In this document: positions 1 through 64,000 of the stretch, in pieces
Layout of the letters: each line of letters begins with the position of its first letter
Position numbering within the stretch: the stretch's first letter is position 1
Assembly (NCBI GenBank): GCA_049322915.1
Contig: JBMOPW010000014.1
Span: 890,774 to 954,773 of the forward strand
Direction of reading: 5' to 3'
DNA: 64,000 bases
Source: Candidatus Zhuqueibacterota bacterium
GTDB lineage: Bacteria > Zhuqueibacterota > Zhuqueibacteria > Thermofontimicrobiales > Thermofontimicrobiaceae
The notes under the pieces: model-generated
What the model saw: only the letters and a program-made list of their open reading frames with translations
What the model was told of the DNA's origin: nothing
The model's database searches: none
Made by a program: the position numbers and the translations under genes

Positions 1-1
1 T

Positions 2-313
2 GCGACAGAAGATGACATGACGGTTGCGCTGAACATCCAATTGACCGATGAATTGCGCGAAGAAGGATTGGCGCGTGACTTTGTCAACCGCGTTCAGAAT
101 ATGCGGAAGGATGCCGATTTCAATGTGGTCGATCGAATACTGATTTTCTTCGAAGGTTCGGACGCAGTCAAAAAGGCCATTGATTCCCAGCAGGATTACG
201 TTAAAAGCGAAACCCTGGCAGACCAATTGGTCAGCATGCTGAAGAAGAACGACTACGAAAAAGAATGGGCCATCGATGGCGAGCGGATTGTCATCGGAAT
301 AACCCGGGTGTAG
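2..313 (+). CDS. ileS: Isoleucyl-tRNA synthetase (type 2), C-terminal fragment truncated by the window start
   Basis: VALNIQLTDELREEGLARDFVNRVQNMRKDADFNVVDRI is the typical type-2 IleRS C-terminus. It is followed by dksA-like, lspA and rluD as in FCB genomes. Confidence 0.9.
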   Translation, partial: ATEDDMTVALNIQLTDELREEGLARDFVNRVQNMRKDADFNVVDRILIFFEGSDAVKKAIDSQQDYVKSETLADQLVSMLKKNDYEKEWAIDGERIVIGITRV

Positions 314-539
314 CCTGGTCCCGCTCAAAGGCGGATCAGGTGACTGAACAGACGCATCAGGGACGGCCGCGGCAATTGGAGCGCGGCGGGAAAGGAGATG
401 AAAAACAGAACGTTCCTGGCGTCATACGCGTTGAGATTATTCACGGTGGATTTTTCGGAATTCCATTATCATACGAAATACCAAACCGAAGGTGTAATTG
501 TTATATGTTCATAAGGATTTTTTAGGGAGGATACTCAAG

Positions 540-905
540 ATGGGGATTAAGAACTTAGAACACTTTAAGAAAATTCTTCAAAGCCGACAGCACGAATTGC
601 TGGATAAAGTGAATTCAGCTCGGTTCAAGGAAGAATCGATGAAGGAGACGACTGGCGACCATTCCTATTCGCTTCATCTGGCTGACCAGGGTTCCGACAG
701 CATGGATCGTGAGCAATCATTCATGTTCGCTTCATTGGATGGCAGCCTCCTGGCGGAATTGAATGATGCCCTTGAGAGAATTGAAGAGGGGACGTTTGGC
801 GTTTGCACCATGTGCGGTTCGGAAATAAACAAAGAGAGACTGGAAGCGATCCCGTATGCCCGACTTTGCCTTGAGTGCAAAGCCAACGAGGAGAATCAAT
901 ATTGA
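540..905 (+). CDS. TraR/DksA family C4 zinc-finger protein
   Basis: HLADQGSD coiled-coil tip, ALERIEEGTFGVCTMCG and ERLEAIPYARLCLECK. GGGAGG RBS before the ATG at 540. Confidence 0.9.
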   Translation: MGIKNLEHFKKILQSRQHELLDKVNSARFKEESMKETTGDHSYSLHLADQGSDSMDREQSFMFASLDGSLLAELNDALERIEEGTFGVCTMCGSEINKERLEAIPYARLCLECKANEENQY

Positions 906-1079
906 TTCCCAGCAACGATTTGTTGTCGTGCAGAGGATTGTGTACGACCATTCAATTTATAGCTACAGAAATGACTCATCCCGGGGAGCGATGCCGGCTT
1001 CCTGTCTATGCTATGACAGAGTAAACCGAGGCATCACAAACGAGCGACCTGCTGGCTTGTTTCAAAGTGACGGAGTATT

Positions 1080-1571
1080 GTGTTCAAATCAAATACAAAA
1101 TTATTGATGTGGTCCTTTCTCATCGTATTCATCGATCAGGCGACCAAAATGTTGATTAAAAATTCCATGCAGTTGAGGGAATCTATATCGCTTTTGGGCG
1201 ACATTATCCGGATCACATACATCAAAAATCCAGGCATGGCGTTTGGCATTCAAATCGGCGGGAAATTATTCTACACGATTTTTGCATCGATCGCCTGCGT
1301 CGTCATTTTAATCTATCTTTATGAAATGAAGCCGGAAAATTTCTGGGCGAGATTTGCGCTGACGACAATCCTGGGCGGCGCAGTGGGCAATCTCATCGAT
1401 CGGATTATCCACAGCGAAGTGGTCGATTTTATCGACATCCGCATTGTGCGCTGGCCTGTCTTCAATTTCGCGGACATTGCCATCACTCTCGGGATGATCA
1501 TTTTAATCGCTGTTGTCATTTTTGAAAAAAAGCAAGAAAAGACTGAAGAAGAACAATTGGAAGCCGGGTGA
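1080..1571 (+). CDS. lspA: Signal peptidase II (prolipoprotein signal peptidase)
   Basis: DQATK, NPGMAFG, GAVGNLIDR, VVDFI and FNFAD motifs; four hydrophobic segments. Confidence 0.95.
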   Translation: MFKSNTKLLMWSFLIVFIDQATKMLIKNSMQLRESISLLGDIIRITYIKNPGMAFGIQIGGKLFYTIFASIACVVILIYLYEMKPENFWARFALTTILGGAVGNLIDRIIHSEVVDFIDIRIVRWPVFNFADIAITLGMIILIAVVIFEKKQEKTEEEQLEAG

Positions 1572-1608
1572 AAACCATCGCCCTGTATCATTTTCCGAAA
1601 GAAACGGA

Positions 1609-2619
1609 ATGGATATTTTTCAGGAACAGCAGTTCGAAAATGAGGACTCGGATGAATGCGATTCGAGACAATTCATCGTTCCTGACCATCAGAAAAAAGA
1701 GCGGCTGGATCAATTTTTAGCCAACCGATTGGAGAGGCCAAGCCGCTCGCAGATTCAAAAACTCATCAAAGAAGGCCTCATCACTGTCAACGAAAAGCCG
1801 ACCAAACCAAGTCATCCAGTCTCCCCGGGTGAGATCATCCAGCTTCAACTGCAACAGCCAAGAGCCACAGAGCTTCTGCCGGAGTATATTCCACTGAATA
1901 TCGTATTTGAGGATGAATATCTGCTCGTCGTTAATAAGCAGGCCGGACTCGTCGTTCATCCCGCTTACGGCAATCTATCGGGCACGCTCGTCAATGGCGT
2001 CCTCTATCATTGCCAGAGCCTGTCCTCGTTGAGCGGGGAATTTCGGCCGGGCCTGGTCCATCGTCTGGATAAAGATACATCCGGGCTGCTTGTCATTGCG
2101 AAGAATGATTTTGTGCACAGCCAGCTTTCTGCCCAATTTTCCCGGCGAACCATTCAACGCGAATATCGCGCCATCGCCTGGGGCCATTTTGAAAAAAAGG
2201 CGGATCGGATTGAGAGCTTGTTACGTCGCAGCAGCAAAGACAGGACGCGAATGACCATCGCCCGTCAGGGTAAACCCGCCATCACCCATTATGAGGTGCT
2301 GCGGGAGTATGCGCTGGTCTCGGTGTTGAAGGTGCGGCTGGAGACCGGTCGCACCCATCAGATTCGCGTCCACCTGGCCTGGAAAGGTCACCCGGTTCTG
2401 GGTGATGAAATTTACGGCGGCAAGCAACGACAGCTCATCAAATTGAATGCTCAGAATCGTCAACTCGGACAGGAATTGCTGGATCGAATGCCGCGCCAGG
2501 CGCTTCACGCCAGAACGCTGGGGTTTGTCCATCCCGAGACAAAGAAATCCATGTGGTTTGATTCAGAACTGCCGGAAGACATGCAGAAGATTATCGATTT
2601 TCTCGATTCAGAAGGATGA
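1609..2619 (+). CDS. rluD: RluA-family 23S rRNA pseudouridine synthase with N-terminal S4 domain (RluD-like)
   Basis: S4 motif RLDQFL..SRSQIQKLIKEG, then NKQAGLVVHP, HRLDKDTSG, TGRTHQIRVH and QALHA. Start chosen at ATG 1609. Confidence 0.9.
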   Translation: MDIFQEQQFENEDSDECDSRQFIVPDHQKKERLDQFLANRLERPSRSQIQKLIKEGLITVNEKPTKPSHPVSPGEIIQLQLQQPRATELLPEYIPLNIVFEDEYLLVVNKQAGLVVHPAYGNLSGTLVNGVLYHCQSLSSLSGEFRPGLVHRLDKDTSGLLVIAKNDFVHSQLSAQFSRRTIQREYRAIAWGHFEKKADRIESLLRRSSKDRTRMTIARQGKPAITHYEVLREYALVSVLKVRLETGRTHQIRVHLAWKGHPVLGDEIYGGKQRQLIKLNAQNRQLGQELLDRMPRQALHARTLGFVHPETKKSMWFDSELPEDMQKIIDFLDSEG

Positions 2620-2857
2620 CAGACATTCGCGGCTGTATTCGAAGACGTGTCGTTCGCCATCATCTGTGTGGGACAAATTCGTTCGCCAGAGTCCCGGCTT
2701 TCTGCTGCGCTCTCCGCTCAAATCTATCCCCACACCATTGATTCCCTTTGCAGAAAATCCCAAATTGATTCGCTGAAAAAAGGCATGGCTGACTCGCAAA
2801 CCAGGAGTGAAATTGCCCTGACCGGGAACGTCGCCTGGTGCGGTTTTCATGTGCGCG

Positions 2858-4189
2858 CTACAATAAATTGCTCGCCAGGTCTGCCAACTCGGAGCGCTCG
2901 CCCTTTTCCAGGTTGATGTGCGCGTAGAGTTTTTGCCCCTGCATCTTTTCGATGAGATAGCTCAGCCCGTTGGACTGGCTGTCCAGATAGGGATGGTCAA
3001 TCTGAAAGATATCGCCGGTGAATACCATTTTGGTGCCCTCGCCGGCGCGCGTGATGATGGTCTTCACTTCGTGAGGCGTCAGGTTCTGGGCTTCATCCAC
3101 AATGAAATAGACTTTCACCAGACTGCGACCGCGAATATAGGAGAGCGGCGATATGACCAGTTTCTCTTCATCTAAAAATTCTTCAATGCGCTTGTGTTTT
3201 TGATCGGACTTTGAAAATTGATTTTTTATCACACCGAGATTGTCGTATAAAGGCTGCATGTATGGGTCTAATTTTGATTTGATATCGCCGGGCAAAAAAC
3301 CAATATCTTTGTTGCTCAGCGGGACCACCGGTCGGGCCAGGAAAATCTGGTGGTAATACTTCCGCTTGTCGATGGCCGCGGCGAGCGCCAATAGCGTTTT
3401 TCCTGTGCCAGCCTTGCCCGAGATGGAGACCAACTGAATGTCGGTATTTGTCAATGCATTCAGGGCAAAGGTCTGCTCTGCATTTCTGGGCGTGATGCCA
3501 TAGACAGGCATTTTATCGACGCGCTTGATTTTGCTCTCAGCGGAATCGTAGGTGGCCAGCGCCGATTTCTTCCCGCTGCGCATGATGAGAAATTCATTGG
3601 GCAGGAGGTTATTTTCCGATCCTAATTCTTTCACATCAATTTCAAACGGCAGTTCGTACATTCGGTCGATGAGTTCATTGGGCAAATTATCGATCACCCT
3701 TCTGCCCGTGTACAGCGCGGACACATCCTTCACGTGATCGGTGGTGTAGTCCTGCGCCCTCAGTCCGATGGCCTTGGCCTTCATGCGCAAATTCACATCC
3801 TTGGAAACGATAATCACCTGCTTGGTCGGGTGTTCCCTGGCCATCAGATATGCCGTGTTCAGAATGTGATGGTCCGGCTTGTGCAGTGAAAAATTGAATT
3901 TCAAATCGTTGTGAAATTCCCGCTCCAACTGAATGGAAATTTTCCCCAGATTGGGACCGATGGTGACGCCGCCGGAAAATAATTTATCACCACTCAGGGC
4001 ATCCAGCGAGCGAAGGAATTCCCGGGCGTGGTAGTTGAGCGTTTCATTGCCCTTTTTGAATTGATCTAATTCTTCCAGTACGGTGATTGGAATGACGATG
4101 TCATTCTCCTGGAACTGGTTCATGCAGGAACTATCGTGGAGAATGACATTGGTATCCAATACAAAAAACTTCTTCGTGCTTTTGGCCAT
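2858..4189 (-). CDS. PIN-domain/PhoH-family ATPase fusion (PhoH2/YlaK type)
   Basis: N-terminal PIN motifs FVLDTNVILHD..VLEELD and SKDVNLRMKA; Walker A GKAGTGKT; GFLPG, YIRGRS, IVDEAQN, TRAG and GDIFQID. Confidence 0.92.
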   Translation of the reverse strand: MAKSTKKFFVLDTNVILHDSSCMNQFQENDIVIPITVLEELDQFKKGNETLNYHAREFLRSLDALSGDKLFSGGVTIGPNLGKISIQLEREFHNDLKFNFSLHKPDHHILNTAYLMAREHPTKQVIIVSKDVNLRMKAKAIGLRAQDYTTDHVKDVSALYTGRRVIDNLPNELIDRMYELPFEIDVKELGSENNLLPNEFLIMRSGKKSALATYDSAESKIKRVDKMPVYGITPRNAEQTFALNALTNTDIQLVSISGKAGTGKTLLALAAAIDKRKYYHQIFLARPVVPLSNKDIGFLPGDIKSKLDPYMQPLYDNLGVIKNQFSKSDQKHKRIEEFLDEEKLVISPLSYIRGRSLVKVYFIVDEAQNLTPHEVKTIITRAGEGTKMVFTGDIFQIDHPYLDSQSNGLSYLIEKMQGQKLYAHINLEKGERSELADLASNLL

Positions 4190-4429
4190 AGTGTGCGTGT
4201 CGATTAAAAGTGAATGAAGTTGTTGAATCGTTAAATACATCGAGGTGAACGTCCGGGCACGGCTGGGGTGCCCGCGCTGAGTGCAAGCTGCATCTCATGC
4301 GTTTGCGCCACTCCTGAACGACGGTGAGTGATCGATTGTCGAATCATGCGAGCAGAAATTTTAACGAAGCATCACAGGATTAAGTTTCCGGCAAGGCAGT
4401 TATCCCAATCATGCCCGGCCCGGCGCAAC

Positions 4430-4855
4430 TCAATCGTCGCTGCCGGGATCGAATTTGCGCAGGTGTTTTATTTCGCTGCGCTTTCGCTTGTCGGCCATCC
4501 GTCGCGCTCTGACTGCGGCAGAAGGCTTTTTCGACCTGCGGACGGCCGGAACATGCGTCGCTTTCCGGATGAGCCCAATCAGCCGCTGGAGCGCATCTTC
4601 CCGATTTTTTAGCTGAGAGCGGAAGCGCTGCGCTTTAATGACGATCTCGCCGTTTTCGTTCAATCGCTTGCCAGCCAATCGGATGAGCCGTTCCCGAACC
4701 TCATCCGGAAGCGATGGACTGTGACGGACATTGAACCGAAGCAGCACTGCCGTGGCCACTTTGTTCACATTCTGCCCGCCCGGGCCGGACGATCGGACGA
4801 ATTCTTCGCTGATTTCATCGTCGGAAATTTTCAGGGTGTCGGTAATCTCAATCAT
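4430..4855 (-). CDS. arfB: Alternative ribosome rescue factor / peptidyl-tRNA hydrolase ArfB
   Basis: RSSGPGGQNVNKV GGQ motif, RSQLKNRE, and a basic C-terminal tail. Confidence 0.93.
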   Translation of the reverse strand: MIEITDTLKISDDEISEEFVRSSGPGGQNVNKVATAVLLRFNVRHSPSLPDEVRERLIRLAGKRLNENGEIVIKAQRFRSQLKNREDALQRLIGLIRKATHVPAVRRSKKPSAAVRARRMADKRKRSEIKHLRKFDPGSDD

Positions 4856-4857
4856 TG

Positions 4858-5670
4858 CTACATGAACCAGGTTTTTGTATGGTGTACCGCATCGCCAAAT
4901 CGCTGCATGAATCTTATGTCTTCTTCACTGAGCGGCCCCTGACTCAATGCAGCCAGGTTTTCATCTATCTGCGCTGGATTGGAGGGGGCAGTCATGCAGA
5001 CATGCACATTGGGATTGGAAAGCACGAAGCGATAACACATGCCGGGAGTGGGAATGCGCTCATCCCCGGGCCAATTTTTCGGCCGGCGCAGCAGATAGCG
5101 CCAGCGCGTGGCAGTAAAGCTCACCACGCCGGGATTGTGCACTTTCAAATGTGGGAAAATGTCCTGCTCGGCGCCGCGGTGGGCAGCATTGTATCGCATC
5201 ATGATCACGTCCAGCGCGCCCTCAGCAGCCAGCCGGCCGGCGAATTTTCTGTCATGGGTGGAAATGCCGATGTGCCGAATTTTATCGCTCTCTTTGAGTC
5301 GATACATCTGCTCCCGAAGCGCCACAGGAAATTGTTTTTCTTTCATCACGCCCAGGAACATGAAGATATCAATATAGTCGGTATCAATTTGACGCAGTCG
5401 TTTTTCCAGCGTCCGCTCGATATTGGGATGACCAACCAGTAAATTATATGCGCCTGTGGCAATGACAAATTTCTCCCGATTGCCCTTCATTTCAGTGCGC
5501 AGAAACCGAATCATCTGTTTATCAATATTGAAGAAGAAAAAATAATTCAGACCGGCATCCAGAGCTTTGTGCAGTGTCGCCTGACCGGGCCAGTACGTGC
5601 CGGAAATACCCAACCGATGCACGGCCAATCCGGTTTTACCGAGTATCGTGTGTGTGAAATTTTGCTCCAT
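4858..5670 (-). CDS. Aldo/keto reductase family protein
   Basis: LGKTGLAVHRLGI, LRQIDTDYIDIF, KIRHIGISTH and RYN motifs; catalytic residues look divergent. Confidence 0.8.
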   Translation of the reverse strand: MEQNFTHTILGKTGLAVHRLGISGTYWPGQATLHKALDAGLNYFFFFNIDKQMIRFLRTEMKGNREKFVIATGAYNLLVGHPNIERTLEKRLRQIDTDYIDIFMFLGVMKEKQFPVALREQMYRLKESDKIRHIGISTHDRKFAGRLAAEGALDVIMMRYNAAHRGAEQDIFPHLKVHNPGVVSFTATRWRYLLRRPKNWPGDERIPTPGMCYRFVLSNPNVHVCMTAPSNPAQIDENLAALSQGPLSEEDIRFMQRFGDAVHHTKTWFM

Positions 5671-5716
5671 GGTACCTTACCTTAGAAATGTGAAATTTTT
5701 TTGTCGATGCCTTTAA

Positions 5717-5877
5717 CCTGAATTATTCATGAACTTGCTCAGAATTTGAGTCAACATTGAGATTTTCAATTAGCTAAAGGCTAAGCTATTTTGAAACTCA
5801 GTTTTTATACGTCTATTCCAAAAAGAGCACCATTCAGGTTAGCCAGCCTCCTCTAAAAATACAATGAATAATGCAGG
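5717..5877 (+). mobile_element. MITE family A, copy 1 (161 bp, non-autonomous)
   Basis: TIRs CCTGAATTATTCAT...ATGAATAATGCAGG, flanked by the direct repeat TTAA on both sides. Three more copies lie in the window. Confidence 0.85.
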
Positions 5878-6179
5878 TTAAATTCGTTCTGAAGAAAACG
5901 CCGGCGATGAAATGGGCCATTCACCGGAACTGACTGAATACTTGAAATGAGGCATATCTGAGTTCCAAATCGCTTCGCCATCCGAGCCGCGTGGAAATGC
6001 TGTTCGTTGCCGGATATCCTTTATTGAGATCACTGGAGAATATACAAATTTATTCCTCATGAAATCAACTAAAATTATTTTAATTCTGTAGCAGGAGAGG
6101 TAATAATTTCGTCTGCACAATGACTGCCAGCGCAATGGCGTTATACTCGCTGTGAATTACTTTTACCCGGAAAAAAGAC

Positions 6180-6232
6180 TTGACAAATGCCAATCAAATT
6201 CCTATATTAACCTGCGATGTAACCGATTACAT
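6180..6232 (+). promoter_or_regulatory. Sigma70-type promoter and LacI-type operator upstream of the ABC transporter
   Basis: TTGACA (6180), 17-bp spacer, TATATT (6203). The near-palindrome ATGTAACCGATTACAT (6217-6232) recurs inverted at 9813-9828. Confidence 0.75.
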
Positions 6233-6332
6233 TCACCGGGGTGTCGTCAATTAACCTGTGATTCGTCTGCTGTGTCTGGTCTGGGCAGACTGCTACGCCA
6301 AGCACATTGCTGTCCAACGTTCAGTTATCAGA

Positions 6333-7625
6333 ATGAAAATGCCAATGAAGATGCGCTTAACATTATTCATTATCCTGGCGCTGATGCTGTTTTTCTCCTG
6401 TTCGAAAAAAAACAGCGATCGCGTGGAACTCAGCTTTTGGGCGATGGGTTCCGAGGGGCAGGTCATCAGTGAGATCATCAATAAATTCCATGAGCTGCAC
6501 CCGAATATTCACGTGAAGGTTCAGGCTATTCCCTGGGGCGCTGCGCACGAAAAATTGTTGACGGCCACCGCCGGCCATTCCACGCCGGACGTCTGCCAGT
6601 TGGGCAACACCTGGATTTCTGAGTTCAACGCCATTGATGCGATCATCCCCCTGGACACGCTCATTCAGCATTCGACGATTCAGGCGGATCGTTTTTTCCC
6701 TGGAGTCTGGAATACCAACACGATCGGTGATCGGGTGTACGGCATCCCCTGGTATGTGGACACGCGCCTGCTATTTTATCGCAAAGACATTCTCTCCGCA
6801 GCCGGCTATACCCAGCCGCCGGGCACATGGGAGGAGTGGCGAAATGCGGCTCGCAACATCGTTGCTTCGTCCCGGTTCCGTCAGAAGCAGTATGGATTTT
6901 TCTTTTCACTGATTTATAACGACTGGCATGTGCCGGTCATTCTGGTGCTGGAAAATAACGGCCGATTGTTGAAAGAGAATGATTGCTATGGCGCGTTTGA
7001 TGATCCTCAGACTGTCGAAGCATTGCAATTCTATACCTCGTTGTTCAAAGAAGGATTGGCCCCCAGATCCATGTCCGAGTTCACCAACATTTATCAGGGA
7101 TTTCAGGATGGCGCATTCGCTTTCGTCGTGACCGGACCCTGGAATATCGGAGAAATCAGGCGACGCATGCCGGAGATGGAAAATGTGTGGGCCACTGCGC
7201 CGATGCCCCGGAAGCTCAATGGAAACTCGGTGGCTGCGGGCTCCAGCCTGGTTATTTTCAAAAGCTGCCGGCATAAAAAGGAGGCCATTACCTTCATCGA
7301 ATTTTTATCGTCAGTGGAGACCCAGGTGCAGTTCTTTCAGATGACGCGGGATTTGCCAGCGGTCAAACAGGCCTGGGACGCCGAGGAAATTCAAACCGAT
7401 GAAAAGATAATGGCGTTTTATCGGCAATTGGAAAGCGTCGTCGCCACTCCCAAAATTCCGGAATGGGAGCGCATCGCTGTCAAAATTCAGGAGCATCTGG
7501 AGCGGGTTGTTTTTGAAGAGACAATGTTGGAGAAAGCCATCCGCGACCTTAATAACGATGTCGATCGAATTCTGGAGAAGCGGCGCTGGTTGTTGTCTAA
7601 AGGCGTCATGAATTCCGGCGAATGA
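6333..7625 (+). CDS. Carbohydrate ABC transporter substrate-binding lipoprotein (SBP family 1)
   Basis: Lipobox LFFSC; FWAMGSEG, HEKLLTA, PDVCQLGNTW, YGIPWYVDTRLLFYRKD. The exact start among the ATGs at 6333-6351 is uncertain. Confidence 0.9.
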   Translation: MKMPMKMRLTLFIILALMLFFSCSKKNSDRVELSFWAMGSEGQVISEIINKFHELHPNIHVKVQAIPWGAAHEKLLTATAGHSTPDVCQLGNTWISEFNAIDAIIPLDTLIQHSTIQADRFFPGVWNTNTIGDRVYGIPWYVDTRLLFYRKDILSAAGYTQPPGTWEEWRNAARNIVASSRFRQKQYGFFFSLIYNDWHVPVILVLENNGRLLKENDCYGAFDDPQTVEALQFYTSLFKEGLAPRSMSEFTNIYQGFQDGAFAFVVTGPWNIGEIRRRMPEMENVWATAPMPRKLNGNSVAAGSSLVIFKSCRHKKEAITFIEFLSSVETQVQFFQMTRDLPAVKQAWDAEEIQTDEKIMAFYRQLESVVATPKIPEWERIAVKIQEHLERVVFEETMLEKAIRDLNNDVDRILEKRRWLLSKGVMNSGE

Positions 7626-7649
7626 GAAATCCGATGGAATGGAGCTACC

Positions 7650-8537
7650 ATGAATCGAAATAATGTCACAGCCTATTTTTTCCTCGCTCCGGCGTTGACC
7701 ACGTTACTGGTCTTTTTCTTCATTCCGGTACTGGCTGCGTTCGTCATGAGCTTCACCGATTTCGATATCTATTCGCTAGGCAATATCAAACAGATGCGTT
7801 TTGTCCTGGTCGATAATTTCAAGCAGTTATTTCACGATCCCATTTTCTGGAAAGCTCTGAAAAACACCCTCATCTTCGTGCTCATCGGCGCTCCCCTGAC
7901 CATTGCTTTGTCCCTGTTTGCGGCCATCGGATTGAATTCCCGTTTGCTCCATTTCAAAACGCTCTTTCGCCTGGCTCTGTTTTTGCCGGTGGTGACAACG
8001 CTGGTCGCTGTCGCTGTTGTGTGGCGGTATCTGTATCATCCCTATTTTGGTTTAATCAACTACGTGACTGTTTCTCTCGGCTTCAAAACGATCGATTGGC
8101 TGGGCGATCCCAATTACGCGCTGATCGCCATTGTATTTCTGGCCGTATGGAAAAATTTCGGTTATTACATGATGATATTTTTAGCCGGGCTTCAGTCGGC
8201 GCCGGACTATCTTTATGAAGCGGCTGAAATTGATGGCGCTGGCTGGTGGCGGCAATTCCAGCACGTGACCATTCCGCATTTAGCGCCAACCACACTTTTC
8301 GTTTCGCTGATGACGGTCATCGGTTATTTGCAATTTTTTGCCGAGCCCTTCGTGATGACCCAGGGCGGCCCGCTGAATTCTACGCTGAGTGTGGTGCTTT
8401 ATTTGTACCAGCAGGGATTCCGGTGGTGGCGAATGGGCTATGCTTCCACCATCGCCTTTGTCCTTTTCTTCATTGTATTTTTTACAGCCCTGGTGCAATT
8501 GTATGTGCAGAAAAGAAAGGACGGCAATGAGAGATAG
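7650..8537 (+). CDS. Carbohydrate ABC transporter permease (MalF/UgpA-like)
   Basis: EAA loop LYEAAEIDGA; WKNFGYYMMIFLAGLQ; MTQGGP. Confidence 0.93.
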   Translation: MNRNNVTAYFFLAPALTTLLVFFFIPVLAAFVMSFTDFDIYSLGNIKQMRFVLVDNFKQLFHDPIFWKALKNTLIFVLIGAPLTIALSLFAAIGLNSRLLHFKTLFRLALFLPVVTTLVAVAVVWRYLYHPYFGLINYVTVSLGFKTIDWLGDPNYALIAIVFLAVWKNFGYYMMIFLAGLQSAPDYLYEAAEIDGAGWWRQFQHVTIPHLAPTTLFVSLMTVIGYLQFFAEPFVMTQGGPLNSTLSVVLYLYQQGFRWWRMGYASTIAFVLFFIVFFTALVQLYVQKRKDGNER

Positions 8538-9363
8538 GCGAATCAAACGATTCATACCATCGGTTGCATTGCATCTGGTCATGCTGATCGCGGCATTTTT
8601 GACCATCGTCCCGTTCATCTGGATGGTGTCGGCATCATTCATGAAGAGCGGCGGCGCCAGCACGTTCCCGCCGCGATTCATTCCGGAGACTTTTGTGCTG
8701 GATCAGTACATCACGCTGTTCAATAAATTGAATGTGGGCCGCTATTTTTTCAATAGCTTCTTGTTGGCAACCTCAGTGACAATCGTCTCGCTGTTCATCA
8801 ACTCCCTGGCCGGATATGCCTTTTCCAAGTTCGCCTTCCGCGGGAAGCAGTCCATCTTCGCCTTGTTGCTGACATCGATGATCATTCCCGGTCAGGTGAC
8901 CATGCTGCCGGTGTTTCTAATCCTCAATAAACTCTATCTGTTGAATACCTATTTCGGGATAATTCTGCCGGGCATGGCCAGTATCTTTGCCATATTTTTA
9001 ATCCGACAATACCTGTTCAGCGTGCCGGACAGTCTGATTGAAGCTGCCCGAATCGATGGTGCCGACGATTTCATGATCTATTGGAAAATCATTCTGCCGC
9101 TGGCCGCGCCGGTACTGGTGACATTGGCGCTGTTCACATTCATGGGCACGTGGAATGATTTCCTCTGGCCGTTGATTGTTCTCACGCGACAGGATATGTT
9201 CACGCTGCCGGTGGCGTTGGCTAATCTGTTGGGCGAATACGCGCACGACGTGGAGTTAATGATGGCCGGCGCTGTCATTACGGTCATGCCCATAATTTTC
9301 ATCTTCATTTTCCTGCAAAAATATTACATTCGCGGGATCATGTTAGGCAGCGTCAAAGGCTGA
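8527..9363 (+). CDS. Carbohydrate ABC transporter permease (MalG/UgpE-like)
   Basis: EAARIDGA loop; AGYAFSKFAFRGK; WNDFLWPL. ATG 8527 overlaps the end of the previous gene. Confidence 0.93.
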   Translation: MRDRRIKRFIPSVALHLVMLIAAFLTIVPFIWMVSASFMKSGGASTFPPRFIPETFVLDQYITLFNKLNVGRYFFNSFLLATSVTIVSLFINSLAGYAFSKFAFRGKQSIFALLLTSMIIPGQVTMLPVFLILNKLYLLNTYFGIILPGMASIFAIFLIRQYLFSVPDSLIEAARIDGADDFMIYWKIILPLAAPVLVTLALFTFMGTWNDFLWPLIVLTRQDMFTLPVALANLLGEYAHDVELMMAGAVITVMPIIFIFIFLQKYYIRGIMLGSVKG

Positions 9364-9599
9364 ACGACGCGCGAGCCGACGATCCACGGATCACCGTCTT
9401 TGGCAGGCGTTCGAATCATCCTCCTCATCGATGTTTTTCCCCCGATCCTCATACTGCGCTGACAGAAGCGCCCTCCCCGGCATTTCCAGTGAAATCGTGT
9501 TTAATCAAAATTTCGTGCGAGCCTTGTATCGGTGATTGTCTCCATCGCCGGCCACACGCCGGTTATCAATGTGATGATTTTTAGTGTCTGTTTGGCCGC

Positions 9600-9698
9600 C
9601 TGATCGCGCTGGACATACATCCAGCGCGGGCAATGGCCGGGACGCATGTCCCCGAATAGGCGTCCCGTTCGGGATGAACATCCCAAACAATCGGTTGG
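9600..9698 (+). repeat. Hairpin-mosaic (REP/BIME-like) repeat family C, copy 1
   Basis: Three successive hairpins CGCGCTGGA..TCCAGCGCG, GGGAC-GCAT-GTCCC and TTCGGGAT-GAAC-ATCCCAAA. Homologous to 49160-49255 and, inverted, to 57527-57695. Confidence 0.7.
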
Positions 9699-9785
9699 TG
9701 GTCTTTGTGTACTTCAAGTGAGTATACAGATCGGTTTTTTAGACTCTGGAATAGCCTGTGGGAAATACCTTCACAAAAAAAAGAC

Positions 9786-9828
9786 TTGACTTTTCAATTT
9801 TTTTTAGTTAAAATGTAATCGGTTACAT
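9786..9828 (+). promoter_or_regulatory. Sigma70-type promoter with overlapping LacI-type operator (autoregulation)
   Basis: TTGACT (9786), 17-bp spacer, TAAAAT (9809). Operator ATGTAATCGGTTACAT at 9813-9828. Confidence 0.78.
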
Positions 9829-9875
9829 TTTGGAATGATCGTCTTTTAGTGTAAATAAAGCCAAAGGATGAAGCT

Positions 9876-10940
9876 TTGAGAAAACGTTTACATCATGTAA
9901 ATGCCACGATCAAAGATGTTGCCAAAGCTGCTGCGGTGTCCACGGCGACTGTTTCGCGGGTGTATAACAAGCCGGAATCAGTCAACGAAGAAACCCGGCG
10001 TAAAGTCCTGAGTGCAGCTCAGGCGTTGAATTATTCTCCCCAAATTGCTGCCCGCGCTCTCAGTCTGCAACGCATGAATATCATCGGTGTTATCCTCCCT
10101 GAATTAGGCGGAGAATTTTTCTCGGAATTAATTCGCAGCATTGACCTCGTCGCTGCCCAGCACAACTACCACATCATCATTTCCACATCCCACAGTCATC
10201 GCAATGAAGTCGAACTCCTGCTAAGTTTAATGGGTCAGGGGCTGGTCGACGGTCTGATTTTAATGGTGCCGGTTCTAGGACGAATCAGATCCGAGTCATT
10301 TCCCAATGTGAATATTCCCATCATTTTGCTGAATCTCCCGAATGAAGGGGACAAGTACATTCAGATCAATGTGGATAATGTTCGCGGAGCTTATCTTGTG
10401 ACCAAACATTTAGTCGATCATGGGTATCCATCCATTGCCATGATTCGGGGGCCGAGAGGCAATTTCGATGCGGACATGCGGGAGAAAGGTTTTCTCAAGG
10501 CGCTGCGTGAAAATAATATAAGCGAAAAAAGCGATGGCCAAAGCTATTTGGAGCGCGGCGATTTTACGCAACGCTCCGGCTATCTGGCCATGATCCGTCT
10601 GCTCAGCATGCCGAACCGGCCGCGCGCCGTGTTTGCCGCCAACGACGAAATGGCTGTGGGCGCGTTTGAAGCCGCAGGGCAGTATGGCATCTCGGTTCCG
10701 GATCAGGTTGCGATAGTCGGGTTTGATGACATCAGCATCAGTTCCATCATTCATCCCGGACTGACTACTGTGCATCTGCCTGTCAATGATCTTGGTGTGA
10801 CCGCCGCTGAAAAAGTGATCGCTGCAATCGAGAATGATGAACAGACGGTTAACTCTCCTGAAAATATAGTATTGCCTACCAGCATTGTCATTCGTGAATC
10901 ATGTGGATGTATTAATCATAATCGCTATCATTCATTTTAA
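9876..10940 (+). CDS. LacI-family transcriptional regulator
   Basis: HTH TIKDVAKAAAVSTATVSRV; periplasmic-binding-fold motifs AVFAANDEMAVG, VPDQVAIVGFDD, LTTV and IRESCG. TTG start. Confidence 0.95.
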   Translation: MRKRLHHVNATIKDVAKAAAVSTATVSRVYNKPESVNEETRRKVLSAAQALNYSPQIAARALSLQRMNIIGVILPELGGEFFSELIRSIDLVAAQHNYHIIISTSHSHRNEVELLLSLMGQGLVDGLILMVPVLGRIRSESFPNVNIPIILLNLPNEGDKYIQINVDNVRGAYLVTKHLVDHGYPSIAMIRGPRGNFDADMREKGFLKALRENNISEKSDGQSYLERGDFTQRSGYLAMIRLLSMPNRPRAVFAANDEMAVGAFEAAGQYGISVPDQVAIVGFDDISISSIIHPGLTTVHLPVNDLGVTAAEKVIAAIENDEQTVNSPENIVLPTSIVIRESCGCINHNRYHSF

Positions 10941-11169
10941 CTGAGTGCAGGCCATTGGAAATCCGGTGGTCCTGTCCCGGATATGTACGTTGCACCGAGT
11001 CATTCATTTTCTAAACTCATACAATGTGAATTGAAAACAAGAATCATCAGAACAACGAAACCATTTCATTGAAAGGAGGAGATCCAAGGGAAAAACTAAA
11101 CTGATAACGATCTAATTTGTCATGTGTTGTAGTCAAACAAAAAACAAGCAGGGAAAGGAGAAACATTCC

Positions 11170-14100
11170 ATGAAAACAAAGTTAAGTATCGTGGTGATGT
11201 GTTTAACCATGGTGATAGCGGTTTTGGCGCATGGTCAAGCACTCGAACGACCCAACGTAATCTGGGCGAGAACGACGAGCGAGACGATTACACTGGATGG
11301 TTTATTGACAGAAGCGTCGTGGAGCAACGCCGAGGCGGTGCGCATTCAACATGGACAGACCTCGACATTGATACCTGGCAGCGGCTGGTATAATGAGGCA
11401 GGCGTAGCGCCGAGCGATCCGACGGATGCGACATTGAAATTTTTGGTATCCGGGAACAATTTATATGTCGCGGCGCAAGTGAAGGATGCGTCAGTCGGCG
11501 GTGGATTGTTCAACAAGTTTGACGGTTTTTTGATGAACCTTCGTGATCATTCAGGCGCGGGACGTCCGGCCGGGTCGTTTGAGTATTTTTACGGCTGGGT
11601 GACAGAGACCTGGGCTGACACGACGCTGGATGAAGTAGGCGCGTTGCCGGGATTTTTTGGCTGGGCGTCTGGCGATCGTCTGGTATGGGACGCCGTGACA
11701 GTCGTCGATGGCGTGAGCAATGATGATGCAACGCCGGATGGCGGATACACCGTGGAATTGATGTTCAATCTGGATCCGCGGGGTTACGATGTGACAGCCA
11801 GCGACGGCGACATTGTGGAGTTCAACATTTCGATTTACGATGCGGACTGGCAGTGGCCATTGGATATGGAAAAATTCAGTGGCAACCGCACCTGGTGGGG
11901 CGGCCCGTGGGGCAATGCCTCGGCGTATGATGTGATACGGATATACGCGAAACCGAGTGTGACAGTGGCATCAGGCGCAGTTCCAGTAGTTGGCCCTGAG
12001 ATCGTGGTTCCCAATGGCGTCAATCATGCGGATCCGGTGATTGATGGCGTGCTGGATGAGACCGTGTGGAGCAAAATTGAAGGTCTGGATATTCGGTACG
12101 GCGATGATGATCTTCGGGCGTCGTATCCGGGCATCGGCCCGTGGCGCAGCGGCCAGTATCAGCCGGCGATCAATAGTGTGACCGCGGCAGTGGTTGATCC
12201 GGGCGATGCGACCGTGAAATGGTTTTTCAAAGGCGACATGCTGTATCTGGGCGTGGATGTACGCGACCAGGCCGTGTGGGGCTTGAACAATTTCGATCAA
12301 TGGGATGGCATACGGTTCATCATCAACGATCGTGCGGAGTTGAGTGAAGCTGAGCACAATTTGATTAGCCAGCAACTGACAGTTCGCATGGATTCGCTGG
12401 GACAGATGATTGCCGGAGACTATCTGGCGATGTTGATCGATTCGTTGCAGGGCGGCCAGGCGGCGCTGAAACTGAAAGGCGCTTCGACAGCCAATGACTT
12501 CAACGACATCGATGAAGGCTACAGCATCGAAATCGCAGTGGATCTGAAGAAACTGGGTTACCCGACCGGCCGCGGCGATGGTGTTTTGTTTATCAGCGCG
12601 ACCCTGTTCGATGGCGATTCGTTTGCTAATCCGGCCGATGATTACGGCACGCGCACCTGGTGGATGCGCGAAAGCACATGGCCGGCAGGCCCGGCATTGG
12701 CGTACATGGATCCGGCGGAAGTGATTGAAAATGGCCATGAAGCAACCGAGTTGGAGCGACCCAACGTAATCTGGGCGAGAACGACGAGCGAGACGATTAC
12801 ATTGGATGGTTTATTGACAGAAGCGTCGTGGAGCAACGCCGAGGCGGTGCGCATTCAACATGGACAGACCTCGACATTGATACCTGGCAGCGGCTGGTAT
12901 AATGAGGCAGGCGTAGCGCCGAGCGATCCGACGGATGCGACATTGAAATTTTTGGTATCCGGGAACAATTTATATGTCGCGGCGCAAGTGAAGGATGCGT
13001 CAGTCGGCGGTGGATTGTTCAACAAGTTTGACGGTTTTTTGATGAACCTTCGTGATCATTCAGGCGCGGGACGTCCGGCCGGGTCGTTTGAGTATTTTTA
13101 CGGCTGGGTGACAGAGACCTGGGCTGACACGACGCTGGATGAAGTAGGCGCGTTGCCGGGATTTTTTGGCTGGGCGTCTGGCGATCGTCTGGTATGGGAC
13201 GCCGTGACAGTCGTCGATGGCGTGAGCAATGATGATGCAACGCCGGATGGCGGATACACCGTGGAATTGATGTTCAATCTGGATCCGCGGGGTTACGATG
13301 TGACAGCCAGCGACGGCGACATTGTGGAGTTCAACATTTCGATTTACGATGCGGACTGGCAGTGGCCATTGGATATGGAAAAATTCAGTGGCAACCGCAC
13401 CTGGTGGGGCGGCCCGTGGGGCAATGCCTCGGCGTATGATGTGATACGGATATACGCGAAACCGAGTGTGACAGTGGCATCAGGCGCAGTTCCAGTAGTT
13501 GGCCCTGAGATCGTGGTTCCCAATGGCGTCAATCATGCGGATCCGGTGATTGATGGCGTGCTGGATGAGACCGTGTGGAGCAAAATTGAAGGTCTGGATA
13601 TTCGGTACGGCGATGATGATCTTCGGGCGTCGTATCCGGGCATCGGCCCGTGGCGCAGCGGCCAGTATCAGCCGGCGATCAATAGTGTGACCGCGGCAGT
13701 GGTTGATCCGGGCGATGCGACCGTGAAATGGTTTTTCAAAGGCGACATGCTGTATCTGGGCGTGGATGTACGCGACCAGGCCGTGTGGGGCTTGAACAAT
13801 TTCGATCAATGGGATGGCATACGGTTCATCATCAACGATCGTGCGGAGTTGAGTGAAGCTGAGCACAATTTGATTAGCCAGCAACTGACAGTTCGCATGG
13901 ATTCGCTGGGACAGATGATTGCCGGAGACTATCTGGCGATGTTGATCGATTCGTTGCAGGGCGGCCAGGCGGCGCTGAAACTGAAAGGCGCTTCGACAGC
14001 CAATGACTTCAACGACATCGATGAAGGCTACAGCATCGAAATCGCAGTGGATCTGAAGAAACTGGGTTACCCGGTTGGCCGCGGCGATGGTGTCTTGTTG

Positions 14101-14562
14101 ATCAGCGCGACCCTGTTCGATGGCGATTCGTTTGCCAACCCGGCCGATGATTACGGTACCCGCACCTGGTGGATGCGCGAGAGCACCTGGCCTGCAGCGC
14201 CGGCCTGGGCGTTCATGGATCCGGAAGTCATCATCCCCGGCGGAGCGAGCCAAATCGATAAAGAGAATGGTCAACTGCCGACGGAATTCGAGATCGTCAG
14301 CAACTATCCCAATCCATTCAACCCGAGCACAACGATTGTCTACTCGTTGCCGGCAGAGGGTTCCGTGGTATTGAAGGTTTACAATGTTCTCGGCCGCGCT
14401 GTTGCAGTGCAGCAATTAGGTTTGCAGCAGGCTGGAACGAAATCCATACTCTTCGATGCCCGGAATCTTGGCTCTGGCGTTTATTTTTATCAGCTTCAGT
14501 ATCAATCGAAAGCCCGAGGCACGATGGTCACTTCGGCGCATAAGATGCTAATTCTCAAGTAA
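11170..14562 (+). CDS. Secreted protein with four CBM9/DOMON-like modules (two tandem 503-aa units) and a C-terminal T9SS-type/FlgD-like sorting domain
   Basis: Signal peptide. ITLDGLLTEASW and PVIDGVLDETVW module starts, LYVAAQVKD and GYTVELMF are typical of CBM9-like folds. C-terminal NYPNPFNPST..SGVYFY..KMLILK. Confidence 0.75.
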   Translation: MKTKLSIVVMCLTMVIAVLAHGQALERPNVIWARTTSETITLDGLLTEASWSNAEAVRIQHGQTSTLIPGSGWYNEAGVAPSDPTDATLKFLVSGNNLYVAAQVKDASVGGGLFNKFDGFLMNLRDHSGAGRPAGSFEYFYGWVTETWADTTLDEVGALPGFFGWASGDRLVWDAVTVVDGVSNDDATPDGGYTVELMFNLDPRGYDVTASDGDIVEFNISIYDADWQWPLDMEKFSGNRTWWGGPWGNASAYDVIRIYAKPSVTVASGAVPVVGPEIVVPNGVNHADPVIDGVLDETVWSKIEGLDIRYGDDDLRASYPGIGPWRSGQYQPAINSVTAAVVDPGDATVKWFFKGDMLYLGVDVRDQAVWGLNNFDQWDGIRFIINDRAELSEAEHNLISQQLTVRMDSLGQMIAGDYLAMLIDSLQGGQAALKLKGASTANDFNDIDEGYSIEIAVDLKKLGYPTGRGDGVLFISATLFDGDSFANPADDYGTRTWWMRESTWPAGPALAYMDPAEVIENGHEATELERPNVIWARTTSETITLDGLLTEASWSNAEAVRIQHGQTSTLIPGSGWYNEAGVAPSDPTDATLKFLVSGNNLYVAAQVKDASVGGGLFNKFDGFLMNLRDHSGAGRPAGSFEYFYGWVTETWADTTLDEVGALPGFFGWASGDRLVWDAVTVVDGVSNDDATPDGGYTVELMFNLDPRGYDVTASDGDIVEFNISIYDADWQWPLDMEKFSGNRTWWGGPWGNASAYDVIRIYAKPSVTVASGAVPVVGPEIVVPNGVNHADPVIDGVLDETVWSKIEGLDIRYGDDDLRASYPGIGPWRSGQYQPAINSVTAAVVDPGDATVKWFFKGDMLYLGVDVRDQAVWGLNNFDQWDGIRFIINDRAELSEAEHNLISQQLTVRMDSLGQMIAGDYLAMLIDSLQGGQAALKLKGASTANDFNDIDEGYSIEIAVDLKKLGYPVGRGDGVLLISATLFDGDSFANPADDYGTRTWWMRESTWPAAPAWAFMDPEVIIPGGASQIDKENGQLPTEFEIVSNYPNPFNPSTTIVYSLPAEGSVVLKVYNVLGRAVAVQQLGLQQAGTKSILFDARNLGSGVYFYQLQYQSKARGTMVTSAHKMLILK
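11248..14224 (+). repeat. Intragenic direct duplication, 1509-bp period (11248-12715 and 12757-14224)
   Basis: The translations are identical over ~440 aa and the antisense ORFs are offset by exactly 1509. Only the last ~150 bp of each unit diverge. Confidence 0.95.
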
Positions 14563-14576
14563 GACAGGCAATTTCC

Positions 14577-14620
14577 TCTTTCTCCCCTGGATGCAGAAAC
14601 CAGGGGAGAAAGGGTTTTTC
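14577..14620 (+). terminator. Stem-loop / probable intrinsic terminator or mRNA stabiliser
   Basis: CTTTCTCCCCTGG-ATGCAGAAA-CCAGGGGAGAAAG followed by GGTTTTT. Confidence 0.65.
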
Positions 14621-14646
14621 TCCACTGTCCAAATAAGAGGTCAGAT

Positions 14647-17310
14647 ATGGTGATGAAACAAATTAAAACGCATGTATTCTGCTCGTGGCTGGCGCTGATT
14701 TTTTTAGTCGTGTTTTTGGCAAGTCCCGGTCAAAACGGATTTGCAGGCACGACCGGAAAATTGTCCGGTCGAATTGTTGACAGTCAAAATGAAGCGCTTC
14801 CCGGTGCGAACATTATGCTTCAGGGAACGTCGATGGGTGCTGCTGCTGATATGGAAGGATATTATCATATCATTAATATCCCGCCAGGCAATTATGACGT
14901 GCAATTTTCATTTATGGGCTATAAAACCAAAGTATTTAAAGATGTGCTTGTGACCGTTGATCATACGACGAATCTGGACGCTGTCCTGGATGAAAGCACG
15001 ATCGAGGGAGAGACAGTAACAATCACTGCCGAGCGACCTGTGGTGGAATTGAATTACACCAGTTCCCTGTCCACGGTGACCAGCAAAGAGATCGAAGCGA
15101 TGCCGGTGCGCGAGTTGAAGGATATTATCGATTTGCAGGCGGGCGTGGTCGACGGCCATTTTCGCGGCGGTCGTATCGGCGAAGTTCAGTATCTGGTAAA
15201 TGGAGTGTCAATCAATAACAGCTACGATAACAGTTCCACACTGGAGCTTGACCGTTCGCTCCTGCAGGAAGTGCAGGTCATCAGCGGCACATTTGACGCG
15301 GAATACGGCCAGGCCATGAGCGGTGTGGTGAATGTGGTTTTGAAATCCGGCTCAGATGAGTTTTCATGGGTGGGCGAGACGTTCATCAGCGATTTCATGT
15401 ACACCAGCGGCGATCGCCGCAATGCCCCGGATACATTCAAACCTCTGTCAATTCAAAATTATGTTTTCAGCCTCAGCGGTCCGACTTTCTTGCCGCAGAC
15501 CTATTTCTTCCTGAACGGCCGGCGTTATATTGATAATGGCTATGTCTACGGTGAGCGCCGCTTCCTGCCGACCGACCGGGCCAATTTTGAACAGAAAATT
15601 TTCATGCCGACCGGCGACGGGGAAGAGATACCCCTCGAATTTTCCGATGACATTTCAGGTCTGGCGAAGATTACCAATCGTTCGATTAAAAATATTCAGT
15701 TGGAATATCAGGCAATCTGTAACATCAATGATGGCAAATATTATGATTTCAGTTACCGCCTCAACCCGGACGGGATGCGAAATCATCGGACACTGTCCGT
15801 CGTTCACGGCCTGGACATGAGCCATTCGCTGTCTCCCAGCACTTATTATACCGTGAATCTCCGCCAGAATTATTTCAATTATTGGGACTATGTTTACGAA
15901 GATGTCTACGATGCCCGATACGATGCCGCCGGTCCTACCCTGAGCGACACGGATTATGAACTGGGCGCCATTGTGCAGGGTGTCGATTTTGGACGTTTCA
16001 AACAATTTACAAATACATTCATTGCCAAGAGCGCCCTGACCAGTCAGGTGAGCCGCAGCCACCTGGTTAAAGTGGGAGTTGAGTTGCAGACATCCCAGGT
16101 GAAGTTTGGCGTTCCCGGGTATGTCGTGAGCGCGGGCGGCACGCTCATCACGCGACATATCAATGAACCACCCGATTTTCCAGACCTTTCGGTCTACTAC
16201 CCGGTCTCTCTGGTTGGCTATGCCCAGGATCAATTGGAGTGGCGCGATTTTATCGTTCGCGCCGGCGCCCGAATGGAATATTTCGACGCCCGTTCAACCA
16301 TCCCGAGCGATTTGCAGAATCCGGCCAATGCCATTTCCGGCGCTCCGGAATCAAACCCCCAGCGGACGACCAAAAAAATCTCTGTGGCCCCGCGCGTGGG
16401 CGTGTCCTATCCCATGACGACCAATTCCGCGCTGTACTTTGCCTACGGCCATTTCTACCAGATGCCCGGGCTGGGTCGCATTTTCACGAATTCCGATTAC
16501 AGCGTGCTCGACGAATTACAGGCCGGCGGTATCAGCTACGGCGTGATGGGCAACCCGGACATCAAGCCGGAACGCACCGTGCAATACGAGTTTGGTTACA
16601 AACAGGCAATCACTGAATTTTTGGGTCTGGACTTCAGCATCTTTTATAAAGACATCCGCGATCTGTTAGGCGTTGAATTTGTGTCCACGTACGCGGCGGC
16701 GGATTACGCCCGTCTCACCAATGTGGATTTTGGCAATGTGCTCGGATTCACGCTGGCCCTGGATCAGCGGCGGATCGGCCTGGTGAGCACCATGCTGGAT
16801 TACACCTGGCAGGACGCCATGGGCAATTCCAGCGATCCTTCGGAGACCGCAACCCGCGCGGCTGCCGGCGAAGATCCCCGACCCCGGCGCGTACCCCTGG
16901 CCTGGGATCAGCGGCATACATTGAATGCCACGGTGTTGCTGGAAGTCCCCAATAATTTTTCCATCAGCACGATTGCCCGCTACGGAAGTGGCCAGCCCTA
17001 TACACCCTCCATCACGGCCGGATTCGGCGGTGGATTGGAGTCTAACTCCGGACGCAAGACAGACTTCTTCCGGGTCGATTTACGGGCTGAAAAATATTTC
17101 AAAATTGCAGGTTTAAATTTAAGTCTGTTCACCCGCGTGTTGAACCTGTTCGATACGCGGTCGGTGAATGGCTTTGTGTTCAGCGATACCGGCAGTCCGG
17201 ATTATTCATTGAATCCAATTGGACAGCGCACTACATTGGCGAACCCGGGTCGATATTATCCGCCGCGACGAATCGAAGTGGGGATTCGTCTCGGATCGAG
17301 TAATAATTAA
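14647..17310 (+). CDS. TonB-dependent receptor with N-terminal carboxypeptidase-regulatory-like domain
   Basis: GTTGKLSGRIVD..LPGANI N-domain; plug HFRGGR..YLVNGV and ISGTFDAEYGQAMSGVVN; barrel PRVGVSYP, GNPDIKPERTVQYEFG and WDQRHTLN. Confidence 0.9.
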   Translation: MVMKQIKTHVFCSWLALIFLVVFLASPGQNGFAGTTGKLSGRIVDSQNEALPGANIMLQGTSMGAAADMEGYYHIINIPPGNYDVQFSFMGYKTKVFKDVLVTVDHTTNLDAVLDESTIEGETVTITAERPVVELNYTSSLSTVTSKEIEAMPVRELKDIIDLQAGVVDGHFRGGRIGEVQYLVNGVSINNSYDNSSTLELDRSLLQEVQVISGTFDAEYGQAMSGVVNVVLKSGSDEFSWVGETFISDFMYTSGDRRNAPDTFKPLSIQNYVFSLSGPTFLPQTYFFLNGRRYIDNGYVYGERRFLPTDRANFEQKIFMPTGDGEEIPLEFSDDISGLAKITNRSIKNIQLEYQAICNINDGKYYDFSYRLNPDGMRNHRTLSVVHGLDMSHSLSPSTYYTVNLRQNYFNYWDYVYEDVYDARYDAAGPTLSDTDYELGAIVQGVDFGRFKQFTNTFIAKSALTSQVSRSHLVKVGVELQTSQVKFGVPGYVVSAGGTLITRHINEPPDFPDLSVYYPVSLVGYAQDQLEWRDFIVRAGARMEYFDARSTIPSDLQNPANAISGAPESNPQRTTKKISVAPRVGVSYPMTTNSALYFAYGHFYQMPGLGRIFTNSDYSVLDELQAGGISYGVMGNPDIKPERTVQYEFGYKQAITEFLGLDFSIFYKDIRDLLGVEFVSTYAAADYARLTNVDFGNVLGFTLALDQRRIGLVSTMLDYTWQDAMGNSSDPSETATRAAAGEDPRPRRVPLAWDQRHTLNATVLLEVPNNFSISTIARYGSGQPYTPSITAGFGGGLESNSGRKTDFFRVDLRAEKYFKIAGLNLSLFTRVLNLFDTRSVNGFVFSDTGSPDYSLNPIGQRTTLANPGRYYPPRRIEVGIRLGSSNN

Positions 17311-17328
17311 GCGACGGAGAATGAGGCT

Positions 17329-20300
17329 ATGAGTCGTTACATGCATAAAGTACTACCAATCTTATGGTTGCTCTGGCCAGTAATTGGCCTGGCGCAATTG
17401 CAGCCAGTCGTCCCCCAGGACCAGCGGGGCCGCGTGGATGCAGAGCGCGCTGGCTACCACGACGCAGCAAATATTCGTACGGTCTTTTATAATTATGGCA
17501 TGGTCGGCGATTACCCATCCGACCCCGGCGGCGTTGACCTCAGTGTATTTCACTCGATGGAGGTGCCAAAAGGCAGTGGCTTGAACTACGCCGACGGGAC
17601 CACGCCCTTTGTGCTGGCAAAAGTGAAAGACACCAGCGGCAGAGATGTTTATATCATGGAAACAGGGTATCGCGAACGCCAGGCCACCAGCCCGTACAAC
17701 AATCGCGTGATGCGATTCGAACCCCGGCCCGGCTATTTTCAGGTGGACCCCGGCATCAATCAGGGACGGTCGCCGGCGATCAGCAATGATCCCAGAACCT
17801 GGCCAGGTATCTGGCCGGATCGGCTCGACGAAGCGGACGATCCAGGCTGGCCGGGAAGCTGGAGCGGCTATTTCGGCAAACGACCCAATGCGGATCAGGA
17901 AAGCTTCACGGTGATGGACGATGATTTCTACGACGCCTGGGATTATTACGCTGATTCACGGGATTCAACCCGACGCGGTTTGGGATTGCGCATCGAGGTG
18001 CGGGGGTTCCAGTGGTCAAATCCGCAATCGACCAATGTTATTTTCTGGCATTACGATATCACCAACGAAAGCACAACCGATTATGAAGACAACATCATTT
18101 TCGGAATGTACATGGATTCAGGCGTTGGCGGCTCGGCGCTGTCCTGCGATGGCGTGTACGAGTCCGACGACGACAATGCCTATTTCGACAAATCGTTCGG
18201 CCTGAACCTGGTGTACACCTGGGATAAATTGGGACATGGCGTGGCCTTGGGCGATAATTGCGGGGAGACAGGTTATTTGGGCTATGCGTACCTGGAAACG
18301 CCGGGCAACCAATTCAACGGGCAGGACGATGACAATGACGGCATCATTGATGAAAGTCGCGAAGATGTTGTGGGTGACTCGCTCACCGACCAGAACGCGA
18401 TACTGAATTATGTGAACACAAATTATAACGTCGCTTTGTTTGAAGAAGCGCTTGGATCGATTGCCAGCCGGCCGGCGTATCGTGCGGCCCGATGGTTTAC
18501 CGGCGATGAAGATATGGATTGGGTGGCAGATTTACACGATACCGGCGCTGATGGCGTTTTTGGGACAAATGACACAGGTGAAGGCGACGGCATTCCCACG
18601 AACGGAGAGCCAAGTTTTGGAAAGACCGATCTGAATGAATCGGACCAGATTGGGTTGACCGGATTTAAGATGAACCGCATCCGCGCCGGGCAGGGAAATC
18701 CGAGCGAAGAGACCGACGCCATCGTATTTTTCGATGATGGAAAAGGATGGCCGGAACGGCTCTTCAATTTCTTCACCGATGAAATCCCGGACGAACGTTT
18801 CGATCAAGCCCTGGTGTTGAACTACAATATCGGCTTTTTATTCGCTTCCGGACCATTCAAACTGAAAGCCGGCAAATCAGAGCGGTTCAGTCTGGCGCTG
18901 GTATTTGGCTCGGATCTGGTGGAATTGCGGGCAACGACCAAGACCGTCCAGCAAATTTACAATGCCAATTATCAATTCGCTGTGCCGCCGACTCAGCCGA
19001 TTGTCACAGCCGAAACCGGTGATGGATGGGTGCAACTCTCCTGGAATGATCTGGCCGAACGCGGCATTGATCCTGTCTCGCTGGAAGCGGATTTCGAAGG
19101 CTATCGGATTTACCGCTCCACGGACCCTGAATTTCGCGATCCGAAAGTGATCAGCAATGGGCGCGGCACCGGCCCGCTCGGCGAAGGTCGACCCATTGCG
19201 CAATTCGATTTGATAAACGACTACATAGGATTTTCCAAACAGGTCGTCGAGGGAGTCGCCTATTACCTGGGCGAAAATAATGGATTGACCCATTCCTGGA
19301 TCGATACAACGGTTACCAACGGGCAGAATTACTATTACGCGGTCACTGCCTACGATCACGGATCAGACTCGCTCGATTTCTATCCCTCAGAAAATTCGAT
19401 CGCGGTTTCGCGCACCCCGCGCGGCGGCACTATTTTGCCGACCCATGTGGTGCAGGTGCGGCCTGAGCCAAAAACGCTCGGATTCGTCCGCGCCGAGGCC
19501 AGCGATGGAGTTCAAATCAAAGGAAAAGGCGTTGCCACTGTCAACATTGAGGTCGTCAATTCTGACCTGGTCCCGGACGATCATATCTTCCTGCTCAAAT
19601 TCAAGGTGCCATCTTCGGATAGTGTCCGCGCCGCATTTTATGATCTCATCGATAGCACAACCCATGAAGAAGTGATCTCCGACGGATACGATCTGGATGG
19701 CAAGGGCATCGGTCAGGTCGGGCTCGGATTGCTGCCGGTCATTACCACGCCGAAAACCATAGAAATCGACACGACCCGAACAGGGTTCACCGCGACCAGT
19801 CTCACCAATATCAAGCTGAAAGCGTCGTATCAGACCCAGCTTCCGATTAACCGTCGTCGTCCCGGATTTCCGCATGATCTGAAGCTCACGTTTGCCAATA
19901 CGCCATTGGATACATCGCTCGCAGCCATCGGGATGCCGGCGAAAACGGCCTATTTCCGCGTGGACGCCATGACCGATAGCGGCGCGTATCAACTCCCGTT
20001 TCAATTCCGCGATTTGAATAATGACAAATTGCTCAGCGCTGCCGGGGAATTCATCAAAGTCGTCACCTATGTGCCTGAAAAAGGGACCCAGCCGCAAATC
20101 ACCTGGCTCGTCGAAGTGGATACCACAGGTCAGTCGGCGTTGGGCGAGATCATTCTCCCGGCTGAAAATGACGTGTACAATCTGCATCTCAATTACCCCC
20201 TTGGGAATGATGATGTTTTTATGTTCACCACGACCGGGCAGTTTGTTGATTCCAAAAAAGCTGCGCAGGAATTCAAAGACGATCCGTATGTTGTGCCCAA

Positions 20301-20586
20301 TCCGTATGTGGGCTCGGCCAGCTTTGAGGAGGAACGGTTTGCAATTTCAGGACGCGGCGAACGGCGGATTGAGTTCCGTAGTTTGCCTGGAAAATGCACA
20401 ATTCGCATCTTTACGGTTCGCGGCGAACTGGTGGAGACGCTGTTCCACGATGGTTCGTTGAACGGTTATATCCCCTGGGATTTGCGAACCAAGGATAACC
20501 TGGATGTTGCACCCGGACTCTATATTTTCCACGTCGATGCAGGCGCTTTAGGAACCAAAATTGGTAAATTTGCCATTATTAAATAA
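17329..20586 (+). CDS. Large secreted conserved hypothetical protein with acidic Ca-binding-like loops, an FN3-like segment and a variant T9SS-type C-terminal domain
   Basis: Signal peptide; DDDNDGIIDE and DTGADGVFGTNDTGEGDG; FEGYRIYRS..NGQNYYYAVTAYD; C-terminal VVPNPY..TIRIFTVRGELV..WDLRT..PGLYIFHV..GKFAIIK. Confidence 0.75.
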   Translation: MSRYMHKVLPILWLLWPVIGLAQLQPVVPQDQRGRVDAERAGYHDAANIRTVFYNYGMVGDYPSDPGGVDLSVFHSMEVPKGSGLNYADGTTPFVLAKVKDTSGRDVYIMETGYRERQATSPYNNRVMRFEPRPGYFQVDPGINQGRSPAISNDPRTWPGIWPDRLDEADDPGWPGSWSGYFGKRPNADQESFTVMDDDFYDAWDYYADSRDSTRRGLGLRIEVRGFQWSNPQSTNVIFWHYDITNESTTDYEDNIIFGMYMDSGVGGSALSCDGVYESDDDNAYFDKSFGLNLVYTWDKLGHGVALGDNCGETGYLGYAYLETPGNQFNGQDDDNDGIIDESREDVVGDSLTDQNAILNYVNTNYNVALFEEALGSIASRPAYRAARWFTGDEDMDWVADLHDTGADGVFGTNDTGEGDGIPTNGEPSFGKTDLNESDQIGLTGFKMNRIRAGQGNPSEETDAIVFFDDGKGWPERLFNFFTDEIPDERFDQALVLNYNIGFLFASGPFKLKAGKSERFSLALVFGSDLVELRATTKTVQQIYNANYQFAVPPTQPIVTAETGDGWVQLSWNDLAERGIDPVSLEADFEGYRIYRSTDPEFRDPKVISNGRGTGPLGEGRPIAQFDLINDYIGFSKQVVEGVAYYLGENNGLTHSWIDTTVTNGQNYYYAVTAYDHGSDSLDFYPSENSIAVSRTPRGGTILPTHVVQVRPEPKTLGFVRAEASDGVQIKGKGVATVNIEVVNSDLVPDDHIFLLKFKVPSSDSVRAAFYDLIDSTTHEEVISDGYDLDGKGIGQVGLGLLPVITTPKTIEIDTTRTGFTATSLTNIKLKASYQTQLPINRRRPGFPHDLKLTFANTPLDTSLAAIGMPAKTAYFRVDAMTDSGAYQLPFQFRDLNNDKLLSAAGEFIKVVTYVPEKGTQPQITWLVEVDTTGQSALGEIILPAENDVYNLHLNYPLGNDDVFMFTTTGQFVDSKKAAQEFKDDPYVVPNPYVGSASFEEERFAISGRGERRIEFRSLPGKCTIRIFTVRGELVETLFHDGSLNGYIPWDLRTKDNLDVAPGLYIFHVDAGALGTKIGKFAIIK

Positions 20587-20600
20587 GAGGCAGGTGAGTC

Positions 20601-21674
20601 ATGAATAGAAATAATTTGAAATTAATTTTTACCCGAATAAAGGACGATAGAAAATATACACCGGTTTGGCTGCCTGTTTTTCTCTTGGTATCGATTGTGC
20701 TGTTCGGCGGTGTCGATGGACTGGCGCAATCGAAAACAGGCACGACAATTGGACAGTTCCTTCTCATTGAACCCAGCGCCCACTACACCGGGATGGGCAA
20801 TGCCGGGGTCGCTTCGTACGATGAAATTTCCGCGGCTTATTACAACCCCGGCGCCATCGGTCGTTTTCGGTCATACGCAGTTCAATTCACCCATAGTTTG
20901 TGGCTGGCCGATATCACCTACGACTACGGTGCTGTTTTAATTCCCATCGGGCCGGTGGGCAACCTGATGCTCAATGTGACGTCGTTGAATTCAGGGGAAA
21001 TTGCCGTCCGAACCGTGGACCAGCCGTTGGGCACCGGCGAACGATACACCGTGACGAACTTCGCCATCGGCATGGGCTACGGCCGACAGTTTACCGACCG
21101 TTTTTCCATGGGCGTTCAAATCACCTACATCAATGAATCCATTTGGCACAGTTCACTTTCCACAGTGGGACTCAGCGTGGGAACGCTGTACAATCTGACG
21201 AGCGACGGCGTTCGGGTGGGCGCCAGTATTTCCAATTTCGGTCTGCCGGCCAGGTATACGGGCCGGGATCTCCGAGTCGTCTATGACAATGACCCGGATA
21301 AATACGGCGATAACAGCAGTCTGCCCGGCGAAATCTATACAGAAAAATATCCCTTGCCGGTGCTGTTCCGCGTTGGATTGAGCTGGCCGATTCGGTTCTC
21401 CGAAAATAATCAGGTGCAATTGGCCGTGAACGCGTTTCATCCCAACGACAATACAGAAAGCATGAGCTTTGGCGCTGAGTGGATGTTGCTGAAAGTATTC
21501 GCCCTGAGAGCCGGCTATCAGAATCTGTTTTTGAAAGATTCGGAAGTGGGCCTGACTTTTGGACTTGGTTTGAATCTCGAATGGCAGGGTCGGACATTTC
21601 ACTTCGATTATGCCTGGGCCGATCACGGCCGATTGGAAAACACGCAGCGATTCACCGTTGGCTTCATGTTCTGA
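20601..21674 (+). CDS. PorV/PorQ-like (UPF0164) outer-membrane beta-barrel
   Basis: QFLLIEPSAHYTGMGNA..YYNPGA N-terminal motif; GAEW..ALRAGY; FDYAW; terminal Phe. Confidence 0.85.
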   Translation: MNRNNLKLIFTRIKDDRKYTPVWLPVFLLVSIVLFGGVDGLAQSKTGTTIGQFLLIEPSAHYTGMGNAGVASYDEISAAYYNPGAIGRFRSYAVQFTHSLWLADITYDYGAVLIPIGPVGNLMLNVTSLNSGEIAVRTVDQPLGTGERYTVTNFAIGMGYGRQFTDRFSMGVQITYINESIWHSSLSTVGLSVGTLYNLTSDGVRVGASISNFGLPARYTGRDLRVVYDNDPDKYGDNSSLPGEIYTEKYPLPVLFRVGLSWPIRFSENNQVQLAVNAFHPNDNTESMSFGAEWMLLKVFALRAGYQNLFLKDSEVGLTFGLGLNLEWQGRTFHFDYAWADHGRLENTQRFTVGFMF

Positions 21675-22528
21675 TCGGCGGATTGGACTGCATTGCGACG
21701 ACGAGTGGATACACCATTCCACCTTCGATAAAAAGGCCTGATTCGTAAGGCCGGCATCGCCATGCTGCTTTCAATACATGGGTTTGTGTTGAGTCCTCCG
21801 GATAGCAGCGTCGATCGAATCTACCCGACGCTGCTATCCTGTATGGCGCGGATTCAAAGAGCCCGATAATTCTGTTTCAGGCAGCGATTGATCCGGAGGC
21901 GCCGAAGGATGAATCGCTGAATTCGATTCCAGATTGGGGCTGCCTAAGAAATTCATTTTGATGGTCTTATTCGACAGTAAATGGATTTCAGCGCTTCCGG
22001 TACAACGTTGCTGTGAATGATCCCAGCTATTGCTATAGAAATTTGAAGAATTGCCACCATACGCGACAACGCTGAATATCACTCATGAAGTCAGAAGTTG
22101 TTTATGAAATTATCAGACAAAAAAATGAAAAAGTATTATGGTAAAGTTGATGGTAACAGTCTATAAATTCTTTCGTTGAGTCTTAGCGTCTTTGTGGCCA
22201 TTGCATTACCCGGGTTAACTGTTCCGGAATTCTTCGGGCTGAACCCCGGATGATTGGAGATTCCAAAAATGTCTCTCCGTCATAAATGAAAAAGTCAGTG
22301 ATAAAGAAAGACAATCTCCGTTCCTGTGAACGGAGATTTTATTAACCCGCCCGATGTTGCGCTTCAGCCCAAATTCTATACAAAATCAGTCAATGGGTTA
22401 TTCCCGGTAGCGTGTGGCGCATGCAATCGGGATGGCGCTTATCAGGCAGCCTTTCTGTTTTACTATAAGTATACAATCCGGAAAGTAGAGATTGAAAATT
22501 ATTCATTGAACATTGAAAAGAGAACAAA

Positions 22529-24937
22529 ATGTCTGGCAAGTTTGAATCGAAATATGGCTATTTTACGGAAGATGGAAAAGAGTATGTGATAACTCGCCCT
22601 GATACGCCGAAGCCGTGGGTGAATGTCATTTCCAATGGGGATTTTGGCATGATCGTGTCGCAGGCAGGCGGTGGGTTTAGCTGGCGAAGACATAGCAATT
22701 TCAATCGGCTGACGCGGTGGAACCAGGATCTGGTTCAGGATAATTGGGGCAAATTCATTTACATCAGGGACAGGGATAACAATGACGTATGGTCAGCGGC
22801 ATTGCAGCCGGTGAAGAATCCCGGGGCGAAATACCATTGCCGGCATGGATTGGGCTACAGCGTGCTTTGTTCGGAATATGTAGGCGTGGAATCCGAATGG
22901 ACGCTGTTCGTGGCCGTCGATGCGCCCGTGGAAATCTGGCTGCTCAAAATCGCCAATCACGGGAAGAGGCCGCGGCATCTGTCGCTGTTCACCTATTTCG
23001 AGTGGTGTTTGGGATTCGCGCCGGACAATCACAGGGAGTTTCACAAGACATTCATTGAAACGCGTTTCGATACGCAGGATCAAGTTCTGTTTGCCACAAA
23101 ACGCCTCTGGGAAATTCAGGATGAAAAGGGTCGGAACTGGAACCGGGATTGGCCATTTGTCGCCTTTTTCTCTGCGAGCGAATCAGTGGTCGATTTCGAC
23201 GGCGACAAAGAATTATTTTTAGGGCGCAATGGCGATGTGAGAATGCCGGCAGCCGTGAGTCAGGGGCAGTGCAGCAACTCCGAAGGCAAATGGGGTGATG
23301 CCATGGCCTGCCTGCATATCGATGTGAATCTCGCTGCCGGAGAGAGTAAAACCATTGCATTCGCTCTGGGAGCGACGGACAACGCGCAGCAAGCCATTGA
23401 GCAGGTTAAAAAATATCGGAATCTTAAAACAGCGCAAGCGGAACTGGCGCGGGTGAAGTCGAAATGGGAGCAGCGATTGACCGTCTGTCACGTGGAGACT
23501 CCGGATGACGCTTTCAATTTTATGACCAACACCTGGCTCAAATACCAGGCCATCTCTGCCCGGTTATGGGGGCGGGCTGCGTATTACCAGCAGAGCGGCG
23601 CCTACGGATTCAGGGATCAATTGCAGGACAGTCAGGTCTTTCTGCCGATGGATGCAGAGTTGACGCGCCGGCAGATCAAACTTCACGCCGAACATCAGTT
23701 CAAAGACGGCTCGGTCTATCATTGGTGGCATCCGTACACGGAAACAGGGTTGCGCTCCAATGTCAGCGACAATCTGCTGTGGCTGCCGTTCGTCGTGATC
23801 GAATATATCAAAGAGACCGGATCGATGGCGATTCTGGATGAGCAGATCTGCTTCGCGGACGATACAGAACCGGCGCCGCTGTGGCTGCACTGTAAATTGG
23901 TCATAGAGCGGGCGCTGGCCTGGCGCAGCGAGCGGGGACTGCCGTTGATCGGCGCGCACGACTGGAACGATGGCCTCAATGCCGTCGGCAACGATATGCG
24001 CGGCGAATCCATCTGGATGGCCCATTTCCTGCATCGGATTCTTCGGGAATTTGCCGGGATCATTGAAACACACGCATCGAAAGAGCAGTTTAAATTTTGC
24101 CTGCCGGAAGCGGACAGGCTGAAGCAGGCGGTCAATGCGCACGGCTGGGATGGCGAATGGTACTGGCGGGCAACCAAAGACAACGGCGAGTTGGTTGGCA
24201 GTCATCAATGCACAGAAGGCAAAATTTACCTCAACGCGCAAACCTGGTCTGTGATCGCGAATACGGCCACGCCGCAGCGCGCGGAGATGGCCATGTCGTC
24301 CGCGGAAAAGCACCTGAACCGCGAATATGGCCCGCTGCTTTTGCAGCCAGCCTATTCAAAACCGGATTCGACCATCGGCTACATCACCCGCTACGCCCCG
24401 GGGCGCCGGGAAAATGGTGGCTTGTACACTCATGCCAGCGCCTGGGCCATCTGGGCAGAGACATTGCTGGGGAAAAATGATGTGGCGTTTGAGATGTATA
24501 AAAATTTCTGTCCCATCTATCGCGGCCTTGATCCGGATCTGTACCATGCCGAACCCTATGTCACGCCGGGCAATGTGGACGGCCCTGAATCGCCTGTGTT
24601 CGGGCGCGGCGGCTGGACCTGGTACACCGGCTCGGCAGCGTGGCTTTTCAAAATCAGTCTGGAACAGATACTCGGCATTCGTCCCCATGTCAGAGGATTG
24701 ATCATCGATCCCTGCATTCCTTCGGACTGGAAGGGCTTTACAGTCCACCGACAATTTCGCGGCGCATTTTATGAAATCAAAGTCGAAGCGGATGAAAATG
24801 GCGCAGCCGATGTCATTCAAATCGATGGCAAATTCCATACGCCGGAGCGGGTGGATGGCAGCGCGCTGATTCCTGTTTTCCCGGCCGGGACGCGGCATGT
24901 GGTCATTTACAAAATTGGCAAAAGGAAAGGAAAGTAA
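22529..24937 (+). CDS. GH94-family glycoside phosphorylase (cytoplasmic)
   Basis: YGYFTEDGKEYVIT..TPKPWVNVISN, YYQQSGAYGFRDQLQD, catalytic DWNDG, ENGGLYTH and WTWYTGSA; no signal peptide. Confidence 0.92.
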   Translation: MSGKFESKYGYFTEDGKEYVITRPDTPKPWVNVISNGDFGMIVSQAGGGFSWRRHSNFNRLTRWNQDLVQDNWGKFIYIRDRDNNDVWSAALQPVKNPGAKYHCRHGLGYSVLCSEYVGVESEWTLFVAVDAPVEIWLLKIANHGKRPRHLSLFTYFEWCLGFAPDNHREFHKTFIETRFDTQDQVLFATKRLWEIQDEKGRNWNRDWPFVAFFSASESVVDFDGDKELFLGRNGDVRMPAAVSQGQCSNSEGKWGDAMACLHIDVNLAAGESKTIAFALGATDNAQQAIEQVKKYRNLKTAQAELARVKSKWEQRLTVCHVETPDDAFNFMTNTWLKYQAISARLWGRAAYYQQSGAYGFRDQLQDSQVFLPMDAELTRRQIKLHAEHQFKDGSVYHWWHPYTETGLRSNVSDNLLWLPFVVIEYIKETGSMAILDEQICFADDTEPAPLWLHCKLVIERALAWRSERGLPLIGAHDWNDGLNAVGNDMRGESIWMAHFLHRILREFAGIIETHASKEQFKFCLPEADRLKQAVNAHGWDGEWYWRATKDNGELVGSHQCTEGKIYLNAQTWSVIANTATPQRAEMAMSSAEKHLNREYGPLLLQPAYSKPDSTIGYITRYAPGRRENGGLYTHASAWAIWAETLLGKNDVAFEMYKNFCPIYRGLDPDLYHAEPYVTPGNVDGPESPVFGRGGWTWYTGSAAWLFKISLEQILGIRPHVRGLIIDPCIPSDWKGFTVHRQFRGAFYEIKVEADENGAADVIQIDGKFHTPERVDGSALIPVFPAGTRHVVIYKIGKRKGK

Positions 24938-24941
24938 TCCC

Positions 24942-26798
24942 ATGAAGAATTCCATCGTTGCATTGGCCTGGCTGTGCCTGGTGGTTGGGCCAGCGCGCGC
25001 CGAATCCACCGCGCCGGGCCGCAATATTCAAACCCGATGCGGTGACAAAAGCGTCATCCTTCGCTGGGAGCGCAGCGCAGCAGAGGAGAATGCAGGCTAC
25101 TCCGTATATCGCGCTGACCAGCCGGATGGCCCCTTTCATCGGTTGAACGAGGCGCCCATTCGCCGCAGCAGCTATGTCGATTTCGACGTGGCCAACCGGA
25201 GAACCTATTACTACCAAATCCGCACCGACGCAGCGAACATCGAATCCGCGCAGGTGATCGGCGATGTTACCGCAATGCCTGATGCGCTGAATGACAGCAC
25301 TTTTCTCGATTTGCTTCAGCGAACGTCGTTTGATTTTTTCTGGTACGAAGCGAACGCTGCCAATGGATTGATCAGGGACCGCGATGAATCCTGGGCTCCC
25401 TGCAGCATCGCCTCGGTTGGATTCGGATTGAGCGCGATTTGCACGGGCATCGATCACCAATGGATTACGCGCGAGGCCGGACGCCAGCGCGTGCTCAATA
25501 CGCTGAACACGTTCTGGACCAAACCGCAGGGCAATCAGGCGACCGGGGTCATCGGTCACAAGGGATTTTTCTATCATTTTCTGGAGATGAATACCGGCTA
25601 CCGCACCTGGAATTGCGAATTGTCCTCCATCGACACCGCGCTGCTACTGGCTGGAATCCTCCACGCCAGGATGTACTTTTCCGAAGACCAGGCCGATGAG
25701 TTGATGATCCGGCAGTTGGCGGATTCAATCTATTACCGCGTCGACTGGCAGTGGATGCGGAATTATCAGCCGAACATCATGCTGGGCTGGTTCCCGGACA
25801 CAGGCTTCATCAATGCCTGGTGGCGGGGGTACAACGAAGCCATGATCATGTGCATTCTGGCGCTGGGCTCACCGACGCATCCGGTTCCGGCTTCCACCTG
25901 GTCTGCCTGGACCGGCGGCTATGCCTGGAAAACCCATTACGGCCAGACTTATATCGAATTTCCTCCGCTGTTCGGTCACCACTACTCCCACTGCTGGATT
26001 GATTTTCGGAATATTCAGGATGGCTATACTTCGGCCAAAGGCATTACCTATTTTGAAAATTCCGCGCGGGCGACCCTGGCCCAGCGCGCGTACTGCATCG
26101 ATAATCCCGGCAATTTTGTCGGCTACGGAGACAATGTCTGGGGCCTGACGGCGTGCGATGGCCCCAATGGTTACCAGGCCCGCGGCGCGCCCCCGGCTCA
26201 GAACGACAACGGCACAATCGCTCCCACGGCCGCCGGCGGTTCCATTGCATTCACGCCGGAGGTGTCCATACCGGCGCTGAAGCACATGTACGATACCTAT
26301 CGCACCAGCATCTGGAAGGAGTACGGCTTCCGCGATGCATTCAACCTGACGCAGAACTGGTGGGGCCCGGATGTGATTGGCATTGACGAAGGGCCTATTG
26401 TGCTGATGATTGAAAATCATCTCACCGGCCGCGTCTGGGAAAAATTCATGCAAAACGAGGATATTCAGCGGGGACTGGAACGGGCTGGATTCAGCCTGGT
26501 CAACAACGTAGAGGCCAAAGAGGCAGTGACTCCGACGTCCTATCAATTGCAACAGAATGCTCCGAACCCTTTCAATCCGGCGACGACCATTCGTTACTCG
26601 CTGCCCCAAGCCGGCTTTGTCACGCTCACCGTGTTCAATCTGATGGGACAGGAAGTGGCAACCCTCGTGAATGGCCCCATGCCGGCCGGCAATTTCACCG
26701 TGAATTTCGATGCTGCCAATTTGAGTTCCGGAATATATTTTTATCGATTGCAAGCGGATGAATTTTCAGCAATTAAAAAAATGATTGTGGTGGAGTGA
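24942..26798 (+). CDS. GH144-like ('glucoamylase family') endo-beta-1,2-glucanase with N-terminal FN3 and C-terminal T9SS-type domain
   Basis: SIASVGFGL, GFFYHFL, ELSSIDTALL, GYNEAM, PLFGHHYSH, WGLTACDGP and GIDEGP; C-terminal QNAPNPFNP..SGIYFYRL. Confidence 0.85.
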   Translation: MKNSIVALAWLCLVVGPARAESTAPGRNIQTRCGDKSVILRWERSAAEENAGYSVYRADQPDGPFHRLNEAPIRRSSYVDFDVANRRTYYYQIRTDAANIESAQVIGDVTAMPDALNDSTFLDLLQRTSFDFFWYEANAANGLIRDRDESWAPCSIASVGFGLSAICTGIDHQWITREAGRQRVLNTLNTFWTKPQGNQATGVIGHKGFFYHFLEMNTGYRTWNCELSSIDTALLLAGILHARMYFSEDQADELMIRQLADSIYYRVDWQWMRNYQPNIMLGWFPDTGFINAWWRGYNEAMIMCILALGSPTHPVPASTWSAWTGGYAWKTHYGQTYIEFPPLFGHHYSHCWIDFRNIQDGYTSAKGITYFENSARATLAQRAYCIDNPGNFVGYGDNVWGLTACDGPNGYQARGAPPAQNDNGTIAPTAAGGSIAFTPEVSIPALKHMYDTYRTSIWKEYGFRDAFNLTQNWWGPDVIGIDEGPIVLMIENHLTGRVWEKFMQNEDIQRGLERAGFSLVNNVEAKEAVTPTSYQLQQNAPNPFNPATTIRYSLPQAGFVTLTVFNLMGQEVATLVNGPMPAGNFTVNFDAANLSSGIYFYRLQADEFSAIKKMIVVE

Positions 26799-26799
26799 A

Positions 26800-28200
26800 A
26801 TGATGAGACGAGCGATAGTCATTATCGGAATAATTGTCCTCTGCATGGCATGGACGCCGGCGAACGGTCAGGCGCAGGAAGCCGGCGCGCCGGCAATGGG
26901 ACAGGTTACGTGGGATCCGTTTCTGGACACACTTCAGGTCAAGACGCTGAAGTTCTTTCTGGAAACAACGGATGTAGCGACCGGATTGACGCCGGATCGC
27001 TGGCCGAAACCGGCGCCTTCCAGCATTGCCGCCGTTGGATTCGCGCTGACAGCCTACCCCATCGCGGTTGAGCGTCAGCTAATTACCAGAGCGGAAGCAG
27101 CGACGCGGGTGTTGAACACATTGAAATTTTTCTGGCGACTCCCCCAGAATCCCGGGCGCGATGATGTGGCCGGGTACAAGGGCTTTTTTTATCATTTTCT
27201 GGATGTCAAAAAAGGCACCCGCTACTGGAAATGCGAATTGTCCACCATCGACACGGCGCTGCTGCTGGCTGGCGCATTGTTCTGCCAGACCTACTTTCAG
27301 GGCTCCGGCGATGACGAGATAGCCATTCGTTCCCTGGTTGATTCTCTGTATTTTCGCGTGGACTGGAATTGGGCCATGGCCGGCGAACCCGGGGTGAAAA
27401 CAGGCTGGCATCCGGAAGAGGGTTTTTCGCCGCACATTTGGGATGGTTACGATGAAGCGATGATTCTGTACATTCTGGCGCTTGGCTCGCCGACGCACGG
27501 CCTGCCCGAATCCGTGTGGCAAACATGGACAAAACCGTACATCTGGGCTGAGTATTACGGCATGGAATTCATAAGTTTCGGGCCACTGTTCGGGCATCAG
27601 TTCTCCCACTGCTGGATTGATTTTCGGGGAATTCAGGATGCGTACATGCGGGAGAAAGGCATTGACTATTTCGAAAATTCCCGCCGGGCAACCTATTCTC
27701 AGCGCAGTTACGCCATTGAAAATCCGCTCGGCTGGAAAGATTACTCGGAGAATGTCTGGGGATTCAGCGCCTGCGATGGGCCGGGGGACGTGACTCTGAA
27801 AATCGATGGGAAGAAGCGGAAATTCTGGTCCTATTACGCGCGAGGCGTTTCGTTCGACTGGGTCGGCGATGACGGAACCATCGCGCCCTACGCAGCCGGC
27901 AGCTCTGTCGCATTCGCGCCGGAAATCTGCATTCCCGCGTTGAAGACCATGCGCGCCCGGTACGGCGATCGCGTCTGGCAGCAGTATGGTTTTATCGATG
28001 CCTTCAATCTGAACTACATCACCCGGGAAACGCCGCTCGGCTGGTTTGATACCGATTATATCGGCATCGACCAGGGGCCGATCGTCATCATGATCGAAAA
28101 TTTGCGGAGCGGTTTTGTCTGGAATGTGATGCGACAAAATCCATACATCATCGAAGGTCTGCGCAAAGCCGGGTTTACCGGCGGCTGGCTGGCTCAATGA
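26800..28200 (+). CDS. GH144-like beta-1,2-glucanase, single domain with signal peptide
   Basis: SSIAAVGFAL, GFFYHFLD, ELSTIDTALL, GYDEAM, PLFGHQFSHCWIDFRGIQD, YFENSRRAT and GIDQGP. Confidence 0.88.
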   Translation: MMRRAIVIIGIIVLCMAWTPANGQAQEAGAPAMGQVTWDPFLDTLQVKTLKFFLETTDVATGLTPDRWPKPAPSSIAAVGFALTAYPIAVERQLITRAEAATRVLNTLKFFWRLPQNPGRDDVAGYKGFFYHFLDVKKGTRYWKCELSTIDTALLLAGALFCQTYFQGSGDDEIAIRSLVDSLYFRVDWNWAMAGEPGVKTGWHPEEGFSPHIWDGYDEAMILYILALGSPTHGLPESVWQTWTKPYIWAEYYGMEFISFGPLFGHQFSHCWIDFRGIQDAYMREKGIDYFENSRRATYSQRSYAIENPLGWKDYSENVWGFSACDGPGDVTLKIDGKKRKFWSYYARGVSFDWVGDDGTIAPYAAGSSVAFAPEICIPALKTMRARYGDRVWQQYGFIDAFNLNYITRETPLGWFDTDYIGIDQGPIVIMIENLRSGFVWNVMRQNPYIIEGLRKAGFTGGWLAQ

Positions 28201-28240
28201 TCTGAAAAAAGTTTAGTCGTGACAATGTGAAAGGAAAACA

Positions 28241-31200
28241 ATGGCACTCGTGGCAGATTCATTGCTCCGCAGACTGCGGTCCGTCAGTTCTGTTATTTTG
28301 ATGGGATTGCTCACGGTATTCCCGGCCTTTTCGCAAACGCAATTGCTGGATGAATTTGAAACGCTCGCCGGTTGGGAACCGATTGCGTCCGAGGGCGCCA
28401 ATGGCCGGTTGACTTCCAGCGTCGGCAAATCGGGCAATGCCATGGGCATCGAATTCGAATTGACTGGTGGTTACGGCTATGTGATTGCTCAGAAAGAATT
28501 TGCCATCGAGCTCCCTGAGAATTACCAGTTCACCTTCGACATCAGGGCGGAAGCGCCTGTCAATAATTTTGAATTCAAATTGCTGGATGCCTCTGAAAAT
28601 GTCTGGTGGATCAAGAAGCAATATTTCGAATATCCAACCACCTGGACCCGGATGCGCATCAAGAAAAGGCACATAACCTTTGCCTGGGGACCGGCCGGCG
28701 GCGGTGAAATCCGTCGCGTCGCAAAAATCGAATTCGTTGTTTCCACCGCTACCGGCGGAATCGGTAAAATCTGGATCGACAATTTCCGATTCGAACCCAT
28801 CGTGGAGCCGTCGCGCGATGCAGCGCCGGCATCTCTGGAGTTTTCATCGGCAGCCCGGGGCAGCAGGCCGGTCATCGATGCGGCTGGAACAATGCTGACC
28901 GATTGGCGCAGCGCCGGCAATCAGGAGAGTGAATGGCTGCTGATTCGGTTCAATCAGAATCGTGAAATCGGGGGACTGGTGCTGGATTGGGATGCGGACG
29001 ATTTTGCTTCGGACTATTCGGTGGAAATTTCCGATGATGGCCAGGAATGGTTCAGCGTCTACTCGGTTGTCGCTGGCAATGGCGGCCGGGATTACATTGC
29101 AACGCCGGAAACCGAAGGCCGGCTGCTGCGAATTCTTTTCAAAAAGAGCAGCCGAAACGCCGACTATGGCATCAAGCGGATGCAAATCATGGGGCCGGCT
29201 TACTCCGCTTCACCAAATGATTTCTATTCAGCCGTGGCAAAAGAAACGACCCCTGGCTACTATCCCAAATATTTCCTGAAAAAGCAGTCATACTGGACCG
29301 TGATCGGCGCGGACAGGGATGGAAAAGAGGCGCTGATCAATCAGCAGGGTTTGGTTGAAGTCGACCGTTTCCGATTTTCCATTGAGCCATTCCTATTTTT
29401 CGATAGGAAACTGGTGACCTGGCATGACGTCACCTCCAGCCAATCGCTGGATTCGGACTATCTGCCGATTCCGTCCGTCACATGGAATTATTCCGATCGG
29501 TTGGGTTTGACAATCACCTCGTTCGCCGGCGGAGAAAGCGGATCGTCGATCCTCTACCTGGCCTATCGCATCGAGAATAAAACCGATTCCCATCAGCCGG
29601 GAAATCTATTTCTGGCCATTCGCCCATTTCAGGTCAATCCGCCCTCGCAATGGCTGAACGCAGTCGGCGGTGTCTCCCGCATCGATTCCATTGCCTATGT
29701 CCGGGGAGTCGCTGCGATCGATGAAAAGACAGTGTATCCTCTCACAACTCCGACAGGATTCGGCGCGGCTTCGTTTGACCAGGGAGATATTTCCGAATAC
29801 ATCAGCCGCGGTGAGCTGCCTGCCCAACAGGTCGCCGCAGACCGCAGTCACCGTGCGTCCGCTGCCTTCTCATTCGATTTCGATCTGAAGCCGGGCGCAT
29901 CCCGCGATGTGATTGTCGCTGTGCCATTTCATAACGCATCGGCCAATCTGCCGTCGAATGTATCAGATCAGGAAGCCTCCCGGTTTTACGATGAACGATA
30001 CAGCGAGACAAAGAGTTATTGGGAGGAAAAGCTCAACACTGTCTCCATCAAACTGCCGCAGGACGCGGCCTGGCTGGTCAACACGGTGAAATCGAACCTG
30101 GCGTACATTCTCATCAACCGGGACGGGGCTGGCATTCAGCCCGGTTCGCGCAGTTATGAGCGCTCATGGATCCGCGACGGCTCGCTGACGTCCACGGCCA
30201 TGCTGCAAATGGGGAGGAATGAAGAGGTGCGGGAATTTATCGACTGGTACGCTGCTTATCAATTTCCCAGCGGAAAAATCCCGTGCGTGGTTGATGCCCG
30301 CGGGGCAGACCCGATGCCGGAGAACGACAGTCACGGCCAGTACATTTACGCCGTGATGCAGTACTTCCGTTTTTCAGGGGATACGCTGTGGCTTCGCGGA
30401 AAGTGGGACAGTGTGGTAAAAACAGTCCGTTACATCCAGTCGCTGCGGGCATTGCGCAAGACCGAGGAGTACAAAAATGGCTCTCCGGAAAAGCGCGCCC
30501 TCTATGGCCTGGTTCCTGAGTCTATCAGCCACGAGGGCTATTCGGCCAAGCCCATGCACTCCTACTGGGACGATTTTTTTACGCTGCGCGGTTTAAAAGA
30601 CGCGGCAGAAATGGCGCGCGCTCTGGGCCATGCGGAATTGGCACAGGAGTTTGCTGCCGAGCGCGATGATTTCAGGAACGATTTTTATAACTCGATGCGT
30701 CTGGCTATGGCCAATACCGGGGTGGATTATATCCCGGGGTGCGCGGAACTGGGCGACTTCGATGCGACGTCGACAACTGTGGGCGTTTACCCCTGCGGCG
30801 AGCTGGGCAATATTCCCGAGCCCCAATTGCATACGACATTCGATCAATATTTTCAGTTCAGCCAGGAACGGATGCAGGGGCGTTCGACATGGGATAAATA
30901 TACGCCCTATGAAATTCGCACCGTCGGTACATTTATCTATCTCGATCAAAAAGAGCGCGCGCACGCCATGCTTGACTTTTTTAAAAATGACCGCCGACCA
31001 CCAAAGTGGAATCACTGGGCTGAGGTTGTCTGGCAAAATCCGGATACTGCCGAATTCATCGGGGATATGCCGCATACCTGGGTCGGATCGGATTTTATCC
31101 GGTCGGTTCGCAGCATTTTTGCCTATGAACGTGAACGCGATGCTTCGCTGGTGATTGGTGCGGGCATCCCTGAGTCCTGGCTCGGTTCGGCAGAAGGCAT

Positions 31201-31441
31201 TGAAGTGGCAGAATTACCTACTTATTATGGAAAGCTCACTTTAAAAATGAAGAGGAAAGACAATACAGTATTTGTGGAGTTGAGCGGCTTATCCGAAATG
31301 CCCACGGGCGGTATTGTTATAAAATCACCGATGACAGTTCCAATAAAAAAAGTGAATGTTAATTCAACCAGTATCAGTGTGGAGAATACAATGGAATTTA
31401 CCATTCGGAAATTGCCGGCCAACATAGCAATTCACTATTGA
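28241..31441 (+). CDS. Secreted protein with galactose-binding-like/discoidin (F5/8 type C) modules and a C-terminal (alpha/alpha)6 six-hairpin glycosidase-like domain
   Basis: Discoidin signature WRSAG..EWLLIRF..YSVEISDDGQEW; catalytic-region QPGSRSYERSWIRDG, ESISHEGY and GDMPHTW. Confidence 0.75.
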   Translation: MALVADSLLRRLRSVSSVILMGLLTVFPAFSQTQLLDEFETLAGWEPIASEGANGRLTSSVGKSGNAMGIEFELTGGYGYVIAQKEFAIELPENYQFTFDIRAEAPVNNFEFKLLDASENVWWIKKQYFEYPTTWTRMRIKKRHITFAWGPAGGGEIRRVAKIEFVVSTATGGIGKIWIDNFRFEPIVEPSRDAAPASLEFSSAARGSRPVIDAAGTMLTDWRSAGNQESEWLLIRFNQNREIGGLVLDWDADDFASDYSVEISDDGQEWFSVYSVVAGNGGRDYIATPETEGRLLRILFKKSSRNADYGIKRMQIMGPAYSASPNDFYSAVAKETTPGYYPKYFLKKQSYWTVIGADRDGKEALINQQGLVEVDRFRFSIEPFLFFDRKLVTWHDVTSSQSLDSDYLPIPSVTWNYSDRLGLTITSFAGGESGSSILYLAYRIENKTDSHQPGNLFLAIRPFQVNPPSQWLNAVGGVSRIDSIAYVRGVAAIDEKTVYPLTTPTGFGAASFDQGDISEYISRGELPAQQVAADRSHRASAAFSFDFDLKPGASRDVIVAVPFHNASANLPSNVSDQEASRFYDERYSETKSYWEEKLNTVSIKLPQDAAWLVNTVKSNLAYILINRDGAGIQPGSRSYERSWIRDGSLTSTAMLQMGRNEEVREFIDWYAAYQFPSGKIPCVVDARGADPMPENDSHGQYIYAVMQYFRFSGDTLWLRGKWDSVVKTVRYIQSLRALRKTEEYKNGSPEKRALYGLVPESISHEGYSAKPMHSYWDDFFTLRGLKDAAEMARALGHAELAQEFAAERDDFRNDFYNSMRLAMANTGVDYIPGCAELGDFDATSTTVGVYPCGELGNIPEPQLHTTFDQYFQFSQERMQGRSTWDKYTPYEIRTVGTFIYLDQKERAHAMLDFFKNDRRPPKWNHWAEVVWQNPDTAEFIGDMPHTWVGSDFIRSVRSIFAYERERDASLVIGAGIPESWLGSAEGIEVAELPTYYGKLTLKMKRKDNTVFVELSGLSEMPTGGIVIKSPMTVPIKKVNVNSTSISVENTMEFTIRKLPANIAIHY

Positions 31442-31578
31442 TTGTATGTTTTATAAAATCGGATCAGGGATTTTAATGAGGGAATGGATTCTTTGAAAAA
31501 GTCATCTTCGGCGGAAAGCATGTCGCGTGTTTGAATTGGAAGCTTGAGCGAACGAAAAAAAATTTCGATATAAAATGA

Positions 31579-31603
31579 AAACCCCAGCGTGAGAGCTGGG
31601 GTT
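31579..31603 (-). terminator. Intrinsic terminator downstream of the cold-shock gene
   Basis: AACCCCAGC-GTGAGA-GCTGGGGTT hairpin with a U-tract on the minus strand. Confidence 0.7.
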
Positions 31604-31622
31604 GGTCGTTGTCGGTTTCAGG

Positions 31623-31823
31623 TTATATCTTTGTGACGTTTGTTGCCTGCAATCCTTTGGGTCCCTGTTCTACATCAAATTGAACCTGATCGCCCTCTTC
31701 TAATGTTTTGTAGCCATCACCCTGAATTGCTTTGTAGTGAACGAATACGTCGCTACCTTCATCTCTAGTTATGAAGCCGTAGCCTTTAGAGCTGTTGAAC
31801 CATTTTACAGTTCCTGTTTCCAT
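31623..31823 (-). CDS. Cold-shock protein (CspA family)
   Basis: [42 protein letters not shown]. Confidence 0.97.
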
Positions 31824-32319
31824 TGAAAAAATCCTTACAAAAAAAATTTGTGTTGCGTACATCTCTTTCTCAGCCTGTTCCGGCCAAAAAAAAATCGTCT
31901 TGAACAGCCCTATAGACCATTCTCCACGAAATTTTTTTTACTTGATATTTAGCACGTCGTTTAACATAAATCAGAAAGGCAGAAAAACAGGGTACAATGA
32001 ATTGACGGTTTCAATATACAATATTAAAAAATAAAAAGCAAACATTTTTTTTATTTTTATCACAAAATTGCCAACATTTTTTTTCTGAGTTGTTTACCTG
32101 CAGCCCAGTCGCACCACGTTCCTCTGTCGACAGGACAGTTCATTTGCACAACATGAGGCAGGCATGGTAATTCTGCGTGTTTAGCTCCAGCATTCAGCGC
32201 CTCACGCCCAACGTGCCTGTTGATTGGTGACTCATCGCGGGCAGATCGCAGGAGTTCCAGCATGGCGTCCGATGAGGCCGTATTTTTCAACCCGCGTGGA
32301 AATTTGTAATCGAACCGGA

Positions 32320-33351
32320 TCATTGAGCATACAATTCTTTCATGGACTGTTCCATGTGTTCAATGAGATGGCATCGGACCGAACGATCGGCCATGAGGAT
32401 GGCGTTTTTAATGGCTTTGGCTTTGGACCGGCCATGGGCTTTTATCACCAGTTTCTGAAAACCGAGGATGGGAGCGCCGCCGTATTCAGAATAATCCATT
32501 CGCTTTTTGAGCTTTTTCAATACAGGAGCTAACATGGTCATGCCGAGCCGGGACAGGAGGCTCTTCTTCCATATCCTCTTGCCGGTTTTTATGGACATCT
32601 CCGCCACCCCTTCGAGGGTTTTTAGCACAATATTTCCAACCAACCCTTCCGTGATGATGACGTCTGCAATACCCCGCATGATGTCCTTACCTTCAATATT
32701 GCCAATGAATTCAATGCCTTTGATGTGTTTCAACGTCCGATTGGTCTCGACAAGGACTTCGTGGCCTTTGGTATCCTCCTCGCCAATATTGAGCAGGCCA
32801 ACTCTGGGATGTTCGATGTTGATGACCTCTTTGGCGTATTGAACTCCCATGAACGCAAAACTGACGAGTTGATTCACCGTGCAGTTTAATGTGGCGCCGA
32901 CATCCAGCATGATGGATATGCCTGGATCGCCGTGTTTCTTGCGCACGGACGGAAGGACGGCAGCCAGCACACCGCGTTCAATGCCCGGCATTCGCGGGAT
33001 GAATTTGGAGCAGGACAGAATGGTCGCTCCTGTGTTGCCCGCGCTGACTAAAGCGTCTCCTTTGTCATCGCGAATCAATTGCGCGGCGACATTGATGGAT
33101 GCATCGGTTTTTTCATTGACAGATTCTTTCGGCTTGTCATCCATCGTGATGATTTCGGATGCATGGACAATTTCCCATCGGTCGGCAGGGATTTTGGCAT
33201 TGATAATCAGAGGTTTTATGTCGTGTTCGCGACCAACAAACAGACAGTAAATATCATCGTTTTCGGTACAGGCGGTGGCTGCTCCATGAATAATTTCCAG
33301 AGGCGCGTTGTCTCCGCCCATCGCATCGATGACAATACGGTTATGAGGCAT
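32320..33351 (-). CDS. plsX: Phosphate acyltransferase PlsX
   Basis: IVIDAMGGDNAP, VSAGNTGA, LLNIGEEDTKG, FIGNIEG, YGGAPILG and KAHGRS. Confidence 0.9.
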   Translation of the reverse strand: MPHNRIVIDAMGGDNAPLEIIHGAATACTENDDIYCLFVGREHDIKPLIINAKIPADRWEIVHASEIITMDDKPKESVNEKTDASINVAAQLIRDDKGDALVSAGNTGATILSCSKFIPRMPGIERGVLAAVLPSVRKKHGDPGISIMLDVGATLNCTVNQLVSFAFMGVQYAKEVINIEHPRVGLLNIGEEDTKGHEVLVETNRTLKHIKGIEFIGNIEGKDIMRGIADVIITEGLVGNIVLKTLEGVAEMSIKTGKRIWKKSLLSRLGMTMLAPVLKKLKKRMDYSEYGGAPILGFQKLVIKAHGRSKAKAIKNAILMADRSVRCHLIEHMEQSMKELYAQ

Positions 33352-33883
33352 TTTTTTCCCTTATTGGTGAGTATCCATCTCGATAATTACGCGTTTTGAA
33401 ATACAATCGGTCTCGCGGTTTCTACGGGATCAAGGATACAGATGAATGCTACATGATTCCGTTAGATTTTCATAAATGAATCTGACATACGCACGGAGTT
33501 TTTTAGAATGAAATTTTAACGGAACTGGTTCCATGATTTCCCAATCGCCTAAATCAACAGTCATCAGAACGCTTTTCTCCGTTGCTAAAGATAAGAAAAA
33601 TAATTTTGAGATTCAATAAATATTTCAGCGTAATAGTTGAACAGACGGTTTTCTATCACGATGTTTTAGATGATGGAGTAGAGGTGCAATCGTCTCCTTT
33701 CGTTGCAGGAAGAAGAATTCAAAAGGGCAAGCCGATGAGATAGATCGGGACGTGCACTGGCAACTCGTCCCATGTCCGGCAATGTCGAATGAACATGGTG
33801 TTTCGAGCTACAGTCCAGGATGTCGTTTAAAGTTCGCTGGTGAAAAACCATGAGATAGAGTTACAGGTTGCTTCCCGGATTCA

Positions 33884-35731
33884 TCATTTTTCATCATCGG
33901 GGTGCATCGGTCTCGGAGCCTTTTCACAATGGAGAATTTTTCTTGTTATTTCTTTATCTTCGATGAGTTCGGTAATCTGACTTACCGATAACCAGCGCGG
34001 TTGTCGGCTATAGTGTTTACCTGTGACATTATCGATGACGAGACTGACGAGCTGTTCGGTGACTCGTGATGATGCTTTAAATTTTTCAGGGAAAACAATA
34101 TGTTCGGAAAGCTGCTCCATGGTTGGATAGTGGGATAGCACAATCCGAAAATTGGCATTGGCCAGCAATGCAAAATTTTCATCATCCGCATCCTGATTTT
34201 GACGGGGCGCAACGCCGATGTTGACTGAAACCATATTGTGCACGATGAACAAATCTAACAGGGTGGGCAGAAACAAGGGCTCGGTTTTGAGCAAGGGGAA
34301 TCCGGTGCGAAGCTCAGCCGTGTTGTTGATCAGCACGGAGTTGAATGGCCTTTGCAACTCATTCACTTCGCCGATGATGGTCTCGATGACATTGAAACAT
34401 TCCTCAGGCGCTAATTGACCAATTTTAAACGAAGTGACTGTGACCAATGGCGTGTCAGGTGGATACTTATCCGGCATGTCGATTATACCGTAGCAGGTGT
34501 GCCAGAATTTGGTCTGACTGCCAGCGAGTTTTAGTTTGATTTCTTTCAGTGACATGAAATCTTTATTGAATTCAGTCCAGGCAATTCCCTTGAATCCCAG
34601 GTCGCTTGCGCCTCCGAAATTGATGACCAATAAATTGGGGAATTTTTCATCTGATAATTTGCCCATTGCCAGATTCAAACCCAGCGCTAATTTATGGGTG
34701 CCGTTCGGGCCAATGATCGCTATGCAGGAGTTCGGCTTTATCCGATCGCTATTGAGAATGAGGCCGAGATCCTTCTCGGTCTGATTGTCGATTTTATACA
34801 CAACGGAATCTGGCAATTGCGTTTGTCTAGCTGCCCGCACTTTAGATAAAACGTAGTGAATGGATGGGTAGACGACCAACCCTTTACGCAGGTTAGATTT
34901 AATGCCTACGGCAATGGGTTTGGTACGAATTTTGTAGAGATGGCGCCCTAACGCCTGACGGCATTTTCTGGATTTAATGATTTCCAGAAAGTATTGCAGA
35001 TAGCCGGTCTGACTGTCTTTCGTCAGGTCGATCACGACATCGGCTAAGAACTTAGTACATTCGAATGTGACCTCCTCTTCCTCGAGCGAATAATTGGGAT
35101 AGCGTTCCAGCGTGATGATCCCGGGAACATGGTAGTTTCTCAATAATGAAAAAAGATGATAAATTTCATGCCGCAACAGAGGGCGACCCGCAAAAGCGGT
35201 GAGACTGTCTATCACGAACAGGATGAAATTGTGCTCGTCAATTGAAGAGACCAGTTCGAGGACATGATTCAATTCGGAGATGCGCTGATCGTAAATGCTG
35301 CCTTCTTCTTTGCCCGAAAAGGGGCGAGGCGAGAAATGGCAGAAATAGATGGTGTTATCATTGGTAAATTCTAAATTTTCATCAAAAGTGGCAAGATCGA
35401 TGAAATCGATTTCGAGTTCATTCTTTTCATCGAAACAACTGAAGTGCTCTGATACGCTTTTTAACGATTGATAGGTCTGCTCCAGACTGTAGAAAAACAC
35501 AAACCATTTTGCATTGGCCGTGGCTGAATGGGCAATTTGCAGCGCCAGCGTCGTCTTGCCAGTCCCTGTAGTGCCTTCGATGACGAGGATGGGGGTTTCC
35601 AGATCGGTGCGAATTTCTCCTTCACCGATGTACAAGCCGCCGTTCTTTTCATCATCGCTGCGATCCTGGGAGAGGAGGTCGTCCAGATGAGGGATGCCAG
35701 TGGAAAGATAGATTTTTTTTGTTTTGTTCAT
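33884..35731 (-). CDS. Two-domain KaiC/RAD55-like RecA-superfamily ATPase (second domain degenerate)
   Basis: STGIPHLDDLL, Walker A GTTGTGKT, FYSLEQ, Walker B VIDS, ADVVIDL and LEIIKSR. The second domain has GPNGTHKL in place of GxxGxGKT. Confidence 0.8.
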   Translation of the reverse strand: MNKTKKIYLSTGIPHLDDLLSQDRSDDEKNGGLYIGEGEIRTDLETPILVIEGTTGTGKTTLALQIAHSATANAKWFVFFYSLEQTYQSLKSVSEHFSCFDEKNELEIDFIDLATFDENLEFTNDNTIYFCHFSPRPFSGKEEGSIYDQRISELNHVLELVSSIDEHNFILFVIDSLTAFAGRPLLRHEIYHLFSLLRNYHVPGIITLERYPNYSLEEEEVTFECTKFLADVVIDLTKDSQTGYLQYFLEIIKSRKCRQALGRHLYKIRTKPIAVGIKSNLRKGLVVYPSIHYVLSKVRAARQTQLPDSVVYKIDNQTEKDLGLILNSDRIKPNSCIAIIGPNGTHKLALGLNLAMGKLSDEKFPNLLVINFGGASDLGFKGIAWTEFNKDFMSLKEIKLKLAGSQTKFWHTCYGIIDMPDKYPPDTPLVTVTSFKIGQLAPEECFNVIETIIGEVNELQRPFNSVLINNTAELRTGFPLLKTEPLFLPTLLDLFIVHNMVSVNIGVAPRQNQDADDENFALLANANFRIVLSHYPTMEQLSEHIVFPEKFKASSRVTEQLVSLVIDNVTGKHYSRQPRWLSVSQITELIEDKEITRKILHCEKAPRPMHPDDEK

Positions 35732-35928
35732 TTCGCTGCCCCTTTTTGATTGTGGGTTAAAACGTGTCAGGGCTAAAGCCCGGATCCCCTTGTCTTCCGG
35801 TTAGTGTCCGCCATGAATGTCGGAGCAATTCATGGAGAGAAACCATAGCCCGGGCGCGGATGATGGCCTCAATTCTTTAAAACAGGGGATCTGTCATCTG
35901 CCAAATTTATCGGTTATCCGCCCGCACT

Positions 35929-37212
35929 TTATTTTTTGAAGCTCGAATAATCGCACCCAAATGCTTTGTAGATTGCATTAATTTTTTCCCGATTCAGCGT
36001 TATTTTCAGATGATCGTTGGGGTAGAAGGTGATGTAACATTCCGGAGTCACAAAATTCATCTGCTGGACAATCCATTTTTCCCGTTCAGTCAGAATGTAT
36101 CCGACTTTCGCTTCCAGGGACTTCCAATGGAAAACATCATGCCCCATACTGCCAAGAGACATTCTGACGATGGCATCCAACAATTCCTGAACGCCTGGAC
36201 GCTTATCCTTCTTACCTTTTTCAAAAATAGTATTCAGGGTGGTTGGCTTCGTTTTGTTTTCTGCCTTGCTATCGCTCAGCCTGACCAAAAGTTTATTACG
36301 GTGCATAAAAAAAACATGATTAAATGCGATGCCTTCCTCTTTCAGTAATTCTCCCCAGTTTGCCAGAACTACGTTGACACTTTCTTTCATCCTGTTCAAT
36401 TTTGCTATCTCAAAACTGTCCAAAGTTTTTGTCATGTTCAGTACCTGAGTTTCATCTTTATTTTCAGCAGTATCGGTAGTATCGGTCGCTGCAGCATCGG
36501 TTTGATAGAATGCCGGGATGTGAAGGATGATGCATTCGCCTTGCAGACAAAACTCGACATCTTCGACAAAGCGACGGACACCTTTGACCAACTGAATGCT
36601 GGAAAATTTTGTTATTCTATCGTAAAGGTATTCCTGTAATGAACGGGTCCAGACATTTTCAGTCTCGTCGGCAATACGTAAAATTGCAGAGATGAAAGGA
36701 ATTCTCAACCGGCCATAGGGCTCTAAAGAAAACATCTGATAGTTTCGAATATTTTTGTCGTGCGCAAATGGATTTTCAACGCCATGATACCAGGAGACGA
36801 GTGCGCAGTACTTGGCAATGCGCTCATCCGGCAAACCCAATTCCGCCCAGCATTCTTCGATGATGCGCCGACTCTCTTCCTGATGATGGACTACCGGGTA
36901 ATCCCGCTTTTCCCTGGGGGGAAGCAATAACAGCTTGCCGATGTCGTGCAGAAAGATTGAGCTGAGCAGAAGAAATATTTCGCCAGCACTGAAATCTTCC
37001 TTGATCTGGTCCGGGATCATTTTGTTGGCGTTGCGCTCGACGTTCAACAAATGAGGGTAGCCGGAATGGGAGCCCAGGTCGAAGCTTAACAACGGCACCC
37101 ATTCTTCAATGCCCTTTTGTTTAATGTCTCCCAGTTTTGAAAAAAGCTCGGGATCTTTTTCTTGCAAAATGGTTGCAAAGGTTCGCTTCGTTTCAAAACG
37201 CGTGTCCATCAT
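35929..37212 (-). CDS. HD-superfamily phosphohydrolase, HD-CE-like, with an uncharacterised C-terminal region
   Basis: H..H (HSGYPHLLNV), LLLSSIFLHDIGK, HHQEES, WYHG and ILRIADE. AGAAAGGA RBS before ATG 37212. Confidence 0.75.
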   Translation of the reverse strand: MMDTRFETKRTFATILQEKDPELFSKLGDIKQKGIEEWVPLLSFDLGSHSGYPHLLNVERNANKMIPDQIKEDFSAGEIFLLLSSIFLHDIGKLLLLPPREKRDYPVVHHQEESRRIIEECWAELGLPDERIAKYCALVSWYHGVENPFAHDKNIRNYQMFSLEPYGRLRIPFISAILRIADETENVWTRSLQEYLYDRITKFSSIQLVKGVRRFVEDVEFCLQGECIILHIPAFYQTDAAATDTTDTAENKDETQVLNMTKTLDSFEIAKLNRMKESVNVVLANWGELLKEEGIAFNHVFFMHRNKLLVRLSDSKAENKTKPTTLNTIFEKGKKDKRPGVQELLDAIVRMSLGSMGHDVFHWKSLEAKVGYILTEREKWIVQQMNFVTPECYITFYPNDHLKITLNREKINAIYKAFGCDYSSFKK

Positions 37213-37498
37213 GAGTTCCTTTCTTTTAATGGTGCGCGGTGAACTGAAGTCGCAATGCGAGAGGTCCAACTAAGAAGGCGAGTTGATTTGCCAGGACTCA
37301 TTCCGTAATAAAGCCGTCAGGGAAAAGAGGAGGATCGATGTGTGGACGAGTCAACAGATTGATTGATAATGGGAAATAACCAATGTTAATATAACTGAAG
37401 CGTCTGTAAAAGTCAACCATATTTTTTCGAACAAACGTAGTTTTAATGCGATTATATTGGGAGATTCAATGGGCATGGGACAAGTTTTTAGTTCCAAT

Positions 37499-37527
37499 AA
37501 AAAAGCCCACAGTTCGTGGGCTTTTTT
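37499..37527. terminator. Bidirectional intrinsic terminator downstream of tRNA-Thr
   Basis: AAAAAAGCCCAC-AGTTC-GTGGGCTTTTTT. Confidence 0.85.
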
Positions 37528-37538
37528 CGGCATTGCTG

Positions 37539-37611
<73 letters not shown>

Positions 37612-37642
37612 AAATATAACTATCCTGATTATAAAACTTTAT

Positions 37643-37706
37643 CCGCCGACCTATCCGCCATTTTCGAAACGGATTGCTCTACCAGCTGAGCTACGGTGGC
37701 AAATAT
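37643..37706 (-). pseudogene. Partial tandem copy of tRNA-Thr (5' half) with a replaced anticodon arm
   Basis: Reverse complement: ATATTT GCCACCGTAGCTCAGCTGGTAGAGCAA TCCGTTTCGAAAATGGCGGA TAGGTCGGCGG. It has no T-loop or 3' acceptor strand. Confidence 0.75.
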
Positions 37707-37803
37707 TAATGCTCTGATTTTCAATGTATCGGCCACGACCTTTTCGCCGGATACGATTGCGTTTGCATTCCGGCTTTGGGCTGTTGTCAAAATAACGGGC
37801 ACT

Positions 37804-37832
37804 AATATATGAAAAACGAAACTAAAAGTCAA
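37804..37832 (-). promoter_or_regulatory. Sigma70-type promoter for the tRNA-Thr transcript
   Basis: Reverse complement TTGACT, 17-bp spacer, TATATT. Confidence 0.65.
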
Positions 37833-37964
37833 TAATTTTGTTGGCTGACAGCAGCCGATCCCTGAGCGGAACAACGGCTGAGACAATGAACCTGGCTCAG
37901 CCGAATGTCCGATGGATTGACCTGAAAAGGGGATGAAGTATTTAATGCATTCGTCATGCCCTTC

Positions 37965-40900
37965 TTAATGAAATGTCAGCTTCAACGTCTTTATCTCAAA
38001 CGGCCCGAATGTCAATGCCACCTGTCCTGCATTGCGTTCGAGCATCGTGTCTTTCTGCTCCATCAAATCGGTCTCAAATACGGTCGCATTCGAATGGAGC
38101 AACGTCAGTCGGGCAGTGACAGATCTGCCTCTGGGCTCGTAGCAGCGCAGGATCAGCGCATCCTCGCGCTCCGCCTTTTTGACGACTTCCACAATGATAT
38201 CCCTGTGCCCGATGGTGAATGGCAGGGTGATTCCGGCGCCGGCATAGCCCGGATAACAGGCCGGTGGCTGATTGAGTTGCAGGGCTTCAGCCCACACGCC
38301 GGATTCAATCGTGTCCTTCGCATGGGGGAAGAGACTGTAGGTGAACGAATGAAATCCCCTGTCCGCAACAGGGTCCGGCATAGTGGTCGCGCGCAGCAGG
38401 TTCAAATCAATGACATTGTCCAGAATATTGTATCCGTACTTGCAGTCGTTGAGCAGGGCCACGCCGTAGTCCCTGTCCGCCAGATCAGCGAAACGATGGC
38501 CCACCACTTCGAATTTGGCTCTGTCCCAACTGGTATTACGGTGCGTGCTCCGTTTCAATAAGCCGTATTGAATTTCAAAGACAGCGACGTCGGAAAAAAC
38601 ATTCACCGGAAAGGCGACGCGCAGCATCCGATGCGTTTCCTGCCAATTGACTTCAGTCTCAAAATCAAGGCGCTTGCTGTTGGCGGCAAGGTAAATGCGC
38701 TGGGTGATGTGCGAATGGCCAATTGTCAGTTTCTGGGCGAATCCCTGCCGAAGCGGTCCCTGACAGAGCCATTCCTGGCGCTCAACGCGGGCTTGTTCCA
38801 GCAGTTGGTTTTCATAAAAAATATCAATATCCCATGCATCCCAATTTGCCGGGCGGTCTTCGTACAGACACAACCGATTGCCGCTCGCTTTTGTCGCCAG
38901 AATTTCTCTCTGGCTCTCTTTGTCGTATGCGCGCTGGATGACGCCGGCGTCAGTGAATTCGTATCGAACCAATTCGTTCTCCAGAATGAATCGGTCGGAA
39001 TCGAGCCGCGATGGGCGATTGGCGTTTTGCCGGCCTTTGCGAACCGTGACGGAACGGAACGGGGGAATTTCGACGAGCATGATCGATCCCTGATTCTCAG
39101 CTTGCACCGGCATGGATTGGCCGGCGTCATCCACGATGTCGTAACCCTGCCAGGAATCAGGCAGGACAATGGGTCTGGAATAGATGCAGGAAAGCGAATT
39201 GAACACAGTCATGGCCTGATCATCGTTATCAAACAGAAGATCACCAGCGGCCCGGGCGAGTTGACTGGCCTCAGCGTGCAGCCAGGCGTAGTCTTCGCGA
39301 CATTGCTCGTAGACCGGGGTGATGCTCGATCCGGGAATGATGTCGTGGAATTGATTGAGCAGCACCTTTTTCCACATTGCGTCGAACTGCCGGGATGGAT
39401 AATTTTTCAATGGTAACAGGGCATAGAGGATTTCCAACTCGCGCAATTTCAATTCCATAAAACGGTTCATTTTCTTGTTGTACGCCTGAGTTGTCAGCGT
39501 GCCGCGATGCAGTTCAAAATACAATTCGCCCACCCATCGCGGCAGCAGGTCTTTGTTTTCAGCCAAATAATTGAGAAAGTCCTGTGCCGCGCCGAACTGC
39601 ACTTTCGGGCAATTCTCCAGTTCAGCCAGGCGGCGGCCGGTTTCCAGCATCTCTTCGGTTGGCCCGCAGCCGCCGTCGCCGATGCCGAAGAGGGTGAGGA
39701 ATTGATCCAGGTAATCATGCTCGGCAAAATTTTCCTGAGCATAGATGAGTTTGGATGGCCGCAACTCGCTGCCGTAGTTATCCTCCGGCGGAAAATGGGT
39801 GATGACCTCGCTACCATCGATGCCCCGCCAGATGAATGTGTGATTGGGCAATTTATTGAACTGGTTCCATGAAAGTTTCTGGGTGACGAAAAAATCAATG
39901 CCGGCCTTTTTCAAAATTTGAGGCAATGCCGCGCTGTAGCCAAACACATCCGGCAGCCACAGATTCTTCACGTCGATATTGAATTCGTCCTGATAAAAAT
40001 TCTTGCCGTGGAGAATTTGCCGCACCAGTGACTCGCCGCTGATGATATTGCAATCGGCTTCGACCCACATGCCGCCCTGGACTTCCCAGCGCCCCTCAGC
40101 GATTCGCGCTTTGATTTTTTCGTAAAGCGACGGGTAGTTCTCTTTGACGAAAAGATAGTGCTGCGGCATGGATGCGCCGAACACATAGCCTGGATATTTT
40201 TCAATCAGTTGCAGTTGCGAAGAAAATGTCCGGGCGCATTTGCGGATGGTCTCGTGAATCGGCCAGAGCCAGGCCGTGTCCAGATGGGCGTGCCCCACGG
40301 CGCGCGTGGTCAAATCCGAGGCGCAGCCGGGTTTTTCCAGTTCCGGCTTCAGGACATCCCGCGTCCGTTGCACAGACCCTTCGTCAGGCTGGAAGCAATC
40401 GATGGCGCGCATCAACGCCCGCAGGATTCGGGCGCGGCGAACGTTTTTCTCCGGCAACGCCCTCATCAGATCGTTCAGCACGAAACAATCCATGTACAAT
40501 TCCCAAATATCCTTTCGGAATACGGCCAGCCTGGCGTACTGAAACGCTGCCTCGTAATTGCCATAGGCGACCGGGCCCCTATCGCCCCGATCCTGTTCCA
40601 ATTGCAGCCCGAACAACTGGCCGGCAGAGCCTTCGATCCAATAGTCAATCGTCTCGCGGCCGGTCGCCCGCGCGGCAATGTCCAGCCGATCCCGACGGAA
40701 ATGATTCAGCCATAGCGAGTGAATGCTCAGCGCAGTCACAGGCGTCCCATCCTCGTCGAACACCAGACCTTCACCGCCGATATTTATCAGAGCCACGACC
40801 CGCTTTCCGCGCCAATTTTCCGGCGTTGCGCCAGTCACATGAAACCAGGCTCGCTCCCAATTTTTGCCCCAAGTTTCGCCCTGCTGAATGGGCCGATACG

Positions 40901-41051
40901 CGCCGCTCAACCGCTGTGAAAAAGGGACAATAGGCTGAAATGGGCAGACATCGGTTTGCATTTCCAACTCGTCTTCATAAAACAGGCCAGTCAATCGTTT
41001 CAAAAAAACTTCAATTCGCTGCTCGTACAATTTTCGTTCGTTGTCGATCAT
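37965..41051 (-). CDS. Alpha-mannosidase, GH38 family
   Basis: VGHAHLDTAWLW, GGMWVEAD, WLPDVFGY, GDGGCGP, WVGELYFELHRGT and LNQFHDIIPGSSI. Confidence 0.95.
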   Translation of the reverse strand: MIDNERKLYEQRIEVFLKRLTGLFYEDELEMQTDVCPFQPIVPFSQRLSGAYRPIQQGETWGKNWERAWFHVTGATPENWRGKRVVALINIGGEGLVFDEDGTPVTALSIHSLWLNHFRRDRLDIAARATGRETIDYWIEGSAGQLFGLQLEQDRGDRGPVAYGNYEAAFQYARLAVFRKDIWELYMDCFVLNDLMRALPEKNVRRARILRALMRAIDCFQPDEGSVQRTRDVLKPELEKPGCASDLTTRAVGHAHLDTAWLWPIHETIRKCARTFSSQLQLIEKYPGYVFGASMPQHYLFVKENYPSLYEKIKARIAEGRWEVQGGMWVEADCNIISGESLVRQILHGKNFYQDEFNIDVKNLWLPDVFGYSAALPQILKKAGIDFFVTQKLSWNQFNKLPNHTFIWRGIDGSEVITHFPPEDNYGSELRPSKLIYAQENFAEHDYLDQFLTLFGIGDGGCGPTEEMLETGRRLAELENCPKVQFGAAQDFLNYLAENKDLLPRWVGELYFELHRGTLTTQAYNKKMNRFMELKLRELEILYALLPLKNYPSRQFDAMWKKVLLNQFHDIIPGSSITPVYEQCREDYAWLHAEASQLARAAGDLLFDNDDQAMTVFNSLSCIYSRPIVLPDSWQGYDIVDDAGQSMPVQAENQGSIMLVEIPPFRSVTVRKGRQNANRPSRLDSDRFILENELVRYEFTDAGVIQRAYDKESQREILATKASGNRLCLYEDRPANWDAWDIDIFYENQLLEQARVERQEWLCQGPLRQGFAQKLTIGHSHITQRIYLAANSKRLDFETEVNWQETHRMLRVAFPVNVFSDVAVFEIQYGLLKRSTHRNTSWDRAKFEVVGHRFADLADRDYGVALLNDCKYGYNILDNVIDLNLLRATTMPDPVADRGFHSFTYSLFPHAKDTIESGVWAEALQLNQPPACYPGYAGAGITLPFTIGHRDIIVEVVKKAEREDALILRCYEPRGRSVTARLTLLHSNATVFETDLMEQKDTMLERNAGQVALTFGPFEIKTLKLTFH

Positions 41052-41140
41052 TTTATAACCTCCGGTTTCGATGGGACTGATTTATTTATGAATGGTGAAA
41101 GCCGCTTAACTTTCTCAGATTATAAAAATTTGCATGGTGC

Positions 41141-41273
41141 AATAAAGTGACCAGTTGAAAGCATGTGCCATAAATTTGAAACTTTTTTATATCTGTTGCG
41201 GACAGTCGCGACCGTCCACAACGTGTGTGTCCAATAATAATGGAGTCGCCAAAATTTTAACTGGTCATTCAGG
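41141..41273 (+). mobile_element. MITE family B, degenerate copy (contains a REP-like palindrome)
   Basis: TGACCAGTTGAAAGCATGTGC...GGACAGTCGCGACCGTCC...TAACTGGTCATTCA is colinear with 61468-61598. Confidence 0.7.
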
Positions 41274-41626
41274 TTAATGGTTGGTCTGACTGAAACAAGC
41301 CGCTGAATCGGCGAATAAAAATATTTTTCTTGTACCACTCCAACGCTTAAACGTGGGGATAGTATTTCTTCGTGGCGCAGAGGCCAAAATTCAGCCATGA
41401 CGCGGAACAGCCATCAATCGATGCCGCATAAAGGTAAAAAAGGTTTTCTTGAAACGACTCAGGTTCCAGGTTTAAAGGTTCCCTGTTCCGGGTAAAAGAG
41501 AATTTTCGTCGCTATCCAGGCATGTAGTCTCGCCGCGAAGTCACACGAAGATGTCATTTTATTCGTTCTTGTTTTATGCAATTCATTTTTTAAACCACGT
41601 TCAGCTTTTCAGAATCGATAATTTAG

Positions 41627-41788
41627 CCTGCATTATTCATCGTATTTTTAAAGGAGGCTGGCTAACCTGAATGGTGCTCTTTTTAGAATAAATGTAAAAA
41701 AAACTGAGTTTCAAAATAACTTAGCCTTTAGCTAATTGAAAATCTGAATGTTGACTCAAATTCTGAGCAAGTTCATGAATAATTCAGG
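41627..41788 (-). mobile_element. MITE family A, copy 2 (inverted)
   Basis: CCTGCATTATTCAT...ATGAATAATTCAGG with the direct repeat TTAG on both sides. Confidence 0.85.
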
Positions 41789-41921
41789 TTAGATGTATTT
41801 TTTGCTTCGCGCCTTTGGGACTTTGTGGCTGAGCAGTTCCGAATATTCAATTACCAAATAGACATCATGAGATGATTTTAACCTTAAGCTCTGAACGCTG
41901 TACCAGCCAACCTGAGTAGAG

Positions 41922-43025
41922 TCAGCGCGTGTATCGGCCAAATTTGTCCACCAACTCTCTCACCCGCCGGATGCGGTATTCCAGCCCATCCGGGGGCACC
42001 TGGTCGGCGACGCCCAGCACGTAGCGCGGTGCGCTTCGCTGCACATCGAGCGCATGTCTGATGAATCGCTCGAATTCATCATCGCTGATGAGCGGTGTGA
42101 AATAGCTGCCGGGAATGCCACCCCACAAAATGGTGCCGGGATTGTTCGCCAGCGCAGCCCAATCGTCAATGGGCGCATCGCCCACCGGGGCCGGCGTCAT
42201 GGCTTCGATGACGGAAACGCCGGTGGACGATTCCTGTCGCAGCAGCCCTTTGAGCGTGCCATCCATGTGGATGAAAGAAGATTTTCCGGCGGCATGGATT
42301 TTCTCAATCCATTCCTGTTGATAGGCGCGCATGAATTTTTCGAAGAAATTTGGCCCGACCATTTCTGCGGAGAGATTCTCCGGAATCATGAGCGCCTCGG
42401 CCGGGCTGTCCACGGCAATTTGCGCGGCCTGATCGAAGCTCTGTTTCATCACCGCTAATGTTTCGGCGAATTCATCAGGCGCATTCATCGCTGAAAAGGT
42501 GACAGATTCAATGCCGGCCTCCAGCGCCACAAGCTGCATGAATGGGCTTTTGGGCAGGTAGCAGAGCAGAATGCCCTGGTCGCCGATCTGCTCCATCCGT
42601 TGGTAACAGAAGTCATAATCGGCCTGCCATCGGGTATGTTCATACACAAAACGAAGGGCGGCGAGGTCGCGCTCCGATTTGACGAGATGCTCCACCGGCG
42701 CCTCGGTGTACGATGTGGGAATGTATGCCCAGCATTCCTGCAGTGAGCCGACCGGAGTGATGATCGTGCGATACTTGCGATTGCCCACCTGCCAAATTTT
42801 CTCTTCGAAATCGAACAGCGGTCGGAATGGGAAATGCCCCTGTAAATAAAAACCGACGCCTAATTCGGTGTGCCACTTAATGTAGTCCGGCGACTGCTTG
42901 AAGTCCGCCGGCCGTTCCTTTTTCGTGATCAAAGCGGTGGCCAGATAATCCAGGTCGCCGAACCACGGGACGCGGTCCGGTTGCTGTCCGTTCAAAATAG
43001 TGAGTATTTGTTCCCGAGGGGTCAT
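41922..43025 (-). CDS. Uroporphyrinogen decarboxylase / MtaA-CmuA methyltransferase-like family protein
   Basis: MTPREQIL..GQQPDRVPW N-terminus; EHLVKSERDL; IHMDG; LWGGIP; LGVADQVPP. Confidence 0.78.
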   Translation of the reverse strand: MTPREQILTILNGQQPDRVPWFGDLDYLATALITKKERPADFKQSPDYIKWHTELGVGFYLQGHFPFRPLFDFEEKIWQVGNRKYRTIITPVGSLQECWAYIPTSYTEAPVEHLVKSERDLAALRFVYEHTRWQADYDFCYQRMEQIGDQGILLCYLPKSPFMQLVALEAGIESVTFSAMNAPDEFAETLAVMKQSFDQAAQIAVDSPAEALMIPENLSAEMVGPNFFEKFMRAYQQEWIEKIHAAGKSSFIHMDGTLKGLLRQESSTGVSVIEAMTPAPVGDAPIDDWAALANNPGTILWGGIPGSYFTPLISDDEFERFIRHALDVQRSAPRYVLGVADQVPPDGLEYRIRRVRELVDKFGRYTR

Positions 43026-43120
43026 TCGATTTTTCCCTTTCAGATGGGATTGAACCGCCCACCTTTTAGTATCTGACGCATATTATTCAGACTATTTTTT
43101 GGCAGAAAATTCTATCGAAA

Positions 43121-43285
43121 ACTGATGACGCTGATGATCCGCCAAAAGGGTGGCGGAAGTTCCGCAGAGATCATGACAAAGGCAGATGCGTCCTTCGGCG
43201 CATTTACACTGATTAAGAATCCGTGAAGATCAGCGCGGAACGTCCGCCGATTTTTTAGGAGGATCATCCGCGTAATCAGCGTTCT
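43121..43285. repeat. Intergenic palindromic repeat (ACGCTGAT...ATCAGCGT type) interrupted by short TCCGCC..GG(C/A)GGA hairpins
   Basis: ACGCTGATGA at the left end and TAATCAGCGT at the right end; inner TCCGCCAAAAGGGTGGCGGA and TCCGCCGATTTTTTAGGAGGA. Confidence 0.45.
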
Positions 43286-43399
43286 ATTTCTTTTTTAGTT
43301 CCGGCGTGTCCAGGTCAGGGTTTGAATGAAGATTTTTCACAATGTCGTGCGTGAATGCCGGCTTCAACGACCATTACTTTCGCGCATGGAAATGACCGA

Positions 43400-44470
43400 C
43401 TATCGACCTGCGCTGCCGGCAGCGTCAGTCTCACGAATTTTCTGCGCAGCCTCGATCATGGCTAAATAGCCCTGTACCGGGACATAGTCCGGGATGGAGT
43501 TGCCGGAGCCCAGCGCGAATCCTTTCGCCATGTTCCGAAATTTCCGTCCCTGGCTAACGACCTTTTCGAACACGACCTCGGGTTTGTCGAGGCAGAGCAC
43601 ATCCAGGTCGATACCGCCGAGGAAACCGATACTGTCGTTGTAGCGATTGATCCAGACATCGAATGGCGCGATGGCGTCTTCGTTGGAATGCTTGGCATCG
43701 ATGCCGATGGCGATGACATCGTCCATGATTTCAAAGATGTTCCCGCACGAGTGCCAGAGAAACGGGAAACCGGCGCGATGTACGAGGTTCACAACGCGGC
43801 GGTACTGGGGGATGATGTGCCCGCGAATCGTGGCCGGCGCCAGCAGCGTGCTGGTCTTGAATCCCAGGTCGTCTCCAAAGCGGCAGGCGACGAACCCATC
43901 GCAGTGGCGGGCTAAAAATTCCTCCCAGATAGTCGTCATCAAATCCCCGGTCTTTTTGTAAATGTCGCCAAACAGGAGGGGATCCTCCGCCATCATGTAG
44001 GCCAGATATTCGAATCCGACCAGGTCTTCGCTGATTTCAAAGACGCCGTTTCCGATGCCGCCGACCGCTTTCATGCCGGGAGGCAAGGCCTCGACGAGCG
44101 CGCGAAATTGCTTCTCCGCAACGGCCCAGAAACGCCGGGGAATTTCATCCCAGGGGTATTTTTCAAAGTCGGCGCGCGACTGAATTGGCCCGGGCTTCCC
44201 GCCCATGATGGCGCCGTTGTCCGGCAGAAATGAGGTGATGCAGATTTCGAACGATACGACGTCGTAGGTCATGTCCCTGAAGAAGCGGCAATACTGGCGG
44301 AAGAATTCGTTGACATCGGCATCATCGCCCCCGGCTAAATCGGCAAACCGAATATTCAAAATTTTTTCCATGATGCCCGGGCTGATGAGGTGCTCGTAGA
44401 TTGGCAGCCGCGCCGGCCGTTTGTTGGTGACTACATCCAGAAAATGCTGATAGTTCGGGGTGAATTCCAT
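43400..44470 (-). CDS. Uroporphyrinogen decarboxylase / MtaA-CmuA methyltransferase-like family protein
   Basis: GPIQSRADFEKYPW, FGDDLGFK, putative Zn-binding WHSCG, GGIDLD and LGSGNSIP. Confidence 0.85.
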   Translation of the reverse strand: MEFTPNYQHFLDVVTNKRPARLPIYEHLISPGIMEKILNIRFADLAGGDDADVNEFFRQYCRFFRDMTYDVVSFEICITSFLPDNGAIMGGKPGPIQSRADFEKYPWDEIPRRFWAVAEKQFRALVEALPPGMKAVGGIGNGVFEISEDLVGFEYLAYMMAEDPLLFGDIYKKTGDLMTTIWEEFLARHCDGFVACRFGDDLGFKTSTLLAPATIRGHIIPQYRRVVNLVHRAGFPFLWHSCGNIFEIMDDVIAIGIDAKHSNEDAIAPFDVWINRYNDSIGFLGGIDLDVLCLDKPEVVFEKVVSQGRKFRNMAKGFALGSGNSIPDYVPVQGYLAMIEAAQKIRETDAAGSAGR

Positions 44471-44635
44471 GAACGTCGCTCCTCTCCGGGAAAATTATTG
44501 AGGTCTCTTATCCTACTCAGGTTGGCTGGTTCAGAGTTCAGGGTTAGAATCATTTCATTTGTATATTTTGTAAATGAATATTCGTAACTGTTCTGCCACC
44601 AAGTCTCAAAGGCACGAAGAAAAAGATACATCTAA

Positions 44636-44796
44636 CCTGAATCATTCATGAACTTGCTCAGAATTTGAGTCAACATTCAGATTTTCAATTAGCTAAAGGC
44701 TAAGCTATTTTGAAACTCAGTTTTTATACGGTTATTCTAAAAAGAGCACCATTCAGGTTAGCCAGCCTCCTCTAAAAATACTATGAATAATGCAGG
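44636..44796 (+). mobile_element. MITE family A, copy 3
   Basis: CCTGAATCATTCAT...ATGAATAATGCAGG with the direct repeat CTAA on both sides. Confidence 0.85.
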
Positions 44797-44927
44797 CTAA
44801 ATCACAAATAATGAGTCATTCGGCATTTGAAGAATGGTACTTAACAAATTCATTTTAGAATCATAGGCGATATATCTGTAGCCGATCGCTGGCAACTCTC
44901 CTCCGGTCGGACGCCTTTATGGACATT

Positions 44928-44967
44928 AAAAAAGCCTCCTGGTGATTGGGAAATTCACAAGGAGGCT
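44928..44967 (-). terminator. Intrinsic terminator of the redoxin gene
   Basis: AGCCTCCT.GTGA...TCAC.AGGAGGCT hairpin with an A-tract on its left (U-tract on the minus strand). Confidence 0.65.
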
Positions 44968-45009
44968 GATATGTTTTGTTACACGTAAGCCATGTTCACG
45001 TTGCAGTCC

Positions 45010-46896
45010 TTATTTCACCATCTCGATCATCAGGCTCAGTTCTTCCACGAGTTTGTTGGCGTCGCCGCCGAATCCGACACTCTTGAATCGGATGTTGCCA
45101 TTTTTATCGACGACGAACTTGGTGGGAATTCCATCCACGCCGTAGGCAGTGACCACTTCGCTTTTCAGGTCCATCACAACGCGGAACGAGTATTTTTTAT
45201 CCTGGATGAATTTGGCCACATTCTGTTTCACGTTGTCGCCGCGTTCCCAGGTATTGACGAACAGGAATTGGACGGTGTCGTCGCCTTTGAATTTATCCAC
45301 AGCGGTTTGCATCCCGGGGAATGAAGACACGCAGGGTCCGCACCACGTAGCCCAGAAATCGAGGATCACGGTTTTGCCTTTCAAATCCTGCAGCGATACG
45401 GTCTGGCCGTTCAGGTCTTCCAGCGAGAATTGCGGCGCCGGCTTGCTCATCATCTCTTTTTCCAGATCGTTCTTCAGTTTGTTGACGCCCTCTTCGTTCA
45501 CCGCTGAAAAAGCCTGATCCAATCCCTCTTCTGAGCCTTTCCATCCGGTGTACGCCTTTTTGAACATCGCTTCCAGAGCCGCTGATCCTTTGCCTTCTTT
45601 CAGCAAGCCTTCGACAAAATGGAACGCATTTTCATGGTGGCCAAGATCCATCAATGCGGAGGTATAGCGTTCGTTCACATCGGAGTTGGTCTTCTCGGTC
45701 ATCTGAATTGCTTCTTCGAAAAGTGGGATCGATTCTTTCACCTGTCCCAGTTTGTAGAGCGCTGTGGCATAGGTGTCGAGAATAAAACCCAGAGGCATTT
45801 TGGCATCTTGCTGCCATTCGCGTTCAGTATAATATTTGGGCCGCGGCTCGGTGGGGGAAGCCAGTTCAGCGCGGGCCAACTCTGTCCCTGTCCTGGCAAA
45901 ATTCGCGGCAGTTTCCAGGTTGATCCCGTTCTCAACCAATTCCCAGGCAACGGTATTATATTGCATCGAGGTCGGTTTGGCGACCGAGGTTTTGAGGAAT
46001 TCCACAGCCTCGTCATACTTCTTCTCGCGGATATAGGCCGCGATGACATAGGACCCCATCGAACCGATTCGTTCGTGCTGCGGGAAATCCCGCTGGAAAT
46101 TCTGGAAGAGCTGCAGGGTGGTATTCAACGGATTGCTGCGATTGTAAAATTCCATCATCCTTTCGGATTGCGCAAATTCACCCGCAGGCTCCTGCTTCAG
46201 AATCTCGTCTTTGATCTGTTTCGCTTTATCGGCCGCCTGAAGTCGGGTGTACCACGTCGCCAGCAGGGCTTTGTCCTTCATGGTCAGATCCGGTGTTGCG
46301 GCCAGAGCGTCTAACTCCGCCAGCACTTTGGCATTGCCATTTTCTTTATCGTTCCGAAGCAGCAGATTCCAGCCCAGGTCCCGATACTTTTCTTTCGATT
46401 CCGGATAGGATTTGAGCTCGTTATCAAATTCTTCGGCGGCGCGCATCACATCGCGCTTCAGGCGCAGCACGTAACCGCCGTAAAGGAACAGGTTCGACAA
46501 GGCAGCCTGGCTGCCCTGAACGTATGTGCCATCGCTTGTGTACAGCATTATTTTGTAGCCCTGACCATCGTTGTCGTCGGCAGTTTCGCCGGAGACAAAT
46601 TTGGCAACAACCAGACGGGCGCTGCTGTCCGGCGTAAACGAACCGATCCACCCCATGCCTTTTTTCGTCATGGGAATTTCAGTGACAGCGGGCACCACGT
46701 CATCGCTGAAAGAGTAGGCCAGCAACGTCACGTCAGCGGATTGTTCCAGCGGGGTCGCGGTTGGATTGTAACGAACAGTCAGTTCTTTCGCTGGCTGAGG
46801 ATTTATTGGCGAGGTGCTGAATTTTTCTTTGAATTCATTCGAACATCCAGCGACAAAGATAAATAGGGTAGCCAGATAAATAATTGCCTTTTTCAA
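45010..46896 (-). CDS. Lipoprotein with TPR-like helical region and C-terminal TlpA/ResA-type thioredoxin (redoxin) domain
   Basis: Lipobox VAGC; YNTVAW and ILDTYATALYKLG TPR-like helices; APQFSL..LKGKTVILDFWATWCGPC and GIPTKFVVD. Confidence 0.88.
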   Translation of the reverse strand: MKKAIIYLATLFIFVAGCSNEFKEKFSTSPINPQPAKELTVRYNPTATPLEQSADVTLLAYSFSDDVVPAVTEIPMTKKGMGWIGSFTPDSSARLVVAKFVSGETADDNDGQGYKIMLYTSDGTYVQGSQAALSNLFLYGGYVLRLKRDVMRAAEEFDNELKSYPESKEKYRDLGWNLLLRNDKENGNAKVLAELDALAATPDLTMKDKALLATWYTRLQAADKAKQIKDEILKQEPAGEFAQSERMMEFYNRSNPLNTTLQLFQNFQRDFPQHERIGSMGSYVIAAYIREKKYDEAVEFLKTSVAKPTSMQYNTVAWELVENGINLETAANFARTGTELARAELASPTEPRPKYYTEREWQQDAKMPLGFILDTYATALYKLGQVKESIPLFEEAIQMTEKTNSDVNERYTSALMDLGHHENAFHFVEGLLKEGKGSAALEAMFKKAYTGWKGSEEGLDQAFSAVNEEGVNKLKNDLEKEMMSKPAPQFSLEDLNGQTVSLQDLKGKTVILDFWATWCGPCVSSFPGMQTAVDKFKGDDTVQFLFVNTWERGDNVKQNVAKFIQDKKYSFRVVMDLKSEVVTAYGVDGIPTKFVVDKNGNIRFKSVGFGGDANKLVEELSLMIEMVK

Positions 46897-47303
46897 ATTA
46901 ACCTCCTTAATTGGTTAAGTAACAGTTTTTTAATCGACGAAATATACGTCATTCGCGATAACAATGCAACTCTTTTTTTGACGGGCAAATAAAAAGATTG
47001 ATTTTTTATTTTGAATTCGATATTTTCTTTCTGTGTCAGTTTCACTGAATTTCTTCCAGCGTTTCACACGATAGCTACCCATTCGAATGGGTGAAAAAGG
47101 GCGATCCGGGCTCACTGGTGTTGGCTAATATCGATGATGCAATCCGTTGAAGGAAACGATTGCCTCATCTTTGAACTAATGCACGATTCCCCTGCTGATG
47201 GAACAGCCCGTCATTCAAAGCGGCAAGCGTCGAAAATGCGGCCCGGGTGAGTGATCGGTCGCAGCACGCGTTTCACGCCCCGGCGAGGGGTCAGAAAAAA
47301 AAT

Positions 47304-49112
47304 ATGAACACGAATATCCCCAAAGATAAAATCGCTCAGGTGCGCGAAGCATCCAACATCGTCGATGTGATTTCCAATTATTTGACGTTGAAGAGATCCG
47401 GGAAAAGCTTTGTGGGACTGTGCCCGTTTCACACCGATTCCGCGCCGTCGTTCAATGTCAATCCCAATACCCAGATGTTCTATTGTTTTGGCTGCCATAA
47501 AGGCGGGGATGTGTTCAATTTTCTCATGGAGATTGAGAAGATATCCTTCGTGGAAGCCGTGGAAGTTTTGGCGCAGAAGGCCGGCATCTCCCTGCCGCGG
47601 ACCGATTCCGACGACCATCTCGAAAAAGAGAAAGAGGCGCTGTATTATGTCAATCGCTGGGCGGCCAATCTGTTTTACAAAAATCTGCTGTCCCCGGCCG
47701 GCAAGGAGGCGCAGCGCTACATCGAGCACCGCGGCATCAATCGCGAGATGATCAAAACGTTCGGGCTGGGCTATTCCCTGCCACTGTGGGACGGGCTGCT
47801 CCGGCAGGCAAAAGTGGATTCTGTCTCTCCGGACGTGCTGTTCAAAGCCGGGCTGGTGATAAAAAGACCGAACGGCGGTTATTACGACCGCTTCCGCGGC
47901 CGCTTCATGATTCCCATCCTGAACCTGTATAAAAAAGTGATCGGCTTCGGCGGCAGGAAAATGATCGACGACGATACGCCGAAATATATCAATTCACCGG
48001 AGACGGCGATTTATCAGAAGGGACAGATTTTATTCGGGCTGTACCAGAGCCGGGAGGAAATCCGCAAGCGCGATCAGGTCATTTTTGTGGAAGGCTACAC
48101 CGACCTGATCAGTCTGTACCAGGCCGGCGTTCGGAACGTGGTGGCCACATCCGGCACGGCGCTGACGCCCAATCAGGTCCGGCTCATTCGCCGCTTCACC
48201 CAGAATGCAGTGCTCTTTTTCGATGCGGACGCTGCCGGCATTATGGCCGCCATTCGCGGGGCCGAGATTTTCCTCGACGAGAACGTGGAAATCAAAATCG
48301 CCACGCTGCCTGCCGGCGAAGACCCGGATAGCTTCATTCGGAAGCACGATGCGGATAGTTTTTACAAAATTCTGGCAGCGGCCCAGTCGCTCATCTTCTT
48401 CAAACAAAAAATACTGGAGCAGCGTACAGAGCATTCGACTACTGCCGGCAAAACCCAGATCATCAATTCGCTGCTGGAATCGGCAGTGCGGATTAAGGAC
48501 AGCATCAAACAGAATCTGGCCATCAAAGAAATTGCCGAAGCCTATGGCGTGGACGAACGCGCCATCATGAACCGGGTGCCCTCGATCCGGACCAGCAGCG
48601 CGCCATCCGCGACATCAGTCGCCCAGGAGAAAGCCAAAAAACCGTCCACCCCGACAAAGCCCAAGGATCGCTATGACCGCGCCGAAGAGGACCTGGTGCG
48701 GTTGATCCTGGAAAATGCGGCTCTTTTTCCTGCCGTCATGGGATCGCTGGAAGATGATGACATGGTCGATCCCCAGCTCAGGCAGATTTTGAAAATAGCC
48801 GACCAGGTGCATCAGGCGCACTCCGGCGTGAATCGCCGGAAAATAATGGATCGGGTGACCGACCCGGATTTGTCCGCGCGGCTCGCCCAGCTTTTATCGA
48901 CGCAATTCAGCGAGACCACGGACAGGGACAAGCTGTTATCGGATTGCATTGTCTCGGTGAAGAAGCGAAAGTTGAAATCGCGCCTCTCCAATCTCTCCCG
49001 CGAAATCAAACTGGCGCAGGAAAGAGGTCTGGATGTGACCGACTATATCCAAAAATACCGGGAATGCCAGCAGGAGCTTTTGCAGATAGAATCAAAGACG
49101 TTCGGGGAATGA
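47304..49112 (+). CDS. dnaG: DNA primase
   Basis: CHC2 zinc finger CPFH..FYCFGC; YDRFRGR; PKYINSPET; TOPRIM VEGYTD..FDADAAG..DPD. Confidence 0.97.
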   Translation: MNTNIPKDKIAQVREASNIVDVISNYLTLKRSGKSFVGLCPFHTDSAPSFNVNPNTQMFYCFGCHKGGDVFNFLMEIEKISFVEAVEVLAQKAGISLPRTDSDDHLEKEKEALYYVNRWAANLFYKNLLSPAGKEAQRYIEHRGINREMIKTFGLGYSLPLWDGLLRQAKVDSVSPDVLFKAGLVIKRPNGGYYDRFRGRFMIPILNLYKKVIGFGGRKMIDDDTPKYINSPETAIYQKGQILFGLYQSREEIRKRDQVIFVEGYTDLISLYQAGVRNVVATSGTALTPNQVRLIRRFTQNAVLFFDADAAGIMAAIRGAEIFLDENVEIKIATLPAGEDPDSFIRKHDADSFYKILAAAQSLIFFKQKILEQRTEHSTTAGKTQIINSLLESAVRIKDSIKQNLAIKEIAEAYGVDERAIMNRVPSIRTSSAPSATSVAQEKAKKPSTPTKPKDRYDRAEEDLVRLILENAALFPAVMGSLEDDDMVDPQLRQILKIADQVHQAHSGVNRRKIMDRVTDPDLSARLAQLLSTQFSETTDRDKLLSDCIVSVKKRKLKSRLSNLSREIKLAQERGLDVTDYIQKYRECQQELLQIESKTFGE

Positions 49113-49159
49113 GGCGAATGCCTGTTTCACAGAGGGGCTTTCAATTTTTTTGGAGAATG

Positions 49160-49255
49160 GATCGCACAGGATATTCACCCACCGCAGGCAACGGCCGGGA
49201 CGCATGTCCCGGAATGGGCGCACCGCTCGGGATGAATAACAGGAACGTTCGGGAT
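49160..49255 (+). repeat. Hairpin-mosaic repeat family C, copy 2 (degenerate)
   Basis: GGCAACGGCCGGGACGCATGTCCCGGAATGGGCGCACCGCTCGGGATGAA aligns with 9629-9679. Confidence 0.7.
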
Positions 49256-49407
49256 AACTTTAGAGAAACAACGTGAACGCGATAATTTCTTGCTGCTGCT
49301 CATGTCTTTTTCCTTAACTTTAAGAATTCTATCCTCTCCTGAAAGCCAATTAAAACCCCACTGCCGCCCCGGGCCGGCGCTTCCAGCCCGGGGCTTGGCG
49401 TTCTTGC

Positions 49408-50601
49408 TCAGGATATTTTATTCAGTGCGCTGTCCAGTTCTTCAATTAAATCGCGGTAGTCTTCGCAGCCCACGGAGAGCCGCACCAGTTCATCGGTGAT
49501 GTGGGCTTTGTCCTTTTCCTCGCGGGACATGGCCGAATGGGTCATGGACGCCGGATGCTGGATGAGCGATTCGATCCCGCCGAGGGACACGGCCAGCGTG
49601 ATTAAATGGGTGTTATTCATGACGACCTTTCCGCCTTCAAATCCGCCTTTCACGCCGAAGCTGATCATGGAACCAAAGCCGTCCATCTGCTTTTTGGCCA
49701 GTTCGTGCTGGGGATGATCCGGCAGGCCGGGGTAGTTGATCCATTCCACCTTGGGGTGATCGTGCAGGAATTGAGCGATCTTCATGGCGTTCTCCTGGCT
49801 TTTTTCAACGCGCAGCGCCAGGGTGCGAACGCCTCGCAGGACAAGCCACGCCTGATGGGGATCCATGGTCCCGCCCATATAGAACAACACCTTTTGGATG
49901 CGTTTGAACAGGTCCTCATTGCCGGGGATGATGATGCCGCCGACAATATCGGAATGGCCGTTGAGGAATTTGGTCAGACTGTGAAACACAACGTCCGCGC
50001 CCAATTGCAGCGGGCGCTGCAGGTAGGGACTGCAGAACGTGTTGTCCACAACAAACGTGATATTGTGCTTTTTGGCCAACGCCGAACAGGCGCGTATGTC
50101 GGTCAGGGCGATGGTCGGATTGGCCGGGGATTCGACCATCAGTAATTTGGTGTTGGGCTGAATCGCTCGTTCGATATTGGAGATATCCGACGTATTGACG
50201 AAACTGGCCTGAACCCCGAATCGGGAGAAGTCGCGTTCCAGCACCACGCGCGAAGGCCCGTACACGGCGTCCGAGCTGATGACGTGGGCGTCTTTGCCGA
50301 GGAAGGTCATGTACAGGGTGGTCACTGCGGCCATGCCCGATGCGGTGCCCAGCCCGCCGAATCCATTTTCCAATTCCGCGATGCAATCCTCCATCGCTCG
50401 AATGGTGGGATTGCCCATGCGGGTGTAAATATAGCCTTTGGATTTGCCGGAAAATCGATCGGCGCCATCATCCGCGCTCTTGAAAGAAAAAGTGGACGAC
50501 TGATAGATGGGGACAGAGACCTCTCCAAATAAATTCAATTCGTCATTCAGACCACCGTGAATTGCTTTTGTCGCTAAACGATACCCATTTTTTTTATGCA
50601 T
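49408..50601 (-). CDS. PLP-dependent trans-sulfuration enzyme, most like methionine gamma-lyase
   Basis: PIYQSSTF, YIYTRMGNPT, ASGMAA, VVDNTF, PLP-lysine motif HSLTKFLNGHSD, and AVSLGGIESLIQHPASMTH. Confidence 0.88.
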   Translation of the reverse strand: MHKKNGYRLATKAIHGGLNDELNLFGEVSVPIYQSSTFSFKSADDGADRFSGKSKGYIYTRMGNPTIRAMEDCIAELENGFGGLGTASGMAAVTTLYMTFLGKDAHVISSDAVYGPSRVVLERDFSRFGVQASFVNTSDISNIERAIQPNTKLLMVESPANPTIALTDIRACSALAKKHNITFVVDNTFCSPYLQRPLQLGADVVFHSLTKFLNGHSDIVGGIIIPGNEDLFKRIQKVLFYMGGTMDPHQAWLVLRGVRTLALRVEKSQENAMKIAQFLHDHPKVEWINYPGLPDHPQHELAKKQMDGFGSMISFGVKGGFEGGKVVMNNTHLITLAVSLGGIESLIQHPASMTHSAMSREEKDKAHITDELVRLSVGCEDYRDLIEELDSALNKIS

Positions 50602-50884
50602 AATTTTGACCTCAACTTTGGTGCGTTCGTAACTGCAACTGATTGGCTGACGTTTGTGTATCTATCGCTAACTGTTCCTTGACAGGGATAAACTTTTCCC
50701 GTGCGACCTGCTGTGAAAAAAGCGGTCTCAGTTTCATTCAAATGAAAAGCCGCGCCGCTCCCTCCCGGGCGACTTGCAGCCGGCCGGAAGAGCGATGATC
50801 GCGGAGAAGCGCAGCAGCTTCAAGGCGGTTCATCGGTGCGCAATGCGGCTGAGCGAAAAATCGGTTCGAATCGGCCGGGCTAAA

Positions 50885-51205
50885 TTAATCGCCGCGCGTC
50901 ACAATATCTTTGGGCTCGACCAGCATGACAACGGTCTCGCCTTTGGACTCTGTCTGATGCACGATCCCTTTTTTGACGACATAGCCTTCGCCTTCTTCCA
51001 GAGTGATGCGCGTGTCTTCCAGGTTGATGATCAGTTGGCCTTTCAGGATGATGAACAATTCATCCTGATTTTGATGTTTATGCCAGTGGTATTTTCCTTT
51101 GATTTTCACCAGCCGCACGATGGTGCTGTTGACTTTGAAAATGTCGAGTGGCAACCAGGGTTCTTTAAGCAGGGAAATCATTTTGTCAATGACGACTTTG
51201 TCCAT
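50885..51205 (-). CDS. Cupin-domain protein
   Basis: YHWHKHQNQDELFIILKG and GYVVKKGIVH cupin motifs. Confidence 0.85.
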   Translation of the reverse strand: MDKVVIDKMISLLKEPWLPLDIFKVNSTIVRLVKIKGKYHWHKHQNQDELFIILKGQLIINLEDTRITLEEGEGYVVKKGIVHQTESKGETVVMLVEPKDIVTRGD

Positions 51206-51220
51206 ACATGCCTCCTCTTT

Positions 51221-52468
51221 TTATTCTGCCTCGGTTTCGGTTTCGCTGAGCAATGGAAGCAGGATCGGATTGACATCGTACCAGATGTCATCGGCTGCCC
51301 CATATTCGCTGATGCTGAGGTGATTTAATAATTTGATGCCGGTTTCGTTCCGGTCAAAATCTTTCGTCTCCCGAATTTGCGCCAGGTATCTCAATTCGTC
51401 GGTGGTATAGACTGACTTGTAAAATCGACGGATTTTTTCTTCCGCAGAAACCACGGTCTCTTCATCGATGTATTCGTATTTTTCTTTCAAAGATTGAATG
51501 CAGCAATGCCGGACCAGATTGATCAATTCAAACGTTATGCCGCCGCTCAGCTCGATGATCCGCGATAACGCTTCGTCGTAGATCAACCTGTCGTTGAGGC
51601 GCTTTGTTATTATCTCCCGCAATTTCTTCTGCCCGTTATCATCCGGCTCGCCGTACTGGTCGAACGCCGTGAAATTTGGCAGATAATACACCGCGCTGAA
51701 ATTCAAAGCAGCCCGAATGAAATTCGGTTCGTATTTCAAGGCCAGGGGAAAAGTGAATACGGCTGAACACTGCAATTTCGTGAGCAGTAAAAATTTCTCG
51801 ATGAAAATCTCTTTGGCATTGTTCAATGAAATTTTATCCATGTCCGAAACGAGCAGCAGCACGTCTTTTCCGGTCTTTCCTTCCAGTTCCCACACCGTGC
51901 CATTGATATATTCCAGAAGCTCGCTGTTCCCCGGCTTGGACGTCTTTTTGAAAATGTGTTTCAGCGCCCCTTCAAAATCAAGGCCCTTCTTCACAAATTT
52001 TTCGATGAACACCGGATCAATGGTGAGGTCTTTGCCTTTGGCCGAGGTTGTCTGTTCGATGTTCATTTCCCAGCCATACCCGTATTGCATGAATTTTTCG
52101 AGCTTCTCCGTGTAAATCGGGAGCTTGGCGTCTTTGGCGAATTTCGTGATCTGGGTGAGAACGAAAAATAGCAATGCGCCGATATCGACATTGAAATCAG
52201 TGGTGATATCTTTTGCCGAGCAGGAGATGATGTGGAATTGTTTTTTTAAATTCTCCCGCAGCTTGGCCAATTCGGTGCGCTTGCCGCAGCCAGGGGACCC
52301 GGAGAAAAGAAGTTTTGGGAGGTCGTGCGCGTTGGCTAAAAACGCTGTCATCTCATCGATGGGACTGTTCTCGCGCGCCACATAATAATCTTTAATCTCC
52401 TGCTCTTCATTGAGCGACTGAAGCGGATCGAACAGGTTTAACGCATCCTTCATTGTTTTTGCTATCAT
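51221..52468 (-). CDS. P-loop NTPase (AAA/STAND-like), possibly catalytically degenerate
   Basis: LLFSGSPGCGKRTEL Walker A-like; LLVSDMDKI Walker B-like; SGG..ELINL; C-terminal WYDVNPIL. The start could instead be 52483. Confidence 0.7.
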   Translation of the reverse strand: MIAKTMKDALNLFDPLQSLNEEQEIKDYYVARENSPIDEMTAFLANAHDLPKLLFSGSPGCGKRTELAKLRENLKKQFHIISCSAKDITTDFNVDIGALLFFVLTQITKFAKDAKLPIYTEKLEKFMQYGYGWEMNIEQTTSAKGKDLTIDPVFIEKFVKKGLDFEGALKHIFKKTSKPGNSELLEYINGTVWELEGKTGKDVLLLVSDMDKISLNNAKEIFIEKFLLLTKLQCSAVFTFPLALKYEPNFIRAALNFSAVYYLPNFTAFDQYGEPDDNGQKKLREIITKRLNDRLIYDEALSRIIELSGGITFELINLVRHCCIQSLKEKYEYIDEETVVSAEEKIRRFYKSVYTTDELRYLAQIRETKDFDRNETGIKLLNHLSISEYGAADDIWYDVNPILLPLLSETETEAE

Positions 52469-52634
52469 GTTTTCCTCCGGCATGAAAGGAAATGATTGTA
52501 ATGTGTCGATGGATTGCCACGATGTCGCGCCGCTTCATCGTCCGTGAATGGCCTGTGCCCTCCGGGCTGAACTTTCGAAAAGCAGGGACCGGCGCTGATT
52601 TCACCAACGAGCCGCATGGCGCCGGGGAGGTGCG

Positions 52635-53399
52635 CTACTTCATCATGGAAATCCATTCCAATGGCCAGCGCCAGGTTTTACCGTCTTCAGTTCGGATCAC
52701 AATCCGTCGGGAATTCTTTCGGATCGGCCTCATGACAACGGCGATTTTGCCCTGGTAGCGACCGCCGGAATCGAAGCGGATGATCAGGCTATCTCCGGTG
52801 GCCAGCGACCGGTATTTTTTGTATGGATCAATATATAATCGAGCGGACAGGAACTTTGAGAATCCCGATTTCGATTTTGATCGGACAATTTTTGCGCCCT
52901 GAATTCGGTAGCCCAACTCCGCCGCTCGCCGTAATGCCCAGAGATTAGCGGCATTTTCGCCTTCGCGCGGATGTAAATTCAAATGATACCGGCGAAAATG
53001 ATGGAGCTCGTGTGCGAACAAAAACGCGACATGATCTTCGAGCGAATCGTAACGAAGCTGCCAGCCATAGCTATCAATCTGCTCGATCGGGTAATTCGAA
53101 CGGGCCGTACCCAGATGAAGGCGGATGAGTTTGTACGATTCCGGCAGGTCAGTCGGAGTCATGAATTGCCGGGTGAATTTCCAGCGACCCCGATAGCTCT
53201 GAAATTGGTCTCGTCTCAGCCAGCTTCGTGTAAATGCAATGCCGCCCGTCCATGCCGGGCGTTGTGTAAAATAGGCCGCAACTACAAGATCGTCTGTGGG
53301 CGTGTCACCTGCTATTTGTGCTAAAATATCGGATAACGAATATTTGGTGAATTGAAGTTGGTGTTCCCGGTTTTTATCTGAAAAATAATAAATGTTCAT
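52635..53399 (-). CDS. Hypothetical protein with HExxH zincin-like motif and basic SH3/KOW-like C-terminus
   Basis: FLFAHELHHF..GENAAN; ORF of 254 aa with an ATG start. Confidence 0.6.
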   Translation of the reverse strand: MNIYYFSDKNREHQLQFTKYSLSDILAQIAGDTPTDDLVVAAYFTQRPAWTGGIAFTRSWLRRDQFQSYRGRWKFTRQFMTPTDLPESYKLIRLHLGTARSNYPIEQIDSYGWQLRYDSLEDHVAFLFAHELHHFRRYHLNLHPREGENAANLWALRRAAELGYRIQGAKIVRSKSKSGFSKFLSARLYIDPYKKYRSLATGDSLIIRFDSGGRYQGKIAVVMRPIRKNSRRIVIRTEDGKTWRWPLEWISMMK

Positions 53400-53655
53400 A
53401 ACGTCGTGAAGTCGGTATAAAAATATTTTTCAGGTATTTCGTGAAGGCTGCAGATAAGGTTTCAACATAATAAAAATAAATATGAATTGCAAATAGTTTA
53501 TTGCTGCTTTGAAAATTTTATGAAAAAAGTCGGATTGTTGTTGAACAAAACTGAGAGACAATCATGCCATGCCAATTCATCAGGGGAATCGGGCCGCGTC
53601 TTCACCGGCGCAAGCCAGTCCGGGTAAAAAAAATCTGAATCACAAAAAATTATAC

Positions 53656-53684
53656 TTGACAATATGTAAATAATAATTTACATT
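53656..53684 (+). promoter_or_regulatory. Promoter with a palindromic operator in the spacer
   Basis: TTGACA, 17-bp spacer, TACATT; palindrome TGTAAAT-AATA-ATTTACA at 53665-53682. Confidence 0.6.
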
Positions 53685-53900
53685 ATGGCTGTGACATCTC
53701 AGAAAAAGCTGCATCGCTGAAAAGCTGGCGGAAAGGAATCCTCGGGTATTTGCGCATGAAAAAATCCGCTGGTGAAGGACGCTGCGGCCCGCGCCCGGTT
53801 GAGCCGGAGGTGGTGTTGGCCCATTCGCGTCATCCCCGCGCGTAATAAATTCGTTCATCATAAACAAAGGATACATTGTAATCGGGAGGAACAAGCCGTT

Positions 53901-54830
53901 ATGATTTCGAGCAGTATACTAAAAAGCCTCTGGTTGTTGCTGGTCGTGTTGCTTATCATGTTGGGAAATGGGATGCCCTTATTCTGTATTGTCTTTCTGG
54001 CTCTGATTGTGCTGGCAGCGCCGCTGGTTCGGGAGTTTAGCAAGTCAACCAACCTGGATGAGCGGCAGGTCCAGATCAGTCATTTATCCAGCCATATCGC
54101 CTATTTCAGTTATAGCACGCTGGTGGCGTTCGTCCTCTGTTACGAGTGGTTCGTTAAAGCGCAGGGGCCGGTAGTTGAATGGTTCGTCCTGCTCTTTTTG
54201 CCCATGGTTGTTAAAATAATTATTTGCCTGTATCAGAGTTACGGCTTCGTCTCCGGGTTACGCGGATTGATTCACCTGTTTTTCAGAGGCATCATTCCGT
54301 CGAAGCAAGTGGATGAACGCCAGAATCTCATCGGCAATTTCTCGAGCCATATTGCATTTTACGTTTACACGGCAATGGTCGTTTTTTATATCATTTTCAA
54401 ATTCATCGCAGTAAAGACGGAGCCGACCACTGTGTGGCATTTTCTGCTGGTTGTGCCGCTATTGGTCAAATTTTATTCCAGCTTTTTCATGTATTACGGC
54501 GCTGCCCGCGGCGCGCGATACGTCTGTTATTTCATCGCCGGGATTTTTCTGCTGTTCGTGATGCTTTCTCACGGCGCAAGTCTCGGCGCGTTGATCGAGG
54601 CGGCGCCCTTTGCCCTCATGCTGGGCGTGGCCATTCTCTCCCGGCGATACCCCCGGATTGCTGGCATTGTTTTGATCGTGCTGGGAGTGGGTTCTCTGAT
54701 CCTTTTCTCCGGATGGAATCGGTTTGATATCTATTTAAGAATGACGATGTACTCACTGATACCGCTGCCGCTCTTCATCAGTGGAGGCGGCCTTCTTTTT
54801 GTAAGACGAAAATTGAAGGAAGAAGAGTGA
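53901..54830 (+). CDS. Polytopic membrane protein with two internal DERQ (DUF2178-like) repeats
   Basis: LDERQVQISHLSSHIAY and VDERQNLIGNFSSHIAF; many transmembrane segments; GGAGG RBS. Confidence 0.7.
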   Translation: MISSSILKSLWLLLVVLLIMLGNGMPLFCIVFLALIVLAAPLVREFSKSTNLDERQVQISHLSSHIAYFSYSTLVAFVLCYEWFVKAQGPVVEWFVLLFLPMVVKIIICLYQSYGFVSGLRGLIHLFFRGIIPSKQVDERQNLIGNFSSHIAFYVYTAMVVFYIIFKFIAVKTEPTTVWHFLLVVPLLVKFYSSFFMYYGAARGARYVCYFIAGIFLLFVMLSHGASLGALIEAAPFALMLGVAILSRRYPRIAGIVLIVLGVGSLILFSGWNRFDIYLRMTMYSLIPLPLFISGGGLLFVRRKLKEEE

Positions 54831-55085
54831 CGCGAATTCATGTGTCGTTAAAAAAACCGGTGATCCAATCGCCCCGGTGAAATGAGTCGCCCGGTCGTCT
54901 TTTTTCGAGCAGGGAACAACACGTGTAGAAATCATTGAATCGGCAAGAACCCATTTCGGGCTGGGAAAAGCAGCATCAAAAAATGCAATCGCTGACTCGG
55001 AGGAGTATATTGTGGGACACAGCCAGATGAAACAATCAGCCATTCAACGGCAGCTTTCATTAACAAAATGTGAGAGGAGAATCAA

Positions 55086-55583
55086 ATGATGAGGCTAAAA
55101 CAGAGTGCGGTGCAGTGTCTCTGTGTGGTTTTACTGGCGAGCGCTGTGGCTGCATCAGGGCCAGCGGCTGGTTCGGACGATACGCATCAGATCAACCTGT
55201 CGTTCACTTTGAGCGGCCATCTCTTATTTGGCATTGGCTATTCGTACGGATTCGAAGCCCACCATTTTGTCCAGGCGACCTGGTTCATCGTGCCTGAAAA
55301 AGGTCTGCCGTTTGCAGTCAATGGCGGTTATAACTATTTTTTCAAAGGCGGCGCGTGGCAACCCAATCTGGGATTGGAAACCGTCATCATCGCAAGCCCG
55401 TCCGGTAGGGTAAAGCGAAAATATTTACCCCTGATCACCCTGGTTCCGGGCATTGGCTATCAGTTTAATGACACCCACGCTGTTAATACCCGTCTCTGGC
55501 TGGCGTATTTCCCGATAAAAGCCCGGAAAAAAGTGGCGCCCATCGGACTCGAATTCAAATATGGTAACTTTATCTCCCGATGA
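55086..55583 (+). CDS. Hypothetical exported protein, possible small outer-membrane beta-barrel
   Basis: Signal peptide; alternating aromatic strands (GIGYSY, GGYNYFF, GIGYQF); AGGAG RBS. Confidence 0.6.
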   Translation: MMRLKQSAVQCLCVVLLASAVAASGPAAGSDDTHQINLSFTLSGHLLFGIGYSYGFEAHHFVQATWFIVPEKGLPFAVNGGYNYFFKGGAWQPNLGLETVIIASPSGRVKRKYLPLITLVPGIGYQFNDTHAVNTRLWLAYFPIKARKKVAPIGLEFKYGNFISR

Positions 55584-56022
55584 TGACTTATACCATTTAA
55601 ACTTTTATGTGGCATTGATAGCTATCTGTTCCGTATCATCGCTGAATATCAGCCACTAAGACGCGAAGCCGCTAAGAGAGTAAAATACAAACAACGTGTA
55701 CCGAATAATTCTTCTTGTTGAATTCATTTTCAGTCATGAATTACTTACTGCTCGAGGCAGGCTTGGTGTCCTGGCGCCATTGAGGCAAATAAATGATGCA
55801 ATGAAGATTTCCAGATGCAAAATTCATCGGTATGCCATTCAAAAGTTAACATGATAATATAATTCCAGTAGAATTGAGTGAATGAAGTCGAACGGCTGCA
55901 AGGCCTGGCGACGAACACATCGCAGCGGGATTTGCTGTGCCTGTCCCGACGTTGGATTGCCCTCGCTCCGTCGGCCATTCATTTTGAAATTCGCGGCGCG
56001 ATTCATAACGTGTGAGGCAGTC

Positions 56023-57309
56023 ATGACGAAACGATTAAAATTTCCTCCTGTATTCTGGGTGGCCAATCTCATTGAAGTGCTGGAGCGCTTCGCGTATTAC
56101 GGCATCTATTTCGGCTTCGGCATTTACATGGAATATCTGGGATATTCGAAAGCTCAGTTAGGGATTATCCAGAGCCTGTTCCTTTTTCTTTCCTACACCA
56201 TTCCCATCATTTCAGGCACGCTGGCAGATCGGTACGGGTTTAAACGGGCGCTGATTGTCTCCTACCTGGCCTACTTGCCTTCGATCCTGTTTTTGATTTT
56301 CACCCGATCATTTTCAGGAATTGCGCTGACGATGTTGAGCATCGGATTCGCCGCAGGGATTTTTAAGCCGCTCATCTCTGGGACGGTCCGCACGGTGACG
56401 GACAAAACCAATAAAACACTCGGCTACGGAATATTCTATGCCATGGTCAATGTGGGCGCGTCGTTCGGGCCTGTCATTGCCGGCAAGCTGCGCGCCATTT
56501 CCTGGAATTACGCCTTTCTGGCCGCGGCTATTTCCATCGGATTGATGCTGGTGATCACTATTCTGTTTTACCGGGAGCCGAAGCGGGAGATCGAAGGATT
56601 GACGCTCACGCAGAAATTCAAAGATATCGGCGCTGTCCTCTCCGATGCAAGGTTCACTGTTTTTCTTGTCATCCTCGGCGTGTGTTTCTGGTTCCCCTTC
56701 TGGGCGTTCTTCAATTTACTGGCCATCTACATTGACAGAAACCTTGATACGGCCCAGTTGTATCTCGCGTTGAAGTCCGTATTGGGGACGTCGTTCGCCA
56801 ATTTCTTCTCTCGCGTGGATGAATCGCAAACCCATCGGATTCTGGGAGAGACAATCGCCCACACCGGCTATATCATCATGGTCTTTCAGGTTTTCGTGTC
56901 CCGGATCGCCGAGAAATTCAAAGCCATTCCGATATTTCTTTCCGGTCTAGGCCTTGTCGCTACCGGCTTTTTACTGATCGGTTACGCGCACACCGCTCCG
57001 GCCGCATGGGTGTTTCTGGGCATTTTCCTGTTCGCCATTGGTGAAATGGTTTCGTCTCCGCGAATTCAGGAATATATCATGTGGCTCGCGCCCAAAGAAA
57101 AGGCTGGGCTGTACATGGGCACCAACTTCCTGGCGATGGGCATTGGCGGCGGACTCAGTGGCCTTTACACCACGCTGTACGGTCATTTTCGGAATGCGGA
57201 TCATCCCGAATACATCTGGTTCGTGCTGGCTGCGAATATGTTGATAGGGGCGCTGGTCATTCATTTTTACACCAGAAGCGTGGGACATTTCGTAGAATTG
57301 GATGAATAA
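56023..57309 (+). CDS. MFS transporter, POT/PTR oligopeptide:H+ symporter-like
   Basis: ExxERFxYYG motif (EVLERFAYYG); GIFYAMVNVG; AIGEM..SP; APKEKAGLYMG. Confidence 0.9.
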   Translation: MTKRLKFPPVFWVANLIEVLERFAYYGIYFGFGIYMEYLGYSKAQLGIIQSLFLFLSYTIPIISGTLADRYGFKRALIVSYLAYLPSILFLIFTRSFSGIALTMLSIGFAAGIFKPLISGTVRTVTDKTNKTLGYGIFYAMVNVGASFGPVIAGKLRAISWNYAFLAAAISIGLMLVITILFYREPKREIEGLTLTQKFKDIGAVLSDARFTVFLVILGVCFWFPFWAFFNLLAIYIDRNLDTAQLYLALKSVLGTSFANFFSRVDESQTHRILGETIAHTGYIIMVFQVFVSRIAEKFKAIPIFLSGLGLVATGFLLIGYAHTAPAAWVFLGIFLFAIGEMVSSPRIQEYIMWLAPKEKAGLYMGTNFLAMGIGGGLSGLYTTLYGHFRNADHPEYIWFVLAANMLIGALVIHFYTRSVGHFVELDE

Positions 57310-57336
57310 TCCGTACCTTCACATCATGCTCATTTT

Positions 57337-57370
57337 AAAGACTCCCTTGTTACCGGGAGTCTTTTTTTTT
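57337..57370 (+). terminator. Intrinsic terminator
   Basis: AAAGACTCCC-TTGTTACC-GGGAGTCTTTTTTTTT. Confidence 0.8.
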
Positions 57371-57526
57371 CAGGCGAATTCCAAATGCCTGGAAGCCCAT
57401 GACAGTGCATCGCGGATGTCGGTTCGCGTGGCTGAACAGTCCTGTATTATGCGCAGTTCATGGCGCTCCCAGTCCGCTGATTATTATTTCGAAACTGTTT
57501 AATCATTTGTAGTACGCAGGGCTTGA

Positions 57527-57695
57527 CAACCGATCGTTCGGGATATTCATCCCGAATTTGGACTTTGGATATTTTAAAGGGTTCGGGATATTCATCCCGA
57601 ATTTGGACTTTGGACATTTTAAAGGATTCGGGATATTCATCTCGAACGATTAACAATCTATCTCCCGCGCTGGACAGCTATCCGGCGCGATCATG
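57527..57695 (-). repeat. Hairpin-mosaic repeat family C, copy 3, with a 45-bp tandem expansion
   Basis: TTCGGGAT-ATTC-ATCCCGAA at 57537, 57582 and 57627 (period 45) with near-identical linkers, then a CGCGCTGGA..TCCGGCGCG hairpin. Confidence 0.8.
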
Positions 57696-57965
57696 CTATT
57701 CAAGTTTCTTGAAAGTCACATAATTTCGTGTGTAACATTTTCAGAATTACGCTGTAAAATAATTTAGCTCACTCGAAAAACCAACGCCCTTTATTTTCAG
57801 GCCGAAGTTCTGGTGAGCGAAATCAGCACGAGAATGATGTGGATTTCCGACGCGGCGATACAAAGCAGCGAGCCCTGAACAGGTCTCATGCCGGGTTCGA
57901 AATCCTTCGTGTTCACCAAATGTAATTTACGGGCGAGCGAACACCTTTAAATTTTCGGAGGAGTT

Positions 57966-60900
57966 ATGAAACGATTGATTTTTCAGAGCATTGTCTGGGG
58001 GCTGTGCCTGTTTTCATCGGTGTATCTTTTCGCTCAGGAGGTGAAAATTCTGGTGGTGATGCCGCAGAACTTCGGAGCGAATTATAATTTCAACATTGAA
58101 GATTTTGATGAATACGGCTGGAGCATCACGCTGACGGGCGTTGCGCCGGTGATTCAGCCCTGTCAGGCATTCGGGACAATATTTGCAGGCTGTACAGCGG
58201 TGACGGTGGATACGCTGATTTCAGAAATTGCCGATGTCACTGATTTTGATTGCGTCGCCATTATGCCAGCGGAATGGCGCAGCGGCAATCCCTACTCGGA
58301 TTTGCTCGCAAGTCCCGATGCGATCCATCTGATCAAAACCGCTGCGGATTCCGGCGTGGTGGTCTGGACGACCTGCGCCGGTGCGCGCGTACTGGCAGCG
58401 GCGGACGTGATACGCGGGAAACGCGTGGTCACTCAGGATGCGTTTCGCAGCGAAATCGAAGCGGCCGGAGGTATATTTGTGAGCAGCGACCATGCCCCGG
58501 TCACGGAGGGAAACATCATCACAACGGTGCGGGGCCAGTATTATCATGTCCATAATAATCAGGCCATTGCCACGGCGCTTGAGGAGAGACTTCGCGTCAA
58601 CGGCCCGGCGAGCAAAAAATTCACTGCCGCTGCGAACACCATCAGTTCCGATGTGCAACTGCGCGGCGCTCTCTGGGCTAAAACCTACGGCGGCGTTAAC
58701 GCCGATGCCGGCCGGGCTATCTGCGAGACTACGGACGGCGGATTTGTCATCGCCGGCTTCACGTATTCATTGGGACAGGGCTACGCAGATGCGTACGTAC
58801 TCAAAGTGGACGCGCAAGGAAATCGGCAATGGGAGAAGACGTTCGGAGGATCCAGTTGGGAATATGCTTACAGCGTCGTTCAAACCCGGGATCGCGGATT
58901 CGTGATTGCCGGATATACCGCCTCGTTCGGGGCCGGTTCCAAGGATGTGTTTGTGATAAAACTCAGCGAAACCGGCGAAATGCAATGGGAAAAGACATTC
59001 GGCGGCGCCGACAGCGATGTCGGAAAAGCGGTCTGCGAACTGCCCGATGGATCGCTGCTGGTCGCCGGGTACACTGAGTCCGCAGGGGCCGGAGAAGAAG
59101 ATGTCTACGCGATCAAATTGAATTCGGCCGGGGACGAGTTGTGGTCAAAAACATTTGGCCGAAATCGGTCTGAAATGGGCGCTGCCTGTTGCTGCACGGC
59201 CGATGGCAACATCGTGATCGCCGGGTCCACGGGCACAGAACCATTCAGCAGCGGCAATATGGATTACTATCTTTTCAAAATAGATCCGGCTGGAAATGTG
59301 CTCTGGGAGAAGGCGTTTGGGAATACCATTTCAGCGCATCCCTATGACTGGGCAAATGCCGTTGCCGAAACCCGGGACGGCAGTTTCGTCATGGCCGGCA
59401 ATAGCGACATCCGCTCGCCCCTCGATGCCTACGCAGTCAGCGCCGATGGGGATGGCGCGATGCTCTGGCAGCAACATTACGGGGAACGATTTTATGATTA
59501 TGCAAATTCGATTGAGCAGACGACAGACGGCGGCTTTCTGATCTGCGGCGCGCAGAAAGATAATCAGACTGAAGATAAAAATATGTCCGTCATTAAAACC
59601 GATTCCAGCGGCAATGAAATCTGGCGCAAGACGTTTGGCGGCGATGGAGCGGATTGGGCGAGCGATTTTTGCCAGACATCGGATGGCTGCTACGTGATTG
59701 TCGGTCATACAAAATCGTTCGGCGCCGGCAATTTTGATGTGTTCCTGATAAAAATTTCCAGCCTGTTCCCACGGTTTAATGCTGCGCCGACATCAGGTCA
59801 TGCCCCTTTGTCCGTAGATTTCGGGGATATGTCGCTGGGTGAAATCACGGGCTGGCAGTGGGACTTTGACAGCGATGGCATCACGGATTCCGAAGCGCCG
59901 GGCCCGTCGTGGATTTACAACGCGCCGGGCAATTACGATGTCACGCTCCTGATTCGCAATGCCACCCAGGCGGATACAGTCGTCAGTAAAAATCTGATTC
60001 AGGTTTTTGATGGCCACAGCGCGCTGGTATTCAATGGCAGCAGTTCGAAAATCGTCTGTCCGGCCTCGGCATCTCTCAATATCACCGAAAATCTTACCGC
60101 CGAAGCCTGGATTTATCCAGAAAATTGGGGGCCAAATTCCATGATTGGATTTGGGCGAATTGTGGAAAAGCAGCAGTTTTCACTGTACCTGATCGATTCC
60201 AGTCCGGCGTTCAATGACCATTGCCTGGCGTTGCAGCTCCTTCATGCCGGCGGCGCGCGCAGTATTTCCATGACCCCGGATAGTTCCATTCAGCTTAATA
60301 CGTGGCAGCACATTGCCGTGACGTACGCCGGCAATGGCAGCGAAGTGAAAATGTACATCAATGGCATTGAGCAGCCGATCAAATTTACCTCGGCCCCGGC
60401 CGGACTCATTGCGGACAATAGCGGGTATGATTTGATCATCGGCAATAACGCTGCCAATGGCTACGGCTTCAAAGGGACGATTGATGAAGTGCGGCTTTGG
60501 AATGCGGCGCTCTCCACGCAGCAGATTTTTGAAGCGATGGACGGCCACTACTGCGCCGGCAAAGCCGGCATGGTCGGTTGCTGGGGAATGGATGAGGGCA
60601 GCGGCGCTGTGGTGCTTGATGTTTCGAATTGCCGGAATGATGGCGCCATTGCGGACGCTGTCTGGTGTCAGGGACTGTCCCTGGTTCCCACGTCTGCCAG
60701 GGCAGGGACCACAGCCGCGACTCCGGATCATTTCCTGCTCTATGATAATTACCCCAATCCATTCAATCCGGAGACGATGATCCGCTTTTTTCTGCCGGAA
60801 GCATCGCCGGTGAAAATTGTCATCTACAGCGTGACCGGGGCCCGCGTCAGTACGCTGATGGATGCTCGCTGCGAAGCCGGTTTTCATGAATTGACCTGGA

Positions 60901-61007
60901 ATGGCACGGACGCCCGCGGCAATTCAATGAGCAGTGGCGTGTATTTTTACAAACTCACGGGTCATGCCGGCGCATCGTCTGTGAAAAAAATGTTGCTCCT
61001 CAAATAA
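57966..61007 (+). CDS. Secreted multidomain protein: DJ-1/PfpI + WxKTFGG repeats (beta-propeller-like) + PKD + LamG/ConA-like + T9SS-type/FlgD C-terminal domain
   Basis: Signal peptide; TTCAGARVLAAADVIRGKRV (PfpI Cys); repeated WEKTFGG; SGHAPLSVDF..WQWDFD (PKD); WQHIAVTY..FKGTIDEVRLWN (LamG); NYPNPFNP. Confidence 0.82.
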   Translation: MKRLIFQSIVWGLCLFSSVYLFAQEVKILVVMPQNFGANYNFNIEDFDEYGWSITLTGVAPVIQPCQAFGTIFAGCTAVTVDTLISEIADVTDFDCVAIMPAEWRSGNPYSDLLASPDAIHLIKTAADSGVVVWTTCAGARVLAAADVIRGKRVVTQDAFRSEIEAAGGIFVSSDHAPVTEGNIITTVRGQYYHVHNNQAIATALEERLRVNGPASKKFTAAANTISSDVQLRGALWAKTYGGVNADAGRAICETTDGGFVIAGFTYSLGQGYADAYVLKVDAQGNRQWEKTFGGSSWEYAYSVVQTRDRGFVIAGYTASFGAGSKDVFVIKLSETGEMQWEKTFGGADSDVGKAVCELPDGSLLVAGYTESAGAGEEDVYAIKLNSAGDELWSKTFGRNRSEMGAACCCTADGNIVIAGSTGTEPFSSGNMDYYLFKIDPAGNVLWEKAFGNTISAHPYDWANAVAETRDGSFVMAGNSDIRSPLDAYAVSADGDGAMLWQQHYGERFYDYANSIEQTTDGGFLICGAQKDNQTEDKNMSVIKTDSSGNEIWRKTFGGDGADWASDFCQTSDGCYVIVGHTKSFGAGNFDVFLIKISSLFPRFNAAPTSGHAPLSVDFGDMSLGEITGWQWDFDSDGITDSEAPGPSWIYNAPGNYDVTLLIRNATQADTVVSKNLIQVFDGHSALVFNGSSSKIVCPASASLNITENLTAEAWIYPENWGPNSMIGFGRIVEKQQFSLYLIDSSPAFNDHCLALQLLHAGGARSISMTPDSSIQLNTWQHIAVTYAGNGSEVKMYINGIEQPIKFTSAPAGLIADNSGYDLIIGNNAANGYGFKGTIDEVRLWNAALSTQQIFEAMDGHYCAGKAGMVGCWGMDEGSGAVVLDVSNCRNDGAIADAVWCQGLSLVPTSARAGTTAATPDHFLLYDNYPNPFNPETMIRFFLPEASPVKIVIYSVTGARVSTLMDARCEAGFHELTWNGTDARGNSMSSGVYFYKLTGHAGASSVKKMLLLK

Positions 61008-61319
61008 TCCGAACGTCCCCCGGATGCAATCTTCCAACCGAAACACAGAGGTCGTTTGGCGCAGCAATTCAAACGAAAGTCCCTGGCGTCACGACTGAAA
61101 TTCAGGCGTGTTTGTTTTGCTGCCACGGATTCTGAGCCTGGCCAATGACGCGAATCCGCACGCATCGGCGATGGCAAAAGTCACCGGCGGAAATCCTTTT
61201 CCAACTTTTACACTATTATTCCCGCAAGCATTCAACGTTTTCACCCACATTGCCCGGTCGCTGCCTCCCTGAGGGAAAAGCGATCCCGGGGTCATTGCAG
61301 AGAAAAAAATTTTTCCTAT

Positions 61320-61616
61320 CCTGAATTATTCATGAACTTGCTCAGAATTTGAGTCAACATTGAGATTTTCAATTAGCTAAAGGCTAAGCTATTTTGAAAC
61401 TCAGTTTTTATACGTTTATTCCAAAAAGAGCACCATTCAGGTTAGCCAGCCTCCTTTAAAAATACTAATATGAATGACCAGTTAAAAGCATGTGCAATAA
61501 ATTCGATAGTTTTGTATCTGTAGAGGACGGTCGCGACCGTCCTCTACGCGAATGTCCAATGATAATGTAGGCGCCAAAATCTAACAGGTCATTCATATTA
61601 CTATGAATAATGCAGG
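61320..61616 (+). mobile_element. MITE family A, copy 4, interrupted by a nested family-B element
   Basis: Same TIRs; flanks CTAT/CTAA. Removing 61468-61603 restores the ~161-bp element. Confidence 0.85.
61468..61598 (+). mobile_element. MITE family B (131 bp) with a central perfect 28-bp GTAG palindrome
   Basis: TIRs ATATGAATGACCAGTTA / TAACAGGTCATTCATAT; TACTA duplicated on both sides; GTAGAGGACGGTCGCGACCGTCCTCTAC at 61520-61547. Confidence 0.8.
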
Positions 61617-61629
61617 CTAAAAAAAAGTC

Positions 61630-61686
61630 TTGACTTTGTGAAACAAATTTTGTATACTTCCCGTAAACGAGTTTGCAATACAAACC
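61630..61686 (+). promoter_or_regulatory. Promoter with two TTTG-N5-CAAA operator-like palindromes
   Basis: TTGACT, 17-bp spacer, TATACT; ACTTTGTGAAACAAATT (61633-61649) and AGTTTGCAATACAAACC (61670-61686). Confidence 0.65.
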
Positions 61687-61725
61687 GATATGCAGTTCAG
61701 ATTAATTTGTAAAAGGAGAAATGAA

Positions 61726-62382
61726 ATGAACGAGAAAATCAATCTCAAAGAAATGGAGAGGAGGGCATTTGTCTCCTATCATCGCGACGGGCTGATCGAT
61801 CTGTTCCTGGGCTTTCTGCTCATGGTTTCCGTCCTGAGCGCTACGTTGAGCGCAAACGGCGTCGCCGATTCTGTACGCATTGCCATTTATGTGCCGCTCA
61901 TGGTTGTGATAGGACCTGTCCTGTACATGGTGGGGAAGAGGTATATCACCATTCCCCGGCTGGGATATGTGAAATTTGGGCCGGAGCGCCGCAGCCAGCG
62001 GAAGCTCATGACGATCATTCTTGTGCACGTTGTGTTATTGACCCTGGTGATCTGGACATATACGTCAAGAAAAACACTGGGATACTTTGGTTCGATCATG
62101 GGAACCTATGGCATGTCGCTTATCATTGTTCTGATTATCATGGCGTTTTTTAGCTTTGCCGTGTATCTGACAGATTACAAGCGATTGTATATATTGGGAC
62201 TCATTGTGGCAGGCATCGAACCGTTGCATATTATAGCTGAGCGCAATTTTGACCCGAAGTATGTCGGACTGATTTCTTCCGGAATTCCCGGCCTCATCCT
62301 GCTCGTCATGGGCGGAGTGACGTTGATTCAGTTCTTGCATAAATATGAGAAAATCGATTCGGAGGTGGAATATGGTAAATAG
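61726..62382 (+). CDS. Membrane protein, paralog 1
   Basis: LKEMERRAF..DGL.., ITIPRLGYVKF, six transmembrane segments; AAGGAG RBS. Confidence 0.75.
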   Translation: MNEKINLKEMERRAFVSYHRDGLIDLFLGFLLMVSVLSATLSANGVADSVRIAIYVPLMVVIGPVLYMVGKRYITIPRLGYVKFGPERRSQRKLMTIILVHVVLLTLVIWTYTSRKTLGYFGSIMGTYGMSLIIVLIIMAFFSFAVYLTDYKRLYILGLIVAGIEPLHIIAERNFDPKYVGLISSGIPGLILLVMGGVTLIQFLHKYEKIDSEVEYGK

Positions 62383-63019
62383 TATCAATTTGTCGGACAT
62401 GGAACGCAAGGCATTTCGTTCTACATTTGAAGATGGACTTTTGGAATTGTTGATCATGTGCTTCACGCTGCAATTTGCACTGGCCCCCTATTTGAGCCAA
62501 TGGGGCATGGGTGATTTTTGGAGTTCAGCAATTTTTATGCCGCTTTATCTGATAGCGCTGGTCGGCTACGTTCAGGGAAAAAAACATATGACAGCTCCGC
62601 GAGTTGGCCTGGCGACTTACAGCGAGAAGCGCAGGACGAAAATCCGCAAGCTCAATTTTTATTTGGCCTTCATGGTATTAGCTGGTATTTTCATGGGCGT
62701 CATTGCGTTGCAATTCACCGGCACGACGCTCGCGACATGGCTTTTCCCGGCCGTGATGAGTTTTCTGCTGCTGTTCGCATTCAGCATGGCAGGATATTAT
62801 CTGGATGTCCCACGGCTGTTTTATTACGGTGTGCTGCTTTCTCTTCTGGTCCCTCTGGGTGAAGTCCTGTTCTGGAGAGGGTATGTTTCCCATCACGGCT
62901 ACCCGCTGGTATTCGGCATTGGGACCGTGGTGTTGTTTTTCAATGGAATTTTTCACCTGGTCAGATTCATGACAAAATATAAAATACCGGAACAGGAGTC
63001 CGCACATGGCAAAAGCTGA
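62372..63019 (+). CDS. Membrane protein, paralog 2
   Basis: LSDMERKAF..DGL.., MTAPRVGLA; overlaps both neighbours (translational coupling). Confidence 0.75.
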   Translation: MVNSINLSDMERKAFRSTFEDGLLELLIMCFTLQFALAPYLSQWGMGDFWSSAIFMPLYLIALVGYVQGKKHMTAPRVGLATYSEKRRTKIRKLNFYLAFMVLAGIFMGVIALQFTGTTLATWLFPAVMSFLLLFAFSMAGYYLDVPRLFYYGVLLSLLVPLGEVLFWRGYVSHHGYPLVFGIGTVVLFFNGIFHLVRFMTKYKIPEQESAHGKS

Positions 63020-63335
63020 CAGGGAAAAAGAACTGCCGCAGCAAGTCCCGGACATTGATCGCGTCATTCACGAACCGGCGCGACTGATAATCATGGCCTA
63101 TCTGTACGTGGTGGAAAGCGCAGACTTCCTTTTTCTGATGCGGCAAACCGGTCTCACCCGGGGCAATTTATCGTCACACATGAGCAAGCTGGAGGCCGCA
63201 GGATACGTGCTCGTGGAAAAAGAATTTGTCGCCAAAATCCCTCGGACCATGCTCAAACTGACGCAAGCAGGCCGAGACGCGTTTCAAATGTACCGGCAAC
63301 GGATGAAGGAGCTATTCGAAGAGTTGCCGGAGTAG
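63006..63335 (+). CDS. Winged-helix transcriptional regulator (MarR/ArsR-like, HTH_34 type)
   Basis: IDRVIHEPARLIIMAYL..ADF..LTRGNLSSHMSKLEAAGYV..KEF..PRT..LTQAGRDAF. Confidence 0.9.
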   Translation: MAKADREKELPQQVPDIDRVIHEPARLIIMAYLYVVESADFLFLMRQTGLTRGNLSSHMSKLEAAGYVLVEKEFVAKIPRTMLKLTQAGRDAFQMYRQRMKELFEELPE

Positions 63336-63462
63336 TGGTAGACTGCCTGCCTTCCGCGGATTGAAGCTGCGGCTTTTTCGCGGAAGGCCTGAATTGAACG
63401 AATGGCTCATCTGCATTGTGAATAAGCCAGGCCAATGGGTCGCGATTTGACGATTGGATTTT

Positions 63463-63666
63463 ATGATGAAAGAAATTTCCCGGCGAGAGGTTCAAAACCT
63501 GCTCGCAAAATCGACGGTGGTTCGAACGAGTACCGCACGTAAAAACGGTGAATTGGAAGTGGCGTTTTTCCTCTCCGACAACGGCTGCTTCATTGTTCGC
63601 TACAGCAGCAAACATCAGCGGAAACGATATTTTCTGAAAATGCAGTCGCAATCCTGGCGGCAATAA
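63463..63666 (+). CDS. Small hypothetical protein
   Basis: Short ORF with protein-like composition; no recognisable motif. Confidence 0.4.
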   Translation: MMKEISRREVQNLLAKSTVVRTSTARKNGELEVAFFLSDNGCFIVRYSSKHQRKRYFLKMQSQSWRQ

Positions 63667-63822
63667 CAGAGGAACGCCGGCCGGTTTGTTTTTGAAAGAC
63701 GGCCGGACGCCAGAAGTCCGGAGACAACGCTGAAACGCCATTTCCATAGATCGAATTGTTCTCTGCAACATCAATTCCATAACGGCGTAGTAGTTAGACA
63801 GATATCCAAATCACTGATTATC

Positions 63823-63984
63823 TATACTCATTAAGGGTTAGTTTTTCATGTTGATCATAATAAAATTGGAGTGAAATCCCTATATGGATTTCACTTTTCG
63901 CTGTGCATAAAGGCATGGCACTCTATATTTTAGGGTGAAATCCAATTGATTGAAAAAGAGAAATTTTAACCCTTAAAGAATATA
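63823..63984. mobile_element. Candidate MITE family D (single copy seen)
   Basis: Imperfect 18-bp TIRs TATACTCATTAAGGGTTA / TAACCCTTAAAGAATATA; internal GTGAAATCC-CTATAT-GGATTTCAC hairpin. Confidence 0.45.
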
Positions 63985-64000
63985 ACTCGTGCAAGGAGAA

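Follow-up and report, generated by a model that had tools for sequence, protein, structure and literature searches.

An HD-CE phosphohydrolase encoded beside a two-domain KaiC-like ATPase: a probable, previously undescribed effector system under ATP control, with a possible role in defence

The locus and its surroundings

Two co-oriented genes lie between plsX and the terminator of a tRNA-Thr gene in the window, the 64,000-nucleotide stretch of DNA from a Candidatus Zhuqueibacterota bacterium that was analysed here. The upstream gene encodes an HD-CE family phosphohydrolase (the HD protein) and the downstream gene a KaiC-like ATPase with two RecA-like domains. This arrangement had been described in an earlier, sequence-only reading of the DNA, and the coordinates of the two minus-strand open reading frames (ORFs) bear it out. 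The features are as follows.

32320-33351, minus strand: plsX (ORF)
33884..35731, minus strand: gene for the two-domain KaiC-like ATPase, 615 aa (ORF and Pfam KaiC)
33923..34831, minus strand: C-terminal RecA-like domain of the KaiC-like protein, residues 301-603, with the non-canonical P-loop GPNGTHKL (nt 34688-34711)
34832..35731, minus strand: N-terminal RecA/KaiC domain of the KaiC-like protein, residues 1-300, with a complete ATPase motif set
35732..35928, minus strand: spacer of 197 nt between the HD gene and the KaiC-like gene (from ORF coordinates)
35929..37209, minus strand: gene for the HD-CE family phosphohydrolase (ORF and Pfam PF24391)
35932..36432, minus strand: family-specific C-terminal module of the HD protein, residues 260-426 (from conservation along the whole family)
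36505..37209, minus strand: HD catalytic core, residues 1-235, with metal-ligand candidates H53, H88-D89, H109, H142 and D181
37388..37416, minus strand: promoter-like site TTGACT-17-TATATT, 10/12 consensus matches, in the gap that separates the HD gene from the tRNA terminator
37499-37527, minus strand: terminator of tRNA-Thr, a 12-bp hairpin and T-run (context, outside the module)
37538-37611, minus strand: tRNA-Thr(CGT), Rfam 67.7 bits (context, outside the module)

The gene at 32320-33351 is one that we take, from its translation, to be plsX. Read from ATG 37209, the HD gene encodes 426 aa and ends at a stop codon at 35929-35931. Alternative starts are ATG 37212 (427 aa) and TTG 37269 (446 aa; ORF 35929-37269), and one of the two ATG codons is the likely start. 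The promoter-like site is a consensus match only, 11 such sites having been found against 7.0 ± 3.3 in shuffles. The GC content is 44.1% in the HD gene and 45.7% in the KaiC-like gene, compared with 53-54% in two flanking glycoside-hydrolase-like genes, 50.5% in the window and 49.4% in plsX. The module is therefore AT-richer than the adjoining glycan locus, as had been remarked, if only modestly so; its GC content, 5-9 points below that of the flanking genes, counts in favour of mobility.

Domain structure and conserved residues

The HD protein matches the HD-CE family PF24391 over residues 73-203 (53.6 bits; cut-off 27), and its translation contains the motifs GSHSGYPH, LHDIGK, VHHQ, YHG and ADE. 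Among 59 homologues, 54 carry PF24391, the other five being fragments of 240-263 aa, and most full-length homologues align over 85-100% of the query. Residues H53, H88, D89, H109, H142 and D181 (426-aa numbering) are invariant in 30 sequences, which upholds the earlier claim of a full HD metal-binding set; this six-residue pattern presumably forms a di-metal site. An AF2 model of the protein (pLDDT 85.9, pTM 0.87) gave nothing below E 1e-3 with Foldseek alone, and VIA-align placed residues ~10-318 on many HD-fold chains with Z scores of 8-13. The best of these was the C-terminal domain of PPX/GppA (Z 13.2); others were phosphodiesterases (PDEs; Z ~10), HD-GYP proteins (9.5 and 9.3), SpoT/Mesh1 (~9), small alarmone hydrolases (Z ~9), PgpH and V-cGAP3. 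No Pfam match of the protein to HD-GYP was found.

Two tryptophans of the C-terminal module, W285 and W379, are invariant in the same number of sequences (30). In the model the last ~100 residues of the protein look like a winged helix, residues 326-426 weakly matching the winged-helix region of ORC (Z 7.8, rmsd 2.6, 87 aligned residues). We propose that this module is an adaptor which contacts the KaiC-like protein.

The KaiC-like protein matches Pfam KaiC (PF06745; 63.6 bits, cut-off 26.6) over residues 10-276, and its translation contains GTTGTGKT, FYSLEQ, VIDS, LEIIKSR and GPNGTHKL; each motif listed in the sequence-only reading is thus present in one or the other ORF. Its AF2 model (pLDDT 82.1, pTM 0.82) aligns in Foldseek over ~600-620 columns with full-length KaiC (7s67_A, E 8e-21, TM by target 0.66), in agreement with the suggestion of a canonical KaiC domain fused to a second RecA-fold domain. 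A profile search of the PDB matched KaiC with the N-terminal part only. This N-terminal domain has Walker A GTTGTGKT (nt 35552-35575), the pair E84-Q85, Walker B D175 and the KSR motif K253-S254-R255. Among 28 family members with 38-61% identity to the window protein, G53, G56, G58, K59, T60, E84, Q85, D175, K253 and S254 are invariant and R255 nearly so (at least 90%); we assume, from KaiC, that R255 is the arginine-finger equivalent. The catalytic residues of both proteins, comprising all HD ligands and the ATPase motifs of the N-domain, are therefore invariant or nearly so, and this was counted in favour of catalytic competence.

The second domain also resembles the ATPase domains of KaiC (residues 300-596; TM 0.59-0.66 among Atlas structural matches). 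Its Walker A had been described as eroded. The loop does depart from the consensus, yet within GPxGTHKL residues G341, G344, H346, K347 and L348 are invariant in the 28 members, and the AF2 model places it between a strand (336-341) and a helix (345-355). The lysine is followed by L348 instead of Ser/Thr, and there is no catalytic Glu. At the Walker B position some sequences have N and others D, hhalign aligning D175 with N470, and 'NFGG' stands at the position of the Glu pair, as placed by eye relative to the P-loop and outside the segment covered by hhalign. Because the loop is invariant across the family, we regard it as a selected site, probably a non-hydrolytic one. The earlier idea of a sensor or scaffold is plausible with the catalytic set absent, and we predict that the second domain forms a non-hydrolytic ring which binds a ligand or serves as scaffold. 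The ligand that this domain may bind could best be sought at its invariant G-x-x-G-T-H-K-L loop.

Linkage, fusion and distribution of the pair

In all 22 assessable loci (18 distinct), which come from several phyla, the KaiC-like gene is immediately preceded by an HD-CE gene on its own strand. A locus was assessable if it held the 5' end of the KaiC-like gene and at least 1.2 kb upstream; the 22 comprise six of seven genome-contig loci (the seventh is truncated), the locus of genome G009 and 15 of 23 metagenome loci. The 197-nt spacer seen here is exceptional, the genes overlapping or lying less than 15 nt apart in most other loci. Across 18 loci, the identities of the two proteins to those of the window co-vary (Spearman 0.84), and for 21 matches to the HD and the KaiC-like proteins the longest contigs are equal in size, which was also counted for linkage. 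Furthermore, of the 47 long relatives of the second domain that were tested, 21 combine HD-CE and KaiC in a single protein. In the fusion P0070, residues 3-249 align with the HD protein (E 1e-25) and residues 431-986 with the KaiC-like protein (33% identity); P0071, P0077 and a 1041-aa ORF in G138 likewise contain both domains.

This obligatory adjacency and the many fusions support the earlier proposal that the genes are a functional pair. They also refute the view that two unrelated accessory genes have come to lie next to a tRNA by chance, for which the unusually long spacer and the difference between the tRNA flanks of the host genome (G000) and a same-genus genome (G001) could be cited; with the co-varying identities added, we give it practically no weight. 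Modelling of the complex, which had also been suggested, was performed on the orthologous pair P0007/P0098 and not on the window's own proteins. It scored 0.57, compared with 0.00 for the best control, which is weak support for docking. Of 157 solved complexes 116 attain that mark, as do two of 215 mismatched pairs; however, the range up to 0.60 holds only 18 of the 157 solved complexes, plus both passing mismatches. The runs agree in at least 93% of contacts, with partner pLDDT of at least 75.

The pair is rare. Both genes occur in 2 of 41 related genomes, the second domain occurs in 5 of 167 genomes of the phylum, and the pair was not found in G001 (94% complete), which agrees with its expected accessory and patchy character. 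A search of 1.84 billion cluster representatives yielded just 134 matches at E ≤ 1e-3. The source names of matches include Lokiarchaeota (55% identity), KSB1, Terracidiphilus, Nitrososphaerales, Phycisphaerae, Ignavibacteriaceae and Bacillota. Decayed copies exist, one without the N-domain (L037) and one cut by an insertion sequence (L045). Searches of 72,556 plasmids and 50,697 phage records found no copy, which counts against a role in biological conflict. In the clade of G009 (L020, L023, L024 and L028) the pair is inherited vertically, in a conserved context that runs from MTTB to an aminotransferase.

The tRNA had been read as a hotspot for accessory genes, but its location beside the pair is particular to this genome: none of nine other loci scanned has a tRNA beside the pair, and among these the seven pair loci have no tRNA in the flanks covered (up to ~8 kb on each side). 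In G001 (locus L021) the tRNA is present and the pair absent; the same 3' flank of tRNA-Thr holds two NACHT-FGE-sulfatase genes and a DRT-like reverse transcriptase instead. The flank is thus a variable site, and this was counted in favour of a conflict role. The ORF list of the window has no long ORF, and hence no integrase, between tRNA-Thr and the neighbouring GH38-like gene. Within 33300-37700 the 3' end of the tRNA does not recur, the sole repeat being an upstream copy of the 5' half. These results speak against a genomic island integrated at the tRNA.

Association with defence islands, for which the sequence-only reading had suggested a survey, appears weak in the sample. Among 68 neighbours scanned, defence-like genes were present, as a raw count, in 3 of 14 loci (PDC-M26A in L026, PDC-S15 in L031 and a PLD/DrmC-like gene with a generic PLD domain in L030). 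Housekeeping genes predominate among the neighbours, for example dxs, recJ, pckA, infB, argJ and IMPDH.

Possible functions of the pair

KaiC-like ATPases are widespread outside cyanobacteria, where to our knowledge their functions are mostly not established. A clade with an obligatory enzymatic partner gives such a switch a definite output that can be tested. Elsewhere in this phylum, strong HD-CE domains lie N-terminal to HATPase_c_3 (three loci), NB-ARC (one) and IF-2B-like domains (two), in keeping with the earlier statement that HD-CE domains are coupled to HSP90-like and other NTPases. Because of these fusions, we read the pair as a KaiC-driven variant of the NTPase-plus-HD-CE design. 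The HD-CE domains of the phylum also match the C-terminal part of RT_UG24, a DRT model of PADLOC (E 1e-12). A defence role is plausible.

The pair probably represents an effector system under ATP control that has not been described before, and it may serve in defence. We view the two genes as a self-contained module that has spread horizontally and that is split in this genome but fused in many relatives, and the role that we consider most likely, with about even confidence, is that of a conflict system. The KaiC-like protein would form a KaiC-type double ring, presumably hexameric, with an active ATPase in the N-terminal ring. The C-terminal ring may bind a phosphate-bearing ligand or serve as scaffold, and would thereby set the state of the complex. 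The HD-CE protein would dock on the KaiC-like protein, probably through its winged-helix-like C-terminal module, and its di-metal site would be the output, hydrolysing a nucleotide or nucleic acid only on licence from the ATPase. Such a system could act against mobile elements or by abortive infection, built like the HD-CE effectors fused to HSP90-like and STAND NTPases. A bolder version, which we hold tentatively, is a new immune system of bacteria and archaea, in which a KaiC-type double ring is the sensor. The strictly conserved, non-hydrolytic P-loop of its second ring (GPxGTHKL) would bind an infection-derived or alarm nucleotide, and the ATPase ring would respond by licensing the HD-CE effector to destroy nucleotides or nucleic acids. 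KaiC-like proteins would, if this is true, be a class of their own among immune NTPase switches, next to STAND, HSP90-like and ABC ATPases. A defensive role in general would add a new NTPase class to NTPase-plus-effector immunity and give a handle on the uncharacterised HD-CE effector family.

Several observations that count against a conflict role would suit the cell's own signalling. The double ring could be a slow ATPase timer, or a sensor of energy or nucleotides, that controls an HD phosphodiesterase degrading a second messenger (c-di-NMP, cNMP or (p)ppGpp) and so regulates the state of the cell rather than immunity. The top fold matches of the HD protein do not single out nucleases; besides PPX/GppA they are cyclic-nucleotide PDEs, HD-GYP, SpoT/Mesh1 and alarmone hydrolases, with PgpH and V-cGAP3. 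The mostly housekeeping neighbourhoods and the conserved context in the G009 clade fit the same picture, as does a PilZ domain at the end of one distant relative of the second domain (P0224), which points to signalling. KaiC-like ATPases have moreover been proposed as signalling hubs (as cited in PMC13700489). However, the pair is very rare and patchy, it has decayed copies, and no cyclase or other messenger-making enzyme is conserved beside it in the loci examined. The HD domain belongs not to HD-GYP but to HD-CE, a family whose other members resemble a DRT effector domain and are joined to NTPases of the STAND or HSP90 type. We regard signalling as rather unlikely, although it would reveal a new wiring of a KaiC-type timer or sensor to nucleotide hydrolysis.

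A machine that processes the cell's own DNA or RNA is an improbable reading. Here a ring of the RecA superfamily, comparable to RadA/Sms or DnaB, would translocate on a strand and feed it into an HD nuclease, in the way that the helicase of Cas3 serves its HD domain; the machine would act in repair or RNA turnover. The N-domain is weakly similar to DnaB, RadA and RadB at the level of the P-loop, the HD protein has weak matches to Cas3 HD (PADLOC E 0.013 and 0.027; TIGR01596 E 0.1) and a winged-helix-like C-terminus, and xseA and recJ adjoin the pair in L005 and L006. These two loci, however, are near-identical and from Ignavibacteriaceae, and are the only ones with repair-gene neighbours; the profile scores fall far below their cut-offs (Cas3 12.6 against 43.45 bits, DnaB 18 against 385 bits), and the fold match of the whole protein is to KaiC and not to helicases. 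As the pair is rare, a core repair role is disfavoured as well.

Relation to known systems

We know of no named system of this composition, in line with the sequence-only reading. Neither protein has a meaningful match in PADLOC-DB 2.0 (models to 2023), the best being mad8 (E 2.4e-6 over 41 P-loop residues) and Cas3 HD (E 0.013), and no published description of an HD-CE and KaiC-like pairing was found in the literature.

Like cyanobacterial KaiC (7s67, 2gbl), the KaiC-like protein has tandem RecA-like domains that align over ~600-620 columns (TM by target 0.64-0.69), and an N-domain with full Walker A and B, catalytic Glu and KSR motif. In contrast to KaiC, GPxGTHKL replaces GxxxxGK[ST] in its second domain, where the catalytic Glu is absent; identity is 12-16%, and the partner is an HD enzyme. 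The protein is not a circadian KaiC: it scores 19-46 bits with the clock models of NCBIfam, whose cut-offs are 408-546 (NF006799 45.9 against 408; TIGR02655 19.1 against 546), and its second (CII) domain appears, from its residues (GPNGTHKL, L348, Walker B N/D), to lack catalytic competence. KaiB (PF07689) was not found in the host genome (96.3% complete), in line with the earlier remark on its absence.

With Cas3 and other motor-plus-nuclease defence proteins the pair shares the principle of an HD metal-dependent hydrolase coupled to an ATP-driven RecA-fold protein, and the HD protein has faint matches to Cas3 HD profiles. Identity with the Cas3 HD nuclease was rejected on the TIGR01596 score (12.6 bits; cut-off 43.45), no CRISPR context was found in the window, and the ATPase is KaiC-like and not an SF2 helicase.

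The HD-CE fusions with HSP90-like, NB-ARC/STAND and IF-2B-like domains share with the pair the HD subfamily, a patchy distribution and the order of an N-terminal HD followed by an NTP-binding module, which is kept in the KaiC-fused forms. The pair differs from them in that its NTPase is of the two-domain KaiC/RecA type, presumably a ring, and not GHKL or STAND, in that this NTPase is a separate gene in this genome, and in that the HD protein has a C-terminal module of its own of ~165 aa.

Linkage of the HD-CE and KaiC-like genes

The module consists of two minus-strand genes, for an HD-CE protein of 426 residues and a KaiC-like protein with two RecA-like halves (domains 1 and 2). In minus-strand order, the locus is arranged as follows:

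37538-37611, minus strand: tRNA-Thr(CGT), Rfam 67.7 bits
37499-37527, minus strand: 12-bp hairpin and T-run, after tRNA-Thr(CGT)
37416-37388, minus strand: promoter-like site, a consensus match only
35929-37209/37212, minus strand: HD gene (Pfam HD-CE)
35732-35928, minus strand: spacer of 197 nt between the HD and KaiC-like genes
33884-35731, minus strand: KaiC-like gene, 615 aa (Pfam KaiC)
Between the KaiC-like gene and plsX: ~530 nt in which no ORF is convincing
32320-33351, minus strand: presumably plsX, named from its translation

The HD protein matches the Pfam family HD-CE (PF24391, 53.6 bits; cut-off 27) and the KaiC-like protein the family KaiC (PF06745, 63.6 bits; cut-off 26.6), which confirms the two genes picked out in an earlier, sequence-only reading; all the motifs quoted there are present in the window translations. 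Nothing was found in the spacer, and an Rfam search at E <= 0.1 over 33300-38000 returned the tRNA only. The pair had also been described as AT-richer than the glycan locus. Its GC content (44.1% for the HD gene, 45.7% for the KaiC-like gene; window 50.5%) is indeed below that of the glycoside-hydrolase-like genes on either side (53-54%), but plsX (49.4%) and a csp-like gene (39.2%) are likewise low. The drop is real, but because it is shared in part by these housekeeping neighbours it is weak evidence of foreignness.

The pair is rare, both proteins being present in the same two of 41 related genomes: the window's own (G000) and G009, in which the genes are adjacent. Locus searches with a single protein recovered no locus; scans with family alignments succeeded, yielding seven loci in species-representative genomes (two each from Ignavibacteriaceae and Terracidiphilus, and one each from Acidobacteriaceae, Terriglobales and Bacillota) and 23 in metagenomes. 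A locus was counted as assessable if the KaiC-like gene had its 5′ end and was preceded by at least 1.2 kb of sequence. In tblastn searches with both window proteins, an HD homologue lies directly upstream and on the same strand in 22 of 22 assessable loci (six genome loci, G009 and 15 metagenome loci), and the pairing proposed from the sequence is thus borne out by the neighbourhood survey. Setting aside near-duplicates (L029 of L007, L032 of L010, L039 of L008 and L025 of L024) leaves 18 distinct loci. Outside the adjacency count are L011, L033, L034, L042 and L043, which are cut by a contig end, together with the IS-cut L045, the fragments L044 and L040, and the broken L037. The stop and start codons of the two genes overlap or lie no more than 15 nt apart in most loci, and the window's 197-nt spacer is unusual among them. 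Identities of the two proteins to those of the window co-vary (Spearman 0.84 over the 18 distinct loci, a descriptive value as related loci are not independent). No third gene common to the loci was found in the neighbourhoods examined. It is close to certain that the HD-CE and KaiC-like genes form one unit.

The two proteins also occur as a single chain. In P0070 (997 aa; source name Phycisphaerae), residues 3-249 align to the HD protein (E 1e-25) and residues 431-986 to the whole KaiC-like protein (33% identity), the second P-loop reading GPHGGHKF. HD-CE is likewise followed by KaiC in P0071, P0077 and a 1041-aa ORF of G138, a genome of the window's own phylum. When domain 2 by itself was searched exhaustively with phmmer against 1.84 billion cluster representatives, 134 matched at E <= 1e-3, 68 at <= 1e-10 and 31 at <= 1e-30; the matches include proteins of 270-312 aa that match domain 2 only and are possibly fragments. 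Among 47 long relatives (711-1483 aa), Pfam places an N-terminal HD-CE domain ahead of KaiC in 21. Conserved operon and repeated fusion together are strong evidence that the coupling is functional, and probably physical.

Complex prediction was run on orthologues of the window's pair, P0007 (residues 7-597) and P0098 (7-415), presumed genomic neighbours solely because their contigs have the same length (5178). Their complex scored 0.57 against 0.00 for the best control, with at least 93% contact agreement between runs and partner pLDDT of at least 75; the output gave no interface. Of 157 solved complexes, 116 reach the mark for this score, as do 2 of 215 mismatches; scores of 0.60 or less, however, comprise only 18 of those 157 solved complexes plus both passing mismatches. 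The prediction lends weak support to docking of P0007 with P0098.

Domain structure of the two proteins

Most full-length HD homologues align over 85-100% of the query, and hence the C-terminal half belongs to the HD family. PF24391 is detected in 54 of the 59 homologues, the other five being fragments of 240-263 aa. The invariant residues are H53, H88-D89, H109, H142 and D181-E182, together with several Trp, Arg and Lys; the set includes the six-ligand pattern by which di-metal HD enzymes are marked. The AF2 model (pLDDT 85.9, pTM 0.87) comprises an HD core (residues ~1-235), a disordered loop (239-258) and a C-terminal module (260-426). Foldseek returned no PDB match to this model below E 1e-3, and a search of PDB sequences with the HD profile gave a single chance-level match (E 0.02). 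With VIA-align, the model matches the PPX/GppA C-terminal domain (Z 13.2), phosphodiesterases (Z ~10), HD-GYP (9.5), SpoT/Mesh1 and alarmone hydrolases (~9) and SAMHD1 (8.3), and residues 326-426 weakly match a winged helix (ORC, Z 7.8). These predicted-fold matches appear broad and do not reveal the substrate.

Two architectural variants were seen among the HD homologues. In the Ignavibacteriaceae proteins of L005 (5687-8011; 774 aa) and L006 (5308-8007; 899 aa), the HD core is separated from the conserved C-terminal module by an insertion of ~350-480 aa without a Pfam match. In columns ~101-245 of the HD alignment A2, which separate the HD motif from the invariant His that comes next, most members have an insertion rich in Cys, about four of them conserved; it resembles a Zn ribbon and is absent from the window protein and its closest relatives.

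The KaiC-like protein was modelled with pLDDT 82.1 and pTM 0.82. Because the model aligns with full-length KaiC chains over ~600-620 columns (7s67_A: E 8e-21, TM by target 0.66), at 12-16% identity, the protein is a true tandem RecA-like protein. PDB sequence searches detected the N-domain only; domain 2 (residues ~301-603) resembles KaiC ATPase domains in structure (TM 0.59-0.66). In an alignment of 28 family members that are 38-61% identical to the window protein, the invariant residues of the N-domain are G53, G56, G58, K59 and T60 (Walker A), E84-Q85, D175 (Walker B), K253 and S254, and R255 is nearly invariant.

A P-loop normally sits between a strand and a helix, and that of domain 2 (G341-P-N-G344-T-H346-K347-L348) lies between strand 336-341 and helix 345-355 of the model. 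The sequence-only reading regarded this second Walker A as eroded. However, G341, G344, H346, K347 and L348 of the GPxGTHKL motif are invariant in the 28 members, as are over 20 others in domain 2 (e.g. E443, E444, C445, R529, D567 and R576), which places the domain under strong constraint. The Ser/Thr of a Walker A motif normally holds Mg2+. At this position domain 2 has an invariant Leu; 'NFGG' occupies the position of the catalytic Glu pair, placed by eye relative to the P-loop, and the Walker B position holds N in the window protein and D in others, as placed by a weak hhalign alignment of domain 1 with domain 2 (E 0.004, probability 8%). Together these features argue against hydrolysis by domain 2. 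Judged by its conservation, the second P-loop is a specialised rather than a decayed site, with which the earlier suggestion of a sensor or scaffold domain is compatible once 'eroded' is corrected to conserved and probably non-hydrolytic.

An identity as clock KaiC was rejected, since the equivalog models, whose cut-offs are 408-546 bits, give 19-46 bits and a search of G000 (96% complete) recovered no KaiB, in line with the absence of kaiB already remarked on from the sequence.

Other N- and C-terminal extensions occur among the relatives. P0224 (1128 aa), a distant relative of domain 2, ends in a c-di-GMP-binding PilZ domain (E 1.6e-6). A 768-aa relative at L052 (G091:C29, 4098-6404) has ~180 N-terminal residues without assignment in place of HD, and in the remaining 26 of the 47 long relatives KaiC follows 150-300 residues without a Pfam match; such N-termini may represent effector or sensor domains of another kind.

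Distribution and genomic setting

A search of G001, a 94%-complete genome of the same genus, did not recover the pair. Domain 2 occurs in five of 167 genomes of the phylum: in two as a close copy, in two as a fused form and in one as the 768-aa HD-less form. Source names of the homologues span bacteria and archaea and include candidate division KSB1 (P0013); a Lokiarchaeota record is 55% identical, above most bacterial ones, although a MAG binning error is possible. Plasmid and phage records gave no match at E <= 1e-10.

Neighbouring genes are mostly housekeeping genes, and the clade of G009 has a conserved context running from MTTB to an aminotransferase (L020, L023, L024 and L028). A PADLOC scan of 68 neighbours from 14 loci, in which ABC and SMC matches are generic, found defence-like matches at L026 (McrB-like PDC-M26A, E 5.6e-63, with a DUF2357/PD-(D/E)XK protein and HipA), L031 (FRG/PDC-S15) and L030 (PLD, DrmC-like). 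With three of 14 loci, the association with defence islands appears weak in this sample.

Several copies are decayed or rearranged. At L037 (2723-4931), a 334-aa ORF consisting of domain 2 only (residues 286-608, with GPAGTHKL kept) comes after the HD gene; at L045 (251-1703), the KaiC-like gene is IS-cut, with a DDE_3 transposase upstream; and at L040 (3-1401), an HD fragment is joined to KaiC-like residues 145-608.

The flank of tRNA-Thr differs between G000 and G001. In G001 (L021, G001:C141), the 3′ flank of tRNA-Thr(CGT) (10078-10153) lacks the pair and carries, at 1576-9851, two NACHT-FGE-sulfatase proteins (1017 and 1067 aa) with a reverse transcriptase between their genes (PADLOC RT/DRT, E 6e-50; UG17, E 4e-34). 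This different cargo indicates that the flank is variable, with conflict-type cargo in the sister species. As a general feature of the family, the tRNA hotspot envisaged earlier did not hold: no tRNA lies beside the pair at nine other loci scanned (seven of them pair loci, with flanks up to ~8 kb). A tRNA-island explanation of the family was rejected, as the window also lacks an integrase and, over 33300-37700, any repeat of the 3′ end of the tRNA. Just upstream of tRNA-Thr, on the minus strand, the interval 37640-37700 holds an exact 27-nt copy of the tRNA 5′ end (acceptor and D arm; 37674-37700 matching 37585-37611) followed by a partial T-arm repeat (ggtcggcgg). Neither ARAGORN nor Rfam calls a tRNA there, and the interval looks like a truncated 5′-side tRNA duplicate. 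Such a duplicate differs from the usual att scar.

Proposed function and relation to other HD-CE systems

Our preferred reading, to which we give about an even chance, is that a KaiC-type ring gates a di-metal HD effector, most likely in conflict or defence. An ATP-driven ring would control an HD effector with a putative di-metal site, and the second ring of the KaiC-like protein would serve as a ligand-binding or scaffold layer. A defensive role is favoured by the rarity of the pair, its spread across phyla, the decayed copies, the modules with which HD-CE associates elsewhere and the variability of the tRNA flank; the mostly housekeeping neighbourhoods and the lack of a fitting PADLOC system model argue against it. 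The main rival is that the pair is a second-messenger signalling device, which we consider rather unlikely, followed by the less probable reading of a self-directed machine for nucleic-acid processing.

In keeping with the earlier remark that this is not a named system, no name or paper was found for the pair. Literature searches for HD-CE or iHD-CE with KaiC, conflict or defence returned nothing relevant; the match in PMC13519588 proved to be the first name of an author. The searched passages of PMC7159879 and PMC8195603 do not contain 'KaiC', nor do those of PMC8195603 contain 'HD-CE'; in PMC13700489, KaiC is mentioned only for a viral KaiC-domain gene.

HD-CE matches occur in 38 of the 167 phylum genomes, many of them near threshold in small HD proteins; the 14 model organisms searched have no match. 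At L061 (G061:C17), an adenylate/guanylate cyclase-domain gene (2695-3642; E 1.5e-15) lies directly upstream of a gene for HD-CE and HATPase_c_3, which hints that some HD-CE systems are tied to nucleotide signals. The canonical HD-CE region also gives matches (E 1e-12 and 8.5e-7) to the C-terminal part of RT_UG24, a DRT model of PADLOC; the window's own HD protein gave no match to it. Seven strong HD-CE loci comprise fusions to HSP90-like HATPase_c_3 (three), IF-2B-like (two) and NB-ARC (one) modules, and one truncated case. Such fusions to NTP-binding modules point to HD-CE as a recurrent N-terminal output of switch proteins, in the same position as in the KaiC fusions. We therefore assign the pair to the class of NTPase-coupled HD-CE effector modules, within which KaiC replaces, in the window's family, the switch module of other HD-CE proteins.
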